From NCBI GenBank assembly GCA_038257245.1, contig JBBSJL010000001.1, positions 23,776 through 87,775 of the forward strand: DNA of 64,000 bases, given 5' to 3'. This document shows positions 1-64,000 of the stretch, piece after piece (within the stretch, counting starts at the first letter, position 1; each line of letters opens with the position of its first letter). A program made the position numbers and the translations under genes. Source of the DNA: Candidatus Saccharimonadales bacterium. Lineage in GTDB: Bacteria; Patescibacteriota; Saccharimonadia; Saccharimonadales; JACQNP01. Under the pieces are notes generated by a model. It did no database searches. It was not told where the DNA came from and saw only the letters and a program-made list of their open reading frames with translations.

Positions 1-101
1 TGATTGCCGTTCTTGGGGGCTTGTCTGGTCTTTCTGGCTGGGTAAGATTCTTAATTAAAAAGATAAAGAATATTGGGGATGACGATTCCTACATAAGTTA
101 G
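1..101 (+). CDS. partial 3' end of an unidentified upstream gene (hydrophobic/basic C-terminal tail)
   Basis: Frame open from window edge (codons from nt 3) to TAG at 99-101: ...IAVLGGLSGLSGWVRFLIKKIKNIGDDDSYIS*. Too short to identify. Confidence 0.3.
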   Translation, partial: IAVLGGLSGLSGWVRFLIKKIKNIGDDDSYIS

Positions 102-132
102 TATCCATCCAAGCTGTTATAATAGCTGAGAA

Positions 133-1212
133 ATGCTGGTAATTATAAAAAAAGTAAATGAACTTGACACAGAAGTGGCAGACGTTATGAGACGTCTGGA
201 CATTGAAGCCCTAAAACAAGAAGCAGAAGAACTAAAAATTCAGTCGCTCGGACAAGAGTTTTGGGCAGATAATATTAAAGCCCAAGAAGTCATGAAGAAG
301 ATTAGTAAGTTGGAATCTAGAATTCAACCATGGATTGAAATTGAAACTGAGCTTAGTGAGGTCAAAGAGCTCGCACAACTAAATGACGACAGCATTTCAC
401 CAGATCTTAAAAAACAATTAGCAAACATAAATAAAAAGCTTTTGGCATTAAAAAAAGAACTACAGTTTTCTGGTAAGTATGATGACCATGATGTAATTCT
501 AAGCATACATGCTGGGGCAGGCGGTACGGATGCCCAAGATTGGGCTCAAATGTTAATGCGTATGTATGTACGGTGGGCTGAATCGCATAATTACAAAGTC
601 ATTATGATAGATGAATCCTCTGGGGACGAGGCAGGTATAAAAAGTGTAACTTTGGAAATCGAAGGTAAATTTGTATTCGGTAAGCTTCAATATGAACATG
701 GGGTACATCGTTTAGTTAGGCTAAGTCCGTTTAACTCAGATAATCTACGCCAAACAAGTTTTGCGAAAGTAGAAATCATGCCAAAGGTGGATACACCCAA
801 CGAAGTCGAAATTGATGAAGGTGATCTAAAAATAGATGTGTATAGAAGTGGTGGTAAAGGAGGACAGTCTGTAAATACAACTGATTCGGCGGTGAGGGTA
901 ACCCATATACCAACAAAAACAGTAGTTGCGATTCAAAACGAACGTAGTCAAATTCAAAACAAAGAAACTGCTATGACAATATTGCGTTCGAGACTTGCTC
1001 AATTACAGATAGAACAGCATGCTGAAAAAGTATCAGAGCTAAAAGGTCCGAATCAATCAGCTGAGTGGGGCAACCAAATCCGTAGCTACGTACTACACCC
1101 GTATAAACAGGTCAAAGATCTGCGGTCTAAATACGAAACTAGCGATGCTGACGGTGTATTGGATGGCAAATTAGATGACCTAATTAATGCTAATCTAGAG
1201 AATAACCTTTAG
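133..1212 (+). CDS. prfB: peptide chain release factor 2
   Basis: 359-aa ORF with RF2-specific SPF tripeptide (LSPFNS) and GGQ motif (GGKGGQSVN). Collinear with RF2 from the N-terminus and uninterrupted. TGT-TATAAT extended -10 at 115-123. Confidence 0.95.
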   Translation: MLVIIKKVNELDTEVADVMRRLDIEALKQEAEELKIQSLGQEFWADNIKAQEVMKKISKLESRIQPWIEIETELSEVKELAQLNDDSISPDLKKQLANINKKLLALKKELQFSGKYDDHDVILSIHAGAGGTDAQDWAQMLMRMYVRWAESHNYKVIMIDESSGDEAGIKSVTLEIEGKFVFGKLQYEHGVHRLVRLSPFNSDNLRQTSFAKVEIMPKVDTPNEVEIDEGDLKIDVYRSGGKGGQSVNTTDSAVRVTHIPTKTVVAIQNERSQIQNKETAMTILRSRLAQLQIEQHAEKVSELKGPNQSAEWGNQIRSYVLHPYKQVKDLRSKYETSDADGVLDGKLDDLINANLENNL

Positions 1213-1234
1213 CTATTTGCTATAATAAAGACAT

Positions 1235-1915
1235 ATGATACTTCTGGATAGAGTTACAAAATCATACAGCCGCAGCGGTGCCGCTTTGGATCGAATAAGT
1301 TTGCATATTGAACCAAAAGAATTCGTTATTATTATTGGTAAAAGCGGAGCAGGTAAATCGACGCTACTAAAACTTTTAACCAGAGAAGAGAGACCAACTA
1401 GCGGCAAAATCGTGGTTGGTGGTGTGGATTACGACAAATTGAAAGATCGTGACATACCGCTATTAAGGCGAAAAATTGGGGTTGTTTTCCAAGACTTTAA
1501 ACTTCTTCCTAACAAGAATGTATTTGAAAACGTAGCGTTCGCATTGGAAATTGTCGGATATGGTAACAAAGAAATAAATCATACCGTGCCAAGGGTATTA
1601 GATATAGTAGGGTTAAAAGGCAAAGAAAAGCGTATGCCCTTGGAATTATCAGGTGGTGAGCGCCAACGGGTGGCTATTGCCAGGGCAATAGTACGCCAGC
1701 CAAAAATTCTTATTGCCGATGAGCCAACAGGCAATCTAGATCCAAAACATGCATGGGATGTAATTAAGGTGCTAGAAAAAATTAACCGCTATGGCACCAC
1801 TGTCCTTCTAACTACCCATAATCAGGATATCGTCAATAAGCTTAAACGCAGAGTCGTAGTTATAAATGACGGCAAAATCGAAAGCGATAGAGCTAACGCG
1901 GAGTACAAACACTAA
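1235..1915 (+). CDS. ftsE: cell-division ABC ATPase FtsE
   Basis: Walker A GKSGAGKST, ABC signature LSGGERQR, Walker B ILIADEPT. 226 aa, immediately upstream of an FtsX-type permease. Confidence 0.9.
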   Translation: MILLDRVTKSYSRSGAALDRISLHIEPKEFVIIIGKSGAGKSTLLKLLTREERPTSGKIVVGGVDYDKLKDRDIPLLRRKIGVVFQDFKLLPNKNVFENVAFALEIVGYGNKEINHTVPRVLDIVGLKGKEKRMPLELSGGERQRVAIARAIVRQPKILIADEPTGNLDPKHAWDVIKVLEKINRYGTTVLLTTHNQDIVNKLKRRVVVINDGKIESDRANAEYKH

Positions 1916-2859
1916 TGAGACGCAAGTTCATTACATTCACCAGAATTATTCGTGCAGGGCTGCAGAATTTTGCTAGAAACCTGACACTGGGGATAGCCGC
2001 TATGGCCGTAATGGTTATTACTCTAACAATAGTGTTGTTTTCAGTAATAGTTAATGAAACATTTGTTCATACAGTACAGCAAATAACAGATAGGATTGAT
2101 ATATCTGTTTATCTTGTTGATGATATCAAAAATGATCAATTAGATAATCTTATCAATGACCTAAAGTCTGACAAAAATGTTAAATCCGTAGAATATATTT
2201 CTAAAGATCAAGCATTAGAAATCTACAAGCAGCAGAATGTTGATAATGTAGATCTTCTGGTAGCTATATCACAAACCGATAATCCACTACCAGCCAGCTT
2301 ACAGATAAAACCAGTAGACCCCAACCAGATCGAACCGATTAAACAATTTTTAGAACAACCAGAAATTGCAAAATTACAGTCTGACGAAACATCCTATTCG
2401 GGTGACAGGAAAGACGCAATCGACAAAATTTCACAAGCCACGAAGTTTTTTAGAGAAGCTGGGTTTGTAGGCATAGTAGTTTTTATGATGGTATCAATAC
2501 TAATAATTTTCAACACAATCAAGATGGCAATATTTAATCGTCGTGAAGAACTAACCATAATGCGATTACTCGGTGCTAGCACTACTTATATACGTGGTCC
2601 ATTTATAATTGAAACAATTGTTTACGGTATTATTGCAGGAGTGGTGTCTGTTTCTCTAGTTAGTGCTATGTTCGCAGTATCTGCTTCGGCTTTCGATGCC
2701 AGTAGCCTAGGTCTACTAGATATTAAGTTTGCTAATGATTATTTTGCCAAAGGGTTCTGGGTTATTATTAGCGCCCAGATTGGAATAGGTATACTAATAG
2801 GATCATTTTCTTCACTAATTGCTACACGACGATATCTAAAGTTTAAATCCCCAAAGTAA
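1915..2859 (+). CDS. ftsX: cell-division permease-like protein FtsX
   Basis: Start overlaps the ftsE stop (TAATG). One N-terminal TM helix, a ~140-aa extracytoplasmic loop, then three C-terminal TM helices (FtsX topology). Confidence 0.85.
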   Translation: MRRKFITFTRIIRAGLQNFARNLTLGIAAMAVMVITLTIVLFSVIVNETFVHTVQQITDRIDISVYLVDDIKNDQLDNLINDLKSDKNVKSVEYISKDQALEIYKQQNVDNVDLLVAISQTDNPLPASLQIKPVDPNQIEPIKQFLEQPEIAKLQSDETSYSGDRKDAIDKISQATKFFREAGFVGIVVFMMVSILIIFNTIKMAIFNRREELTIMRLLGASTTYIRGPFIIETIVYGIIAGVVSVSLVSAMFAVSASAFDASSLGLLDIKFANDYFAKGFWVIISAQIGIGILIGSFSSLIATRRYLKFKSPK

Positions 2860-2956
2860 GCAATAATAACAGGGGTGATAACGCTTGCAAATAGTTGTAA
2901 TCTGTGCTAGTATTAAAAAGCTTATGATAAAACAAAAAACTACAAATATACTTAAG

Positions 2957-4114
2957 ATGACGAAACTGCGGTTTACGCCTCTGGTTGTGAGTTTAATTTT
3001 TTTTGCTGGGCTTGCGGTACCAATTTATGTTTACGCCGATACTTTTGATGAACAAATAAGTAAACTTCGAAATGATAACGACAACAAGAAAGAACAAGTT
3101 AATAGCCTCGCGGTAGAGGCCGGCAACATTCAGGAAACTATTGTTAAACTCCAGCAGCAAATTGATGGTTTGCAATCGCAAATAGTTAAAAATAATGCCA
3201 AAAATGAACAACTAGCGAAAGAAATAAAGGCAGCACAGATAGAGTTAGAAAAACAGAAGAATTTGTTAGGCCAAAATATCAAAGCGATGTATCTTGAAGG
3301 CAAAATAACCCCCCTAGAGATGCTGGCCTCCAGTAAAGACCTTAGCGAGTTTGTTGATAAGGAACAGTATCGTGATGCAGTAAAATCCAAGATTAAAAGC
3401 TCGTTAGATAAAGTTACAGAACTTAAGGCAACCCTTAAGTCACAGAAAGAAGATGTCGAAAAATTATTAAGAGAACAAGAATCACTTAAGAAACAAATTG
3501 GATCCCAGCAAACCCAGCAGAACAGACTTCTTGGGCTTAATCAATCTGAGCAAAACAAAGTCAATTCCGACATTGAAGCTAATAAGGAAAAAATCAATGA
3601 TTTAAGACAACAGCAGATAATTGAAAACCTAAAGATATTTGGTGGTGGTGTCCAGCCGGGTATTGCTGGTGGTGGTGGTTATCCTTGGGGTAATGCATAC
3701 TGTGTTTATACTAACCAAGTCGGGGGACCATGCTTTAATTATGATTGGTATTTTAATGGTTCTGCTTGGGATAGCTGGGGCTACGGTTTTAGAAACTGTA
3801 CCAGTTGGGTAGCATTTAAACTAGCGGCTTCAGGTAAAGTTGGGTTTACATACCTTGGTAACGCCGCAAACTGGCCAAGTAACGCTGCAGCCAGAGGCAT
3901 TCCTGTAACTTATGGCTCAGGAGCACAAGTCGGCAATGCTGCCGTAAACCCTAATGGATATTATGGACATGTTATGTATGTAGAAGCAATAACACCAGAC
4001 GGTAAAGTTGTAGTTAGTGACTATAATCGAACGGGGGATGGTTACTATAGAGGACCCGACAGCGGTAGTGCTGCCGTACTAGATCAATCAGGGCTAGTCT
4101 TCATACATTTTTAA
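2957..4114 (+). CDS. secreted coiled-coil + CHAP-domain peptidoglycan hydrolase (PcsB-like)
   Basis: ORF opens at TTG 2885, but ATG 2957 gives a signal-peptide-like start (MTKLRFTPLVVSLIFFAGLAVPIYVYA). ~200 aa Q/K/E/L-rich coiled coil, GGGVQPGIAGGGG linker, CHAP-like Cys (FRNCTSWVAFK) and His (GHVMYVE). Confidence 0.75.
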   Translation: MTKLRFTPLVVSLIFFAGLAVPIYVYADTFDEQISKLRNDNDNKKEQVNSLAVEAGNIQETIVKLQQQIDGLQSQIVKNNAKNEQLAKEIKAAQIELEKQKNLLGQNIKAMYLEGKITPLEMLASSKDLSEFVDKEQYRDAVKSKIKSSLDKVTELKATLKSQKEDVEKLLREQESLKKQIGSQQTQQNRLLGLNQSEQNKVNSDIEANKEKINDLRQQQIIENLKIFGGGVQPGIAGGGGYPWGNAYCVYTNQVGGPCFNYDWYFNGSAWDSWGYGFRNCTSWVAFKLAASGKVGFTYLGNAANWPSNAAARGIPVTYGSGAQVGNAAVNPNGYYGHVMYVEAITPDGKVVVSDYNRTGDGYYRGPDSGSAAVLDQSGLVFIHF

Positions 4115-4184
4115 AAAGTTAATTCACAGTTGTTTTTCAGTTTTGTGAGATAATGTAGCATAGAATATTTATTACGGAGGCAAA

Positions 4185-5405
4185 GTGTACAAAGAAATAG
4201 AAACTAAATCTGAAAAAAAATCTACATTAATAAAAACTATTGGGTTAACGTTTGCGTTTGCCTTGGTTTTTATTTTTGGACTTAATATTGGCAACGGGAA
4301 AATCAGGGCAGGTGATAGTCTAAAACTTGTTCAAAACAATTCAAATGGTAGTCTTCCAGCTGATCTTGATTATTCGTCAGTAGAATCCCTGTATGATTCA
4401 TTAAAGAAAACTTACGATGGTGATCTTGAGGAAACAAAGCTAATGGATGGTATAAAAAAGGGTCTTGTTGAAGCTTCCGGCGATAAATATACAGAATACC
4501 TAACAACCAAAGAATCTCAGGAATTTGAAGAAAGTCTTAATGGTACTTTTAGCGGTATTGGGGCAGAGCTAAGTAAAGAAGAGAATGCTATTGTAATTGT
4601 CGCACCTATTTCTGGTTTCCCAGCTGAAGAGGCTGGGCTTAGAGCAAAAGACGTTATTATAAAAATAAATGATGAAAACGCATTAGACATATCAGTGTCA
4701 GAAGCCGTTACAAAAATTCGCGGACCAGAGGGAACGAACGTAAAGCTTACAATAGTGCGTGATAGTAAGGAAGAATTAGAGTTTGATATAACTCGTCAAC
4801 AAATAAAAATACCGAGTGTCGAATTCGAAGTCACTGACGATATCGGATATATAAAAATAAGTCGTTTTGCAGAAGATACTGAACAGTTAGCACAAAAGGC
4901 TGCCGAGGAGTTTAAGGCTAACAATGTTGTTGGAATTGTATTGGACCTTCGTAATGACCCAGGCGGCTTACTGGATGCTTCGGTAGATGTCTCTAGTCTT
5001 TGGTTGGACAGAGACAAAGTAGTACTAGAAGAAAAAAGAGGTGGCGAGACGATAAAGACATACAGGTCTAAGGGCGGAAACATTCTTGGTGGAATACCAA
5101 CAGTAGTTTTGATAAATGAAGGTAGTGCCAGCGCAAGCGAAATTACTGCAGGAGCTTTAAGAGATCACGGTGTAGCCATACTAATGGGGCAAAAGTCATT
5201 TGGTAAGGGAAGTGTTCAGCAGGTCACCCCGCTAAATGCTGGGGGCACTCTCAAGGTTACAATCGCCAAATGGTTTACACCTAATGGCAGGAACATAAAT
5301 GAAGAAGGTATAGAGCCAGATCAAAAAGTCGAGATTACTGACGAAAATCTAAAGAACAAACAAGATCCTCAAAAAGACGCTGCATTCGGGTATTTAAAAA
5401 AGTAA
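4185..5405 (+). CDS. C-terminal processing (S41) peptidase with PDZ domain
   Basis: GTG start 6 nt after GGAGG. N-terminal TM anchor, PDZ-like segment (GFPAEEAGLRAKDVIIKIN), S41 catalytic region (NEGSASASEI ... SFGKGSVQ). Confidence 0.85.
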   Translation: MYKEIETKSEKKSTLIKTIGLTFAFALVFIFGLNIGNGKIRAGDSLKLVQNNSNGSLPADLDYSSVESLYDSLKKTYDGDLEETKLMDGIKKGLVEASGDKYTEYLTTKESQEFEESLNGTFSGIGAELSKEENAIVIVAPISGFPAEEAGLRAKDVIIKINDENALDISVSEAVTKIRGPEGTNVKLTIVRDSKEELEFDITRQQIKIPSVEFEVTDDIGYIKISRFAEDTEQLAQKAAEEFKANNVVGIVLDLRNDPGGLLDASVDVSSLWLDRDKVVLEEKRGGETIKTYRSKGGNILGGIPTVVLINEGSASASEITAGALRDHGVAILMGQKSFGKGSVQQVTPLNAGGTLKVTIAKWFTPNGRNINEEGIEPDQKVEITDENLKNKQDPQKDAAFGYLKK

Positions 5406-5501
5406 CAATATACTAAATAAAATGTTGTGAAAGAGGTAAACCTTATTCCATCCTCGGCATTGTTGTGGTAGTATTTCTTAGTAATAAGAGGTAATAGGTA
5501 G

Positions 5502-7106
5502 GTGGCCAAGCCAACAAAATACGTGTTTGTAACAGGTGGTGTGCTTTCTGGTTTAGGAAAGGGCATCACGGCCGCCTCAATCGGTAACCTGCTTAAAGCC
5601 CGCGGACTCAAAATAAACATTCAAAAATGTGACCCTTACCTTAATGTAGATGCTGGTATGCTAAATCCGGCAGAGCACGGAGAGTGTTTTGTTACCAAGG
5701 ATGGAGCAGAAACTGACCTTGATCTCGGGCATTACGAACGATTTTTAGATCAAGAATTGACCAAAGGTAGCTCTTTGATGAGTGGTCGAATATTATCTAA
5801 GGTAATTGACGACGAAAGAGCCGGTAAATACTCCGGCAAGACTGTTCAATTCATTCCGCATGTTACCAATGCGATCCAAGAAGAAATTATTAAAGTATCA
5901 AAAAACTATGATGTTCATATTGTTGAGATTGGCGGTACAGTTGGAGATTATGAGGGGCTTAATTTCATAGAAGCAATCAGAGAGTTGGCGTTTAAGGTGG
6001 GCAAAGAAAACTGTGCATTTGTTCATGTTGTTTATATGCCTTATCTGGGTGCTAGTCGCGAATTCAAAACCAAACCAGCGCAGAACGCCGTCAGGGAACT
6101 AAGAGGACTTGGTATTTCTCCAGATGTGTTGGTAGTGAGAAGTGAAGAGCAGTCACCCAAGGATGTAGTATCAAAACTAAGTATGTTTTCTGGAGTTGCA
6201 CCCGAAGCAATAGCGCTTTTGCCAAATGCTTCATCAATTTACGAAGTGCCACTAACGTTAGAGGACACAGGTATATCAAGTGTTATTGCTGGGAAGTTGA
6301 ACATCAAAATGTCTAGGCCAAATCTAAAGCAATGGCGAAATGTAGTTGATAGAGCTACAGCTCGTTATAGCAAACGAGTGACTATTGGTGTCGTAGCAAA
6401 ATATATGGATAACCAAGATACATATATGTCGGTGTTTGAGGCTTTGCAGTCTGCTGCTTGGTGGCAAGATACCTCTGTTTCAATTAAATGGATAGATGCC
6501 GAAAAATTGGATAAAAGTTCGAATGGAGTCAGCGATATAATAAATGAGTGCGACGGCATAGTTGTACCGGGTGGATTTGGAACACGGGCTCTTAACGGCA
6601 AGATTAAAGCAGCCCAATATTGTCTCAGGAACAATGTACCATATTTAGGGCTATGCTTGGGGTTACAGATGGGGGTAATTGCCGCAGCTCGTAACGCAGG
6701 TATTTCTGATGCTTCAACCCCAGAGCTGGGAGACAGCTCAAAGAACCTAGTAATAGACACAATGTACGGTCAAAAGGGCAAAGAAAATACTGGCGGGACT
6801 ATGAGGCTCGGTGATTACCCATGTAATATTGAAAAAGGTAGTTTAGTAGAAAAACTCTATGGGACTAAAAATATTACTGAACGACATCGCCACCGTTATG
6901 AGTGTAATAACAAATATACGGGTCAGTACGAAAAATGGGGGCTAAAAGCATCGGGGACTAGTCCAGACGGTAAATTAGTGGAAATTATAGAAGCAATTGA
7001 CCACCCATTTTTTGTTGCTAGTCAGTTCCATCCAGAGTTTAAATCACGTCCAAATAAGTCGCACCCAATGTTCGATGGATTCATAAAATCACTATTGCAA
7101 AAATAA
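5502..7106 (+). CDS. pyrG: CTP synthase
   Basis: 534 aa. N-terminal synthetase signature (KYVFVTGGVLSGLGKGI) and C-terminal class-I glutamine amidotransferase (GLCLGLQ ... FHPEF). GTG start. Confidence 0.95.
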   Translation: MAKPTKYVFVTGGVLSGLGKGITAASIGNLLKARGLKINIQKCDPYLNVDAGMLNPAEHGECFVTKDGAETDLDLGHYERFLDQELTKGSSLMSGRILSKVIDDERAGKYSGKTVQFIPHVTNAIQEEIIKVSKNYDVHIVEIGGTVGDYEGLNFIEAIRELAFKVGKENCAFVHVVYMPYLGASREFKTKPAQNAVRELRGLGISPDVLVVRSEEQSPKDVVSKLSMFSGVAPEAIALLPNASSIYEVPLTLEDTGISSVIAGKLNIKMSRPNLKQWRNVVDRATARYSKRVTIGVVAKYMDNQDTYMSVFEALQSAAWWQDTSVSIKWIDAEKLDKSSNGVSDIINECDGIVVPGGFGTRALNGKIKAAQYCLRNNVPYLGLCLGLQMGVIAAARNAGISDASTPELGDSSKNLVIDTMYGQKGKENTGGTMRLGDYPCNIEKGSLVEKLYGTKNITERHRHRYECNNKYTGQYEKWGLKASGTSPDGKLVEIIEAIDHPFFVASQFHPEFKSRPNKSHPMFDGFIKSLLQK

Positions 7107-7130
7107 GCATTACCTGATAGCATAAGCACT

Positions 7131-7514
7131 ATGGATAACCAAAAACAAAAAAAGATTTTACTAGTAGAAGACGATGACGCACTAGCTAGTGTGTATCAAA
7201 CACGTTTACAAGCAGAAAACTTTGATATTAGGCGGGTGCCGAATGGCGAAGATGCTTTAGCTGCAACCTTAGAATACAAACCAGACCTGATTTTGCTAGA
7301 TGTAATGATGCCTAAAGTTAGTGGATTCGATGTGCTGGATATTTTACGAAATACGCCCGAAACTGCAACAGTTAAGATCATTATGCTAACAGCACTCAGC
7401 CAAGACGCAGATAAAGAGCGTGCTAAGAGCTTGGGTGTAGATGACTATTTAGTGAAATCACAAGTTGTAATCGCCGACGTTGTCGACGTTATAAAACAAC
7501 GTCTTGGAATATAG
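7131..7514 (+). CDS. single-domain response regulator (receiver only)
   Basis: 127 aa. VEDDD acidic pocket, phospho-acceptor context DLILLDVMMP, MLTA, and K in DDYLVKS. Close paralog of the receiver domain of 45403-46686. Confidence 0.85.
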   Translation: MDNQKQKKILLVEDDDALASVYQTRLQAENFDIRRVPNGEDALAATLEYKPDLILLDVMMPKVSGFDVLDILRNTPETATVKIIMLTALSQDADKERAKSLGVDDYLVKSQVVIADVVDVIKQRLGI

Positions 7515-7544
7515 CTCAAAGTAAACCAGTAAAGCCATAAAATC

Positions 7545-7567
7545 AGAGCTCACAAAGGGCTCTTTTT
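7545..7567 (+). terminator. weak intrinsic terminator after the receiver gene
   Basis: AGAGC (7545-7549) / GCTCT (7559-7563) stem followed by TTTT. Confidence 0.45.
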
Positions 7568-7576
7568 AATACCAGA

Positions 7577-7605
7577 TTGACAATCTGTAAAAAGTATGCT
7601 ACATT
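7577..7605 (+). promoter_or_regulatory. sigma-70-type promoter of the Fic-like cassette
   Basis: TTGACA (7577-7582), 17-nt spacer, TACATT (7600-7605). Lies ~25 nt upstream of ATG 7630. Confidence 0.55.
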
Positions 7606-7629
7606 ATATATGTAATTTAAAACAAAAAA

Positions 7630-8340
7630 ATGTCAGTAATATCTAGTTCAGAATCATCATTTACGTCTAATGGTAACGAAATCGAACATTCTCGTAATGT
7701 TTTACAACTTGCAGAGTTAAAAGAAATGCTTGGTGCATACGGGTTAGAAGGTGGCAGTCCAAAAGAGAGATTAGATAGTTTGAGAAATCAAAGTAAGGAA
7801 TCACTGGCATTATTTATGACTGACCTAAATGCACGATTAAATGGTTCAGAGGGTAGTCTGGTTCATGAGGACGCTATGAAAATAGGTGATAAGCAAACCG
7901 TTGCACCAGAGGACAGATATGATTTATTTAGTTCTATAGTTGAAAAGGTTAGAAATTGTCCAGAAGATGTAAATCCAGCACGAGTGGGAGACACTTTAGC
8001 ATTGACGACAGTTTTATTACATCCTTATAAAGATGCCAATGGTCGAACCGCTAGAATGTTTGGATATATATTTCGTGATGATATTGATGGTCTAGATGGA
8101 CAAGAAGATTTTAACACTTTAGTTGAACCTCGTGATCAAGCTCGAGAGCGTGGAGGCTTTACGATTAATGGATACATACCATATGTGGGTGAAGGCACAG
8201 ACCAGTCTGATCCCACAGTGGTATCTGGATATGTTGATAAGCTACTTGCGAGTAATGACACAAGTTTGTACACCAGTCCTTATGGACAAGCTGAGCTAAT
8301 CAAGCCACCCGACAATATTCTGCAAGGTGGAGCTGAATAA
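7630..8340 (+). CDS. Fic/DOC-family protein (putative AMPylase/phosphotransferase)
   Basis: 236 aa with HPYKDANGRTAR, a near match to the Fic core HxFx(D/E)(G/A)NGRxxR. I could find no (S/T)xxxE(G/N) inhibitory motif. Confidence 0.6.
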   Translation: MSVISSSESSFTSNGNEIEHSRNVLQLAELKEMLGAYGLEGGSPKERLDSLRNQSKESLALFMTDLNARLNGSEGSLVHEDAMKIGDKQTVAPEDRYDLFSSIVEKVRNCPEDVNPARVGDTLALTTVLLHPYKDANGRTARMFGYIFRDDIDGLDGQEDFNTLVEPRDQARERGGFTINGYIPYVGEGTDQSDPTVVSGYVDKLLASNDTSLYTSPYGQAELIKPPDNILQGGAE

Positions 8341-9332
8341 TGAACCACGAAGTAGTTAGCCTACACGAGGCAGAACATGGTCCTGAAACACAATTGCCAG
8401 CTAACGTTGAGATTATTGATGGTATGTTGACTGAAGAGTTTACTGCAAAGAGGGCAAAGTGGTTGCAAGATCAAATAGAAGGTCAGTATGACCCGCAAAT
8501 GCGACATATAGGAAAGTTGACTGACAGAATAGACCAGACAAGAGCGGAAGGCTTCAGCGCTTACGATAATCAGGATCAAGAAACATATAAAAAGAAAATA
8601 GAAATAGCAAGCCAAACAAAAGAGTATATGTATAAAACTTTTGGTGCTACGAATGTGCGGGAATTCAACAGGTACAAAGAGGCTGAATATAGACAGCAAA
8701 AAATTGGTACAATTGAGTTTTGGGGAGAAGATTCAGATAGGATATTTGATGAAATAGTTGGATGTACTGAAATAATTGACGATGGCATCGATCGTGAGTT
8801 TAGCGTGCCACCGGCTGACAGAGTCGATCCGAAACGAGAGGATTTCCAAGAATATTTAGGTAATAAAATATTTATCGACCATAGTACTTTACAAAATTAT
8901 GTAGAATCAGATACATCTATAGAGTTAGGATATAAAGAGGGTGCGGGTTATAAGATACCGTTGGCAAATATTGTATCAGCAGGAGGCTTTGATAGTTGGG
9001 CTGGTAGGGGCGTCAATGGTCGTAAAGATGGAATGGACGATAAAGATTATCAGAAAAGCTCGGGAGAACAAGTTATTGGTAGGAGTATAGATGCCATAGC
9101 GGACTACGCATTAAGGGAAACAGAAATTCCACCTATTGAAGGAGTTGATGCCTATGTTCAGCCAAATGGTATAGTAATATTTTCTGTCGGTAATTCAAAC
9201 CATAGGATTGCAGCAGCCGTAGCAAGAGGCCAAGAGTTTATCGAAGTAGATGGTATGGTCAGTATACATAAGTTGGGGCAAAATTTAGTTGAAGCCAAGC
9301 AAGATTTGGATAGTGCCGCGGTTGCAGCGTAA
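8340..9332 (+). CDS. hypothetical protein with C-terminal ParB/Srx-like segment
   Basis: 330 aa, start overlaps the Fic stop by 1 nt (TAATG). The C-terminus PIEGVDAYVQPNGIVIFSVGNSNHRIAAAVARGQEFIEV resembles the ParB N-terminal/sulfiredoxin fold (..G.HR..AA...G...I). The N-terminal 230 aa are unassigned. Confidence 0.4.
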   Translation: MNHEVVSLHEAEHGPETQLPANVEIIDGMLTEEFTAKRAKWLQDQIEGQYDPQMRHIGKLTDRIDQTRAEGFSAYDNQDQETYKKKIEIASQTKEYMYKTFGATNVREFNRYKEAEYRQQKIGTIEFWGEDSDRIFDEIVGCTEIIDDGIDREFSVPPADRVDPKREDFQEYLGNKIFIDHSTLQNYVESDTSIELGYKEGAGYKIPLANIVSAGGFDSWAGRGVNGRKDGMDDKDYQKSSGEQVIGRSIDAIADYALRETEIPPIEGVDAYVQPNGIVIFSVGNSNHRIAAAVARGQEFIEVDGMVSIHKLGQNLVEAKQDLDSAAVAA

Positions 9333-9358
9333 ATTGCATGACAATAGTTTTCTAAAAT

Positions 9359-9631
9359 TTAGTCTACTGTTACTTCGGTGCGGGCAACAGATTTGCCGCT
9401 AAAAAGTCGGACGCGTCTTTGGTTGAAGTTTACAATTCCATCTTTTTTGGCATGAATTGTATAGTTACGGCTCATGAATGTGCCTTTACCGGGTCGCTTA
9501 CTCATACCAGTTTGACGTATGATTACTTGACCTGTTTTTACTTTTTGGCCACCAAATAGCTTAACGCCAAGCCGTTGTCCCGGACTGTCGTGTACGTTTT
9601 TACTCGATCCACCAGCTTTAACTTTTGACAT
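9359..9631 (-). CDS. rpmA: 50S ribosomal protein L27
   Basis: 90 aa. The N-terminus MSKVKAGGSSKNVHDSPGQRLGVKLFGGQ is the canonical bL27 N-terminus. Confidence 0.95.
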   Translation of the reverse strand: MSKVKAGGSSKNVHDSPGQRLGVKLFGGQKVKTGQVIIRQTGMSKRPGKGTFMSRNYTIHAKKDGIVNFNQRRVRLFSGKSVARTEVTVD

Positions 9632-9634
9632 AAA

Positions 9635-10816
9635 TCACTTTCTTATTAGTACCACTAGTTCACGTCCTACAAACTGATCCGGTCTATGATAGATTAGGTC
9701 AGCTTTGTTTGCATGAACAAAACTCTGACGAGTATACCCTAAATTATCGAGAGAATCAAGCGTTTTCAGGTGCATGAACCCGTTATTTGTCTTCCAGGCT
9801 GGGACGGCTATACATAATCGTATGCCGGCTTTGGTCTGAGAGGCCATGTTTTGGAGGAATTTCTTATGAATTACGTCACAATCATTTATGATTTTTTGCA
9901 TAACATTCGTGTCGGGCAGGGCAGTTAAGGGTCGGCCTAGATAAGTTTCGGTCGCAATAAAATCAAATTCCTTGGGCCAGGTCGCGTTTGTGGCATCTGC
10001 TTGCTCGGCATGCCAAGTAAACGAAGGAGGCAGAAGGAGTTTGGCAAACCAGTCAATATTCTCGTTGGTGTATTCAATCATTCTAGGTTCGAGATCGGTA
10101 CCGTAAGCATTGAATCCCATCAGCCCAGCTTCTTGCAAAATGACGCCAGTACCGCAAAATGGATCTAGCACTGTTGCCCCGTAGCGATTATTGCCAACAG
10201 AAGCCAAGTTGGTAATAATTTGTGCTAGCTTGGGCGGCAACATCCCAACCCTAGCATCTCTTTTTGGTCGCTTCTGGTCGCGGGCAGCGTAAGCATCTAT
10301 ATCCTGAACTTCTGTAGTTTGGGCTAGGATCGTCTCACTTCCATTTATAATCAATACAAGCTCCCAGCCTAGCGGGCTGGTTAGTTTGTTGTACAAAACT
10401 TGTGCAGAATTAAGCTGTGGAGCTTTGTTTGGAACAACTCTGACTGATTTACCTGCTTGTTTAATTACTTTTTTTACCGCAAGGGCAGAAGCGTTGATCT
10501 TTCTAGGGTTAATCGTCTTGCCGTAAACGCTAACACCTAAATGCAATTTACCCTCAGGCAGATATTTTAGGAATTGGGGTACCGTAGTAGTAATATATTC
10601 CTCTATTTTGCTCCACTCTGTGTAGGGTAAGGTCGTCAGGACTTTACAAACTTTCATGCTTCCTCCTAGTCTGGAAAAAGGAATATAACTTGGGTCATTG
10701 GTAGATCCTATTGCAAAATCACCAATACGAAAAATATTATCGGCACCAAGTAAACTTTCGAGCTCAGCGGTACCAATTTCTGGTTGTCTACCCAAGATAT
10801 AAACTGATTTCATCAT
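9635..10816 (-). CDS. class-I SAM-dependent (RNA?) methyltransferase with N-terminal THUMP/Trm11-like region
   Basis: 393 aa. SAM motif I VLDPFCGTGVILQEA followed by YGTDLEP. The substrate is not determinable from sequence alone. Confidence 0.55.
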   Translation of the reverse strand: MMKSVYILGRQPEIGTAELESLLGADNIFRIGDFAIGSTNDPSYIPFSRLGGSMKVCKVLTTLPYTEWSKIEEYITTTVPQFLKYLPEGKLHLGVSVYGKTINPRKINASALAVKKVIKQAGKSVRVVPNKAPQLNSAQVLYNKLTSPLGWELVLIINGSETILAQTTEVQDIDAYAARDQKRPKRDARVGMLPPKLAQIITNLASVGNNRYGATVLDPFCGTGVILQEAGLMGFNAYGTDLEPRMIEYTNENIDWFAKLLLPPSFTWHAEQADATNATWPKEFDFIATETYLGRPLTALPDTNVMQKIINDCDVIHKKFLQNMASQTKAGIRLCIAVPAWKTNNGFMHLKTLDSLDNLGYTRQSFVHANKADLIYHRPDQFVGRELVVLIRK

Positions 10817-10863
10817 CTAATAGTATACGGCTATAGCAAGATTTCGTATAATGTAATCAGAAT

Positions 10864-11913
10864 ATGGTTGAAAAGATTAAAAAACGAGGCTGGAAATCAG
10901 TCCTGACAGTAGTAACTATGCTAGCTTTAGCTGGACTTGCGTATTTTTTGCATGAACAAATATACGATACATATAGGAATATACAAAATGTGTATTATTG
11001 GGTCTTGTTTCTCATAATTCCATGGGAAATTCTTAACTACCACTCGCAGACTAAACTGTTTCAAGGGATATTTCATGTTATTAGGGTCAAAATTCCGTAT
11101 AAATTTATGTATAAAACAGCGCTGGAATTAAATTTTGTAAATACAGTTTTCCCGAGCGGTGGTGTGTCGGGTATTTCTTATTTTAGCTTACGTTTAAAAC
11201 CCAAGGGGGTTTCTACGGCTCAGTCTACATTGGTAAGTTTCATGAAGCTAATAGTTATTTTTGTATCGTTTCAGATACTTATGTTTATTGGCTTATTATT
11301 GCTGGCAATAGATGGCAAGGCAAGCGGTGTGCTGATTTTGATTGCCGGGTCGTTGGTAACGTTCATGGCATTTGGTACGTTCATGTTTGCATTTATTATC
11401 GGTAGCAAAAAGCGGATTAATGATTTCCTAATGTTTTTTACTAGGATAGCTAACAGGTTAGTGCATATTTTTAGCAAGAAAAGGGAAACAATAAATACTA
11501 AACGAGCAGAAGCAGTATTTTCTGAAATACACGAACAATATATGCAGATAAAATCGAATTTACGTGAATTAAAGCAACCATTAATGTATGGCTTGCTTGC
11601 AAATCTAGCAGAAATCCTAGTGATCTACACAGTTTATGTCGCATTTGGTCAATGGGTTAACCCAGGAGCGATAATTATTGCATATGCTGTGGCAAATTTT
11701 GCGGGGCTAATATCGGTGTTACCTGGAGGTGTTGGAATTTATGAAGTGTTAATGACGGCTGTGTTGGCCGCTGGTGGCATACCTGCGAGCCTAAGTTTAC
11801 CGGTAACAGTAATGTACAGAATACTCAACATGTCTATTCAATTGCCCCCAGGTTATATTCTTTATCACAAGGCAATAAACCAGGATCCCGATGTCGCACT
11901 TAACAAAAAGTAA
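10864..11913 (+). CDS. polytopic membrane protein (UPF0104 / lysyl-PG-synthase-TM-region-like)
   Basis: 349 aa, ~8 predicted TM helices, basic cytoplasmic loop in the middle. The family call is by overall pattern only. Confidence 0.45.
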   Translation: MVEKIKKRGWKSVLTVVTMLALAGLAYFLHEQIYDTYRNIQNVYYWVLFLIIPWEILNYHSQTKLFQGIFHVIRVKIPYKFMYKTALELNFVNTVFPSGGVSGISYFSLRLKPKGVSTAQSTLVSFMKLIVIFVSFQILMFIGLLLLAIDGKASGVLILIAGSLVTFMAFGTFMFAFIIGSKKRINDFLMFFTRIANRLVHIFSKKRETINTKRAEAVFSEIHEQYMQIKSNLRELKQPLMYGLLANLAEILVIYTVYVAFGQWVNPGAIIIAYAVANFAGLISVLPGGVGIYEVLMTAVLAAGGIPASLSLPVTVMYRILNMSIQLPPGYILYHKAINQDPDVALNKK

Positions 11914-13051
11914 CGATTATCAAAACAACCAAGTTTGGTCGGTCAGTGATTTCGTTGCTATATTTAACCAAACGATAGAATATGCGTATCCGTTTGTTAG
12001 TATTCAGGGTGAGCTGACTAACTTTAAAGTAAGTAAGAATAAATGGGTATATTTCGATCTAAAAGACGAAAATTCAAGTGTGAGGTTCTTCGGAACAATA
12101 TATGGCCTACCCGGCCCATTAGAAGACGGAATGTTGGTCAAGGTAAATGGTAGCCCAAGACTACATCCACAATTTGGGTTCAGTGTTTCGGTCCAGTCAA
12201 TTCATCCAGTAGGTGAGGGTGAAATAAAAAAGGCTGCCGATTTATTGCAGGCCAAATTACAAAAAGAAGGCTTATTCGAGGTATCGCGAAAACGCCCAAT
12301 ACCGTATCCGCCAACAAAAGTCGGGCTTGTAGCATCTTCAGAATCGGCGGCTTTTCATGATTTTATGAAAATATTAAATCACAGATGGACAGGAGTTGAT
12401 ATTCGATTAATCGATGTACAAGTACAAGGCGAGTCTGCACCTGGACAAATCGTAGGCGCAATCAGCGAACTAAACGCAACAGATGTGGAAGTGATTATTG
12501 TAACTCGTGGTGGGGGAAGCCCCGAAGACCTAGCTGCATTTAATCATGAAGTAGTTGTCCGGGCAGTGGCAACTAGCCGTATACCCACTGTGGTAGCTAT
12601 TGGTCACGAGGTTGACACATGTTTAGCTGAGTTGGCGGCCGACAAGCGTGCGAGTACTCCCAGCAACGCTGCAGAATTATTAGTTCCTGATAAAAAGTGG
12701 GAACTGGCAAATATTGAACAAATTTCTGATGAGCTAAACAGACTAATGAGCGTACATTTACTTAACCATAAAGATGCAGTACAGCAATCTGCAAAATTTT
12801 TAGATTCATCTCTTGAGCAGATGGTTGAAGCAGCCAAAAAAGAGGTAATGTCTGTAGGCAGCTTACTAAATAGCCTGAGCCCAAAAAATATACTAAATCG
12901 CGGGTATGCTTTAGTCAGATCTGAGGATGGAACATTGATCAGTAATATCAAGAAACTTAAGATAGGTGATAAGATAGCAATTGAACTTAGCGATGGTAAC
13001 GTCGCTGCAAAAATTATAGGAAGGACAAATAATGCCAAATTCAAAAAATAG
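11891..13051 (+). CDS. xseA: exodeoxyribonuclease VII large subunit
   Basis: 386 aa. N-terminal OB-fold (VSIQGELTNFKVS), catalytic core (IIVTRGGGSPEDL, IGHEVD). Overlaps xseB. Confidence 0.9.
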   Translation: MSHLTKSNDYQNNQVWSVSDFVAIFNQTIEYAYPFVSIQGELTNFKVSKNKWVYFDLKDENSSVRFFGTIYGLPGPLEDGMLVKVNGSPRLHPQFGFSVSVQSIHPVGEGEIKKAADLLQAKLQKEGLFEVSRKRPIPYPPTKVGLVASSESAAFHDFMKILNHRWTGVDIRLIDVQVQGESAPGQIVGAISELNATDVEVIIVTRGGGSPEDLAAFNHEVVVRAVATSRIPTVVAIGHEVDTCLAELAADKRASTPSNAAELLVPDKKWELANIEQISDELNRLMSVHLLNHKDAVQQSAKFLDSSLEQMVEAAKKEVMSVGSLLNSLSPKNILNRGYALVRSEDGTLISNIKKLKIGDKIAIELSDGNVAAKIIGRTNNAKFKK

Positions 13052-13226
13052 CTACAGAGATTTGCGGCAAGAACTGGATAACATTGTGGAGCAGCTACAA
13101 CAGGGCAACACAGAAGATATTGATAACGCTTTCAAACAATATGAACGAGGACAACTGTTAGTCAAGGAACTTTCACAATATCTTAAGGAAACTGAGAACA
13201 AGTTAAATAAGATTTCAAATAAATAG
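13032..13226 (+). CDS. xseB: exodeoxyribonuclease VII small subunit
   Basis: 64-aa helical protein (LDNIVEQLQQGN..DIDNAFKQYERGQLLVKEL). Overlaps the xseA 3' end by 20 nt. Confidence 0.85.
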   Translation: MPNSKNSYRDLRQELDNIVEQLQQGNTEDIDNAFKQYERGQLLVKELSQYLKETENKLNKISNK

Positions 13227-13234
13227 GATAAGTT

Positions 13235-13735
13235 TTGTTGCATACTTTATGGTTAACGACAGTCGTTTTATGTTTTATCGGGTTTGTTTGTTTTGTGTTT
13301 GTTATTGCTTATGGAGCTCCATTCTTGCCAACGCTAAAACCCCAGGTAGCCAAAGCACTAGACCTAATTGACCTAAAACCTGGGCAAACCTTATTAGAAC
13401 TAGGCAGTGGTGATGGGCGAATCATGGTAGAAGCCGCTAAGAGGGGTATTAATAGCATAGGTTATGAATTAAACCCATTACTTATCCTATATTCATTATG
13501 GCTGACGCGTAAATACAGAGACAAGATTACGATTAAGATGGCTAATTTTTGGAAGGTTCAGTTACCCAAGGCGGACGGGGTCTTTGTTTTCCTACTCACA
13601 CCTTATATGCAAAAGTTAGATGAAAAGATAAGTACTGAAAACCAGTCAAGACTAAAGCTTATAAGTTTTGCTTTTGCAATTCCAGGTAAAAAACCATCAA
13701 AAACCAGCGACGGATTATTTTTGTATAAGTACTAA
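13235..13735 (+). CDS. small membrane-anchored class-I SAM methyltransferase
   Basis: TTG start, N-terminal TM helix, SAM motif I LLELGSGDGRI. Confidence 0.6.
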   Translation: MLHTLWLTTVVLCFIGFVCFVFVIAYGAPFLPTLKPQVAKALDLIDLKPGQTLLELGSGDGRIMVEAAKRGINSIGYELNPLLILYSLWLTRKYRDKITIKMANFWKVQLPKADGVFVFLLTPYMQKLDEKISTENQSRLKLISFAFAIPGKKPSKTSDGLFLYKY

Positions 13736-13775
13736 AGTATTGCACAACTGATCATTTGGCATTATCATAAGCACT

Positions 13776-14522
13776 ATGCCTCCAAATACGCCGCAAACGC
13801 CGACGTCTAATCCTGTGGGTGGGATGCCACAAAATCAACAACCGCTGCAAGGTCCGTTGATGTCACCCCCAAAACGGAAGAATAATACACTTCTAGTAGC
13901 CCTCGTTGTCGCTAGTGTATTCTTTATAATTAGTTTAATTTTTGCCATTTGGTCATTTATGGGAATGCAAAAATATAAAAACAACTCCGATGAAATTGTG
14001 GCTGTTGAAGTAGAAAAAACAAAACAAGAAACCGCAACCCAAAAAGATAATGAGTTTCTTGAAAAAGAGAAGACGCCATACAGGAACTACACCAGTTCGG
14101 ATGTTCTGGCTTCTATTAAGTTTGACTATCCTAAAACATGGTCGGCATTTATAGAGGAGGACAAGAATACTAATTCGGGTACCCCTCTTAACGGATATTT
14201 GCATCCTAATTTTGTGCCCGCTGTAGACTCAGGTACCGATTTTGCCTTACGTATAGAAGTAATTAGTCGACCATATAGTGATTCTTTGAAGGAACTTGAA
14301 AGCAAGGTAAAACAAGGGAAGATAAAAATTGCACCATATTCACTAGCGAAAGTCCCAACGGTTTTGGGTGTTAGAGCCAGTGGAGAGATAAATAAAGGAC
14401 AAAACGACACAATGGTCATGCTACCGATAAGAGACAAGACCTTAAAAGTTTATACAGAATCACAACAATTTGTACCTGATCTCGATAAAATTATTTTAGC
14501 TTCTCTGACATTTGTTCCGTAG
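13776..14522 (+). CDS. hypothetical membrane-anchored extracytoplasmic protein
   Basis: 248 aa. P/Q-rich N-terminus, a single TM helix (LLVALVVASVFFIISLIFAIW), then a ~170-aa beta-rich ectodomain. Confidence 0.6.
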   Translation: MPPNTPQTPTSNPVGGMPQNQQPLQGPLMSPPKRKNNTLLVALVVASVFFIISLIFAIWSFMGMQKYKNNSDEIVAVEVEKTKQETATQKDNEFLEKEKTPYRNYTSSDVLASIKFDYPKTWSAFIEEDKNTNSGTPLNGYLHPNFVPAVDSGTDFALRIEVISRPYSDSLKELESKVKQGKIKIAPYSLAKVPTVLGVRASGEINKGQNDTMVMLPIRDKTLKVYTESQQFVPDLDKIILASLTFVP

Positions 14523-14572
14523 TCAGTGATATACTACTTATTATAGACAGATAGGAGGGTAGTTCTTAAGTT

Positions 14573-15265
14573 ATGGTAGCAAATCACAGTTTTGATGATG
14601 GGCGCCTTTTAAGAGCACTAGCGGAACAGCTGAAGTTGCCGTTAATACAGATAGCAAGACTTGCTGAGCTAGGAGTGGGTGACAAAGAATCCATAGAACA
14701 GATTCTCCATACATCAGATATGGCAATTCAATTAATAGACGGGTTGTTACTGAGTAATGATATTCATGCTCAGCAAACGCTAGGGCTCGAACCAGTTTCA
14801 GTTAGTTCCGTACTACTGGCGGCTACTGAAGATCTTCGTCATCATGCTAAAAACTACGGGTGTGAGGTCGAGCTTGATGTAGGTGGCCGATTTGCGCCTG
14901 TTATGGGTAACTTTAGGGCACTAAGAACTGCATTTACAACACTGGGTTATTCAATGATAGAAGCACAAACCCAAGAATTGAATAACAAGATAGTCTTGTC
15001 GGTCCATTTAGGCAATAAGGGTATTGTTGCAGGAGTTTTTGGTGGCAGTAATGAAATTACTAAAGACGCATTTAAACGTGCAAAGGCACTAATGGGTTCA
15101 GCAAAACAGCCGTTTGTGTCAAAGAGCTCATCGTCCGCAGCTGGAATATTTATAGCTGATTCGTTATTTAGTGTTATTGCATCTCAGCTTCAGGTTGCTA
15201 AACATAACAAACTTTCGGGGCTGACTACCACGCTAACTCCTAGCCAACAATTAAAACTGGTCTAA
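14573..15265 (+). CDS. degenerate histidine-kinase-like protein (pseudo-HK, no TM/sensor)
   Basis: 230 aa collinear with DHp+CA domains, but the H-box reads ALAEQLKLPL (no His). The N-box region is GNFRALRTAFTTLGYSMIE and the G-boxes are degenerate (SSSAAGIFIADS). Confidence 0.5.
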   Translation: MVANHSFDDGRLLRALAEQLKLPLIQIARLAELGVGDKESIEQILHTSDMAIQLIDGLLLSNDIHAQQTLGLEPVSVSSVLLAATEDLRHHAKNYGCEVELDVGGRFAPVMGNFRALRTAFTTLGYSMIEAQTQELNNKIVLSVHLGNKGIVAGVFGGSNEITKDAFKRAKALMGSAKQPFVSKSSSSAAGIFIADSLFSVIASQLQVAKHNKLSGLTTTLTPSQQLKLV

Positions 15266-15269
15266 GCAG

Positions 15270-15650
15270 ATGAAAGTTCTACTGATTGAACCCGACAAAG
15301 TACTAAGGCAAATATATATTCAGGCATTTGAAGACCAAAACATTATAGTTAGTGCCTGTGCTAGTTCACAAGAAGCCGTGACTATACTCGAGGACTTTTT
15401 TGCAGATGTCATCGTTACTGAACTGCAGATTGCAGAACATAACGGGGTAGAGTTAATACACGAAATTCGTAGTTACCTCGAATGGCAAGACATACCAATA
15501 GTCATCAATTCAATAATCCCTCACAGCAACGTTGCTATTAATAATGCCGTGATGAAGCAACTTAACATCACAGATTATATGTATAAAGCAGTAACTAGTT
15601 TGCAAAAATTAATTTCTGTTACCGAACAGGCTTGTTACGAAAAAGCATGA
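15270..15650 (+). CDS. pseudo-receiver protein (phospho-Asp replaced by Glu)
   Basis: 126 aa with receiver-fold pattern. LLIEPD replaces the DD pocket. ADVIVTELQIAEHNG has Glu where the phospho-accepting Asp is expected. Conserved Lys retained (DYMYKA). Confidence 0.55.
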   Translation: MKVLLIEPDKVLRQIYIQAFEDQNIIVSACASSQEAVTILEDFFADVIVTELQIAEHNGVELIHEIRSYLEWQDIPIVINSIIPHSNVAINNAVMKQLNITDYMYKAVTSLQKLISVTEQACYEKA

Positions 15651-16348
15651 AACATCGAACCACTAAAGTTATTATATTAAAACGTACAAATTTTAAAGAA
15701 GCAGATAGGATATTGACTTTACTCAGTGATGAATGGGGTAAGATAAAAGTTATCGCTAAAGGTGTCCGAAAACAAAAATCAAAATTAGCGGGGGGTCTAG
15801 AATTACTTAGCGTGAGTGAAGTTAGCTATATTATCGGCAAGTCAGAAATATATACATTGACATCAAGCAGGCTAGTCAAGCATTATCAAGAAGTAGTCAA
15901 TGATATCGATAGAACGATGATAGCTTATTCTCTTATTAACAAGGTATATAAGCTCTCAGAAGATCATACAGGTCAAGAATTCTTTACATTACTTGATCAG
16001 TCACTTGTAGCATTGAATGATCAGATTGATTTGCGGCTGGTTGAGTCATGGTTTAACATTCAACTCCTTAAGCTTACAGGCCACACACCTAACTTGGTTA
16101 CCGATATAGATAACAAACCTCTCAAACAAGGGATGGAATATGCTTTTGATACGGATAAAATGTTGTTTAATCAAAATACAGCCGGTAAATATTCTGATAA
16201 TCACATAAAACTAACGCGTTTGCTGCTGAAAGTTGAAACTTGTGACAGGCTAAAACCTTTAACAGGATTAACAGAATATTTTGATTTAATGTTAAGGTTA
16301 TCCAAGCAGCTTGTAGGGCTAAATTTACGGCTAGAGTCAGACAATTAG
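15647..16348 (+). CDS. recO: DNA repair protein RecO
   Basis: The ATG at 15647 overlaps the upstream TGA (ATGA). N-terminal OB-fold pattern (VIILKRTNFKEADRILTLLSDEWGKIKVIAKGVRK) is typical of RecO. Confidence 0.85.
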   Translation: MKHRTTKVIILKRTNFKEADRILTLLSDEWGKIKVIAKGVRKQKSKLAGGLELLSVSEVSYIIGKSEIYTLTSSRLVKHYQEVVNDIDRTMIAYSLINKVYKLSEDHTGQEFFTLLDQSLVALNDQIDLRLVESWFNIQLLKLTGHTPNLVTDIDNKPLKQGMEYAFDTDKMLFNQNTAGKYSDNHIKLTRLLLKVETCDRLKPLTGLTEYFDLMLRLSKQLVGLNLRLESDN

Positions 16349-16409
16349 ATTGTGTAATTATTTCTCATAGGGCTATCGTACTAGTCCTTCTAGGTGGTAA
16401 CATATATAA

Positions 16410-17621
16410 ATGCAGGGGATCAATATCTATGTAGTTACTATATTAATAAGTAGCTTAATAATTCTTTCATATCTTTACATAGTTTTATCACGTAGAACAA
16501 AAATACCCACTGTTTTGATGCTGATATTAACAGGGGTGATTATCCGCCAGTTGTTTGTAACTTTTGGAATCAATGTCGATATACCTAATGAGGCAGTAGA
16601 GTTTATTGGTATTGTTGGTCTTATAATGATTGTTCTAGAAGCTGGACTTGATCTTAAATATTCGAAAATCAAAAAGGATCTTATCAAAAATGCTTTGTTG
16701 TCTTCGATTTTTGCACTAGTCTTGTCAGTAATTGGGGTGACATTATTACTGCATTGGCAGCTTGGACAGTCTTGGTTAAGTAGTGTAGTTTATGCAATAC
16801 CACTGTCAGTAATGAGTAGTGCGATCATTATATCAAGCAGTAAAGAACTAACTGAGCGAAAAAGGGAATTCCTAGCATATGAATCATCATTTTCTGACAT
16901 AATTGGGATTTTGATATTCGACTACTTCATAACAACTACAGTATTTTCAGTCCAATCAATGCTACCAGTTGCAATAGGGATTGTGTTTGCAATAGGGCTA
17001 TCGGTATTATTTTCAATTATTTTGGTTTGGGTGCTTAGTAAAAGCACGATAAACATTAAGTTCTATCTAATGTTCGCTACATTGTTTTTGATATATTCCA
17101 TGGGCAAGTTGTTGCACTTGCCAGCGTTGCTGATTATGCTGATTTTTGGTTTGATTCTAAATAACTGGTCAAAACTAAAGCATCCTTATCTAAAAAACCT
17201 AGTCCCGAACGATAAGATATCTGAAACCAGAAATTTACTAAAGCAAATTACAGCCGAGACAGCATTCCTTGTTCGTACACTGTTTTTTGTATTATTTGGC
17301 TACAGCATAGAGATAGGTGGGTTAATCAGCAGAGAGGTATTTGTAACTGGCTCGCTAGTTGTCGTTATTTTGTATGTTGTTAGATATCTATATCTCAAGA
17401 TATTCGTGACGCAACATGTCGTTCCAGAGATATTCTATGCCCCAAGAGGTTTGGTCACGATACTATTATTCTATAAAATTCCAGATTATTTAAGATTGGG
17501 TGAGTTTAATGACGGAATAATATTTTTTGTTATCTTGGTTACAAGTTTGATAATGATGCTGGGTGCTATGTTCCTGACACCAGAAGACGCGATGGATCCA
17601 AAGCTTAACGGCAAAATATAA
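16410..17621 (+). CDS. cation:proton antiporter (Na+/H+ exchanger family)
   Basis: 403 aa, ~11 TM helices, CPA-type pattern. The very A+T-rich coding sequence is typical of membrane genes here. Confidence 0.7.
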   Translation: MQGINIYVVTILISSLIILSYLYIVLSRRTKIPTVLMLILTGVIIRQLFVTFGINVDIPNEAVEFIGIVGLIMIVLEAGLDLKYSKIKKDLIKNALLSSIFALVLSVIGVTLLLHWQLGQSWLSSVVYAIPLSVMSSAIIISSSKELTERKREFLAYESSFSDIIGILIFDYFITTTVFSVQSMLPVAIGIVFAIGLSVLFSIILVWVLSKSTINIKFYLMFATLFLIYSMGKLLHLPALLIMLIFGLILNNWSKLKHPYLKNLVPNDKISETRNLLKQITAETAFLVRTLFFVLFGYSIEIGGLISREVFVTGSLVVVILYVVRYLYLKIFVTQHVVPEIFYAPRGLVTILLFYKIPDYLRLGEFNDGIIFFVILVTSLIMMLGAMFLTPEDAMDPKLNGKI

Positions 17622-17660
17622 TTCATCTATTGAAGTAGGCTGTCTGTTATAATTAACATA

Positions 17661-19031
17661 ATGAGTAAAGAAAAATCAGAAGTTTCTATGGAAGATATTG
17701 TTTCTCTTTGTAAAAGACGTGGGTTTGTATTCCAGGGCTCTGAAATATATGGCGGGTTGTCTGGTACTTGGGATTACGGACCATTAGGTGTTCAACTGAA
17801 GCGGAACTTAGTCGACATTTGGTGGAAGAAGTTTGTCGATGAGCGCGATGATATGTATGCCGTTGATGCAGCAATACTAATGAATCAAAGAACGTGGCAG
17901 GCTAGCGGACACGTAGATACCTTTAACGATCCTATGATCGAAGACGTCAAAACACACGAGCGATTCAGGCTTGATCATATCCTAGAAGACAATGATGTAG
18001 ATCCTGAAGGCATGAGCCTAGACCAAATGGCAGAAACTATAAATCAAAAAGGTATTAAGAGCCATAGCGGAAATGAGCTAGGGAACGCGGCCCAATTTAA
18101 TCTGATGTTCAAAACGCAGGTTGGGCCCGCGAGTGACGAATCTTCAATTAGTTATCTGCGGCCGGAAACGGCCCAGGGTATTTTTGTTAACTTCAAAAAT
18201 GTTGTGGATACGTTTTATCCAGATTTGCCATTTGGTATCGGCCAGGTAGGTAAGGCTTTTCGTAACGAAATTAGCCCACGGGATTTTATATTTCGATTAC
18301 GCGAAATGGAGCAGATGGAAGTAGAATATTTTGTTCAACCTGAGGATTGGGAATCTGCATTTGAGGATTGGCGTAATACAATAAATAACTTCTATGAATT
18401 CATCGGACTTCCAAAGTCCAAAATTCATGAACACGAAATTGGTGATGAAGACAGAGCCCATTATAGTAAGCGTACGATAGACTTTGAATTTGACTTTCCA
18501 TTTGGACGAAAAGAGTTAATGGGGTTAGCATATCGTACAGATTACGATTTATTGAAGCATCAAGAATATTCAGGAAAGAACCTAGAGTATAGACTTAAAG
18601 ATGGCAGTAAGTCGCTTGTACCGCATGTAATTGAACCTTCTATGGGTATGGAACGCCTGTTGCTGGCGGTATTAGTGAGCGCGTACACTATAGATGAAGT
18701 TAATGGGGATAAGAGAGTATTCCTTAAGCTATCAAAAGACATTGCTCCAGTAAGACTTGCAGTATCACCGTTATTAAAGAACAAGTCTGAACTAGTTGAT
18801 AAAGCCAGAGAAGTTTACGTAATGCTCAAACGGGAGTTTGGGAACGTCATGTGGGACGATAACGGCAATATTGGAAAACGTTATCGCCGTCAGGATGAAA
18901 TAGGCACACCTAGCTGTGTGATTATTGACTTTGATACGCTTGAAGACGACGCAGTGACAATACGTGATCGAGACACAACCGAACAGAAACGCGTTAAAAT
19001 TGCCGACTTAATTTCTACGATTGGGGTTTAA
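17661..19031 (+). CDS. glyQS: glycine--tRNA ligase (homodimeric class II type)
   Basis: 456 aa. N-terminus EDIVSLCKRRGFVFQGSEIYGG, class-II motifs (FRNEISPR, GMERL) and a C-terminal anticodon-binding domain. Confidence 0.95.
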   Translation: MSKEKSEVSMEDIVSLCKRRGFVFQGSEIYGGLSGTWDYGPLGVQLKRNLVDIWWKKFVDERDDMYAVDAAILMNQRTWQASGHVDTFNDPMIEDVKTHERFRLDHILEDNDVDPEGMSLDQMAETINQKGIKSHSGNELGNAAQFNLMFKTQVGPASDESSISYLRPETAQGIFVNFKNVVDTFYPDLPFGIGQVGKAFRNEISPRDFIFRLREMEQMEVEYFVQPEDWESAFEDWRNTINNFYEFIGLPKSKIHEHEIGDEDRAHYSKRTIDFEFDFPFGRKELMGLAYRTDYDLLKHQEYSGKNLEYRLKDGSKSLVPHVIEPSMGMERLLLAVLVSAYTIDEVNGDKRVFLKLSKDIAPVRLAVSPLLKNKSELVDKAREVYVMLKREFGNVMWDDNGNIGKRYRRQDEIGTPSCVIIDFDTLEDDAVTIRDRDTTEQKRVKIADLISTIGV

Positions 19032-19610
19032 GTGAGGTTGTCTAAACCAACCACTGAAAAAACAAACTACGCATACGTTGATAGTCAGAATTTGAATCTG
19101 GGTATTCAAAAAATGGGCTGGAAGATGGACTGGAAAAAGTTCCGTGAATATCTACGAAATGAATTTGACGTTGGGGTCGCATATCTTTTTATTGGCTATA
19201 TGGCAGAGAACGCGCAAATGTATGAGCAGCTGCACGAAGTAGGTTATTTAATTGTACTAAAGCCGACTGTGGGAATGCTTAATCCAGTTACCGATCAGGC
19301 CGATGATGGCGAAGATAAAGAAAAGAAGGTGCCAATAAAAGGTAATATAGATGCCGAACTAGTTTTATACGCCATGAAAGACATGCCAAAATACAAAAAA
19401 GCGATTATTGTTTCGGGAGATGGTGATTTTTATTGTCTTGCGGAATATTTGGCCGAAAAGAAGCGCTTATTACATATTATGGCTCCGAACTGGCAATACT
19501 CATCTCTTCTAAAACCATACGAAGACTATATTATTCGTCTAGACAAATTACGAAAAACTCTAGAACACAAAACATACAGGAATCGTAGTAAAGCCAAGGA
19601 ATCAAAGTAA
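19032..19610 (+). CDS. NYN-domain (LabA-like) protein
   Basis: GTG start directly after the glyQS stop. YVDSQNLNLG N-terminal motif and VSGDGDFYCL acidic motif of NYN/LabA ribonuclease-like domains. Confidence 0.65.
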   Translation: MRLSKPTTEKTNYAYVDSQNLNLGIQKMGWKMDWKKFREYLRNEFDVGVAYLFIGYMAENAQMYEQLHEVGYLIVLKPTVGMLNPVTDQADDGEDKEKKVPIKGNIDAELVLYAMKDMPKYKKAIIVSGDGDFYCLAEYLAEKKRLLHIMAPNWQYSSLLKPYEDYIIRLDKLRKTLEHKTYRNRSKAKESK

Positions 19611-19615
19611 CGATA

Positions 19616-19870
19616 ATGAGTAATATTGAAATACGAGTTTTGGAAATCGAAGAGCGGAATCAAAAGGTTGAGCTAGATAAGGCATGGGAAACTAGCTGGA
19701 CCAGACGACTTTCAATTTCAACGCTGACATATTTTGTTGTTTTGATTTACATGATAGCGATCGGGAATGATCGATCTTACGTAAACGCCTTAGTACCATC
19801 AGTCGGATTTTTATTATCAACTTTGTTACTACCCTGGGTAAAGGATATTTGGCAAAAAATGTCTAAGTGA
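19616..19870 (+). CDS. small two-TM membrane protein
   Basis: 84 aa. Charged N-terminal helix followed by two hydrophobic helices. Confidence 0.5.
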   Translation: MSNIEIRVLEIEERNQKVELDKAWETSWTRRLSISTLTYFVVLIYMIAIGNDRSYVNALVPSVGFLLSTLLLPWVKDIWQKMSK

Positions 19871-19926
19871 TTAGTGGGCTTAAAAGATTATCCTGATACA
19901 ATTAGCATACTGGAAGGGGAGTTTGG

Positions 19927-21450
19927 TTGGATCAGGAATTAGCTTTAGAAATATTACTCAGTGGCAAAAATGTACTCCTGACAGGGGCGGCTGGTTCCGG
20001 TAAAACATATTTACTGAACAAGTATATTCGACATGCAAAGTCAGAAGGCAAGCATGTTGCAGTTACTGCAACTACTGGACTAGCAGCTACCCATCTTGGC
20101 GGCAATACAATTCACGCCTGGAGTGGTATGGGTATATATGACAAGTTACCAAAAAGTTTTTATGACAATTTACTAAAAGGCCGACGTGATATTATTAACA
20201 AAACAGATGTTTTAATTATAGATGAAGTGTCTATGTTGCATGACTACCGCTTAGACATGGTGGACGAAATTGCCCGGAGGGTTAGAGAAAATGATAAGCC
20301 CTTTGGGGGAATCCAGGTTGTTTTGTGCGGTGATTTCTTTCAACTTCCGCCAGTTAGTAGGAGTGACGAGCCAGAAAGTAGGTTTGTAGTAAGCTCGGCT
20401 GTCTGGGAAGAATTTAACCCAGTAACATGTTATTTGGCAGAACAACATAGGCAAAATGATGATGCATATTCGGAGATACTAAATGCACTAAGAGCAAATG
20501 ATTTGCGACGTCGCCATGCAGAAGCTTTGCTGTCGCGTCAAAAGACTTCTAAAACGGATCATGAAATTACCGAATTGCACACCACGAATGTTGATGTAGA
20601 TGCAATCAACAGTGAACGACTTGATAAACTCAACACCGAGGAACACGTTTACGAATCTGAGACTACTGGCAAAACAAATTATATAGATAATTTGAAGAGG
20701 TCGTGTTTGGCAAGTGATCAACTGGTGCTAAAAGAAGGTGCGTTTGTCATGTGCATTAAAAATAATCCAGAAAAAAAATACGTAAACGGTAGTTTAGGCA
20801 TAGTAATCGGATTCGATAAAGGTACTGACAACCCTATAGTAAAGTTAAATAACGGGCGTACACTAACAATTGGGCCCGAAACTTGGGAACTAAGAGATGG
20901 TGACAAAAAAAGAGCAAGTCTGAGCCAGGTACCGCTAAGATTAGCGTGGGCGATTACTGTTCACAAAAGCCAAGGCATGACTTTGGACGCAGCAAGAATA
21001 GATTTACGTAAAGCGTTTGTGGAAGGAATGGGTTATGTTGCATTGTCCCGAGTTAGGAGTCTAGATACACTGAGTTTGGTGGGTATAAATCAAATGGCGC
21101 TGAAGGTAAGCACAGAAGCACTAGAAATTGATCAACTTTTGCAAAGACAGTCAACTAAAGATAATAAAAGATTTGAGCATCTACGAGTACAAGCCAAAAA
21201 ACGTGCTGAAGAACCATCAGTAAAATCACCAGGCAAAGGCCCTTGGGCTACAAAACTTGCAAAAATGCGCGAGCAATACCCAAATGCTTACCGCCCATGG
21301 AAGCCATCTGATGACGAAAAGCTAGTAAAGTTATTTACGAAGAACAACAACGTTAAAGTAGACGAACTTGTAAAGACTTTTGGCAGACACCCAAGATCAA
21401 TCCGTCTCAGACTAGAAAAGCACTTTGGCGAAGACGCAGTTCCAAATTAG
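19927..21450 (+). CDS. Pif1/RecD-family SF1B DNA helicase with basic C-terminal extension
   Basis: TTG start after GGGGAG. Walker A GAAGSGKTY, DEVSM, GDFFQLPPV, TVHKSQGMTLD. ~100-aa K/R-rich C-terminal tail. Confidence 0.8.
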   Translation: MDQELALEILLSGKNVLLTGAAGSGKTYLLNKYIRHAKSEGKHVAVTATTGLAATHLGGNTIHAWSGMGIYDKLPKSFYDNLLKGRRDIINKTDVLIIDEVSMLHDYRLDMVDEIARRVRENDKPFGGIQVVLCGDFFQLPPVSRSDEPESRFVVSSAVWEEFNPVTCYLAEQHRQNDDAYSEILNALRANDLRRRHAEALLSRQKTSKTDHEITELHTTNVDVDAINSERLDKLNTEEHVYESETTGKTNYIDNLKRSCLASDQLVLKEGAFVMCIKNNPEKKYVNGSLGIVIGFDKGTDNPIVKLNNGRTLTIGPETWELRDGDKKRASLSQVPLRLAWAITVHKSQGMTLDAARIDLRKAFVEGMGYVALSRVRSLDTLSLVGINQMALKVSTEALEIDQLLQRQSTKDNKRFEHLRVQAKKRAEEPSVKSPGKGPWATKLAKMREQYPNAYRPWKPSDDEKLVKLFTKNNNVKVDELVKTFGRHPRSIRLRLEKHFGEDAVPN

Positions 21451-21455
21451 TTACA

Positions 21456-21932
21456 TTATAGATAGTTGAATATTTTGGTTTGTTGATTATCTAAGTTATT
21501 GAAATTTTCAGTGGTTAAGAACTTTGGTAGTATGTGGTTTTTGGATGGATCTACAAAGTCAATTTCTTCTATTTCTTCCTCGCCGTGAGTCGTGTTTAAT
21601 AAATCGATATTGACATAGTCTTGGGGGTTAAGAACGTTAAAGAAAAGCTCAAATTGTTCGTTGCCAGTATCTTTTTCCTTGAACTGCTGAATATATAGTA
21701 AGTTACCAACTTTTGGTTTTACTCCGGTTTCTTCGATCATTTCGCGTTCAAGTGCCGCGTGCGCGGACTCGCCAAAATCTATGCCGCCCCCAGGTGTGCA
21801 CCAGTAGAATTCTCTGGACTTTCTATTGTATGGTTTGAGCCTAACGCAAAGAAGCTTACCTTCTAGTAAAATTATCCCCCGGACAGTTAGACGTCTTTTC
21901 ATCCCACCATTATAACAATAAAACGCATTCAT
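21456..21932 (-). CDS. NUDIX hydrolase
   Basis: Nudix box GGGIDFGESAHAALEREMIEETGV. The true start may be the internal Met (MKRRLTV, 21902). Confidence 0.85.
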   Translation of the reverse strand: MNAFYCYNGGMKRRLTVRGIILLEGKLLCVRLKPYNRKSREFYWCTPGGGIDFGESAHAALEREMIEETGVKPKVGNLLYIQQFKEKDTGNEQFELFFNVLNPQDYVNIDLLNTTHGEEEIEEIDFVDPSKNHILPKFLTTENFNNLDNQQTKIFNYL

Positions 21933-21986
21933 AGATTATTATGCCTATGCTTGCAATAATCAATAGCAACTGTCAATATTGTTCCC

Positions 21987-22640
21987 ATGAGTGATCCACA
22001 TATTGGTGGTTTTCCTGATTTTGAAATGAGCCTTGGTAGCCACGAAGTAGAAGAATTTCGTGATAGTGTTGTTTTTCGGTCTATAGATAGATTATGGGGT
22101 GGTTCTTTCATAAATGAAGCAGTGCCTACGGACCAAGTAGAAATTAAAAAAACTGTAATTGGTCCAGACGAGACAACAAAATTGACACTGGGAGGGTACT
22201 GTATATTAGATCAAATCGAGCCTGAATCAGACGAAGTAGTAGCACACGTAGCACATGTTGGAGTGGATGACTTGCAGCCCACAGAAATGGTGCAAGACCT
22301 GGCTGAGCAGATTAAATGCGAATACGAATTACAAGGTCTAGACACGTGTTTAGTTGAAGACCTGGACGGCGCTACAGTATGGATGAGCCGGAACTACGAT
22401 TTCTTCGCAGGCAACGGCAGTACTATATTGGAAGTAGAACATGCGTATCTATTGATGGACTTGGACGGTGACTACATATATGATCCGCGACTTAATTTGT
22501 ATACCCCAAAGGATACGAGCGACTGCACAGAAAAATTTTTCGAAATTGTAGAAGAGCTGGGCTTAAATGATTCTGTTTTGAAAGTCGAAGATACGCTTAG
22601 AATCAGAACAGCATTATCGATGTTAGGTTTAGGTGCGTAA
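21987..22640 (+). CDS. hypothetical acidic protein
   Basis: 217 aa, strongly acidic (D/E-rich), no motif recognised. First gene of a three-ORF cassette. Confidence 0.5.
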   Translation: MSDPHIGGFPDFEMSLGSHEVEEFRDSVVFRSIDRLWGGSFINEAVPTDQVEIKKTVIGPDETTKLTLGGYCILDQIEPESDEVVAHVAHVGVDDLQPTEMVQDLAEQIKCEYELQGLDTCLVEDLDGATVWMSRNYDFFAGNGSTILEVEHAYLLMDLDGDYIYDPRLNLYTPKDTSDCTEKFFEIVEELGLNDSVLKVEDTLRIRTALSMLGLGA

Positions 22641-22644
22641 TACA

Positions 22645-23229
22645 ATGTTGCATGCTAAGAATTGCTTTGAGGCTGTCAAGGATATAGATACTGTTATTCG
22701 GGGGAGTCTAGACCCTAGCCAACGTTATTTTGCTGTAGGCGGTATCGCAACTAGTGCTATTAGGCACGAGGACACGAATTATGATTTTAGACAAAGGTTA
22801 GTCGTGCCAAGCCCAGAAGCTGCCGATCCAATTTTGCGAGAAAACAGTACCACCAGAGATATTGATTTGATAATCGCTGATGTTATAGAAGATGAGCAAG
22901 CAGAAGAAATTGTTAAGAGAGTTTCTGAAGTTACGCCATTAGTTGTCTCAGTTTTTGGGTTAGATAAGTATAGACCCCCCAGTAAAGCAATCAAGTTAGT
23001 TAATACTGCGACTGATTGGACATCAAGAAGGACTGCAGATGAAGATGGGAATATACGGCTTGAGCTATTTCCTTTAACCCAAGTACTTCAACCAGAATCA
23101 TTTGATCCGTGGACACTTGAATTGCCAGAAACAGATCGAGCTCTAAGCGTTCTGAGTCCTCCGGGGCACATGTTGGCATATAGAAACGATCAATATCCGG
23201 CGTTAGGTTTAAAGACGTTGATAAGTTGA
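22645..23229 (+). CDS. nucleotidyltransferase-fold-like protein, N-terminal part (possibly frameshifted gene)
   Basis: ATG 22645 lies 9 nt after AGGTG (ORF opens at GTG 22633). YFAVGGIATSA ... TRDIDLIIAD resembles the minimal NTase hG[GS]..DxD pattern. The frame ends at TGA 23227-29, while the overlapping frame stays open from 23184. Confidence 0.4.
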   Translation: MLHAKNCFEAVKDIDTVIRGSLDPSQRYFAVGGIATSAIRHEDTNYDFRQRLVVPSPEAADPILRENSTTRDIDLIIADVIEDEQAEEIVKRVSEVTPLVVSVFGLDKYRPPSKAIKLVNTATDWTSRRTADEDGNIRLELFPLTQVLQPESFDPWTLELPETDRALSVLSPPGHMLAYRNDQYPALGLKTLIS

Positions 23230-23516
23230 ACGATATGACCGATAAGGTGATGGCCGTTTCTGAATTTAGGCGAGAGATCTTAGAAGGACGTTTCGTGGAA
23301 TGGTTTAAATTTTCGCAAGCAATATATCAGATTATCGATGGCAAGATGGATCTGAGTGACCTAATGTTGGTAGAGGGAACAACTCAAGCCGACCTAAATA
23401 GGCTTAGTGTTAAAGGAAGAGCTCTACGTAGACTAGAAAGCGACCCTCATTTAATTAAGTTGGCTCAATCTCCTTTCGGAGAAAAAGCTCTCAGCCCATT
23501 TACTCGAACGAAGTAG
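23226..23516 (+). CDS. hypothetical helical protein (possibly the C-terminal part of 22645-23229)
   Basis: 96-aa ORF overlapping the upstream stop. Its frame is open upstream to 23184 (KRSISGVRFKDVDKLNDM...). Confidence 0.4.
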   Translation: MNDMTDKVMAVSEFRREILEGRFVEWFKFSQAIYQIIDGKMDLSDLMLVEGTTQADLNRLSVKGRALRRLESDPHLIKLAQSPFGEKALSPFTRTK

Positions 23517-23539
23517 GCCCGGTATTGTAAACTATAGTT

Positions 23540-24088
23540 ATGAAAGAGCTTACGAGAACACAGTTCGGTAACCCCATACTTAGACAGGTGGCTCGCGAGT
23601 TATCGATCGAAGAAATTGTTTCACCAAAAGCAGGTTACCTTATAAAAAATATGAGGCACACGTTGCTCTTTAAAAAGTTGGGTGTCGGCCTAGCAGCACC
23701 TCAAATTGGCCAGGGGATTGCATTGTCAGTAATTGCTATTCGCCCAACCAAACATCGGCCAAAAACAAAGAACTTCGATCTAGTTATTATCAATCCAAAA
23801 ATCACAAAATGCTTTGGATATAGAACACAAATATGGGAGGGCTGTCTTAGTGCTGGCCCAAGTGGGTTGTTTGCGAAAGTCCCAAGATATAAGAAAGTCG
23901 AGCTCGAGTATATAGATGAAAATGGCAATAAGCATAAAAAAGTTTTTACTGGGTTGCAAGCCCAGGTAATCCAGCACGAAGTTGATCATTTGAAAGGCAG
24001 ATTATTTATGGATCTAGTAAAAGACCCTAAAACGTACGCGACACTTAAAGAATACAAGAGAAGGGTAGTAAGTAAATTACACAAATAG
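23540..24088 (+). CDS. def: peptide deformylase
   Basis: All three PDF motifs are present: GVGLAAPQIG, EGCLS, QHEVDHL. Confidence 0.95.
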   Translation: MKELTRTQFGNPILRQVARELSIEEIVSPKAGYLIKNMRHTLLFKKLGVGLAAPQIGQGIALSVIAIRPTKHRPKTKNFDLVIINPKITKCFGYRTQIWEGCLSAGPSGLFAKVPRYKKVELEYIDENGNKHKKVFTGLQAQVIQHEVDHLKGRLFMDLVKDPKTYATLKEYKRRVVSKLHK

Positions 24089-24118
24089 TCGATAGACCGA
24101 TAGTGTTACAATTTATTT

Positions 24119-24415
24119 ATGGGTGATACGACTGAGTTGGAAAAAATACGATTAGAAATTGACAACGTGAATATAGGGATCCTAGACCTTTTGTCAAAGA
24201 GGAGTGAGCTTATAGATAAAGTTATTCAAGCTAAAAGAGTAGATAATATTGAACCTTTGCAGCCGAAAAGGTACCAAGCAATGCTCAGTGAATTGGAATT
24301 ATTAGCGGAATCGAAGGGCATCAGCAAAGACTACATAAACGAGGTGTTTGATGTAATACATAAATATAGTTTAAAGCAACAACATAAGGAGGATAGAAAT
24401 GCCAGACGCGATTAA
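24119..24415 (+). CDS. AroQ-class chorismate-mutase-like protein
   Basis: 98-aa three-helix protein collinear with the E. coli P-protein CM domain. R11, R28, K39, S84 and Q88 equivalents are present (IRLEID, SKRSEL, QAKR, YSLKQQ). The R51/E52 region reads KRYQ. Confidence 0.6.
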   Translation: MGDTTELEKIRLEIDNVNIGILDLLSKRSELIDKVIQAKRVDNIEPLQPKRYQAMLSELELLAESKGISKDYINEVFDVIHKYSLKQQHKEDRNARRD

Positions 24416-25133
24416 TCAAAAAAAGTTCAATGGTATGAGAGCGATATATATTAACTGCACACTGAAAAAATCTCCAGACGTTAGCCATACGGAACTGTTA
24501 ATTAATGCCAGCAAAAATATAATGGACAAGCAGGGAGTCAAGACTGAAGTTATTAGGCCGATTGATCGTGATATTGCAATTGGTGTCTATCCTGATATGA
24601 CTGAGCATGGTTGGGACAAAGATGATTGGCCACAAATTTATGAAAAAGTAAAACGTGCTGACATTGTAGTCTTATGCGGTCCAATATGGCTGGGAGATAA
24701 TAGTTCGGTAATGAAACAAATAATCGAACGACTTTACTCAAACTCACATTTACTGAACGAGCAAGGACAATATGCAGACTATGGGAAAGTCGGCGGGTGT
24801 TTAATAACAGGCAACGAAGATGGTGTGAAGCATTGTGCGATGAATGTTTTGTATAGTCTAGGGCATATTGGGTATACAATTCCTCCTCAAGCTGACGCCG
24901 GCTGGATAGGTGAAGCAGGCCCTGGTCCGAGCTATGGAGAAAAGCTAGAAGATGGCACGATCGCTGGGCTAGACAATGACTTCACAAATCGCAATACAAC
25001 ATTTATGACATGGAATTTAATGCACATGGCAGCAATGCTAAAGGCTAATGGTGGTATTCCGGCATTTGGCAATCAAAGGAGTGAGTGGGATGCAGGGTGT
25101 AGATTTGACTTCGAAAACCCAGAGTATAGATAA
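24399..25133 (+). CDS. flavodoxin-like fold NAD(P)H-dependent FMN reductase family protein
   Basis: GGAGG 7 nt upstream of ATG 24399. Overlaps the CM gene by 17 nt. Pattern AIYINCTLKKSP ... ADIVVLCGPIWLG is typical of the family. Confidence 0.65.
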   Translation: MPDAINQKKFNGMRAIYINCTLKKSPDVSHTELLINASKNIMDKQGVKTEVIRPIDRDIAIGVYPDMTEHGWDKDDWPQIYEKVKRADIVVLCGPIWLGDNSSVMKQIIERLYSNSHLLNEQGQYADYGKVGGCLITGNEDGVKHCAMNVLYSLGHIGYTIPPQADAGWIGEAGPGPSYGEKLEDGTIAGLDNDFTNRNTTFMTWNLMHMAAMLKANGGIPAFGNQRSEWDAGCRFDFENPEYR

Positions 25134-25141
25134 TAATTAAA

Positions 25142-26047
25142 CTAACACGCTTTGCGTGGAGTCGTTTTGCCCGTATGCCCAGAAGTTGCGTAGGACCGTT
25201 TTACCAACAAAGCAACATTGTTTCGGCATTTTGCAGTTTCTATACCGGAACTTATACCGGCAGATATATCTTCATGCCTACCAACGGCATAAGTGCCAAC
25301 AATTCTCAATAGGTCATGAACATCATGGTAGGCTTCTGTGCCATCAGGCTTCACAGAAGTTCTTATAACTTGTTTACCTTTTGATAGTTTTTCATCCACT
25401 ACTTTTTTATCTTTAAGGCTTCCGATATGTTTATTTATTAAGCTTCTTGATGTTTCTATTTCATCACCATGTTCAAAGCAGAATTCTACCAGGTCTTCTG
25501 TAGAAAATGACCCCGAAGTACTAGGACTATCGATAGTAAGAGACAAAATACCGGTTAGTATCCCTAGACGGTTTAGAATGGCATTAGCATTATTTGCAGA
25601 TAATCTCTTTTCGCCAATAATTGTTCGTAACGACCTATTATTTCTAATTGAATAGGTTATCAGGTCGCCAGCCAAGCCTGCAATGAAATCGCCTGCAAAG
25701 TCTGGGTTTCTCTGTGCCCATGACGCGGTTGAATGTTTTTCGGGGATTGGTTCGGAAACGACAGTGACGAATCCGTCATTGGTCTTGCTCAGTATCCCTT
25801 GAACATTGAACCGGCTTTGAGGAACCAGATCAAAAGCACCGCTATCTGACAAGCTTTCTCGAATATCTAAAACTGAAACACGCTCTTGAGGCGTGAACCC
25901 AATCGCTAAACACTTAGCTTCTGTATTTACGTCCCCAAGAATAAGAGCCATCTGTTCAAGATCAAACATAGCCACACTTCTACTATCAATTTGCTCACAT
26001 GTAAGTGCAGCACCTTCACCGAATGTCATAGACAATGATATTAACAT
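25142..26047 (-). CDS. hypothetical protein, possible C-terminal winged-helix
   Basis: 301 aa. Only a wHTH-like stretch (SRSLINKHIGSLKDKKVVDEKLSKGKQVIRTS) was recognised. Diverges from the GH1 gene. Confidence 0.5.
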   Translation of the reverse strand: MLISLSMTFGEGAALTCEQIDSRSVAMFDLEQMALILGDVNTEAKCLAIGFTPQERVSVLDIRESLSDSGAFDLVPQSRFNVQGILSKTNDGFVTVVSEPIPEKHSTASWAQRNPDFAGDFIAGLAGDLITYSIRNNRSLRTIIGEKRLSANNANAILNRLGILTGILSLTIDSPSTSGSFSTEDLVEFCFEHGDEIETSRSLINKHIGSLKDKKVVDEKLSKGKQVIRTSVKPDGTEAYHDVHDLLRIVGTYAVGRHEDISAGISSGIETAKCRNNVALLVKRSYATSGHTGKTTPRKAC

Positions 26048-26211
26048 ATAAAGTCGTAAAATTCAATACCTACTATCTAAATTAGATCATAATGAGGCAG
26101 TAGGGTATATGCCGCAAGTGTTTGGAAGCAAATAGAAATAGGTGGTGTCGGCACACTAATTAAAAACCTCACCGATTGTAAATTAAATTAAAAACAAACA
26201 TAATAGTAATA

Positions 26212-27474
26212 ATGAACGAAAATGACAGCCCAAAGATATTCCCCAAAAACTTTTTTTGGGGTGCTAGTACTGCTTCCCATCAGGTAGAGGGTGGGACAGC
26301 CAATCAGTGGTCTGAGTGGGAATTGGCTAACGCAAAAGAACTAGCCCAGACCGCTCACCAACGATTATCTTGGCTAAGCAACTGGGATGTGGTAAAAAAA
26401 CAAGCCGAGGACCCAAATAATTATGTATCTGGCAAAGGTGTTGACCACTATAGTCGCTACAAAGAAGACTTTGATATTGTCAATAAGCTAAACATGAACG
26501 CGTTTAGGTTTGGTATTGAGTGGTCTCGCATTGAACCAGAAGACGGGCACTGGGACGAAAAAGAAATTCAACACTATAAAACCTACATTGCCGAACTTCG
26601 GAACCGGGGCATAGAGCCGTTTTTAAATATTTGGCACTGGACGTTCCCGACATGGTTCGCTGATATGGGCGGGTTTAAGAATAGATCAAACATAGAGTAT
26701 TTTGAGCGATTTGTAAAAAAAGTATCGGAAGAGTTTTGCGACGATATTACGTATCTGATTACACTAAATGAACCCAACGTATACAGCAGTTTTAGTTATG
26801 CCACTGGGGAGTGGCCACCACAAGAAAAGAGTTGGCTTAGTACGTCCCGAGTCTACATTAATCTTGTTACTGCACATAAACGTGCCTATAAGCTACTGAA
26901 GAAGAACAAACCGTCCTTGCAGATAGGTGTAGCTGCACAATTAGCTAACATTCAAGCCAAAAGGCCACATAGTTTAATCGATAGCTTTGCAACGAAATGG
27001 ATGCGATATTTTTGGAATTGGTGGTTTTTGTATCGGATTAAGAACCAACAGGATTACGTAGGGTTTAACTATTATTTCACTGATTACTACGCAGGCATAG
27101 CTAAGCGTGAGAACCCCAAAGTACCTTTGAATGATCTTGGATGGTACATGGAACCGGAAGGGCTATATCCGCTACTAATCAGGCTTTGGAGTAAGTACAA
27201 AAAGCCAATATTCATTACAGAAAATGGTTTAGCCGATTCTGCAGACAAGTATCGCAGATGGTGGATTGAAGAAACGATTGTTGCCATGGAGAGGGCAATC
27301 AGTGAAGGCGTGGACATACAAGGATACTTTCATTGGAGCTTGCTTGACAACTTTGAATGGAAATATGGCTGGTGGCCAAAGTTCGGTTTAGTAGAGGTTG
27401 ATCGTGAAAATGGCATGAAAAGGACTATCCGCCCAAGTGCAAAATGGTTTGCAGCAAAAATTAAAGAGCTGTAG
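26212..27474 (+). CDS. GH1 family beta-glucosidase
   Basis: 420 aa. FFWGASTASHQVEG N-terminus, acid/base LNEPN, nucleophile ITENG. Confidence 0.9.
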   Translation: MNENDSPKIFPKNFFWGASTASHQVEGGTANQWSEWELANAKELAQTAHQRLSWLSNWDVVKKQAEDPNNYVSGKGVDHYSRYKEDFDIVNKLNMNAFRFGIEWSRIEPEDGHWDEKEIQHYKTYIAELRNRGIEPFLNIWHWTFPTWFADMGGFKNRSNIEYFERFVKKVSEEFCDDITYLITLNEPNVYSSFSYATGEWPPQEKSWLSTSRVYINLVTAHKRAYKLLKKNKPSLQIGVAAQLANIQAKRPHSLIDSFATKWMRYFWNWWFLYRIKNQQDYVGFNYYFTDYYAGIAKRENPKVPLNDLGWYMEPEGLYPLLIRLWSKYKKPIFITENGLADSADKYRRWWIEETIVAMERAISEGVDIQGYFHWSLLDNFEWKYGWWPKFGLVEVDRENGMKRTIRPSAKWFAAKIKEL

Positions 27475-27553
27475 TAGGGTAATTACTTGAGTCTGTTTCG
27501 AGAGTCAATACGCTATATCTTGTGTAGTGACGGAAAAAACATCAATAACTGTG

Positions 27554-27587
27554 GATAACTACCCAATTCAGGGTAGTTATCTTTATT
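27554..27587 (+). terminator. intrinsic terminator of the GH1 gene
   Basis: Perfect 11-bp stem GATAACTACCC (27554-64) / GGGTAGTTATC (27571-81), loop AATTCA, then TTTATT. Confidence 0.8.
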
Positions 27588-27594
27588 AAAGTAC

Positions 27595-27646
27595 TTGCAA
27601 GTGGGTAGTGGTGGGTTGTATGCTCTAGTTAGTGGGTAATCGTGGG
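27595..27646 (+). promoter_or_regulatory. mraZ/dcw promoter overlapped by four GTGGGT (MraZ-box-type) repeats
   Basis: TTGCAA (27595-600), 18-nt spacer, TATGCT (27619-24). GTGGGT occurs at 27601, 27611, 27632 and 27642, i.e. two pairs each with 10-bp phasing. Confidence 0.65.
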
Positions 27647-27710
27647 TAGACCAAAAGTAGTCTCACTCACCAAAAAACAAAAACCACTAGCAGCTTAACC
27701 AAAAAACACC

Positions 27711-28070
27711 ATGGCCACGGTAGATTATTTTGAAAGAAAACTTGACGATAAAAGGAGGTTAACCATACCTACCGAACTTCGTGATGAGTTTTCCAGAGGG
27801 ATAGTAATAACCCAAGGGTTTCAAAACTATTTACATCTGTACCCAAAATCAGTCTGGGATGAACAGGTAGAATCGCAGTTACAAGGTAATATCCTTGATG
27901 AGCGTACTGCAGATCTAAATGTAAAATTCCGGATGGGCAAAGTAGAGAGCGTGCTGGACGAAAAACAAGGACGAATCGTTATAGATCAGCACTTACTCGA
28001 CTATGCAGGTATAGACCGTGGGATAGCGGCAATAAGAGCAGGGCGATACTGGCGAATCCAGGCTAGTTAA
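27711..28070 (+). CDS. mraZ: division/cell-wall cluster transcriptional regulator MraZ (compact, 119 aa)
   Basis: Two SpoVT/AbrB-type repeats with DxxxR motifs (LDDKRRLTIP; LDEKQGRIVI). First gene of the dcw cluster. Confidence 0.85.
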   Translation: MATVDYFERKLDDKRRLTIPTELRDEFSRGIVITQGFQNYLHLYPKSVWDEQVESQLQGNILDERTADLNVKFRMGKVESVLDEKQGRIVIDQHLLDYAGIDRGIAAIRAGRYWRIQAS

Positions 28071-28262
28071 AACAAAAACCCTTGTTCGTAGCTGACGAAC
28101 ATTAACAATTTGGACCGAATAGCAAATAACGACTCGAGGTTAGCTATCCGGTAGTCAGCAAGTGGTCGAAGGCACCACTATAATAACCTTTGCACCTTAC
28201 GAAAACACCTCCCAAAACTCCACCTCACACATAAGTCTCTCAAAACTTAGGATGAACCAGAA

Positions 28263-28304
28263 CGGAGTTTATAAGATTTTCTAAAATCTTAAAAAATTAC
28301 TCCG
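28263..28304 (+). other. nested hairpin in the 323-nt mraZ-rsmH spacer
   Basis: Outer pairing CGGAGT (28263-68) / ACTCCG (28299-304) encloses AAGATTTT / AAAATCTT (28273-90). It sits in a C/A-rich spacer. Confidence 0.4.
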
Positions 28305-28393
28305 ATACGTTCCAGTTCTCCAAACAAAAACAAAAACACCAAAAAAACAAAAAGCTGATTACTGGATAGGTGACCTTGTAAAAACAAAAAGCA

Positions 28394-29302
28394 ATGAAAA
28401 ATACAAACAAAAATCACCAAAATCAACATTTTCCAGTACTTCTAGAAGAAGTGCTTTCATATCTAGATCCAAAGGAAGGGGAATCATACCTCGACTGTAC
28501 GGCTGGTTATGGCGGGCATGCTTCAAAAATATTGGAACGCACCTTAACTCCGGCGAAAGCCGTCTTAGTAGATCGCGATCAACAGGCAGTTGATTATTTG
28601 AATGATCAGTTTACGAGCGAAATAAATATAGTCCACACGGATTATCTAAATGCTGCTCAAAAGCTAGATAATGACAATAAACAATTCGACATGATTTTGG
28701 TAGACTTGGGCGTATCGTCACCACACCTCGACATAGCGAGTCGTGGGTTTAGTATTCGGACAGATGGACCACTAGACATGCGAATGGATAGCTCTCAATC
28801 AGTATCAGCAGAGACGATAGTTAATGGCTACGATGAAGACGATATAGTTGAGATCCTCCGTAAGTATGGTGAAGAGCCTAAAGCAAAAAAAATTGCCAAG
28901 CTAATAGTAGAAAATCGACCAATTACAACAACCACACAACTAGCAAATGTTGCTGCCCAAGCTTGGCCGGGTTATAGCAAGGTTCATCCTGCTACGCGAA
29001 CGTTCCAAGCAATACGCATAGCGGTAAATAGCGAATTGGAACAAATCCAACAAGCATTACCAATTTGGATAAATATGCTGAAGCCCGGTGGGCGAATAGT
29101 GATCATAAGTTTTCACAGTCTAGAAGATAGAATCGTGAAAGATATATTTAAAGAATATGCTGGTGATCACTACGACGCTTTACTGCAACTTCTGACAAAA
29201 AAGCCAGTTGCAGGCAGCAGCGATGAAATAGTTAACAATCCGCGAGCAAGAAGCGCAAAACTTCGAGCCGCAGTTAAAATAAAAACAAAAAGAACGGAGT
29301 AG
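28394..29302 (+). CDS. rsmH: 16S rRNA (cytosine1402-N4)-methyltransferase
   Basis: 302 aa. HFPVLLEEV start motif, DCTAGYGGH SAM site, DLGVSSPHLD, SFHSLEDR. Confidence 0.95.
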   Translation: MKNTNKNHQNQHFPVLLEEVLSYLDPKEGESYLDCTAGYGGHASKILERTLTPAKAVLVDRDQQAVDYLNDQFTSEINIVHTDYLNAAQKLDNDNKQFDMILVDLGVSSPHLDIASRGFSIRTDGPLDMRMDSSQSVSAETIVNGYDEDDIVEILRKYGEEPKAKKIAKLIVENRPITTTTQLANVAAQAWPGYSKVHPATRTFQAIRIAVNSELEQIQQALPIWINMLKPGGRIVIISFHSLEDRIVKDIFKEYAGDHYDALLQLLTKKPVAGSSDEIVNNPRARSAKLRAAVKIKTKRTE

Positions 29303-29382
29303 CTATGCCAATACAGGTAAAAAGCCTTTCCCGATCCTACAAAGTTAAGGTTCGAGTAGCCTAACAATAGGACGGTAACCAA

Positions 29383-29421
29383 GCCGGACTACTATCTAGG
29401 ATTGCATGATAGTAGTCCGGC
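29383..29421 (+). other. perfect 14-bp hairpin between rsmH and ftsL
   Basis: GCCGGACTACTATC (29383-96) / GATAGTAGTCCGGC (29408-21) with an 11-nt loop. No U-tract follows on either strand. Confidence 0.5.
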
Positions 29422-29459
29422 ACCAAAAATAATTTAAACAAAAACAAACATTAAAAAAC

Positions 29460-29807
29460 ATGACATATTCAAATTCATTATCAGTAAATCGGCAACGTCT
29501 TGTAGGAAAAAACCAAAATACTACAAAGATTAAAACGAGCGTTCAATCTATTGGCCCAGTAACTAATACGATTATTCTTATTGTGCTGGCATGTCTACTC
29601 GGTTTGCTTTATCTGACTCAGGTAACAAAGACCAATGCCTACAGCTATCAACTTAATAACTTGCGTAAAGAACAAACATCGCTCAATGAGGAGCAGGCGC
29701 AACTAGAAGTTGACTCAGCAAGATTACAAGCTTTAGATCGCGCTAAAAACAGTGAAGTTGCTAAAAACTTTGTATCGTTAGCACCAAGTGCAACTATCCA
29801 AAATTAA
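29460..29807 (+). CDS. ftsL: FtsL-like cell-division protein
   Basis: 115 aa. Single TM helix (IILIVLACLLGLLYL) followed by a coiled coil. Its position between rsmH and ftsI is canonical. Confidence 0.65.
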   Translation: MTYSNSLSVNRQRLVGKNQNTTKIKTSVQSIGPVTNTIILIVLACLLGLLYLTQVTKTNAYSYQLNNLRKEQTSLNEEQAQLEVDSARLQALDRAKNSEVAKNFVSLAPSATIQN

Positions 29808-29824
29808 GGTATAATAATAGTTGC

Positions 29825-31594
29825 ATGAGCAGCAAACAAAAAGGCTTACATTTAAGGCAAATAAGTCGCGTCCGTCTTTGGTATGCGATATTGCTATTTG
29901 TTACGGCAGCATTTATTGTTAGACTGTTTTATCTTCAGATTATCAGACACGATTTTTACAAAACCGCAGCCTTAAACAGTCAGCTAAAAGAATATGAAAT
30001 TCCTGCTAAAAGGGGAGTGATAGAAGCTCATAATGGTGACGGGGTTGTACCAATCGTGCTCAACGAGACAAAATATACCCTATTTGCAGACCCAAAGTTT
30101 ATTAAAGATCCTAAAGCTGCTGCAGAGGGTATACAGAGTATAATTGGTGGTGAAGTTAGTGAGTACGAAGAGTTAGCAAAAACACCTAATACAAGATATG
30201 TAATACTAGCTAAAAAACTTGACAAAGAACAAAGCGACAAACTCAATGAACTCGAACTAAAGGGTGTAGGAACCCGCGAAACAGATTATCGTACATATCC
30301 ACAAGGCGCTCTTGCTTCTCAGCTTTTGGGTTTTGTTAATGATGAAAACGAAGGTAACTATGGAATCGAGCAAGCACTTAATGACGAGCTCGACGGCACG
30401 GCAGGGTTGTTAAAAGCAATAACAGACGCTCAAGGAGTACCGCTAGCTTCTCAGAGACAAAATGTATTGGTTGAACCCAGCGGGGGGAAGAGAATTCTTT
30501 TGACAATTGATCTAGGTTTACAACAACGCCTAGAAGACATATTGAAAAAGGGGCTCGAAAATGCCAAGTCCGAATCAGGAGGCGCAATTGTAATTAACGT
30601 TAAAACAGGTGAAGTAAAGGCCATGGCAAATTATCCAACATATTCGCCAGCCGATTACACAAAAGTAGAAGATGCTTCGGTTTTCACTAACCCTGTTGTT
30701 AGCTCACCGCTAGAGGTTGGCTCTATTATGAAGCCTTTAACAACTGCAGCTGCGATAAACCAGGGAGTTGTCCATCGTTATACATCATATTTTGATCCTG
30801 GTTATTTCAAAGTTGATGATGCGACGATCACAAATATTGAAGAAGTCGGTGGGGCTACTACGAGGACTGTCCAGGATATAATCCAATTGTCATTAAACAC
30901 TGGCGCTACATGGTTACTCATGCAAATGGGTGGTGGCCAAATAAATCAAAAAGCAAGGAACACATGGCATGAATATATGACGAATCGATATCAATTCGGC
31001 AAACTTAGTGGAATCGAGCAAGGTTACGAGGCAGGGGGTACAATTCCGGATCCAAACGAGGGCTACGGCTTAAATATTCAATATGCTAACACGGCATTTG
31101 GCCAGGGTATGACGGCCACACCATTACAAATGGCGAGTGCGTTTGCGAGTGTTATTAACGGCGGAACGTATTATAAACCAACTCTAGTCGATAAAGTCAT
31201 TTCTGAAGATGGTACCATTGACGACAAACAACCACAGGTTGTAAAAGAAAATGTTGTCACAAAAGAAACATCCAAAGAGTTGTTAGACATACTAGAATAC
31301 GCGTTTTCAAAGAATCATACCTTTTATGGCTTGCCGAATCTTCGACCACAGTACCTGATGGGGGGCAAGACTGGAACAGCACAGGTTCCAGCTCCAGATG
31401 GTACTTATTATGAAGATAGATTTAACGGTACGTTTCTAGGCTTTGTCGGCGGTAATGAGCCAGAATACGTAGTTGCAGTAAGAGTAAACGAACCAAAGAT
31501 TGGTGGTTATGCAGGGTCAAAAGCCGCTGCGCCTATAGCCATGGAAATGTTAAATGTTCTGATAGACAATTATAATGTACTGCCCAAGAAGTAG
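29825..31594 (+). CDS. ftsI: class B penicillin-binding protein / peptidoglycan D,D-transpeptidase FtsI
   Basis: 589 aa. N-terminal TM anchor, SxxK (GSIMKP), SxN (SLN), KTG (GKTGTA). Confidence 0.9.
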   Translation: MSSKQKGLHLRQISRVRLWYAILLFVTAAFIVRLFYLQIIRHDFYKTAALNSQLKEYEIPAKRGVIEAHNGDGVVPIVLNETKYTLFADPKFIKDPKAAAEGIQSIIGGEVSEYEELAKTPNTRYVILAKKLDKEQSDKLNELELKGVGTRETDYRTYPQGALASQLLGFVNDENEGNYGIEQALNDELDGTAGLLKAITDAQGVPLASQRQNVLVEPSGGKRILLTIDLGLQQRLEDILKKGLENAKSESGGAIVINVKTGEVKAMANYPTYSPADYTKVEDASVFTNPVVSSPLEVGSIMKPLTTAAAINQGVVHRYTSYFDPGYFKVDDATITNIEEVGGATTRTVQDIIQLSLNTGATWLLMQMGGGQINQKARNTWHEYMTNRYQFGKLSGIEQGYEAGGTIPDPNEGYGLNIQYANTAFGQGMTATPLQMASAFASVINGGTYYKPTLVDKVISEDGTIDDKQPQVVKENVVTKETSKELLDILEYAFSKNHTFYGLPNLRPQYLMGGKTGTAQVPAPDGTYYEDRFNGTFLGFVGGNEPEYVVAVRVNEPKIGGYAGSKAAAPIAMEMLNVLIDNYNVLPKK

Positions 31595-31616
31595 AGTATA
31601 ATGTGAAAGTAATAAA

Positions 31617-32657
31617 ATGCCAGAAATAATACAGTTATCACTAGAAACAAACACGTTAATCCGAATTCTCCTTCTAGGTTTCGGTTGTTTTGTTCTGAGC
31701 ATGTTGATTACGCCAATATACACCTACGTCGCATATAAAGGTAAGTGGTGGAAACAACAGCGTACGGATGCGTGGGCTGGCGGCGAAGCAAAAGTATACA
31801 AAAAACTCCACGCAGAAAAACATAAGCGGAATATCCCGACGATGGCGGGCTTAATATTTGTAGCCTCAATTGTGATAACAACTATTTTATTTAATCTAGA
31901 TCGTTCTCAAACATGGCTTCCGTTGGCTGGCATGATTTTTGCGGGTATAATTGGGCTAATTGATGACTGGATGAACATTCGAGGAGGCGGAACGGGTGTT
32001 GCTGGGATGCGTTCTAAAATTAAGTTTACTCTACATAGCGTAGTTGCGTTGATGGGTGGTTGGTGGTTTTGGGCAAAACTTGACGTTACAAGTGTTCAGG
32101 TTCCAGGGCTTGGACAACTTTATTTAGGTGTAATCGTAGTCATTCTATTCTGGTTGGTTGTGGTTGCTACAGCCAATGCTGTGAATATCTCTGATGGTCT
32201 AGATGGCCTAGCAGGAGGGCTTTTATCTACTTCGTTTGCGGTGTATGCAGTCATAACGGCAATTCAGGGTAAATACGCTCTTGCGGCGTTCTGTGCAGCT
32301 GCTGTAGGTGCGCTACTCAGTTATACGTGGTTCAATATCTATCCTGCTAGGTTTTTTATGGGTGATGTTGGCTCATTTGCACTAGGAACCGCACTAGGCA
32401 TAATTGCTATGCAAACAGACACGATCTTCATTTTGCCAATAATCGGAATTGTTTTTGTGGCAGAGACGGGCTCGGTTATCATTAATCGAGCATCCAAAAA
32501 ATTAAGAAATGGCAAAAAAGTTTTCCTTTCATCACCTATACATCATCATTTTGAAGCCATTGGTTGGCCAGAAACAAAAATAACAATGCGGTTTTGGGTT
32601 CTTGGCCACGTTGCGGGCGTAGTTGGTCTTGCCATATTCTTGCTTGGTAGGACGTAG
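31617..32657 (+). CDS. mraY: phospho-N-acetylmuramoyl-pentapeptide transferase
   Basis: 346 aa, 10-TM pattern. NAVNISDGLDGLA and FMGDVGS motifs. Confidence 0.95.
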   Translation: MPEIIQLSLETNTLIRILLLGFGCFVLSMLITPIYTYVAYKGKWWKQQRTDAWAGGEAKVYKKLHAEKHKRNIPTMAGLIFVASIVITTILFNLDRSQTWLPLAGMIFAGIIGLIDDWMNIRGGGTGVAGMRSKIKFTLHSVVALMGGWWFWAKLDVTSVQVPGLGQLYLGVIVVILFWLVVVATANAVNISDGLDGLAGGLLSTSFAVYAVITAIQGKYALAAFCAAAVGALLSYTWFNIYPARFFMGDVGSFALGTALGIIAMQTDTIFILPIIGIVFVAETGSVIINRASKKLRNGKKVFLSSPIHHHFEAIGWPETKITMRFWVLGHVAGVVGLAIFLLGRT

Positions 32658-32659
32658 AT

Positions 32660-33925
32660 ATGACAAGTAGTCGTGCCAGGAGGGCGTCTGTGATCAACAA
32701 GAATGGGCCAAAACAGAGACGCCATCGGCCAGATTATTGGTTGATTATACTAGCATCTATTCTACTGGTCATTGGTTTAGTAGTTGTGTATTCAATAAGC
32801 CCAGGGCTGGCAGCACAGAGTAGCGTTAGCGATAATTACTACTCCTCCAAACAAGTCATTTCAATTATCTTAGGCATTGTCGCTTTTGTTGGGGCTTCAT
32901 ACGTACCAATTGATAGGTGGAAAAATTATGAAAAGCCAATGATTATATTATCGGTGATTGCGTCAATTGCCGTCGTGGCTTTTGGGGAACGAATTAACGG
33001 TGCTTTTCGCTGGATACAAATAGGTGGATTTTCTTTTCAGGCGGTAGAGCTTATTAAATTTACGCTGCTATTTTGGTTAGCGGGCTTTCTTACTCAGCGG
33101 GCTAATAGCAATGAGCTGCATAGTGATAAGAAAACAACTCAGCCATTGCTTGTACTATTGTTCATAATTGCCTTAGTAGTTGCAAACCCAGCCCTCCAAA
33201 GCGATCTAGGGTCAACCGGTGTCTTAGTGGCAATGATTGCAGCAATGACATTTGTGGTAGCTTTGCCGATGAAGAGGGTTCTAGGCATTGGACTTATCGT
33301 TATCATAGGCACTACTTTATTGATCGCTTCCTCACCTTATCGACGAGATAGGTTGCAAACCTATCTACAACCAGAAAGAGATTGTCAAAACAGTGGTTAT
33401 CAGGCGTGCCAGGCTTTGATTGCGGTTGGTTCCGGGGGCGTATTCGGTAAAGGTATCGCCCATAGTGTCCAGGCTTATGGATATTTACCAGAAGCGGCAA
33501 ATGATTCAATCTTTGCGATATACGCTGAGAAATTCGGTTTCGTTGGGGTCTCAATCATACTAGTTTTGTTTGCCACGTTGTTTACAAGGTTAAAAAATGT
33601 TATTGAAAAGGCGCCCAATATTTACAGTAGGTTACTAGTTACTGGTGTCTTAGCCTGGCTTAGTACCCAGGCAATCATAAATATTGGCGCGATGATTGGT
33701 CTTCTCCCACTTAAGGGCATAACATTGCCATTTATTAGTTACGGAGGTACCAGTATAATATTTGTTATGGCTTCACTGGGGGTCGTGTTTAATATATCAA
33801 GATATACTACTTTTGCAATCAATAATAGCCTAGATAACGAAGGGAAAAATAGTGAAGATTCTACTGACCGGCGGGGGAACAGGCGGGCATATTATGCCCC
33901 TTCTGGCCGTCGCCCACGAACTTAA
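32660..33925 (+). CDS. ftsW: SEDS-family peptidoglycan polymerase FtsW
   Basis: 421 aa polytopic. FQAVELIKF, ESDLGS-like QSDLGS, PEAANDSIFA, LPFISYGGTS motifs. R/G-rich C-terminal tail. Confidence 0.9.
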   Translation: MTSSRARRASVINKNGPKQRRHRPDYWLIILASILLVIGLVVVYSISPGLAAQSSVSDNYYSSKQVISIILGIVAFVGASYVPIDRWKNYEKPMIILSVIASIAVVAFGERINGAFRWIQIGGFSFQAVELIKFTLLFWLAGFLTQRANSNELHSDKKTTQPLLVLLFIIALVVANPALQSDLGSTGVLVAMIAAMTFVVALPMKRVLGIGLIVIIGTTLLIASSPYRRDRLQTYLQPERDCQNSGYQACQALIAVGSGGVFGKGIAHSVQAYGYLPEAANDSIFAIYAEKFGFVGVSIILVLFATLFTRLKNVIEKAPNIYSRLLVTGVLAWLSTQAIINIGAMIGLLPLKGITLPFISYGGTSIIFVMASLGVVFNISRYTTFAINNSLDNEGKNSEDSTDRRGNRRAYYAPSGRRPRT

Positions 33926-35012
33926 GAAACAAAATCCAGACTGTAAGATAGTTTATGTTGGCGAAAGAAACGGTAAATATATTAGTATGCTTGATGGCAA
34001 TGTTGATATTGATGATTTTCGCAGTATTTTTGCTGGCAAGTTCCGACGCTATCATGGTGAGTCATGGTTTAACAGACTGACAGATATAAAAACCCTACTA
34101 TTAAACGTTAGGGACTTTCTATATTTACTCATAGGAACAGCACAGAGCTTGTTAATCGTTAGAAGAATAGACCCAGATGTAATTTTTCTAAAAGGCGGTT
34201 TCGTAGGTGTGCCCATAGGCCTAAGTGGAGCATTTTGGGGTAAGAAGATGGTTACTCACGATTCGGATGCTGCCTCTGGGTTGGCTAATCGACTTATAAG
34301 TCGCTGGGTAATGTATCATGCAACCGCTATGTCAGCCCAATACTATAAATATCCAGGAGAGGCAGTTAAGCACGTCGGGGTGCTGGTCGGGTCTGATTAT
34401 AAATATGTAAGTTCAAAGCTAAGTCATGCATATAGGCAGGAACTGGACATTCCTACTGATGCGAAAGTTTTAATGATTACTGGCGGCAGTCATGGCGCAG
34501 CAGCTATCAATCAGGAAATTGCTAGGTTCGCCATGACTTATCTTAAAAAAGACGATAAATTGCACATGATCCATATAGCCGGCAAGGGCAAGACGGGTGT
34601 TTATGAGGATATATCTCATCCACGCCTACAGATACACGAGCTAGTATCGGACATGTTCAAATATAGTGGTGCCGCTGATGTTATTGTTACTCGAGCGGGG
34701 GCTAACACATTAGCCGAATTTGGTGTTCAGGCAAAATCCTGCGTAGTTGTCCCAAATCCTTTGCTAACTGGCGGCCACCAACTAATAAACGCTGAATATT
34801 TAGCCGCTAATGAAGCAGCTATAATTGTAGATGAAAACACCTTTGGGGAAGAACAGGGAAGTGTTCTCTGGTCTGAAATCGACACATTATTATATAAGGA
34901 CCAGAAACTTGCAAAGAAGCTGGCAGATAATTTCCATACAATAACTATCAAAGATGCAGCAAAGCAGATAGCCAAACTATTAATAAATATTTCAAACGGT
35001 GATGTCGACTGA
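33852..35012 (+). CDS. murG: UDP-GlcNAc:lipid I N-acetylglucosaminyltransferase
   Basis: The GTG start is needed to include the G-loop (ILLTGGGTGGHIMP). It overlaps the ftsW 3' end by 74 nt. C-terminal RAGANTLAE motif. Confidence 0.9.
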   Translation: MKILLTGGGTGGHIMPLLAVAHELKKQNPDCKIVYVGERNGKYISMLDGNVDIDDFRSIFAGKFRRYHGESWFNRLTDIKTLLLNVRDFLYLLIGTAQSLLIVRRIDPDVIFLKGGFVGVPIGLSGAFWGKKMVTHDSDAASGLANRLISRWVMYHATAMSAQYYKYPGEAVKHVGVLVGSDYKYVSSKLSHAYRQELDIPTDAKVLMITGGSHGAAAINQEIARFAMTYLKKDDKLHMIHIAGKGKTGVYEDISHPRLQIHELVSDMFKYSGAADVIVTRAGANTLAEFGVQAKSCVVVPNPLLTGGHQLINAEYLAANEAAIIVDENTFGEEQGSVLWSEIDTLLYKDQKLAKKLADNFHTITIKDAAKQIAKLLINISNGDVD

Positions 35013-35941
35013 TGTTGGGTAAAAAGAAAAATAATAATATCAAGACTCGGCAAGGCAGAAAAGCTCCATCTTCTGCGCAGAACGGCAAAAATAATAACAA
35101 GGTATTCTCGTACTACTCGAGTCGTTCCCAGATAGAAACTGCCCGACCACGCAACGACACTTTTGATCAAAAAACCAAGACATCCAACAGAGACCTCAGA
35201 CATATCCCAACTCTGTTTGCGTTACTTGTAATTGTTTTTTCGATAGGATATGCAACGATGATCAATACGGCTAATCCCAAAATTGTTCCATTGTCACCAA
35301 CGTCAATATCTATACTAAAGCAGACAGACTATTACCAACAGAGCTTCGAGGATATATTGAGTGAAAGCATTATGAGTAAATCAAAAATAACGATTGATAC
35401 CAAAGATCTAGAGAAAAAAATACTCAAAAAACACCCTGAACTACAAGATGTTTCAATCAACATCCCCCTTGTTAGCAAAAGGCCAGTTATTCAAATAAGT
35501 CCTGCTATCCCAGTTCTGATAATAACCTCAAATACAGGAGAGTTTGTCATAGGTGATAACGGTAAAGTTCTTATGAATATGTCAGAAGTCCCAGAAAACC
35601 AATACCAGGGATTGATAAGGGTAAAAGACAGTGTTATAAGTGATATTGGCGTAGGCGAAACAGTTTTACCCCTTTCGACGTTAGAGTTCATAGACGACAT
35701 AAAATATCAGTTTCAACAGAGAAACTTCGAAGCTGAATATATAGAATTACCCGCAATAGCTAACGAACTACATGTTAGACCCAGAGGGGAAGGGTACATA
35801 GTTAAATATAATCTACAGATTGATGCCAGGGAACAGACTGGTGTTTACTTTACGCTTCTAGATAAGTTAAAAGCTGAATCAGCTGCATTGCCAAAGGAAT
35901 ACATAGACGTCCGCATAGAGTCCAGGGCATATTATAAGTAA
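35012..35941 (+). CDS. ftsQ: FtsQ/DivIB-like cell-division protein
   Basis: Start overlaps the murG stop. Basic cytoplasmic N-terminus, single TM helix, POTRA-like ectodomain. The call is largely positional. Confidence 0.6.
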   Translation: MLGKKKNNNIKTRQGRKAPSSAQNGKNNNKVFSYYSSRSQIETARPRNDTFDQKTKTSNRDLRHIPTLFALLVIVFSIGYATMINTANPKIVPLSPTSISILKQTDYYQQSFEDILSESIMSKSKITIDTKDLEKKILKKHPELQDVSINIPLVSKRPVIQISPAIPVLIITSNTGEFVIGDNGKVLMNMSEVPENQYQGLIRVKDSVISDIGVGETVLPLSTLEFIDDIKYQFQQRNFEAEYIELPAIANELHVRPRGEGYIVKYNLQIDAREQTGVYFTLLDKLKAESAALPKEYIDVRIESRAYYK

Positions 35942-36017
35942 GTCCCCGATCCCTCTACCCTGACAGTTCGTAATTTGTTCATATTAGTGTACTTATAAAA
36001 CATACAAAAAAACTATA

Positions 36018-36492
36018 CGATAATGCCAAAAGGGCAGAATGTCAAATATTTATGTAACAACAGCGTAGTGTAGGGGAAAGACCACAAATAATATCAAAGT
36101 AGTGAAAAAGCAAACATTTCACGACAAGGCTGTGGAAAAGTCAAGCATTGCACAAACATACAACATCAAGAGTAGCTACTAAGTATGCCGCCGCCGGCAA
36201 AGCGCAATAGTTAAGCCAGGATCAAGTAAACAGTCAAAAGCAGCGGTTAGTAATAAAAAGTCCCCTACGCAGGCGGGTATAAGTTATCAACTATTAACAG
36301 GTATTGCGAGTCGCAAAAGGTATATTGTGCGACATCATGTCTATGTGTATGTTTGTTGTTTTGGTATTGCTGCCTGCCACGTTGTCTCCGTGTTAGTCTC
36401 GATTACCTAAGCTTATTTGCTTTCTCTATCACTTGCCCTACTTAGTGCCCAGCTGTTACGTTCTTGGTTGTTGTCATTGTTTTAGTTTATCG
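36018..36492. repeat. ~475-nt element: two collinear imperfect inverted-repeat arms (36018-36162; 36346-36492) around a ~180-nt G+C-richer core
   Basis: Collinear complementary blocks:
- CGATAA 36018 / TTATCG 36487
- GTAACA 36054 / TGTTAC 36454
- GTAGGG 36070 / CCCTAC 36436
- AGTGA 36101 / TCACT 36429
- AAAGCAAA 36107 / TTTGCTTT 36416
- GTGG 36132 / CCAC 36377
- ACAAACATACA 36152 / TGTATGTTTGT 36346. Confidence 0.6.
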
Positions 36493-36697
36493 AAAAAAAA
36501 TAGTTGGTGTTTGGTGTTCGTAAAATGTTCTTAGTTATGAAATTATCTTTTTGCTAGTATTGTTGAGCGGTTACTTCAAGTACATTATCCGTGCGTGTCA
36601 GAACCTCTTTAAACGATGCGGTTTCATAGTAACCCGAGTAGTCTAAATATATGTATCGTAAAAATGTTGGCTCGTCGGAATCGAGTGACCCACAATT

Positions 36698-36724
36698 ACT
36701 GAGACGAACGATGTTCGTCTCAGT
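36698..36724 (-). terminator. perfect 12-bp hairpin downstream of the sigma-r4/HARE-HTH gene (possible terminator, no U-tract)
   Basis: ACTGAGACGAAC (36698-709), loop GAT, GTTCGTCTCAGT (36713-24). Lies ~60 nt past the stop codon of 36783-37835. Confidence 0.4.
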
Positions 36725-36782
36725 ATCAAATTCAGGAAGTTCTAGCCTTAAATAGCGTACTTGCTTGATGTGCCATTACTTT

Positions 36783-37835
36783 TTAAGCTATGGTGTATGT
36801 TGCTTTGGCTGTTCGTTTGAACTGCAGCTTACCTTGTAGATTCAATAGGATAGTCGTTTCTTTAACGTAGCGGCTTTTTAGAACTTCTTTAACGATTTCG
36901 TCTCGGTGCATTGGTTTGCCAGTTTTTTGTAGCACTTCTGTTATGACGTCGGCGACAGTCCCTTTGCTATAACCCCATTCTCTTAGTGCGTATATCCCAC
37001 GGCCGATAAGAACAAATCGTTTATCTTTGATAAGTTCGTTGTGAATTGCTTGTGTAGTTACATCTTTGCGTTTAAATTCAGAATCTTTAATGGCAGCAGC
37101 AATTTCGTTGAAGTGCATGTACTTACCATTTTCGCTAAGTATTACGTAGATCTTATCTCGAATATTCTTAGGGTTAACTAGCGGCCATTTGATAAGCCCC
37201 CAACGATCGTTAAGGGTAGCTAGTTTTTTAGAAGTAGATGCAAGTGCCCGAGTATTAGAAACATCCTTAAGTCCAGCCGCTTCAGATACTTCTCCAATAG
37301 AAGCTGGTTTAGCGAGTTTCTTAATTGCGTCGATTACCTTAATTACGTTTGCCTTAATTTTCTTTTCATCGTTAATCTTCTTTACGCCCACAGAAAGGTA
37401 GAAATTATCGTTCTCGTCAATTACTGCAATTTCTGGGCAAAGTGCTGACAGGAATGAGACTTTAGAATAATCTGTCTTCACTGCGGTTTTTATAATGACT
37501 GCAGTTAGATCAGTAATTCTGGATACGCCACCCAGTGTAGCTATGTGGTCTGTAAGAGTTTTTTGTACATCATTGATATGAGGAAGTTTCCCCTGCTCTG
37601 CTTGGGCTCGCATTCGAGTTAATATGGCTTTCTCAAGCTGTCGTACACGTTCCCTAGTGATACCCAGTAATTCACCAATTTGTTCGAGTGTTTCTCGTCT
37701 GTCGTATAAACCAAAACGACGTGAAATAATTTCTCGCTCACGTTCTCTATCAATTGACCCCAACACGTCTTTAATAATACCGTCTAGATTTAATTGATTT
37801 GTCGCTACTTCAGCCATATTGTTCCTTTTCCTCAT
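36783..37835 (-). CDS. sigma-70 region-4 HTH + tandem HARE-HTH domain protein
   Basis: The N-terminal segment ETLEQIGELLGITRERVRQLEKAIL is sigma region 4.2-like. Two C-terminal HARE-HTH-like units (YMHFNEIAAAI...RFVLIGRGIYALREWGY; GKPMHRDEIVKEVL...). No region 2 was seen. A likelier start is ATG 37817, after AGGAAAAGGA. Confidence 0.7.
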   Translation of the reverse strand: MRKRNNMAEVATNQLNLDGIIKDVLGSIDREREREIISRRFGLYDRRETLEQIGELLGITRERVRQLEKAILTRMRAQAEQGKLPHINDVQKTLTDHIATLGGVSRITDLTAVIIKTAVKTDYSKVSFLSALCPEIAVIDENDNFYLSVGVKKINDEKKIKANVIKVIDAIKKLAKPASIGEVSEAAGLKDVSNTRALASTSKKLATLNDRWGLIKWPLVNPKNIRDKIYVILSENGKYMHFNEIAAAIKDSEFKRKDVTTQAIHNELIKDKRFVLIGRGIYALREWGYSKGTVADVITEVLQKTGKPMHRDEIVKEVLKSRYVKETTILLNLQGKLQFKRTAKATYTIA

Positions 37836-37860
37836 CTGTTAATACATATGCTTTACCATA

Positions 37861-37889
37861 ATTGTAAAACAAATGTTACTAATAGTCAA
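37861..37889 (-). promoter_or_regulatory. promoter of the sigma-r4/HARE-HTH gene
   Basis: On the minus strand: TTGACT (37889-84), 17-nt spacer, TACAAT (37866-61). Confidence 0.5.
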
Positions 37890-38003
37890 CAACAATGTGT
37901 TGTATATCTCTATTTTAGCACGAAATGGACTATATTACTCAAAAAGTGTTGTAGAAATACTATAGGACCATAGCCTTGCACAGATACAAAATTGTGGAAA
38001 AAA

Positions 38004-40322
38004 TTACTTTTTTTGGGCTTTTCGTTTGAAACTACGTTTTTTCTTGGCAGGAGCCTTATCGAGCATTACTTTGCATTCGGCCTCTGTTAATTTGCTAGCG
38101 TCGGTAGATTTTGGAATTCGAGCGTTCTTAGTACCATCAGTAATGTAAGGACCATACGGTCCGTTAATAACGCTTATGCCGCTGTCAAACTGGTTGATAT
38201 ACTTGTTAGCTTCCTTCTCAAGCTTGGAAGCGTATAACTCTAAAGCCTCTGTCTCTGTAATTGTGAAAGGATCAAGAGGCTTAATTGACACATAGAGTTT
38301 GTCGACTTGAATGTATGGGCCAAATCGTCCGAGGTTAGCTTTAATGTCTTTACCGTCTGATGTCCGGCCGACCACACGAGGAAGTTTAAACATTTCCAAG
38401 GCTTCTTCCAGCGTAACGGTTTCTAGCTTTGCTCCTTTTGGCAATGGCGCAAACTTTGGTTTGTCTGCTGATTTGTCATCCTTGGGCGGATTACCCAACT
38501 GAAGCATTGGTCCATAACGTCCAAACCTTGCTAGTACTGGTAGGCCAGTTTTCGGATCAGTCCCAATTTCTCGGGCTTGGGCCACAGTTGCCCTATCAAT
38601 TTCTCCTGAATTTTCTATAAGTTCGTGGAAAGGTTTGTAGAATTCGTCTAGCATGCCGTTTCTGGATAGTTTGGCATCAGCTATCTGATCAAACTCTTCT
38701 TCGACATGAGCTGTAAATCCATAGTCGACCACTTGGTTAAAGTGCTCACTTAAGAAGTCACTAAGTACCTTACCGCTTGCAGTCGGGACAAGTTTCCCTT
38801 TATCAGATCCAGTTTTTTCTTGGATTATTCCACTTGTTACATTGTTGTTTTCTAGTTTAATGACAATGATATCGCGTGGCTCACCTTCGGTTTCACCTTT
38901 TTCGGCATAACCTCGTATTTGAACAGTATTAATTATGGTCGCGTATGTTGACGGCCGACCAATACCCAGTTCTTCCAACCTCTTAACTAGACTTCCTTCT
39001 GTGTATCTTGCGGGAGGTCGGGCAAAAATTTGTTTAGCGTTTGCCTCACGGAGTTCCAGAATGTCATCAGTTTTTAGTGGTGGCAGGATTTCGCTGTCTT
39101 TACCGCCGCCGTAAACCTTCAGGAAGCCGTCAAATATAATAACTTCACCTTTTGCTTCAAAAACCTGGTCAGTAGCTGAAATAGAAATCGTAATGACAGT
39201 TTTCTCCAGTTTTGCAGGAGACATTTGACTTGCTAACGTTCGGCGTCGTATCAGATCATACAGCTTTTGATTATATGTATCGCTGCTGGCTTGTTCGATA
39301 GTTACGTCCGTTGGGCGAATTGCTTCGTGAGCTTCCTGAGCACTGGCAGATTTGGTTTTGAACTTCCTGACTTGGTGGTATTCTTTGCCGTAAGTTTTAG
39401 TAATATAATCCGTCATTTGTGAAAGTGCTTGACCGCCAATGTTGACTGAATCAGTACGCATATAAGTTATCTTACCGTCTTGGTAGAGTTTTTGAGCTGA
39501 CGACATAGTTGCTTTTGAGCTGAATCCTAGTTTCGCATTAGCTTCTTGCTGCAGAGTGCTGGTGGTGAAAGGCGTACTTGGGTTGCGCGTTCCTGGGCTG
39601 GTCATTACATTGGTGACACTAAATTTTGCATCAACAAGTTTTTCCAGAAAAGCCTTGGCTTCTTCTTCCGTGTCAAACCTGTTAGGTAGTTCCGACTTAA
39701 TGATTGATGAGTCAATCAAAAATTCAGCTGTAATCTTGAAAGAAAATGAACTCTCAAAACTTTCAATTTCTCTTTCGCGCTCTACTAGCAGTCTCACGGC
39801 CGGTGATTGAACACGACCGGCTGACTTACCGCCTGGAACTTTTTGCCACACAACCGGAGAAAGCTCAAAGCCTACAATTCTATCTAGTATTTGTCTGGCC
39901 TGTTGAGCCTCTACCAAGCGCATATCAACTGATCTTGGGTTTTTGACAGCTTCATCAATTGCCTGTTTGGTTATTTCGTGGAAGACGATACGCTTGGTCG
40001 TTTTGAGGTCAAGTTTTAATACTTCACACAAATGCCAAGCAATGCCCTCGCCTTCTCGATCTTCATCAGTTGCTAGCCAAACGGTATCGGCAATTTTAAC
40101 GGCTTTTTTAAGATCAGCAATAATTTTCTTTTTTTCAGGGTCAGTTTCGTAGGTTGTTTTAAATCCGTTTTTGACATCAATAGGTTCCACCCCGCCTTTA
40201 ACTTTTTTGGCGATGGAACGAATATGACCAACACTTGACCGCACTACGAAATCTTTACCGAGGTATTTTTCAATAGTTTTGGCTTTTGCCGGTGACTCAA
40301 CGATTACTAAATTTTTTGCCAT
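38004..40322 (-). CDS. topA: DNA topoisomerase I
   Basis: 772 aa. TOPRIM start (LVIVESPAKAKTIEKYLG), active-site Tyr region (ITYMRTDS), basic C-terminal tail. Confidence 0.95.
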   Translation of the reverse strand: MAKNLVIVESPAKAKTIEKYLGKDFVVRSSVGHIRSIAKKVKGGVEPIDVKNGFKTTYETDPEKKKIIADLKKAVKIADTVWLATDEDREGEGIAWHLCEVLKLDLKTTKRIVFHEITKQAIDEAVKNPRSVDMRLVEAQQARQILDRIVGFELSPVVWQKVPGGKSAGRVQSPAVRLLVEREREIESFESSFSFKITAEFLIDSSIIKSELPNRFDTEEEAKAFLEKLVDAKFSVTNVMTSPGTRNPSTPFTTSTLQQEANAKLGFSSKATMSSAQKLYQDGKITYMRTDSVNIGGQALSQMTDYITKTYGKEYHQVRKFKTKSASAQEAHEAIRPTDVTIEQASSDTYNQKLYDLIRRRTLASQMSPAKLEKTVITISISATDQVFEAKGEVIIFDGFLKVYGGGKDSEILPPLKTDDILELREANAKQIFARPPARYTEGSLVKRLEELGIGRPSTYATIINTVQIRGYAEKGETEGEPRDIIVIKLENNNVTSGIIQEKTGSDKGKLVPTASGKVLSDFLSEHFNQVVDYGFTAHVEEEFDQIADAKLSRNGMLDEFYKPFHELIENSGEIDRATVAQAREIGTDPKTGLPVLARFGRYGPMLQLGNPPKDDKSADKPKFAPLPKGAKLETVTLEEALEMFKLPRVVGRTSDGKDIKANLGRFGPYIQVDKLYVSIKPLDPFTITETEALELYASKLEKEANKYINQFDSGISVINGPYGPYITDGTKNARIPKSTDASKLTEAECKVMLDKAPAKKKRSFKRKAQKK

Positions 40323-40356
40323 TAATGCTTATAGTTTACCTATTTATAAGTTAACA

Positions 40357-40399
40357 GCAAGCAGACTACGTGTTTTTTGCAAAGATTGCAAGTCTGCTT
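40357..40399. repeat. 10-bp perfect inverted repeat upstream of topA
   Basis: CAAGCAGACT (40357-66) / AGTCTGCTTG (40390-99) with a 23-nt loop containing TGCAaagatTGCA. Lies 35-77 nt upstream of the topA start. Confidence 0.45.
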
Positions 40400-40409
40400 G
40401 AGGTAAGTT

Positions 40410-40595
40410 TTAGCTATTTCCCAGTCTGTACCCGGCCCAAATACCAAGAATGGCGCCAAAGGTACTAAAAAGTATCCCCCAAATACCGAATATGTTTCCG
40501 TGGTCTAAAACGCTGCCTAGCCATCCACCCGCAATAGAACCTATGCCGATGTCTATATATATGTATGTTTTCGTTTCCACAATTTTATAATACAC
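40410..40595 (-). CDS. small membrane protein (GlsB/YeaQ/YmgE-like)
   Basis: G-rich two-TM pattern (IGSIAGGWLGSVL...FGIWGILFSTFGAILGIWAGY). GTG start is uncertain. Confidence 0.4.
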   Translation of the reverse strand: MYYKIVETKTYIYIDIGIGSIAGGWLGSVLDHGNIFGIWGILFSTFGAILGIWAGYRLGNS

Positions 40596-40609
40596 CTAGT
40601 ACTGTGTTT

Positions 40610-41467
40610 CTAGTATCGTATCCAATGTCCAGATCCAGCAGGACGGATTTTTTTAGTTATTTCTAGCATAGTTAGGGTTTGGCTAAACTCTTGATTACCC
40701 AGCTTGCTTTTAATTAATAATTCTTCACCGTTTGTAATACCTTGGCTGAGGAGGTCTATGATTATTTGTTCTTGCCTGTTAGCGGCAAATATTTCTTTTT
40801 CTGTGGATATAGCTTCTAGCTCTAAGGCGTTCAAGATGTCTGTCGCCGAGGCTATGGGCACAGCACCCGTACTAATTAAGTTATTTGTACCTTCGCTTTG
40901 GGGACTATTTATATTACCTGGAACGGCCATGACGACTTTCCCTTGCTCTAGTGCGAAGTTTGCAGTATGAATTGTTCCGCTTAGTCGGCTTGCTTCAGTA
41001 ATTAATGTACCATCACCTAATCCCGCTACTAATCTGTTCCTAGCTATAAAGTTTTGCTTCAGTGCTGGCATTCCTGGTTCGTATTCGCTTAGTAGTAGAC
41101 CTCCACGCTCTAATATTCTAATTGCAAGGTTACGATGTGAGGACGGATAAATGTTATCCAGACCTGCCGGCAAAACAGCTATGGTCTCCCCTCCAGCATC
41201 TAGTGCAGCTTGATGCGCAATAGAGTCGACGCCCAGGGCTAGACCACTAATAATGACAACTCCATACCCAGCAACCTCATGCACTAGATTGGCAGTAACT
41301 TGTCTACCATAAGCAGTAACCTTGCGACTACCCACAACAGATAGAGTATATTTACGATTTAAGAGATCTGTATTACCAATTACGTAGAGTTTTTTAGGAG
41401 GCGACGGTATACAGGCCAAGCGGCTAGGGATATCGTTTTCTTTAAGCGTTAGCAAATTGACATTCAT
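40610..41467 (-). CDS. dprA: DNA-processing protein DprA
   Basis: 285 aa. Rossmann-like core (VVGSRKVTAYG..., ISGLALGVDSIAHQAAL, GGLLLSEY) and a C-terminal wHTH. The dprA-topA synteny is classic. Confidence 0.9.
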   Translation of the reverse strand: MNVNLLTLKENDIPSRLACIPSPPKKLYVIGNTDLLNRKYTLSVVGSRKVTAYGRQVTANLVHEVAGYGVVIISGLALGVDSIAHQAALDAGGETIAVLPAGLDNIYPSSHRNLAIRILERGGLLLSEYEPGMPALKQNFIARNRLVAGLGDGTLITEASRLSGTIHTANFALEQGKVVMAVPGNINSPQSEGTNNLISTGAVPIASATDILNALELEAISTEKEIFAANRQEQIIIDLLSQGITNGEELLIKSKLGNQEFSQTLTMLEITKKIRPAGSGHWIRY

Positions 41468-41486
41468 ACAAATATGTATTTAAGTA

Positions 41487-41515
41487 TTGACATAATGTCA
41501 TAAATTTGCTAGAAT
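41487..41515 (+). promoter_or_regulatory. near-consensus sigma-70 promoter
   Basis: TTGACA (41487-92), 17-nt spacer, TAGAAT (41510-15). No ORF follows for ~380 nt. Confidence 0.65.
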
Positions 41516-41521
41516 AGCAAC

Positions 41522-41878
41522 CTGTAAGTACGCTATATGCGTTCTTACGTACCTTACACCCCTATTCTAACAATATTGTTAGATTGTTTTAGAGCGTGCT
41601 GGCTTAAGTTGTTACCCTCCACTTATCTAGCTTTAATTCGCTTGCGAGTTAAAAACATGCGTTCTAAAACAAACTAACCCCTTTAAGACACCCCACGTCC
41701 GCGTGGGGACCCCTTCTCGTAAGGGTCCGTCCCGTTTAGAGTGAGTCTAGACGATTCCAGCTTGCTGGAGACACAGAGCTGTAACTTATTGGCTTCTGAT
41801 GTTTCACTGGGTGGGCTTAAAGGGTGTAAATGACCTCCAGCGGTGCCCACCCCCTCTGGAGGTCTTTTATATTTGTAA
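41522..41878 (+). ncRNA. candidate ~350-nt structured RNA of unknown family
   Basis: Bounded by a promoter and an intrinsic terminator. At least six hairpins were verified by eye (41524-48, 41566-83, 41586-93/41663-70, 41691-708, 41711-25, 41756-69). GGGTGGGC (41809-16) is complementary to the terminator loop GCCCACCC (41855-62). Confidence 0.45.
41842..41878 (+). terminator. intrinsic terminator
   Basis: GACCTCCAG (41842-50) / CTGGAGGTC (41866-74), 15-nt loop, then TTTT. Confidence 0.8.
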
Positions 41879-41900
41879 AAATTGTGCTATAATAATTGTA

Positions 41901-42125
41901 ATGAGTGATGACGGAGAAAAAGGTTTTGGTAGTGAATATGCGCAGGCTGTAGCTGCCCTGATTGAAGCTTCTGGATTTCAAAAAGATGGTAGTCATACAA
42001 CACCTGAAGCTGCCGCTAGTAGACGATCACTATTATCCATAACTGGTATACTAGCAAAATCACTAGGTGAAGTTACCTCACCCTTATATTTAGAGCCCCA
42101 AGAACCTAGTTCAGGAAGCTTCTAG
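41901..42125 (+). CDS. hypothetical 74-aa protein, possibly leaderless
   Basis: The ATG at 41901 lies 7 nt after an extended -10 (TGC-TATAAT, 41885-93). The longer ORF form from 41799 would run through the terminator. The 3' end overlaps pth convergently. Confidence 0.3.
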   Translation: MSDDGEKGFGSEYAQAVAALIEASGFQKDGSHTTPEAAASRRSLLSITGILAKSLGEVTSPLYLEPQEPSSGSF

Positions 42126-42756
42126 TCTCACTGACTAGACTGTTCCCATAGATATACTCGGTAACTAGTGCACTGACTTCGCGAGTTAGTAGATTTAAAC
42201 TAGACTGTTCTTCCTTAGAAAATTTTTGCAAAACGAAATCGGCACTGTCGATCTTAGCGGAATGGTCATTATCGATACCAATACGTACCCGTCCAGTTTT
42301 TTGTCCGGAGTCCTCGCCTAGTTGCTCAAGGATGGACTTTATACCGTTGTGCCCCGCTGAGCCACCACCAATTCTTGTTCTGATCTGACCAAAGGATATA
42401 TCAAGTTCATCGTGGATAATTATGGTGTCATCAGCTGTAATCTTATAAAAACTCATTACTGATTGAACAGCCTGACCACTGATATTCATAAAAGTTGTAG
42501 GTTTTATTAGAATAATTCGTTGATCACCGGCTTTGCCCACAGAAATTTCTGATTTCAAATCCTTTTTAGTTATCCAATCAGGCAGGTCAAGGGCTAAACG
42601 CAATTTATCGATACACATAAAACCTATATTGTGCCTCGTAAGATCGTATTCTTTGCCTATATTACCCAGTCCAATAATAAGAGTAGATTTCTGAAGCCCG
42701 ACAGTATAGAGGGGTGCTGATGTGCTGCTTTGAGGCTTTTTTTGAAACAATGCCAT
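42106..42756 (-). CDS. pth: peptidyl-tRNA hydrolase
   Basis: LIIGLGNIGKEYDLTRHNIGF N-terminal signature and GGGSAGHNGIKS motif. Confidence 0.95.
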   Translation of the reverse strand: MALFQKKPQSSTSAPLYTVGLQKSTLIIGLGNIGKEYDLTRHNIGFMCIDKLRLALDLPDWITKKDLKSEISVGKAGDQRIILIKPTTFMNISGQAVQSVMSFYKITADDTIIIHDELDISFGQIRTRIGGGSAGHNGIKSILEQLGEDSGQKTGRVRIGIDNDHSAKIDSADFVLQKFSKEEQSSLNLLTREVSALVTEYIYGNSLVSETRSFLN

Positions 42757-42788
42757 GGACTTAGGTTATAGGTAATAGATTGCAGTGT

Positions 42789-44180
42789 CTAGTCTTTGGT
42801 GGGACTTCGGCCGTGTTTGTGTGTAACGTGCTTTTCAAAAAACCACATTTTTATGGCTGTACCAGAAAACCCAAAGCTTTCTCGAAACTCACGTTCCAGA
42901 TATCGTTTATAAGACCAGTGCAAAAACTTTGTGTGAGATCCGTAGACCTTAAAATTGGTTGGATTCTGTTCTTCTTGAATCATGTAGTTCAGCTTTGGAG
43001 CCCGATTTTTTAGCCCGGCAGGTGGATGCTTTTCGGTTACGGTTTTGAGCCAGCGATTTAACTTGGCTGTAGTTACATGGGTTTTTTGGACTTCGTCGAT
43101 CTCGGTAACTATTTCGAATAGCTTGGTAACATTTTGGCCAGTTACAGCACTTGTGAATATTAGGCTTGCCCACGGCACAAAGTCGTAAATATGTTTGATC
43201 TGTGCGGCCATCTGGTCACGTGTGAAAGGTGTTTTGTCTTCCAGGCTGTCCCATTTGCTAACTACGAGCACCAGACCTTTATTAGCCTCCTTAATGGCAC
43301 CTGCTAGTTTTTGGTCTAAGGCTACACTAAGCTCGTTAGCATCCATAAGGAGTAAACAAACATCGGCTCGTTCTATAGCGCTAAGCGATCTGATTACACT
43401 AAAATGCTCGACTCCCCGCTCTATTTTCCCGTTACGGCGAATGCCTGCCGTGTCCATTATAATAATTTCTTTTTTGTTAAACATAACAGAAGTTTTGTTA
43501 ATGTCCCTTGTAGTTCCAGCTCTATCGGCTACGATCGCCTGCTGCTTCTTTACCAAGCTATTAAAAAGATATGACTTACCGACGTTTGGCCGACCGATCA
43601 ATGCAACTGATATCTGTTCTTCGGACTGTTTGAAGGTTGCTTCAGGTATTAGATCAATAGTTTGGCCTAGGAGTTCGTGAATGCCTCTGTTTTGGGTGGT
43701 GCTAGTTAAATATATATCTTTGATGCCAAGTTTTTGAAACTCTTTAGTGGTCGCCTTGTGGTTTTTATCTATCTTATTTACAATCAACAGAACTGGTTTT
43801 TTGGACTTTAGAGCCATCTTGGCAACTCTTCGATCTTCTTCTGTGATGATTGTGTCAGATTCAATCACAACCCATATTACATCTGCACTGTCGGATGCCT
43901 GTGTTATCTGTTCCTGGATCGTATATTCGAAGTCGTCCTCGGCGGTTTTTATGCCGGCCGTATCGACTAGCCAAAAATCTTGGTCATCGTAGCTGGCCTT
44001 TTCCCATATTGAATCGCGGGTTGTGCCGGCTTCTTGGGCGACAATTGCCTCTCGCTTTCGCAGGACAGAGTTAAAAAGGCTGGACTTGCCAACATTGGCC
44101 CGCCCAACAATCGCAATTATAGGTATAGAATTACTGCTCATACTTTCATTCATTATAACAGAGGTAAGGTATATTGACAA
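42789..44180 (-). CDS. der: ribosome-associated GTPase Der (EngA)
   Basis: Two tandem GTPase domains (GRANVGKSS / DTAG; GRPNVGKSY / DTAG) plus a C-terminal KH-like domain. The true start may be an internal Met (44153 or 44141). Confidence 0.95.
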   Translation of the reverse strand: MSIYLTSVIMNESMSSNSIPIIAIVGRANVGKSSLFNSVLRKREAIVAQEAGTTRDSIWEKASYDDQDFWLVDTAGIKTAEDDFEYTIQEQITQASDSADVIWVVIESDTIITEEDRRVAKMALKSKKPVLLIVNKIDKNHKATTKEFQKLGIKDIYLTSTTQNRGIHELLGQTIDLIPEATFKQSEEQISVALIGRPNVGKSYLFNSLVKKQQAIVADRAGTTRDINKTSVMFNKKEIIIMDTAGIRRNGKIERGVEHFSVIRSLSAIERADVCLLLMDANELSVALDQKLAGAIKEANKGLVLVVSKWDSLEDKTPFTRDQMAAQIKHIYDFVPWASLIFTSAVTGQNVTKLFEIVTEIDEVQKTHVTTAKLNRWLKTVTEKHPPAGLKNRAPKLNYMIQEEQNPTNFKVYGSHTKFLHWSYKRYLEREFRESFGFSGTAIKMWFFEKHVTHKHGRSPTKD

Positions 44181-44240
44181 GAATTTACAATGATGTCAAA
44201 AATTATTGGACTTGTCGTTACAATATGCTAAAATTGCATC

Positions 44241-44337
44241 ATGGCAATTATCAACAAGACAACAAAGAAGATTCAGCCCTAGACGGTCTGCTTTTTATTG
44301 TCCAAATAAGAACCCCAGATCGTCGGGGTTCTTTTCT
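44241..44337 (+). ncRNA. short promoter-to-terminator unit (sRNA or leaderless 13-codon ORF)
   Basis: TTGGAC (44206-11), 17-nt spacer, TAAAAT (44229-34). An ATG 6 nt later opens MAIINKTTKKIQP* (44241-82). Terminator at 44308-37. Confidence 0.35.
44308..44337 (+). terminator. intrinsic terminator
   Basis: AAGAACCCC (44308-16) / GGGGTTCTT (44325-33), 8-nt loop, then a T-rich tail. Confidence 0.75.
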
Positions 44338-44399
44338 ATTTGAGAATAGGATTCATTTAGGGCAAAAAGAAGCGAGACCACTAACTAAGGAAAAAAATT

Positions 44400-44753
44400 A
44401 TGTATATAACGGATTCAGAACTACTCCCAGACAAATATCGCGAACTTTTGGCTTCAGATAGAGACTTGCTGGTATCTGGTCGCCCACTTAATATATGGCG
44501 GTTAGGTGGTAAAGACTCGCACCTGTATGATTGCGAAGAAGTTATACAAATGTCATTTAGGCCAACTCTAGCTGTCGAAACGGAAATTAATCCACAGTCC
44601 AATCGAGAAATATCTCCGGCTTTCACCGGTATATTTGTTGTTATTACAGGGATTAACTACGAAACTGGTGACGAGTACAGGTTTGGTATAAAGGACAGCC
44701 TTAACTTTTGTTTGCAGTCTCTTGATTCTGTACTGCGCACCACTTGCCCATAG
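44400..44753 (+). CDS. hypothetical protein
   Basis: 117-aa ORF with AAGGA 9 nt upstream of the ATG. Its 3' end overlaps the convergent pseudouridine synthase gene by 53 nt. No motif recognised. Confidence 0.4.
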   Translation: MYITDSELLPDKYRELLASDRDLLVSGRPLNIWRLGGKDSHLYDCEEVIQMSFRPTLAVETEINPQSNREISPAFTGIFVVITGINYETGDEYRFGIKDSLNFCLQSLDSVLRTTCP

Positions 44754-45390
44754 GTAGATTGTCTAGCTTATATTTGTCTAATCTAATTCTGTGCAATGAA
44801 ATAGTAATGTATTTAAGCTCACTAAATGTTCGCCGTATTTGCCGGTTTCGGCCTTCGTGCATTGTGATTTGCCACTTCAGTCTATCAGGGCTAAGTGATG
44901 TTAACGCAAGCCTACTGTGTCCATCAGTCAATTTTATCCCTGTTTCAGAAATCGATATTTGGTCATGAAGCACTAAGGGCTTATCAAGCTCAACTTCGTA
45001 TACCTTTTCTTTTTTCTTGGAGGGATGAGTTAAGTTATTCGCGAGATCTCCGTCATTGGTCATGATTAGTAGTCCCGAAGAGTCTTTATCTAACCGTCCA
45101 ACAGGATTAAGGTTATGTAGCTCAGGTGGCAGTAAGGAATATATTGTTTTACTCCCCTGGCCATTTCTTGAGCAGACAAACCCCCTAGGCTTGTTAAGCA
45201 AAAAGGTCGTGTTCGTTTTTTCTACAGTCTTAAATGTTCGCCCACCGTAGGTAACGTTATCTACGTCAGAAACGATTTGTCCCATTTTAGCGACCTGATT
45301 ATTTACAATAACCAGACCACTTTCTATAGCCTCATCAGCTTTTCGACGAGATAATTTGGTGTTTAATGCTAGGAACTTATTGAGTCGCAC
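44701..45390 (-). CDS. pseudouridine synthase, RsuA/RluB family
   Basis: N-terminal S4 domain (MRLNKFLALNTKLSRRKADEAI) and catalytic motif PVGRLDKDSSGLLIMTNDG. Confidence 0.9.
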   Translation of the reverse strand: MRLNKFLALNTKLSRRKADEAIESGLVIVNNQVAKMGQIVSDVDNVTYGGRTFKTVEKTNTTFLLNKPRGFVCSRNGQGSKTIYSLLPPELHNLNPVGRLDKDSSGLLIMTNDGDLANNLTHPSKKKEKVYEVELDKPLVLHDQISISETGIKLTDGHSRLALTSLSPDRLKWQITMHEGRNRQIRRTFSELKYITISLHRIRLDKYKLDNLPMGKWCAVQNQETANKS

Positions 45391-45402
45391 ACACTAATGG
45401 TA

Positions 45403-46686
45403 CTACAAAGCGATATTATTGGGGCTATTTGGGTCGCTTGATTCGGGAGCCTCAGCGACTGGTGTTTCGGTTGCTGCTGGCTGTTCAGTCGGAGCAGTAG
45501 CAGTTGCGGCGTTGCCATTTATTGTTCCGTCTTCAGAAATATTGATATTTGCAGCTTCAGTTTCTGGGGCGCTTGGTTGTGGAAGATCTACAGCAGGGCC
45601 ACTGTTGGCTTGAGCATTTTTAAGTTCCTCTTGTTGTAATAAGGCATTCAGGTCCGGTCCGGTTGAGTTGAGGTCGTTTATAGGGGTTATTACTTTCTTT
45701 GACGCAGCTGGTGAGTTTTGGTTAGCTACAGGGTTTGGTGCAGGAGTTTCTGGTGTAGTGTCCGTTGTGGTAGGTGTGTGTTCAGGAGCAATGGCTTGGG
45801 GCTGAGCTCCAGTTTCTGTAGCTGGTTTATCGAGTAAATCGTTAACTGCATCAGCTAGTTTTGCAGCATTGTCGGCTGCAGCTGTCGTTGCATCTTGTGG
45901 TTCTTCAGCTACTGCAATCTCTTCTACAGGATCAGGGTTAGTTTCGGGCTCTGGTGGTGACGCTACAGGAGTAGGTGTTGGCTTGGGCTCTTCTGCTGGC
46001 TCAGTTGTCTTGGCGTTCTCTACAAAATTATTTATTTGGTCTTCAATTTTTTTCCCCTGATCTTGACTCGATTCACTCAATTGTTGTTCGTCAGGTTGAT
46101 CGTCGTTAGTTACTGGGTCTGTAGCTGGGGGCTGGGCTGGCTCAGATACAGGAGCAGGCATAGCGGTTACTGATGGGGTGTCTTGTTGATCGGTATCGGT
46201 ACTATCTGAGTTATCGGTTGCAGTCGTGTTAGACTCATCTACCACGGGCTGTGGCATAGGGTCTGGGCTGGCGGCAGGTACAGGATCTGGGCTACCAGTC
46301 TGGGCAGCCGGTGCTGCTTCACCAGAAAGAACTTCCCGGGCAACTGCTGCCACATCTTCAAGTGTAACTTGGGATTTGACCAAGTATCGGTCGGCACCAA
46401 GTTTATCAGCGCGCTCTTTATCTTCGGCCTGTGACAAAGCTGTCATCATAATTATTTTGGTATTCTTGGTTTCTGGGGTTGTGCGAAGAATATCTAGCAT
46501 ATCAAAACCGCTTATCTTAGGCATCATTACATCAGAGATAATAAGATCTGGTTTTTCCTTTACTGCTAATGCTAGCGCCTCTTCACCGTCTTTTGCCGAT
46601 ACAATTTCATAACCTTCTGCGATTAAACGTGCTTCGTAAATTTCTCGTAGATTGTTGTCGTCTTCGACTAACATTATTTTTGACAT
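45403..46686 (-). CDS. response regulator: receiver domain + ~300-aa acidic P/T/A/E-rich low-complexity tail
   Basis: The receiver (VEDDNN, DLIISDVMMP, MMTA, RYLVKS) is ~60 % identical by eye to 7131-7514. The remainder is low-complexity (PDPVPAASPDPMPQP..., TPTPVASPPEPETNPDP...). No output domain recognised. Confidence 0.8.
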   Translation of the reverse strand: MSKIMLVEDDNNLREIYEARLIAEGYEIVSAKDGEEALALAVKEKPDLIISDVMMPKISGFDMLDILRTTPETKNTKIIMMTALSQAEDKERADKLGADRYLVKSQVTLEDVAAVAREVLSGEAAPAAQTGSPDPVPAASPDPMPQPVVDESNTTATDNSDSTDTDQQDTPSVTAMPAPVSEPAQPPATDPVTNDDQPDEQQLSESSQDQGKKIEDQINNFVENAKTTEPAEEPKPTPTPVASPPEPETNPDPVEEIAVAEEPQDATTAAADNAAKLADAVNDLLDKPATETGAQPQAIAPEHTPTTTDTTPETPAPNPVANQNSPAASKKVITPINDLNSTGPDLNALLQQEELKNAQANSGPAVDLPQPSAPETEAANINISEDGTINGNAATATAPTEQPAATETPVAEAPESSDPNSPNNIAL

Positions 46687-46766
46687 ATATCTTACCTATT
46701 ACCCCTTGTTATAGTGCTTATGTTACTTGTTAGTAATTGTATCATAACTTATCCCCCAGTGTTCTT

Positions 46767-48497
46767 TTATACATTTAGTTGCGGGTTTGCTGCTTCGGCT
46801 GTTTGCAGCTCCTTAGCCTGTAGTGAACTAATTCTAGGTAGATTGATATAGAATGTGCTTCCCTTGTCGACCTCACTATCCACCCAGATTCTTCCGCCAT
46901 AGATTTGTACGATTTTTTGGCAAATAAATAATCCAAGTCCAGTTCCTCCAACGGTTCGTGTGCTAGAATTATCGACTCGATAAAACTTTTGGAATAGGTG
47001 TGGGACGTCCTCTTTTGGAATGCCTGGGCCAGTGTCACGAATGTAGAACTGTATGACATCGGGGTTTCCAGTTAAGCCGATCGATATCTTGCCATTCTCG
47101 GTGTACTTCACGGCGTTATCGAACAAATTAGTAATAACTTCACGTAATCTATCGGGATCGGCGTAGGTATAGTAAAGCGGTGTAATTACTTTCTTGCCAG
47201 CACTCGCGTCGTTAGATTTGTTGCTTGTACCGATAGTAAACTCGACCAATAGGCCTTTCTTTTCGGCAGTAAACCTAAGCGAGTCAGCGACCTGCTCAAG
47301 GAATACTCCCATATCAATTGCTGCCGGGTGGCTAACTAATCGGCCGTCTTCTGCTTTGGCGCTAGTAAGCAAGTCCTGAAATAATTGCCCTAAGTGTTGT
47401 GTGCTGGAGTGGGCCTTTTCTAGATAACTCCTAGCCTTGACGTCGATATTGCTAACCTTATCATTCAGGGCAAGGGCTAAGTAACCTTCGATGGCTGCTA
47501 CTGGTGTACGCATTTCGTGGCTTGCTGTACTAATAAAATCAGCTCGGCGTTGTTCTTCGGCTTTCGCATTGCTAACATCGCGGATAACTGCAACCGTTCC
47601 AGCAAGTTCATTAGATTTATCAATAATGACTGGAGACACAACAAACGAAACGACGTGAGTTTTTTTGTCTCTGGCAGCAAGATTGTAGGTATTGCTCGTG
47701 GCTTGCCTATGAGCGATTACCATCGAGAAAGGATTAATATTACTAGGTATGTCTTCATCAAGTTCGTTTTTTATATTAACCACGTTATGGACGTTTATCC
47801 CAAGTGCTTCTTCTACGGGCCAGCCTGTTAGAACTGCGGCAGTTGAGTTCATGTTGTTAATATTGCCATCAGTATCGGTCACAATAACACCGTCGGCTAT
47901 AGACTGAATGAGGATCTCGGATTGTAGTTGTTTGTTTTTTAACGCCCCCGACAGTTTAGAAATTTGGGCGTTGGTTTTTAGGTCATAATAACGACGAAAA
48001 ACGAGGTAGCTAAGTATGCCTATGAGATAAGATCCGAAAAGACCTAGCATACTGAGAGTGCTTACTTCAAAAACACCTTCAGAGGAAGTTGACGACAAAA
48101 TAAAGTAAAGCGAAATCACAAAACACATACCGGTGATGGCGTATGTACCAAAAAGGCCACTAAACAAAGCTAGAGCAAGCCAAGAAATCATATAGATTGA
48201 GCTAAATTCGCCAGTCGTGTGTACGAGGCTGAGGATAGTCAAACATTGTAGGAGATAAAGTATTAGGGTTGCCTGCCAGGCATTTGCATGTGCAACCTCT
48301 CTCTTGTATATAAATACAATGTAAACTAGTTGCATTAGTGCAAAGCCGAGGGTCATGTAGGTTAGGGCTGATTCCTGGCTGTCTAAAATGTATTGGGGGG
48401 CAAACTGATTAACTGAGCTCACCAATGCAAGTGCAGCCGCTAAAACTAACGAAACGCGACTATACAAAAGATACCACCGGTCAGAAACAGATTGCAT
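46767..48497 (-). CDS. sensor histidine kinase (multi-TM N-terminus, PAS, HisKA, HATPase_c)
   Basis: 576 aa. ~6 N-terminal TM helices, PAS-like segment (IADGVIVTDTDGNI), H-box STASHEMRTPVAAI, N box NLFDNAVKYT, G boxes DTGPGI / GTGLGL. Confidence 0.9.
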   Translation of the reverse strand: MQSVSDRWYLLYSRVSLVLAAALALVSSVNQFAPQYILDSQESALTYMTLGFALMQLVYIVFIYKREVAHANAWQATLILYLLQCLTILSLVHTTGEFSSIYMISWLALALFSGLFGTYAITGMCFVISLYFILSSTSSEGVFEVSTLSMLGLFGSYLIGILSYLVFRRYYDLKTNAQISKLSGALKNKQLQSEILIQSIADGVIVTDTDGNINNMNSTAAVLTGWPVEEALGINVHNVVNIKNELDEDIPSNINPFSMVIAHRQATSNTYNLAARDKKTHVVSFVVSPVIIDKSNELAGTVAVIRDVSNAKAEEQRRADFISTASHEMRTPVAAIEGYLALALNDKVSNIDVKARSYLEKAHSSTQHLGQLFQDLLTSAKAEDGRLVSHPAAIDMGVFLEQVADSLRFTAEKKGLLVEFTIGTSNKSNDASAGKKVITPLYYTYADPDRLREVITNLFDNAVKYTENGKISIGLTGNPDVIQFYIRDTGPGIPKEDVPHLFQKFYRVDNSSTRTVGGTGLGLFICQKIVQIYGGRIWVDSEVDKGSTFYINLPRISSLQAKELQTAEAANPQLNV

Positions 48498-48613
48498 GCT
48501 CCTTGTGATTATAACTAAATGCTTATGTTTGTGCTAGTCTAAGATGGATCTTTCTTCCCTGTTATGTTACTATTTTTGTGTTCCGTCAATATACGACAAG
48601 TTTTTAGTAACAC

Positions 48614-48689
48614 GGTCCCGTCGTCTAGTGGTTAGGATATCTGGTTCTCATCCAGAAGATCGCGGGTTCGAATCCCGCCGGGATCACCA
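48614..48689 (+). tRNA. tRNA-Glu (anticodon CUC), CCA encoded
   Basis: Cloverleaf folded by hand: acceptor GGTCCCG/CGGGATC, D-arm GTCT..AGGA, anticodon stem TCTGG/CCAGA with loop TTCTCAT, T-arm GCGGG-TTCGAAT-CCCGC, then A-CCA. Confidence 0.9.
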
Positions 48690-48700
48690 TGATTGTATAC

Positions 48701-49891
48701 TTAGGCTGCTTTTAATACTTTACCGGGGGTTCGAACAGCTTTGCTGACTATGCTTATGCCTGGTCCTCGGGTGACTTTACCGATTCGTTTTGCGGATATT
48801 CCCTGTTTGGCTGCTTCGTCTTTTAGTCTCTCGCCGTCACTCCCGTCGATTGCTAATATATATCCTTGCCCACCGTGCCATGTGGTGTATGATTCTTCAT
48901 CGCTCATTGGACGAAGAGTTCCGTCTGGGTTTTCTACTTCAGTTATTTCTTGCGCATGCTGTAAAATATCTGGAACTTCGAAGGGGTCGTAAATATGCGC
49001 GCCAAGTTGAGTCGCTTCGAGCATTCTGCCCAGCTTCTCCCAAATTGAGCCACCTGAAACATGTGCAACGCCGTGAATATCAACTTTTTCTTTTACCTCA
49101 ATCTTGTAACCACCAGTCAGAGTTGTCATAAGACCGGAGTAAATAGTGGAAGGAGTGACAGCGAGTTCGCCAAGTGTAGTATCTTTGAACTTCTCAGTTT
49201 CCCACCGGTTTCCGTAGACTTTTTCAAACGTCTTACGTATTCGCGAAATACCATTACATCTTGCACTTATAGGTTCAGCAAATCCCCAAAGCTCATCGTT
49301 TTCCTGGACACGCTCTCCGGTAATCATTCGGTCTTGGTGTACTAAGCCAACCGCATCACCAATCCAGTCCACAGAGAAATCTCTTCTTCCCTGTAGTCTA
49401 GCTCCATGAACAGCGATTTCGCCAGTAAACAATACCGCTTTTGCATCATTTGCGCCTTCAGCAAGACCTTGGAAAAGTTGGTCAATGTAATGCAGATAGT
49501 CATCGCCAGGTTCGCCCAAAGTACTCACGATGAGAGCGTTATTGATAAACACGGTCTGCCCGCCCTCAACCGGGTTGTCGTCTGCCGCCATTGCAACCAA
49601 ATCTTTACCTAGCCCAAAAAAGTTACCGTTTCCTTCATAAAAGTCGGGTTTCGTGCCTGTTCCATCAATACCTGACGTCCCGTAAACATCTGGACGGTTT
49701 CTTATTTCGTCAAAATTTAGATACTTTGATGCAGAAAAGCGAGTGTCAAATGAAATTGGTTCGCCGAATTCACCTGCCCTGTTTGCCCAAGTTGTTTGAC
49801 ACCAGTCCGCGGCTATTTGTGAGGCTGCATTACTTAAACCTAAGTCAACTCCAGCCTGTCTGTAGGCTTCCATTCTGTCTAACTCTGCCAT
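48701..49891 (-). CDS. purM: AIR synthase (PurM)-family protein, divergent and extended (396 aa)
   Basis: Collinear with E. coli PurM: YRQAGVDL, GIDGTGTK, DLVAMAADD, GLAEGA...TGEIA, HVSGGSIWEKL. Confidence 0.75.
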   Translation of the reverse strand: MAELDRMEAYRQAGVDLGLSNAASQIAADWCQTTWANRAGEFGEPISFDTRFSASKYLNFDEIRNRPDVYGTSGIDGTGTKPDFYEGNGNFFGLGKDLVAMAADDNPVEGGQTVFINNALIVSTLGEPGDDYLHYIDQLFQGLAEGANDAKAVLFTGEIAVHGARLQGRRDFSVDWIGDAVGLVHQDRMITGERVQENDELWGFAEPISARCNGISRIRKTFEKVYGNRWETEKFKDTTLGELAVTPSTIYSGLMTTLTGGYKIEVKEKVDIHGVAHVSGGSIWEKLGRMLEATQLGAHIYDPFEVPDILQHAQEITEVENPDGTLRPMSDEESYTTWHGGQGYILAIDGSDGERLKDEAAKQGISAKRIGKVTRGPGISIVSKAVRTPGKVLKAA

Positions 49892-50697
49892 TACATCTCC
49901 TTTGCGTAGTTAACCGCACCTTGAATTATTTTCGCTGCAAAATCCTCTGCAAATATAGTCTCAGGACGACGCCAGTTTGGATGATGCTCGCGTCGAGTAA
50001 AGCGTTCGTCGTGGGGCATCATCCCAAAAACAATCTCATTCGGACTGCAAGTCCCTGCGATGCCAAGTGGCGAACCGTTCGGGTTATCAGGATGTTCTTC
50101 GGTAGGGTTGCCGTTGCTGTCACAGTAGCGTAGAACTACCTGCTTGCTCAGAACTAGTTCGGCGTAATCGTTCGGATCACGGGCTACTATACGACCTTCA
50201 GCATGGGCTACCGGAAGCTCGATGATACGACCAACATCTTCCTTTGGAATAAAAGGACAAACCGTATCTTCAACACGTGCCTTAACCCAGCGACACTCAA
50301 ATTTCATATTCGCATTACGATCAAGTGTAAATGTAGGCTTGTCATCAGGATCAATGCGCCCATGTTGCAAAAGACCAGATTCGAGAAGGATTTGGTTACC
50401 ATTACAGTTACCTAATACTGGTTTTCTAGCTTCAACAAAAGCGTTTAGCTGATCGGCAACAATGGATGTTCTCATATCGCTGGCGGCTATCGCACCGGCA
50501 CGAATGATATCACCGTAGCTGAACCCGCCGGGCACGAACAGACCTTGCAAGTTATCAATCCTAACTTCGCCACTCTTTACGTCGGCAATGTGAACGAATT
50601 GTGCTGCTGCTCCTGCCTGGTTTAGCGTATCGAAAGTTTCCGCCTCACAGTTGATTCCTGGGAATAGTAGGACTCCAAATTCTGGACTTCTGCTCAT
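49891..50697 (-). CDS. purQ: FGAM synthase glutaminase subunit (PurQ)
   Basis: FGVLLFPGINCEAET, VPGGFSYGD, catalytic Cys context LGNCNGNQIL, C-terminal HPNW. ATG 50697 overlaps the purL TGA (ATGA). The stop overlaps the purM ATG. Confidence 0.8.
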   Translation of the reverse strand: MSRSPEFGVLLFPGINCEAETFDTLNQAGAAAQFVHIADVKSGEVRIDNLQGLFVPGGFSYGDIIRAGAIAASDMRTSIVADQLNAFVEARKPVLGNCNGNQILLESGLLQHGRIDPDDKPTFTLDRNANMKFECRWVKARVEDTVCPFIPKEDVGRIIELPVAHAEGRIVARDPNDYAELVLSKQVVLRYCDSNGNPTEEHPDNPNGSPLGIAGTCSPNEIVFGMMPHDERFTRREHHPNWRRPETIFAEDFAAKIIQGAVNYAKEM

Positions 50698-53540
50698 GCT
50701 AGGGCCTCTTGATTTGTTGCTTTCCACACTTGTTTTAGTTCATCGACCGAGTCACTGAACAGTTGCCCTGTGCCTTCCTGTTCAATGTACAGGAACTTGT
50801 CTGGTTGAGTCGTACCAATGACTTGGTGAGGTATATTACCGAGGAGCTCTGCAATATGCGCATCTGCAGGAACTTCGATCACAAGCGCAGGCGTCTCGTT
50901 AAAGAGTACTCGCTCTAGTGGTGAATTGCCGTCGAAGTTTAGCGTAGCACCGCAGTCACCCCCGAACAGCATTTTACTAACGGTGGTTGCTAGTCCGCCC
51001 TTGCCAACAACACCACACGATAGTACGTGTTGTGGCCGAATAACTTCGTGCATATGGGTATAAAATTCCATATCGCTCATGCCATGATCAGCTCTGGGTA
51101 CTTTAGCACTGGAACCGTCGTAAATATCGTACAGAATTGAACCGCCCATTGCATCAAGGTCCTGTTGCCCCACTAATACAAGTGTAGAATCAGTGCGCTT
51201 TATATCAGTGCTCGTGGTTTCTTTGATATCGTTAGTAAACGTAACACCGCCTAGGCCGAGGTAATAAGGGTTCTTGATCACATTGCCTTTTTCATCAGTG
51301 TGTTCGCCAGAACAGCTATCCTTGCCTGTAAACGGTGCAGTTCCCATGCCGTCCAATTTATCTAGAAGAGTATCAACCGAAAGAAGTAATGTTCCCATAA
51401 CTTGTTCATTTGGGCGCGGTGAGATGTAGTTGTTGTTACCTTTTACTTGCCTTGGGTCGCCACCAACAGCCACGATGCGTCCGAACAAGTCATCGACCAC
51501 CCACTCAGTTCCACGGATAGGATCTAGATCTGTTAGTGCCGGATGAGCACTTTGCGCAAATACTATTCCACCGTCTTGACCCAGTATAGGTGCCAGCACT
51601 GTCGCATAGTTTGGACTATCCATGTGGATACCAGTGAACGGCTTCAGTACATTCATGCCTTGTACTTCATGATCGAACTGGCGAATAGCCGGTTCTGTTG
51701 AAGAAATATCATCATGAGCTAGCACTCGTCGCAACGCATCAACATAGTTGCTGACTTCAATCGAACGCTCCTCAACTTCAGGAGGTACATAGTTGGCTAC
51801 ATACTCTAATGGAGGCAGCGCGTTTTTGATAAAATCGTATTCCCAATCAGAAACAACATCGTCTCCTGATGTGATTGTATAGCGAGGACAATCGCCGCCG
51901 TTTCCAAATACACCAATTGCAGTAGCTTCAGAATCGTGTTTTGCAAATATGGCTATCACAGCCTCAACATGCTCAGGTGCAACGGCTAGTACAGCACGTT
52001 CCTGAGATTCACTTATGATTTTATAATCAACCTCAAAATCAGCTGCCTTGAGCGGCAACTTATCTGCGTCCCAAATAACACCTATCTCATTACCGAGTTC
52101 GCCTGCGGCTAATCCAACACCACCTGCTCCACAATCTGTTCCTGCCCGAATGTAGCCCAGTCGGGAAGCTTCTAAGACAGCGTCTATCATCTTCTCTTCT
52201 TCATATGCCCCCGGTTTTTGGACCTCGCTGGTGTCAGCAAGAGTCTCTGTGTTCGATGCGGCGGAAGACCCTGTCGCTCCACCGACACCATCCATGCCAG
52301 TACGTCCTCCAATAACGAACAGCACATCACCTGCTACGGGAGATTCCTCTGTTGATCTTCCGACTTCACCGAGCCCTATAGAAATACCCTTGAACATAGG
52401 TTTAGCTGAGTAGCCTTGATGGTGATGTACTGCAATATCAACCGTTCCAACACCAATGCGATTACCATACTTACTAACTGCACTTACGGCGCGCCGAAAT
52501 ATTTGTAGTGGCGTTTGTAGTCCTCGAGGTAGCTGTTCTTTTTTGAGCTCGAGTGCGCCGATACCTAAACTAACGACAGTTGCAATGGGCTTGAAACCCT
52601 TTCCGGTCATTAGAATGTCACGGATCAGACCACCAACACCAGTAGCAACACCGCCCTCCGCTTCGATCAATGTTGGATGGTTATGAGTCTCACCCTTAAT
52701 ATTAACGGCAAGCTGTTTCCCGTCTTTATAGAACGGTGTTCGAAATACTGCAGAGTTGCCATCAAATGCCTGTTCAACTCCCTGCTGTTCGTAGTGTTTC
52801 TTTGCTCGATCCTTAATCCTGCCAAACAACGAACGAGCCTTCTCTCCATTCACAATTAGATCAGCACCAAATGTTTCATGCCGGCAATGATCACTCCAGA
52901 ACGGACCCATTAGGCGTAGACCAGCCTCGGGGCTTATTCCGCCAGTTTTATGGCTTTCACGCTGGAGGGCTTGCATCTTTACGAGAGACAGACCGTATTT
53001 TCTAGAATCTGACAGCTGCATTAGCTCGTTATCAGTCATCATACTAAGATTGATTTGCTCGGTTGGTTTTGCTCTGGACTCTGGAGTCAAGCTACGAGGA
53101 GCTTGCTCACGAACTTCTTGGATTTCCTTATTAACAAGCTGCTCTTTCACTACTCGACCTATTGATTCAATCGGTGTGTCTGGACTAAATCGTACTTCAG
53201 TTCCGAGTGCTAAATTGGTAACAGGTATTCCTAGTCGTTTTGCAGCTGTTCGAATGGGCTCAATGTCAGAGTTGATCATTCCTTCGCGGTCAGTGATTTC
53301 TACCCTAAGAGGATCGTCCCAGTCTTCACGAGGCCCAACTACTACTTGTTGTGTTACTGGATTTGCCAGTAATCTCTCCCCGAGCTGCAAAGCCTGATCT
53401 TCGCTAATGCCCTCGGCATAGTAGACGTCTGCAGTTGCAGGTGCAGCGACTGTACAGATTTCTGCTGCTTCACGTGCAATTTGTTGACCCCTAACATCGT
53501 CACCGATGTTTTCAACCCGAATCTCAAGAATATCAGCCAT
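50694..53540 (-). CDS. purL: FGAM synthase synthetase subunit (PurL) with two N-terminal PurS-like repeats
   Basis: 948 aa. The PurL core starts around aa 175 (WSDHCRHETF, two PurM-like ATP-grasp halves with GGLIRD / DCGAGG). The first ~170 aa carry two PurS-like units (..ERLLANPVTQQ; ..EQLVNKEIQE). Confidence 0.8.
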   Translation of the reverse strand: MADILEIRVENIGDDVRGQQIAREAAEICTVAAPATADVYYAEGISEDQALQLGERLLANPVTQQVVVGPREDWDDPLRVEITDREGMINSDIEPIRTAAKRLGIPVTNLALGTEVRFSPDTPIESIGRVVKEQLVNKEIQEVREQAPRSLTPESRAKPTEQINLSMMTDNELMQLSDSRKYGLSLVKMQALQRESHKTGGISPEAGLRLMGPFWSDHCRHETFGADLIVNGEKARSLFGRIKDRAKKHYEQQGVEQAFDGNSAVFRTPFYKDGKQLAVNIKGETHNHPTLIEAEGGVATGVGGLIRDILMTGKGFKPIATVVSLGIGALELKKEQLPRGLQTPLQIFRRAVSAVSKYGNRIGVGTVDIAVHHHQGYSAKPMFKGISIGLGEVGRSTEESPVAGDVLFVIGGRTGMDGVGGATGSSAASNTETLADTSEVQKPGAYEEEKMIDAVLEASRLGYIRAGTDCGAGGVGLAAGELGNEIGVIWDADKLPLKAADFEVDYKIISESQERAVLAVAPEHVEAVIAIFAKHDSEATAIGVFGNGGDCPRYTITSGDDVVSDWEYDFIKNALPPLEYVANYVPPEVEERSIEVSNYVDALRRVLAHDDISSTEPAIRQFDHEVQGMNVLKPFTGIHMDSPNYATVLAPILGQDGGIVFAQSAHPALTDLDPIRGTEWVVDDLFGRIVAVGGDPRQVKGNNNYISPRPNEQVMGTLLLSVDTLLDKLDGMGTAPFTGKDSCSGEHTDEKGNVIKNPYYLGLGGVTFTNDIKETTSTDIKRTDSTLVLVGQQDLDAMGGSILYDIYDGSSAKVPRADHGMSDMEFYTHMHEVIRPQHVLSCGVVGKGGLATTVSKMLFGGDCGATLNFDGNSPLERVLFNETPALVIEVPADAHIAELLGNIPHQVIGTTQPDKFLYIEQEGTGQLFSDSVDELKQVWKATNQEALA

Positions 53541-54234
53541 TTACTTCCCCTAATGCTTTATGTATCCAGGTTGGTACCCAAAGTTTCTCCACTCGCATTA
53601 CTTCATTTTTTAATTTATTAACTGTACCGAATTGTTCCCATTCCTGTTGCATTTCTGGAGATACTGTTACTGGTTGATGCCCAATCGAGGCGCCTGTATC
53701 GTATGCGGGTAAGCCATTTTTATCTAATCTCGTATCCATCCAGTGGAACGTGGGGCCGGAATGTTCAAGACCTAGCTGCATAACCTGTTCTTGTACACCA
53801 GTACCGTGAAAGCCCTGAGTTTCTGGTAATGGCCCAGGATGGGTGTTAGCTATCGGGACTTCTTCTAACACTTTCCCGATTATTTTTTTCATAAAGCCCA
53901 ATGCTACAAATATGCTAACGCCATACTCATCTGCAAGTTGGACTAATTTTTCACTTGCTTCGTAGCTAATGGTTCCCTCTACTTCATTTCCATCAATTTC
54001 TGGCAGAGTACAGGCCTTCTCTGTTTTGTTAGATATGTGATGTATTGGTATATCTAGTCTGTCTGCTCTCTCCCATACTCCTGCATTTGAGCTGTTTGGA
54101 CCATTGTTGCATGCGACGAAGGCTATTGTTGTATTTGGTAGCTCGTTTGCACCTATAGCGTCTTGGACTGCCTCGAAGGTACTGCCCCCTCCTGATGCTA
54201 ATACGCCAATTCTAAATTCTGGATTATCGGTCAC
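53533..54234 (-). CDS. purN: GAR transformylase (PurN)-like formyltransferase
   Basis: GTG start after GAGGT. IGVLASGGGSTFEAV, catalytic N/H in IANTHPGPLP, Asp in MDTRLDKNG. ~40-aa C-terminal extension. Confidence 0.7.
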   Translation of the reverse strand: MTDNPEFRIGVLASGGGSTFEAVQDAIGANELPNTTIAFVACNNGPNSSNAGVWERADRLDIPIHHISNKTEKACTLPEIDGNEVEGTISYEASEKLVQLADEYGVSIFVALGFMKKIIGKVLEEVPIANTHPGPLPETQGFHGTGVQEQVMQLGLEHSGPTFHWMDTRLDKNGLPAYDTGASIGHQPVTVSPEMQQEWEQFGTVNKLKNEVMRVEKLWVPTWIHKALGEVNG

Positions 54235-54291
54235 TGTCTACCTCGTTTTAGTTATTTTCGCAGGCAGCAAATATAAACGCAAGCATAAGCG

Positions 54292-55572
54292 TTAACGGAT
54301 TTTTACTTTGGGGAGTTCATCCCAGTGTGTAACGTAGCGGGGGCTACGTAGTAGGTATTTGGGTTGCCACTTGTCCCCCAACTTTTCAGCCGCGTAACCA
54401 ATATGCTCTTTGCCAAACCGTTCGTTGATGTTGTCGATAGTCTGCATACGTCGATTCGATCTATTAATCGCTTGGGGTTTGACATCACCTAGCAAATCTA
54501 TTTGGACTAGGTCTTGTGGAACGAAATCGTAAAGACATATACCAGCGCGGTGGTAGTAGGCAGAAGAACTGAATATTTCTTCTAGAGCATTAACAACAGC
54601 TTTTATTAGGGTACCAGTATCATTTGTAGGGGCTGATAGTTTAATTTCTGTTTGCCATGTCTTGTACCCGGGTTTATGTCTGTTACTAGTCATAAAAATA
54701 CTGATACGTTTGGCTACTTGCTTACTTTTACGTAGCTGCTGACTAGCGCGTACAACAAAACTAGCTATAGCAGATTCCATAACATCAAAACTGTTGGTAT
54801 CTTCACCAAACGTTCTGGTTCGGGCGATACTTTTGCAGGGTTTACCAATTATTTCCAAAGGCAAGCATGGTATACCCTTTAGCTCGCTAATCATCTGTGC
54901 CCCATGAACTCCCACAATGCTTCTAGCCAGCTCTGGGCGCATTCTAGATAGGTCTAGGGCAGTCAATACGCCAGTAGCTTGGAGCTGTGGTGCTAATCTT
55001 CTACCCACGCCCCATACTTCGCCTACAGCCATTTTAGATAATGCTTCTGTTTGTAATGCCTGACCCTGCAAGTTTACAACGCCATTTGAACCAGAGGTTT
55101 TCTTGGCTTGCTCGGCGGCTAGTTTTGCCAGGGTTTTGGTAGGAGCTATACCAATCGACACAGGTACTCCCACCCATTCGAGGATCTTTTGCCTTAGAGT
55201 TGTTCCCCACTCCTCGTAACTTTGTATGTCTAGCTGGCTGAGATCCAGAAAAGATTCATCTACTGAATAGACTTCTATGCGAGGAGTGACTGACGATAAT
55301 ATGCCAATGATACGTCGAGATATATCGCTGTAAAGCGAAAAGTTAGCCGAAAATGAAATGACATTGTTTTTCTGAAAGACGCTTCGATATTTGAAGGCGG
55401 GAGCTCCCATTGGTATGCCTAGGGCTTTGGCCTCATTGCTGCGCGCCACAGCGCAACCATCATTGCTAGACAGCACAACTACGGGTTTGCCTTCCAGGTC
55501 AGGGCGGAATATACGCTCACAGCTGACAAAGAAGTTGTTGCAGTCCACCAGCGCAAAAACAGGTGTATTCAT
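54292..55572 (-). CDS. umuC: Y-family translesion DNA polymerase (UmuC-like)
   Basis: FALVDCNNFFVSCERIFRPDLEGKPVVVLSSNDGCAVARS is the UmuC/DinB N-terminal signature. SVDESFLD catalytic motif. Confidence 0.9.
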   Translation of the reverse strand: MNTPVFALVDCNNFFVSCERIFRPDLEGKPVVVLSSNDGCAVARSNEAKALGIPMGAPAFKYRSVFQKNNVISFSANFSLYSDISRRIIGILSSVTPRIEVYSVDESFLDLSQLDIQSYEEWGTTLRQKILEWVGVPVSIGIAPTKTLAKLAAEQAKKTSGSNGVVNLQGQALQTEALSKMAVGEVWGVGRRLAPQLQATGVLTALDLSRMRPELARSIVGVHGAQMISELKGIPCLPLEIIGKPCKSIARTRTFGEDTNSFDVMESAIASFVVRASQQLRKSKQVAKRISIFMTSNRHKPGYKTWQTEIKLSAPTNDTGTLIKAVVNALEEIFSSSAYYHRAGICLYDFVPQDLVQIDLLGDVKPQAINRSNRRMQTIDNINERFGKEHIGYAAEKLGDKWQPKYLLRSPRYVTHWDELPKVKIR

Positions 55573-55932
55573 TCAAAATTTCCTATAGCGATGAATGATA
55601 GCAGTCACGACACCCCACACAATGGACTGCTTTGGCAGTTCATTGGTATGGGAAATCGAGAACGCATCATTATGTATCCAGACAATTTTGTCACTTTGTT
55701 TTACTTTTAGCGCCCGGTCAATCAGGGCCACATCACCACTAAATATCCCCAAGTCAGACCACTCATTCCCCTCAATGTTCATCATAAAGGTACTAGCACT
55801 GTGCCATATCAATAGACTGTTTAAATCGAGGTTCTTTATATTTACATCAGTTGCAGGGTTTGGAAAACCACTATGAACTGATATGCCCGTAGAATCATCC
55901 ATGCCTATTACCGTGTGCCTACTAGAGTCCAT
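55573..55932 (-). CDS. UmuD-like S24-fold protein lacking the Ser/Lys catalytic dyad
   Basis: Collinear with E. coli UmuD (SGFPNPATD...LDLNSLLIWHSASTFMM...). GDSM is replaced by GNEW and the TVKK Lys region by SISHT. Its stop abuts the umuC ATG (TGAATG). Confidence 0.65.
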   Translation of the reverse strand: MDSSRHTVIGMDDSTGISVHSGFPNPATDVNIKNLDLNSLLIWHSASTFMMNIEGNEWSDLGIFSGDVALIDRALKVKQSDKIVWIHNDAFSISHTNELPKQSIVWGVVTAIIHRYRKF

Positions 55933-56150
55933 TGGTTATTTTCTAGACGCAAACGGTATGTTTTGTCGCCATCAGTCATTTCGAATATTCGTATAACTTG
56001 CTGACCCTTTTGTACTAAGTACTGTAGTCCGTCTGTGAAAATGTATTTCTGGCTATTAAGGTCTATCTGTTTTGGAAATGATTTTAGTTTGCCCAGACAG
56101 TTTAGAAAGTAAAAGGCGTCAACCTGTACGTTTTGATTTATATAAGACAT
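55908..56150 (-). CDS. hypothetical 80-aa protein, first ORF of the umuDC-pur transcription unit
   Basis: ATG 56150 lies 7 nt after GGAG (the ORF track starts at 56174). Overlaps the umuD-like start by 25 nt. Confidence 0.45.
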   Translation of the reverse strand: MSYINQNVQVDAFYFLNCLGKLKSFPKQIDLNSQKYIFTDGLQYLVQKGQQVIRIFEMTDGDKTYRLRLENNQWTLVGTR

Positions 56151-56384
56151 TTCAAGCTCCTTATTTTGCAGCAAAAAGCCGCTGAATTGTTAATAGTCAG
56201 CGAACGGGTTTTGATGAGGAGTTGCCTGGTAGAAAATACTTGACCGTTCTGACAGTATCTTCGTTACAGGAAACTTATTGCTTGAAATGTAAGCGCACAG
56301 TGACCGGAGTATGATTGCTAGTTTAGGAGTTTGTAAGTGAAAATCCAGGTGTGTTCCCGGAAGTACTCACATAACTGTGCTATT

Positions 56385-56412
56385 GATTATAATACTTACG
56401 CTTGGATAAGCA
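56385..56412 (-). promoter_or_regulatory. candidate promoter for the 80-aa ORF/umuDC/pur gene string
   Basis: On the minus strand: TTGCTT (56412-07), 16-nt spacer, TATAAT (56390-85). Would give a ~230-nt leader. Confidence 0.45.
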
Positions 56413-56430
56413 AGTTTAGTTTAGCTCTTT

Positions 56431-56823
56431 TTATGACTCTAGTTGTTTAACAAATTCCACTAGCTGTCGTGGAGTTATCTCGGCCTTTATAACGTAACCG
56501 TCGGCTTGTTTTTCGATTTCTTCCCTGCCGTTAACGCCTTGCTCTAGGTTAGTTGTGATTATTATTTTTCCTTTGATTTGTTCGGTATTGTTAGGGTTCC
56601 TAAGTTGTTTTAATATTTCAATACCAGTTATTGTCGGGATCATAATATCGAGGAGTATCACGTCATAAGTATTGGTCTGAGCTTGCTTAAGTCCATCTTC
56701 TCCGTCTACAGATACAGTTACACTGTAGCCGGCCTTTGTCAGAGCACGTACATATAGTTCGCTAATGAAATGCTCATCCTCGATGCAAAGTATTCGTTTT
56801 TGTGCGGTAGTTGTTTCTTCCAT
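56431..56823 (-). CDS. single-domain response regulator
   Basis: 130 aa. IEDEH, DVILLDIMIP, K in GYVIKA. Sits 3 nt downstream of its kinase gene. Confidence 0.85.
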   Translation of the reverse strand: MEETTTAQKRILCIEDEHFISELYVRALTKAGYSVTVSVDGEDGLKQAQTNTYDVILLDIMIPTITGIEILKQLRNPNNTEQIKGKIIITTNLEQGVNGREEIEKQADGYVIKAEITPRQLVEFVKQLES

Positions 56824-56826
56824 GAT

Positions 56827-58368
56827 TTATCTCCGGTAAAGTGAGTGATTTTTTATCCAACCGTGTGCGGTTCGGGTTACTTCCGTATTATTGCTGTTTT
56901 TAGCTTCATCGGCAAGTTGGGAGTAAGGTTTAAGAGTGAAAGCAAAAGTACTACCCTCGTTTTCTTTAGACTTGGCCCAAATTTGCCCGCCATGTGCGTC
57001 AACTATTGACTTGCATAAGAACAATCCCAGCCCAGTTCCGCCGACTTCTGTCTTGGTACGATGATTTCGGTAGAATTTATCGAATAGATACGGTAAAACG
57101 TTGTTCGGTATTCCTAGGCCGAAATCCTGCACAGACGTTTCAACCATACCGTTATCATCGATCTTTGTACTAACCAGTATCCTCTTGCCATTTGGACTGT
57201 ATTTGATGGCGTTTTCGATAAGGTTATTAATAACCTCGAACATACTAGTTCGATCCACGGCAACAGACGGTAGCCCCTCGGGAATACTATATTCAATTGC
57301 AATACCATGGGCTCTAGCTCGCATATCAGGATCTTCACAGGCATTTTTTAGGGTAGCTGCCCAGTCTTCTTCGTGAAGCTCCATATACATTTGGTTTGCT
57401 TCTATTCTGGATACATTGAGTATGTTGGTTACGAATGCATTAAGTTGACTTGCTGATGCTTCCATTTTGGCCATAAAGCTCTTTAATTCGTCGTCCAGCT
57501 TGTCATTTAGCTCATCTTGGAATATTTCGATATAGCCTCGTAGCATCGTCAGTGGGGTTCTTAGTTCGTGGACGGCTAGTGCTACAAAACTCATGGCCTC
57601 ATCATCTTGATTATATTGAACCGTTCTATCAAATAATGTGACTATAAATTCGGTACCGCTAGGGTTATCTCGGTTGTAATAGGCAGCAATGTCACACTGT
57701 TTAACAGCTTTTTCCTCAGGTAATCTTAGTCGGACTCTCTCCCAGTAGGCCGTATCTGTAACTTTATTATTCTGGCATTCCACTAGCCATTTTTCTAGCG
57801 TGTGCTCACTGGGGAATTCGAGGTTAACACTTTCATATAATGGTTTTCCAAACAGTTTAGAACTTTCCATTTTGCAGTACGCTAAAGCACTATCACTGGC
57901 ATTCGTCACAATCTGCGTGCTGTTAAATACAAATAATGGCAACGGCAAATGACTAACAATATTTGCAGATTGAACGACTGCTTTTCTGTGGTCGGTCAGA
58001 TCCGAATCTTTATTTGGTTGCTGACTAGCATACTGATAGACCTGCATGACAAGCGAAGTCACTAGCTCCCTTCCTAGCTTTACTTCATCAAGATTTGGTG
58101 CCTGGATATTGGAATTTTCGGGAGAAACATGGATAATGCCTTGCCACACGTATTGAAGAGGCTTGAGTGCATAGTTCGTGAATTTTACACCCAATAAACC
58201 GGCCATTAACATTGCTAGAACAAGCAGACCGGTAACGGACAAGATTAATGGCAAATCCAGAAAATCCAATAACACCCATGCTGCCAGCACCAATATAGCG
58301 TTCGATAGAATAAGAAAAACGACTAGGTTATTAGTGATTTGCTTCTTTAATCGTTGAAAATTATCCAC
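56827..58368 (-). CDS. sensor histidine kinase
   Basis: 513 aa. Two N-terminal TM helices, PAS-like middle, H-box LAVHELRTPLTML, N box NLIENAIKYS, G boxes DFGLGI / GTGLGL. Confidence 0.9.
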   Translation of the reverse strand: MDNFQRLKKQITNNLVVFLILSNAILVLAAWVLLDFLDLPLILSVTGLLVLAMLMAGLLGVKFTNYALKPLQYVWQGIIHVSPENSNIQAPNLDEVKLGRELVTSLVMQVYQYASQQPNKDSDLTDHRKAVVQSANIVSHLPLPLFVFNSTQIVTNASDSALAYCKMESSKLFGKPLYESVNLEFPSEHTLEKWLVECQNNKVTDTAYWERVRLRLPEEKAVKQCDIAAYYNRDNPSGTEFIVTLFDRTVQYNQDDEAMSFVALAVHELRTPLTMLRGYIEIFQDELNDKLDDELKSFMAKMEASASQLNAFVTNILNVSRIEANQMYMELHEEDWAATLKNACEDPDMRARAHGIAIEYSIPEGLPSVAVDRTSMFEVINNLIENAIKYSPNGKRILVSTKIDDNGMVETSVQDFGLGIPNNVLPYLFDKFYRNHRTKTEVGGTGLGLFLCKSIVDAHGGQIWAKSKENEGSTFAFTLKPYSQLADEAKNSNNTEVTRTAHGWIKNHSLYRR

Positions 58369-58379
58369 CCATATTCTCC

Positions 58380-59678
58380 CTAAGGCGTAAAGCCAACTGA
58401 CCCATCTAGTTCAACCGCGCTGATCCAAGTATTGCCTCTATTTAGAGGGATCACAGCTTCATTAGCTGCTTTAAATATCATAGGGCTTTTGCGGTCTTTT
58501 TTCTCCCATTTGCCAACTGTGACTGTGCCATCTTGAAAAATAAAGGCCTTCCCACTTCCACTGGTGCCGTAGATTGTATGCACACCATCGGGGTGAATAC
58601 TCTTTGGCATGATTGCGGCAATAACTACTTTTGGCGTAATTTGTTGTCCGGTTTTTTCATCTACATGGGGTTTGCCCGCTTGGCTGCGCACATATGAGTT
58701 GGTCGTTACATCATAGTCGTAGTGTGGGTTATATAAAAAACTAGATATGTTGAAATCAATCGTTTTGGCATTCGGTGTTGCTATTGGAGAGTCGTCTTTG
58801 CGCCCCCAGCCAGTAAAAGTGCTAGTACTCCAATCTTTAGAGTTTTGTAACTCCAATAGTTTGGCACGGCTCGTATAAACATTATGAGGTGCATAACGGT
58901 TACTAACTCGCTGATAGTAGTTACTGTTAAACCCATAGTCTAGGTCTTTTAAACCTTCGTTTCGAATTTGTGCTAATGCTTCAGCGCTTCCCCCAACATG
59001 GGCTACCGGGGCGTCAAAAGGCACTAACCAATCAAGGTAATATGGCCGTACGCTTCTAATTGGTCCAATATATTCAGGCTGAGATTCTTGAAATAAAGTC
59101 AGGAACCGCGTAATACCACCTTCTGCTACGGCTTCGTATACCACCCCAGCGTCTTTTAACCCTGCTTGTGGCCTAGCATCTGGGCTGTTTTCTATCATTA
59201 CTGCTGTTACTGGCAGAGCTGATTCGGATTCAGTAACCTTTGCCCCTGTTAGATTTGAATTAAATACTTTAGGTTTAGGGGGTACTACAACTTCTACAAC
59301 TTCCACCGATTCCACGGGCTTAGGTTTATGTGTTAGCTTCCAAACAAGAAGACTTACACCGATTAGTACTAACGCCGATACGATACCTATTATGATCCAT
59401 TGTTTTTTGGATAAATCAGGCAGCCTGAATCTACCCTTGCCCTTTTTACTGTGTTTACCTTTGGGTTCAAAGTCTATTTTTTTGGGAGTTGGTGTCTTTA
59501 TCGGTTCCGGATTAGGAGCAGTTGCTTCGTTGGAAAATTGGCTAACAGAGTAGGATTTATCAACGTCTTCAGGGGGCCGAAAGTCAGGTTCTGCTATGTC
59601 GTTACTCTCTGTTTGTTCTAGGTCATCTCTAGAGCCATCCGGATTATTTGACCCCGGGGCAGCAAAATCATCAATCAT
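58380..59678 (-). CDS. membrane-anchored DUF3048-family protein
   Basis: 432 aa. Acidic/basic N-terminus, one TM helix, then MIENSPDARPQAGLKDAGVVYEAVAEGGITRFLTLF, typical of DUF3048 (YerB-like). Confidence 0.7.
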   Translation of the reverse strand: MIDDFAAPGSNNPDGSRDDLEQTESNDIAEPDFRPPEDVDKSYSVSQFSNEATAPNPEPIKTPTPKKIDFEPKGKHSKKGKGRFRLPDLSKKQWIIIGIVSALVLIGVSLLVWKLTHKPKPVESVEVVEVVVPPKPKVFNSNLTGAKVTESESALPVTAVMIENSPDARPQAGLKDAGVVYEAVAEGGITRFLTLFQESQPEYIGPIRSVRPYYLDWLVPFDAPVAHVGGSAEALAQIRNEGLKDLDYGFNSNYYQRVSNRYAPHNVYTSRAKLLELQNSKDWSTSTFTGWGRKDDSPIATPNAKTIDFNISSFLYNPHYDYDVTTNSYVRSQAGKPHVDEKTGQQITPKVVIAAIMPKSIHPDGVHTIYGTSGSGKAFIFQDGTVTVGKWEKKDRKSPMIFKAANEAVIPLNRGNTWISAVELDGSVGFTP

Positions 59679-59782
59679 AAAGTTAATTATATCAATGCTT
59701 ATGCTATATGACTAGATTAAAATAATAATGACATTTGTGTGATATCATTATTTAAATAATCGAATAAGTCGTTGGAGAAATT

Positions 59783-61093
59783 GTGATCCCTAGTGCCTCT
59801 ACAGAATATAGTGATTCCATCGTTAAGTACCATCAATATAAACACGAACTTGGAATTACAAATACCGAAGCAAAATCACATCCGGATACGCAAGAAGTAT
59901 TTTTCGAATTAATCGGAGTTGTCGAAGAATATCCTGAATTGATTTTGGCATATACTGGGGTACAAAGATGTAGGGGCAATAATAGGCGTGAAGCGATAGA
60001 AAACGTAAGAGAAATTGAGGATACAATCCTAGACTTATCATTAGACGTTGGGATAATTTCTAGTTTAGAACACTCAAAAAGAAGTATGTCATTGGATGAT
60101 AACGGAATCAAAGATATATCTAAACAGTTCGTTAAGTTGTTTAAGGATATTATCCCACCAGAATTACTGCCCAAAAAACCAGCAAAGAGGAAAAGGATAA
60201 AAAATAATCAAATTGCAAGTTCAATTGAAGCTGTTGATGAGGATATGGATGTCGTGCTGATCGATGGCAATAAGTTAATTTTCAATAATATTGAAGACGT
60301 CGATCCAACAGATACTCAAACAGAGCTACCTACCCCCACAAATGGCATCAAAAACCCATTTGACTATAATACGGATAGTGCGGCGAATAGCCTAGCTGTT
60401 CAAGTTAGAAATCTGGATACTGCCGAAAAGGCTTTGGCTGGCTATATAGTGTTTGGACGCTTGACGGCTGGAATCAACTTAACGGTTTATTCACTTCAAA
60501 GGGTCATGAGAACATTAGTTGGTACGGATGAAATGCTCACAGTGCGTGGGGCAACCAAGAGATTTGAGATGTGTAATGATTTTATTCTGGGCAAACACGG
60601 CAAAGGTACTACTATTGCAAGGTCGAGTAATAGAGACCAGATTTTAAGTGATATTGGGCCTTCGTTCTCGCATCCTCAAGCGGCCTGCAGTACTGGCAGA
60701 AATGATAACGATATAGCGGCAAGACTAGAATGGTGGTTCCCTGGTAGGGGTGAATCAACTAGCTTACAGAAAATTAAGTGTTTCGGTTGTTCCGCCATAG
60801 ACGCATGTCTTGAATTTTCAATTGCCCATCCTCAGAAGTTTGGTATTTGGGGGGGTGCAAGCGAAAGAGAGCGCCGAGCGCTTAGAGGCACAATGAAAAA
60901 AAGTGGGCGCGCTAGTTTCGAGAGTAGGGTCGTTACTTATAGGAAAAGATCGGCCGAGAGACTTATGTCATTTATTGAAGTACATGCAGATGAAGAAGAC
61001 AAACCAGACCTAGAGTTTAATTTGTTAAGATTTCTCGACCCAGACTATAGGTATAAATTTGATACTTTAGATAAATTCGTAACAACGGAATAA
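59783..61093 (+). CDS. 436-aa protein with C-terminal WhiB-like (Wbl) Fe-S cluster domain
   Basis: GTG start after GGAGA. The C-terminal AACSTG-x-WWFPGRGE-x-KCFGCSAIDACLEFSIAHPQKFGIWGGASERERRAL gives a C-x30-C-x2-C-x5-C pattern plus G[IV]WGG and a basic tail. The N-terminal ~300 aa are unassigned. Confidence 0.75.
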   Translation: MIPSASTEYSDSIVKYHQYKHELGITNTEAKSHPDTQEVFFELIGVVEEYPELILAYTGVQRCRGNNRREAIENVREIEDTILDLSLDVGIISSLEHSKRSMSLDDNGIKDISKQFVKLFKDIIPPELLPKKPAKRKRIKNNQIASSIEAVDEDMDVVLIDGNKLIFNNIEDVDPTDTQTELPTPTNGIKNPFDYNTDSAANSLAVQVRNLDTAEKALAGYIVFGRLTAGINLTVYSLQRVMRTLVGTDEMLTVRGATKRFEMCNDFILGKHGKGTTIARSSNRDQILSDIGPSFSHPQAACSTGRNDNDIAARLEWWFPGRGESTSLQKIKCFGCSAIDACLEFSIAHPQKFGIWGGASERERRALRGTMKKSGRASFESRVVTYRKRSAERLMSFIEVHADEEDKPDLEFNLLRFLDPDYRYKFDTLDKFVTTE

Positions 61094-61096
61094 ATA

Positions 61097-62521
61097 CTAT
61101 CGGAGAGCCTCGATGGAATTATTTATGCGATTTAGGGTTAAGTCTTTTCCCAGTATGTTTAGGGATTCTGCAAGAGCGGGGCTTGATTGTGCCCAGGTTG
61201 TCGCAACTCTAATTAGACTAAACAATACAGCAGGTTTCTGATTGGACTTTTCTAATAGTCCATTTAGTTTCTCATTAAGGTCTTTTATGCTAAAATCGCT
61301 CTCGGCTAAAGCGGCAAGAGTTTGCTCCAACAAATTAACCAATTCTTGTTTATCAAGCTTCTTAAGTTGTTTGTGAGACGAAATAAGGTCTAGGTTCACA
61401 GGCAAGTCTTCAAAGAAAAAATTTGTGAGCTCGGGTATCTCGGATAGAAATTTTAATCTTTCTTGGATTTGTCCCAGAACTTGTTGTTTGTATGGTTCAG
61501 GGGCATCAGAGGCACTTTTTGGCCAGTAATCTGCTGTTAGAGTATAAAGCTCGTCGGTGTCCATTGCTCGTATAAATGAACCATTAACCCACCTAAGTCG
61601 TTGTTCGTCGAATCTGGCACCACTTTTCTGTACACGGTCCAGGCTAAATTTTTTGACAAGTTCATCTCTACTAAACACTTCTTGTTCTGTGCCATCATTC
61701 CAGCCGAGTGTGGCTATAAAACTTACCAGTGCCTCTGGCAGGTAGCCGTCACGTATGTAGTCTAGTACATCTTTGGCACCGTCGCGTTTACCAAGTTTCT
61801 TGTTACCTTCGGCGCCAAGAATATGAGGAACAGTTGCCATTATTGGCGGCTTAATCTCCAGTGCCTCATATAGATTTAAATAATTTGGTACGCTCGATAT
61901 AAATTCTTGACCGCGAATAATATGAGTTATTGCCATTTCATGGTCATCTACTATATGTGCAAAGTTGTATGTGGGATAGCCATCAGTTTTTATAAGAATA
62001 AAATCATCGATTACTTCCGGGCCTGTAGATAAGTCACCCATGACCTCGTCGTGCCATTTATGAACTTTTGGATCAGATTTAAATCGTAGTGGTTGAGTGC
62101 CATCCCATTTTGGAGGCTTGTCCGGACGGTGGTTTCTGTATAGAAATGGTAACTTATTTTTTTGTGCTTGTTCGCGGAACAATTGCACCTCTTGGGTCGA
62201 GTAAGGGTCGGCGTAAGCGCGACCATCTTCTATGAGTTTGTTTGCCCATTTTTTGTATATATCTAGCCGGTCGCTTTGTTTGTACGGCCCAAAATCGCCA
62301 CCAACGTCTGGACCTTCGTCGTACTTCAGACCCAGAATATTCAGGCTGTCTATTAAGTGTTGAGCCGAACCCTCAACCTCACGGTTTTTGTCGGTGTCTT
62401 CTAATCGTAATACGAATATGCCTTTAGTCTGCTTGGCAACTAGCCACGCAAACAAAGCTGTGCGGATACCGCCAACATGTAAATAGCCAGTAGGGCTTGG
62501 GGCAAATCGAGTTCTAATCAT
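61097..62521 (-). CDS. gltX: glutamate--tRNA ligase
   Basis: 474 aa. RFAPSPTGYLHVGGIRTA (HIGH region) and KLGKRDG (KMSKS-like). Confidence 0.95.
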   Translation of the reverse strand: MIRTRFAPSPTGYLHVGGIRTALFAWLVAKQTKGIFVLRLEDTDKNREVEGSAQHLIDSLNILGLKYDEGPDVGGDFGPYKQSDRLDIYKKWANKLIEDGRAYADPYSTQEVQLFREQAQKNKLPFLYRNHRPDKPPKWDGTQPLRFKSDPKVHKWHDEVMGDLSTGPEVIDDFILIKTDGYPTYNFAHIVDDHEMAITHIIRGQEFISSVPNYLNLYEALEIKPPIMATVPHILGAEGNKKLGKRDGAKDVLDYIRDGYLPEALVSFIATLGWNDGTEQEVFSRDELVKKFSLDRVQKSGARFDEQRLRWVNGSFIRAMDTDELYTLTADYWPKSASDAPEPYKQQVLGQIQERLKFLSEIPELTNFFFEDLPVNLDLISSHKQLKKLDKQELVNLLEQTLAALAESDFSIKDLNEKLNGLLEKSNQKPAVLFSLIRVATTWAQSSPALAESLNILGKDLTLNRINNSIEALR

Positions 62522-62559
62522 CTGACACTATTGTAAAACAAGATTGGTGATTAGTATAT

Positions 62560-62838
62560 TTATTGATTACTTTGTTCAGAGATAATATCAGAAACTTTAC
62601 TAGCGCTGATTGCAGAAATGACTAAGGCAGCTGCTCCCACCATCACTTCACTCATGTCGGCTCCAATAGTCTTGCCGAGTAATTCAGTAGACATAACTAT
62701 GTTTGACCCTTCAGCAGTGTGGGTTGCGCCATATAATAAACCAATAGTAATAGCTGAAATGGCACCACCCGCCCATGCCGCAGTCTTTGGAATTAAATTT
62801 TCTCGTGTTTGAATTGGAGTATGTTCTGAATTTTTCAT
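62560..62838 (-). CDS. small membrane protein
   Basis: 92 aa with two A/G-rich hydrophobic helices. Confidence 0.5.
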   Translation of the reverse strand: MKNSEHTPIQTRENLIPKTAAWAGGAISAITIGLLYGATHTAEGSNIVMSTELLGKTIGADMSEVMVGAAALVISAISASKVSDIISEQSNQ

Positions 62839-62903
62839 AGAACGGTTATTATATTACAAACATACCAAAAAAGCAATGTTCTGCTTTCTGTGGCAGTCGT
62901 GGC

Positions 62904-63947
62904 CTACAGGCTATTAGCTATTCTTATAACCTGATCGGTATTTAGAGATGAATTGCCGTTAATTTCGTACCATATGCCGTTGTCTACCCAGCTTGCGCTA
63001 TCGCTATCGTATATATAAATCGTTTTGCCCTTTTCTTGGAATGTCTGGTAACTGCGATTACTGGTTGCAACATGGTTTTCCAGGAGCGCGTCACTGTTCC
63101 AGTCTGAGTTTTTTTCTGTTACAGAATAGCTTCTGTCATCTGAGTTTGATCCGTAACTAATAATTATTTGACCTGCTTTGTACTGCAACGGACCATCTAG
63201 TGCATAGCCGTTAGGTTGGTATTTTGGCATAGAACCTGGGATGCCTGATCTTGTGGACGCAACTCGCATAGCCAAGTTCGGGACATTATTGTACGCAAAA
63301 TAGCCACCAAGCACCAATACAGTCATAACTACCATACTGACATTAAGTAGACTAGGACTAATTTTTAATTTTTTGGCAATTTTATGGCGCCTAGTAGGTT
63401 TTTTGGTTTTTTGGTTATGATGACTATCTGATTTATTTATAACGTTTTCAATATGACTATGTTTGTTAGATGGGGGTTTGGGCGTAAGGTTATGTGCTTT
63501 GACTGGAGCGGATTTTGTTTCTTTGTGGTTTTGTTCAGGGTGGTCAGTGACTGCAATAGGAGAATATTGTGTTATTTTCTTCATCTCGGTGCCGAACTTA
63601 CTTATCAGGGAGCTTCGGGCGACGTCTTGTGACCTTTTTTCTCTGGTTACATCAAATGCAATATTCTTCTTGATTGTTACATCAGACGAGTCGTTGTTTA
63701 CCGTCTTTTTAACTGGCTTAGGTACAGCACTTCGCATTAATGTTTTTGATTTTAACGATTGCCGGGCAATATGATGTGCTTCTCGGGCACTATGAACCGG
63801 TTGTTTCTTACTAACGAAGCCATCGATACTTGGGCCAGATGTAGGTTTTTTGACAGCTCGACTCGATTGAGAGTCGTCAAGTAATTCACCGGTCACGGCA
63901 TCGTAGCGATTGCCGTTTAGAGTTATTATGTTTCTTCTAGTACCCAC
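62904..63947 (-). CDS. hypothetical bitopic membrane protein with DUF4367-like ectodomain
   Basis: GTG start. Basic K/H-rich cytoplasmic region, one TM helix (VSMVVMTVLVLGGYFAY), ~120-aa C-terminal beta-rich domain. Confidence 0.55.
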   Translation of the reverse strand: MGTRRNIITLNGNRYDAVTGELLDDSQSSRAVKKPTSGPSIDGFVSKKQPVHSAREAHHIARQSLKSKTLMRSAVPKPVKKTVNNDSSDVTIKKNIAFDVTREKRSQDVARSSLISKFGTEMKKITQYSPIAVTDHPEQNHKETKSAPVKAHNLTPKPPSNKHSHIENVINKSDSHHNQKTKKPTRRHKIAKKLKISPSLLNVSMVVMTVLVLGGYFAYNNVPNLAMRVASTRSGIPGSMPKYQPNGYALDGPLQYKAGQIIISYGSNSDDRSYSVTEKNSDWNSDALLENHVATSNRSYQTFQEKGKTIYIYDSDSASWVDNGIWYEINGNSSLNTDQVIRIANSL

Positions 63948-64000
63948 TTATTTAATTACTCGACTTTCTTTTAGGATCCCTATACTATAATCTTAAACCG

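Follow-up and report, generated by a model that had tools for sequence, protein, structure and literature searches.

The literature still confines Wbl proteins to Actinobacteria and actinophages (PMC6282962; PMC13013590, Feb 2026), and the sequence-only reading of this DNA had noted the same restriction. The locus described here raises the question of whether a complete WhiB domain has a native place in a Saccharibacteria chromosome and, if so, what it does there. The Feb 2026 structural and phylogenetic survey of the family left out proteins larger than 250 aa (PMC13013590), and no paper linking WhiB to Saccharibacteria or Patescibacteria proteins was found in the literature searched. The gene lies within a 64,000-nucleotide window (the whole stretch of DNA that was analysed), and its features are listed below by window position.

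58380-59678, minus strand: DUF3048 gene, divergent neighbour of the WhiB-type gene
59724-59752, no strand assigned: inverted repeat AATAATGA-n13-TCATTATT in the 104-nt divergent spacer
59774-59777, plus strand: Shine-Dalgarno-like GGAG spaced 5 nt from the GTG start codon, seen directly in the sequence
59783-61093, plus strand: WhiB-type gene, 436 aa, GTG start, stop codon at 61091-61093; order of parts N-domain, linker, mid-domain, WhiB domain, tail
59783-60187, plus strand: N-domain, aa 1-135, predicted bundle of seven helices; YHQYK and HPDT motifs conserved
60170-60202, plus strand: basic patch PKKPAKRKRIK, aa 130-140, at the end of the N-domain
60209-60382, plus strand: acidic linker, aa 143-200, pI 4.1, predicted disordered (pLDDT 36-50)
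60383-60598, plus strand: mid-domain, aa ~201-272, predicted small helical domain (pLDDT 87-94)
60659-60907, plus strand: WhiB (Wbl) domain, aa 293-375 (Pfam match aa 300-367, 60680-60883)
60686-60688, 60779-60781, 60788-60790 and 60806-60808, plus strand: codons for C302, C333, C336 and C342, respectively
60908-61090, plus strand: C-terminal tail, aa 376-436, predicted helices extending the basic helix (RVVTYRKRSAER), then acidic
61097-62521, minus strand: gltX, convergent neighbour of the WhiB-type gene

The gene is monocistronic, and its N-terminus cannot be longer, given an in-frame TAA at 59765-59767. It has housekeeping neighbours (DUF3048 and gltX), with a histidine kinase also in its flanks, and its GC content (~0.40) equals that of its surroundings. 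TopA from the same contig is 73-77% identical to named Saccharibacteria proteins, which identifies the contig as Saccharibacteria and bears out the earlier impression that the genome does not look actinobacterial. Two further features noted at that stage were also found, namely a dcw cluster lacking mur ligases within the window and a sigma-r4/HARE-HTH protein at 36783-37835 (minus strand). Judged from this sequence context, the WhiB-type gene is a chromosomal Saccharibacteria gene in its native setting.

A WhiB domain could also reach such a contig as recent foreign DNA, either as a prophage or mobile-element gene or within an actinobacterial contaminant that had been mis-binned. Phage-family profiles do match the protein (PHROG WhiB families, E down to 1.6e-13), as do actinophage WhiB genes; however, the matches cover the WhiB core. 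A tblastn search against 50,697 phage records aligned aa 283-391 only, at no more than 54% identity, and the patterns used detected no N-domain in 2.9 million viral contigs. PADLOC returned no match for the window protein, and the related loci all have a GC content of 33-51%. Together with the gene's own GC content, its flanks and the TopA of the same contig, these results essentially refute a recent foreign origin. The suggestion that the gene was acquired from a host or its phages likewise gained no direct support, given the matching GC content and phage matches restricted to the WhiB core. In a neighbour-joining tree of the domain, the window domain fell within an 8-tip clade together with P0014, P0020, P0021 and P0028, joined by P0035 in a wider 15-tip clade; it clustered with low-GC multi-domain proteins and not with any particular actinobacterial or phage Wbl. 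Any transfer of the WhiB domain would be old.

The palindrome upstream of the gene had been proposed as an operator situated ~10 nt before the start. The repeat does exist and has no second copy in the window, but its true position is 59724-59752 rather than 59744-59772, which puts it ~30 nt before the GTG. A possible extended -10 element (TGaTATCAT, 59740-59748, read by eye) overlaps the right arm of the repeat, a promoter scan reported no plus-strand promoter at the palindrome, and no matching palindrome stands out by eye upstream of the relatives L001 and L004. When the 104-nt, 22%-GC spacer was shuffled, 11% of the shuffles contained a perfect 8-bp inverted repeat whose loop was 3-20 nt, and a palindrome of this kind is thus often expected by chance alone. 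With its stated position 20 nt off and its statistics weak, the repeat is at most a putative operator.

Is the domain itself a genuine Wbl domain? A search with the Pfam profile Whib (PF02467), which had been suggested as a check of the assignment, gave 43.9 bits against a cutoff of 23.6 (E 3.6e-11) and covered profile positions 5-65 of 65. The motifs on which the sequence-only reading had relied are all in place: the cysteines are spaced C-x30-C-x2-C-x5-C with all four ligand positions present, WWFPGRGE occupies aa 317-324, the GIWGG turn aa 354-358 and SERERRALRG aa 360-369. The turn is the Gly-rich beta-turn (G[V/I]WGG) expected of the family and is followed by SERERRALRGTMKKSGR, the basic helix of the domain being SERERRALRGTMKK. 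The protein does not, however, end there as had been claimed, since a 61-aa helical tail (aa 376-436), which is not conserved among relatives, follows the domain. An 8-residue insertion after Cys1 lengthens the Cys1-Cys2 spacer to x30, compared with x22 in 109 of 133 related domains, although a subgroup with 30-32 residues exists.

The predicted model has the Wbl fold, with four helices around a cluster pocket, and Foldseek matched it to Wbl structures with TM scores of 0.65-0.72 and a probability of 1.0. It superposes at 2.0-2.5 Å on Wbl structures bound to sigma-A region 4. The closest sequence relatives in the PDB are Streptomyces venezuelae WhiB (8dy7_H/8dy9_H, E 1e-10), then WhiB3, WhiB1, WhiB4 and WhiB7. 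Sequence and predicted fold together indicate that this is a complete, well-preserved Wbl-family domain. The whole protein departs from the usual description of the family in two ways. It is a multi-domain protein of 436 aa, whereas Wbl proteins are single domains of ~75-130 aa, and it is encoded on a Saccharibacteria contig of ~40% GC, outside Actinobacteria and actinobacteriophages, the latter being a statement about distribution and not a structural criterion.

The ~300 aa preceding the WhiB domain had been left unassigned. This description stands insofar as the N-domain and mid-domain have no known relatives, but the region is not uniform and resolves into the N-domain, a basic patch with a disordered linker, and the mid-domain; the protein contains three folded regions plus the tail. 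The N-domain has no relative in Pfam, NCBIfam or the PDB and no known fold relative. A profile built from its alignment (A1) scored the window ORF at 175.9 bits (E 1.1e-53) and detected no second copy elsewhere in the window. The features that define the N-domain family (~135 helical residues with YHQY[KR] and HPDT motifs, then a basic stretch) are all present, the basic stretch occurring at the same position in most members. According to the predicted model, it is a confident, all-helical, lineage-specific and previously undescribed domain. The mid-domain, with the consensus L..F[IV]L.G...[IV][RK]..L[RK].LAG..EL.D..V..R[YF]..LN (alignment A4), has no PDB sequence relative and no fold match. 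Wherever this WhiB subtype occurs, whether alone, fused to a helicase or fused to the N-domain, the mid-domain is present beside it; this domain, too, was previously undescribed.

The fusion of a WhiB domain to a long non-Wbl N-terminal region, as first read from the sequence, is genuine, because homologues with the same architecture exist (P0002, P0005, P0006, P0008, P0010 and L004). The closest of them across the whole protein is only 31-36% identical, and the N-domain was found in only ~25 clusters among 1.84 billion representatives; a family this rare and patchy is not a core regulator. On other low-GC contigs the N-domain heads RpoD/SigA-like sigma factors (P0012 and P0070 join it to Sigma70_r2/r4) as well as proteins with unassigned C-termini, and in P0007 it is combined with an XPB-like helicase and WhiB. 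The mid-domain and WhiB domain form a unit that is found alone or fused to XPB-like helicases, and in L016 this unit directly follows a Sigma70_r4_2 protein. The GC content of the related contigs, and the title of one of them (L005) as Saccharibacteria, suggest that they are Saccharibacteria-like. A 'GRGRTY' motif linking the gene upstream of the L008 helicase-WhiB protein to the N-domain proteins was dropped (BLASTP E 0.95).

We propose, with a probability of roughly 60%, that the window protein is a multi-domain Wbl-type Fe-S transcription factor which, by docking on sigma region 4, brings its N-domain to RNA polymerase. According to the model, the WhiB domain would assemble a [4Fe-4S] cluster, and its docking surface would be the aromatic patch near the cluster, which would bind region 4 of the primary sigma factor of the same cell within the RNA polymerase holoenzyme. 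DNA upstream of the -35 element would be contacted by the basic helix (aa 360-390), perhaps together with the basic patch (aa 130-140), and the flexible linker would let the N-domain work at the same holoenzyme; some relatives build the N-domain directly into sigma. As with actinobacterial Wbl proteins, the protein would come off sigma when the cluster is lost through O2, NO or iron limitation.

The aromatic patch used for sigma-A-4 binding, AP1-AP4, consists in WhiB1 of W3, F17, F18 and W60, and F17/F18 and W60 are reported to be necessary for binding (PMC13013590). Alignments to Wbl relatives place AP2/AP3 at W318/F319 and AP4 at W356 in the window domain, matching WhiB1 F17/F18 and W60. At least two aromatic residues, one of them from AP2-3, define the patch in the published survey, and flanking aromatics count in its relaxed form (PMC13013590); the window domain carries such a patch. 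Counting against sigma docking, S296, which is not aromatic, occupies the strict AP1 site (-6 from Cys1), with F295 and H297 flanking it at -1/+1, and the insertion after Cys1 points the same way. So do the sigma-region-4 proteins at hand: the only one in the window (36783-37835) has A-Q at the position of the H-P contact pair (H516-P517), through which Wbl proteins bind region 4 of the primary sigma factor, and the N-domain sigma factor P0070 has N-E. No rpoD was present in the window or in the fetched relative loci.

The altered AP1, the insertion in helix 1 and the absence of the H-P pair from these sigma-region-4 proteins would also suit a protein that never docks on RNA polymerase, namely a sigma-independent redox or NO sensor or a thiol-disulfide protein. 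Here, the state of the Fe-S cluster or of the cysteines, all four of which are conserved, would control ligand binding, DNA binding or oligomerisation by the N- or mid-domain. However, all solved complexes have a sigma interface formed by AP2-AP4 and the GIWGG turn, and these elements are intact in the window domain; the model also superposes closely on the sigma-bound structures. Moreover, the partner domains are all linked to transcription or DNA (sigma factors, the XPB-like helicase and the neighbouring sigma70_r4_2 protein). We consider such a sensor unlikely.

Cultivated Saccharibacteria live on Actinobacteria, and this organism is a Saccharibacterium; the sigma factor in question might then be that of the host, with the protein delivered into the host cell, its WhiB domain binding sigma-A region 4 there and reprogramming host transcription. 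Binding of Wbl proteins to sigma-A-4 is documented for actinobacterial sigma factors only (PMC13013590). The family is also patchy and fast-evolving, as effectors often are. Nevertheless, the N-terminal sequence contains no signal peptide or recognisable secretion motif, and the fusions of the N-domain to sigma factors and of the mid-WhiB unit to helicases point to use inside the producer. Furthermore, the H-P pair of group-1 sigma factors is not known to be restricted to Actinobacteria, and we regard a host-directed role as highly improbable.

Sigma docking within the producing cell could be part of a more general arrangement, which we offer tentatively and as possible rather than probable: in Saccharibacteria the mid-WhiB unit may be a portable, Fe-S-gated adaptor on sigma region 4 that tethers exchangeable cargo to the holoenzyme of RNA polymerase. 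The N-domain, which elsewhere is built directly into RpoD-like sigma factors, would be one such cargo; another would be an XPB/Rad25-like translocase, a bacterial analogue of TFIIH-type promoter DNA handling. Were this true, Wbl proteins would be no actinobacterial peculiarity but a modular device for RNA polymerase recruitment that Actinobacteria have in common with their Saccharibacteria epibionts, either since ancient times or through transfer.

Because Wbl proteins are called exclusive to Actinobacteria and actinophages and proteins above 250 aa were left out of the survey, an intact Saccharibacteria Wbl domain widens both the known host range and the known architecture of the family. The window protein belongs to a small set built from shared parts (N-domain, mid-domain, XPB-like helicase and N-domain-sigma fusions), and it contains two domains that are confidently predicted to fold, lack known relatives and have fusion partners pointing to transcription. 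A testable question follows, namely whether a Saccharibacteria Wbl domain binds its own sigma region 4, that of the host, or neither.

Among its relatives, the window protein shares the mid-WhiB unit with the helicase-mid-WhiB proteins (P0004, P0014, P0020, P0021, P0028 and P0035), which carry an SF2 XPB/Rad25-like ATPase in place of its N-domain and linker. P0014, P0020, P0021 and P0028 have an x32 long-spacer insertion comparable to the long spacer of the window domain, and three of these four share with it an F at -7 from Cys1. Among characterised systems, the WhiB/WhiB2 subclass (S. venezuelae WhiB, PDB 8DY7/8DY9) has FFP.[KR]G.ST, C-x2-C-x5-C, FGIWGG and SERERR in common with the window domain. 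It differs in lacking the 8-residue insertion after Cys1 and in having Trp rather than Ser at AP1; S. venezuelae WhiB is moreover a single-domain protein of 87 aa from an actinobacterium and acts together with WhiA, whereas the window domain is aa 293-375 of a 436-aa Saccharibacteria protein. The WhiB7/WblC subclass likewise combines a Wbl core with an extra C-terminal basic element, although the window protein, whose DNA contact is putative, has no AT-hook (RGRP), and among the nine sequence matches in the PDB, WhiB7 ranks with the weakest (E 0.4-0.6). WblP provides a precedent both for a Wbl domain that shares a protein with other domains and for Wbl and sigma modules being physically linked (PMC6282962). 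In WblP, which is actinobacterial, the partner is the sigma factor itself, whereas the WhiB domain described here is joined to an undescribed N-domain and mid-domain, and its link to sigma is indirect, through the same N-domain that is fused to sigma in other genomes.

An open reading frame with a GTG start encodes the 436-aa window protein. We read a GGAG 5 nt before the start codon, and an in-frame TAA lies five codons ahead of it.

59783-61093, forward strand, gene of the window protein

The product contains a single Pfam domain, Whib (PF02467; aa 300-367; E 3.6e-11), which scored 43.9 bits (gathering score 23.6) and bears out the domain call of the sequence-only reading. WhiB-annotated PHROG families matched the same region (best E 1.6e-13), while no NCBIfam model matched the protein. 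The four cysteines (C302, C333, C336 and C342) are arranged as C-x30-C-x2-C-x5-C, and WWFPGRGE (317-324), GIWGG (354-358) and SERERRALRG (360-369) are all present, as had been proposed. The protein does not end in the WhiB domain, as first described, but continues for a further 61 aa.

An AlphaFold2 model was built on a 46-sequence alignment. Mean pLDDT was 81.9 and pTM was 0.41, the latter being low because flexible linkers join the domains. The predicted parts are:

aa 1-135, N-domain, seven helices, pLDDT ~97
aa 130-140, basic patch PKKPAKRKRIK
aa 143-200, acidic disordered linker
aa ~201-272, small helical mid-domain, pLDDT 87-94
aa 293-375, WhiB domain, pLDDT mostly >90
aa 376-434, C-terminal helices that extend the basic helix and then become acidic

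Known relatives were found for the WhiB domain only. The closest solved structure by sequence is Streptomyces venezuelae WhiB (8dy7_H/8dy9_H, E 1e-10), followed by WhiB3, WhiB1 and WhiB4, with WhiB7 a weak match. Foldseek gave TM scores of 0.65-0.72 at probability 1.0, and the modelled domain superposes on sigma-bound Wbl conformations. In every sequence and fold property open to testing here, the domain is that of a Wbl protein.

Taken whole, the window protein has almost no relatives. Among 5.8 billion proteins, a word-indexed search returned four matches. HMMER, run in full against 1.84 billion cluster representatives, returned six with E <= 1e-30 and 42 with E <= 1e-10; at E <= 1e-3 there were 4,481, almost all of them short proteins sharing the WhiB core only. 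Sequence comparison indicates that the protein is built of three modules, namely the N-domain, a unit of mid-domain plus WhiB (mid+WhiB), and the WhiB core. The N-domain occurs in ~25 clusters, and the modules were found in the following orders among homologous proteins:

N-domain then mid+WhiB, as in the window protein: P0002, P0005, P0006, P0008, P0010 and locus L004
N-domain then SF2 helicase then mid+WhiB: P0007 (844 aa)
N-domain then RpoD/SigA-like sigma factor: P0012 (380 aa), P0070 (717 aa)
N-domain then C-terminal region without Pfam match: P0003, P0009, P0011, P0013, P0016-18, P0043
mid+WhiB alone (180-225 aa): P0024, P0027, P0037, P0052, P0056
SF2 helicase then mid+WhiB: P0004, P0014, P0020, P0021, P0028, P0035

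Both sigma-factor fusions, P0012 and P0070, matched Sigma70_r2 (E 6.5e-12 and 8.5e-16, respectively), and their best NCBIfam matches were RpoD/SigA/SigB models, every one under its cutoff. In these proteins the N-domain is N-terminal, ahead of the sigma core; group-1 sigma factors carry region 1.1 at their N-terminus, likewise ahead of the sigma core. The nearest solved and curated relatives of the helicase in the helicase-mid-WhiB fusions are XPB/Rad25, and a WhiB-tethered XPB-like translocase appears to be undescribed so far. Such fusions (735-844 aa) were located on fetched contigs of relatives, in one case overlapping the end of a gene whose product matches Sigma70_r4_2 at 28.3 bits (cutoff 25.7):

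L006, 10001-12535, XPB/Rad25-like SF2 helicase-mid-WhiB fusion
L008, 3246-5453, fusion of the same kind
L016, 6001-8454, fusion of the same kind
L016, 4542-6047, overlapping upstream gene with the Sigma70_r4_2 match

At L006 a histidine kinase gene lies directly upstream of the N-domain-helicase-WhiB gene. A DEAD-box RNA helicase gene adjoins the N-domain-WhiB gene at L001 (8663-9865, co-directional) and L004 (4182-5420, divergent), and is absent beside the window gene.

The spacer between the first two cysteines is x22 in 109 of the 133 WhiB domains and x30-32 in the subgroup of the window protein, where a phenylalanine at -7 from the first cysteine is usual, often as F-x-H-P. In a neighbour-joining tree the window domain falls within a clade of eight tips, the others being four helicase fusions and three short proteins; this clade is nested in one of 15 tips, in all of which the mid-domain is present. 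The remaining N-domain fusions carry x22-type WhiB domains and form a separate clade; the N-domain has therefore been combined with both WhiB subtypes.

The window gene shares the GC content of its surroundings (~40% across the window). On one side lie a DUF3048 gene, in divergent orientation, and a gene for a histidine kinase; on the other is convergent gltX, 3 nt past the stop codon of the window gene. Other window genes include a dcw block that, as had been noted, lacks mur ligases:

28394-35941, forward strand, dcw-type block (rsmH, PBP transpeptidase, mraY, ftsW, murG and an unassigned 309-aa open reading frame; no mur ligase genes interspersed)
38004-40322, reverse strand, TopA, 73-77% identical to proteins named at NCBI as Candidatus Saccharibacteria, Candidatus Saccharimonadales or Patescibacteria group bacterium

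The fetched contigs with an N-domain or mid+WhiB protein all have 33-51% GC, one of them (L005) being titled 'uncultured Candidatus Saccharibacteria bacterium', and the relatives' loci are chromosomal in context (polysaccharide genes, purK, tuf/fusA, pgk/tpi). We rejected foreign DNA of recent arrival, and likewise contamination, as the source of the gene, since both its composition and its genomic context speak against it. The Saccharibacteria TopA, the native GC, the neighbouring genes and the single copy in the window of the WhiB domain and of the N-domain together rule out both contamination from a high-GC actinobacterium and a recent phage insertion. Phage genomes matched the protein at aa 283-391 only, with <=54% identity, all of them from phages of Mycobacterium, Gordonia or Tsukamurella; a scan of 2.9 million viral contigs yielded no N-domain. 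The proposed transfer from a host or its phages is unsupported.

Several further genes were observed in the window:

48701-54234, reverse strand, de novo purine block (396-aa purM-like AIRS/AIRS_C, purQ-like GATase_5, 948-aa purL-like AIRS, purN-like Formyl_trans_N)
7131-7514, 15270-15650, 45403-46686, 46767-48497 and 56827-58368, two-component genes
19032-19610, forward strand, NYN-domain protein
19927-21450, forward strand, PIF1-family helicase, of which one also lies near the window protein's homologue in L001
54292-55572, reverse strand, Y-family polymerase with DUF4113

The purine block lies in the sole stretch of the window with a GC of 0.45-0.47, against ~0.40 elsewhere, and may be an acquired island; the lineage is usually described as lacking nucleotide synthesis. 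The two-component set, unusually dense for a small genome, comprises two histidine kinases, of which one has PAS domains, and three receiver-domain proteins, of which one has a Pro/Thr/Glu-rich tail of low complexity, 300 aa long.

A palindrome upstream of the gene had been put forward as its operator, at 59744-59772; its actual position is as follows:

59724-59752, palindrome AATAATGA-n13-TCATTATT, ~30 nt ahead of the start codon
59740-59748, possible extended -10 (TGaTATCAT), read by eye and overlapped by the right arm of the palindrome

Shuffling the 104-nt, 22%-GC spacer gave a perfect 8-bp inverted repeat (loop of 3-20 nt) in 11% of cases, about twenty independent repeats of equal quality occur across the 64-kb window, and no matching repeat was seen in the upstream regions read at L001 and L004. 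The operator role is possible but unsupported. A consensus promoter scan of the spacer reported the divergent DUF3048 promoter and no other.

Each Wbl protein is a [4Fe-4S] monomer whose aromatic patch AP1-4 (W3, F17, F18 and W60 in WhiB1) binds the primary sigma factor at region 4, around H516-P517, at least three patch residues, AP2-3 among them, being critical for binding (PMC13013590). The window protein has W318/F319 at AP2/AP3 and W356 at AP4; its strict AP1 position is S296, flanked by F295 and H297. All four cysteines are intact, as are the turn and basic helix. Together with the overlay of the model, these features suggest that the WhiB domain would hold a [4Fe-4S] cluster and bind the organism's own holoenzyme by docking on sigma region 4, with its basic helix near DNA upstream of the -35 element. 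It is possible that the protein is instead a sigma-independent redox sensor, although the intact sigma-interface residues make this less likely. The N-domain most likely acts at the holoenzyme as well, because it is either built into a sigma factor or fused to WhiB, whose only known activity is sigma binding (a Rosetta-stone argument). Mid+WhiB thus looks like a docking adaptor, with the N-domain or the XPB-like translocase as cargo. An effector aimed at the sigma-A of an actinobacterial host would be attractive and would fit the lifestyle; however, a secretion signal is absent, and the fusions to sigma factors and helicases point to use inside the producer.

No rpoD was present in the window or in any fetched locus. 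The window does encode the sigma-r4/HARE-HTH protein named in the sequence-only reading:

36783-37835, reverse strand, 350-aa protein that matches Sigma70_r4 at its N-terminus (45.1 bits) and HARE-HTH in two stretches (46.1 bits)

In group-1 sigma factors, Wbl proteins contact an H-P pair. In an alignment with a sigma-A sequence, anchored on the RER[IV]RQ motif, the corresponding positions read A-Q in region 4.2 of the sigma-r4/HARE-HTH protein and N-E in P0070, and neither appears an obvious partner.

A 2026 Wbl survey was limited to Actinobacteria and actinophages and to sequences of 75-250 aa (PMC13013590). A full-text literature search found no paper linking WhiB with Saccharibacteria or Patescibacteria proteins, the matches concerning the hosts' own WhiB genes. 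The JGI pipeline labels P0007 'WhiB family redox-sensing transcriptional regulator', so the domain call is within reach of routine annotation. The finding is genuine and its main point holds: a Wbl domain occurs outside Actinobacteria, as part of a small family that is modular, linked to transcription and endowed with two domains not described before. The window protein departs from the usual Wbl-family description, which specifies a small single-domain protein, and from the stated taxonomic restriction. We file it as a Wbl-domain protein of new architecture and do not assign it by orthology to WhiB, WhiB2 or another named subclass.
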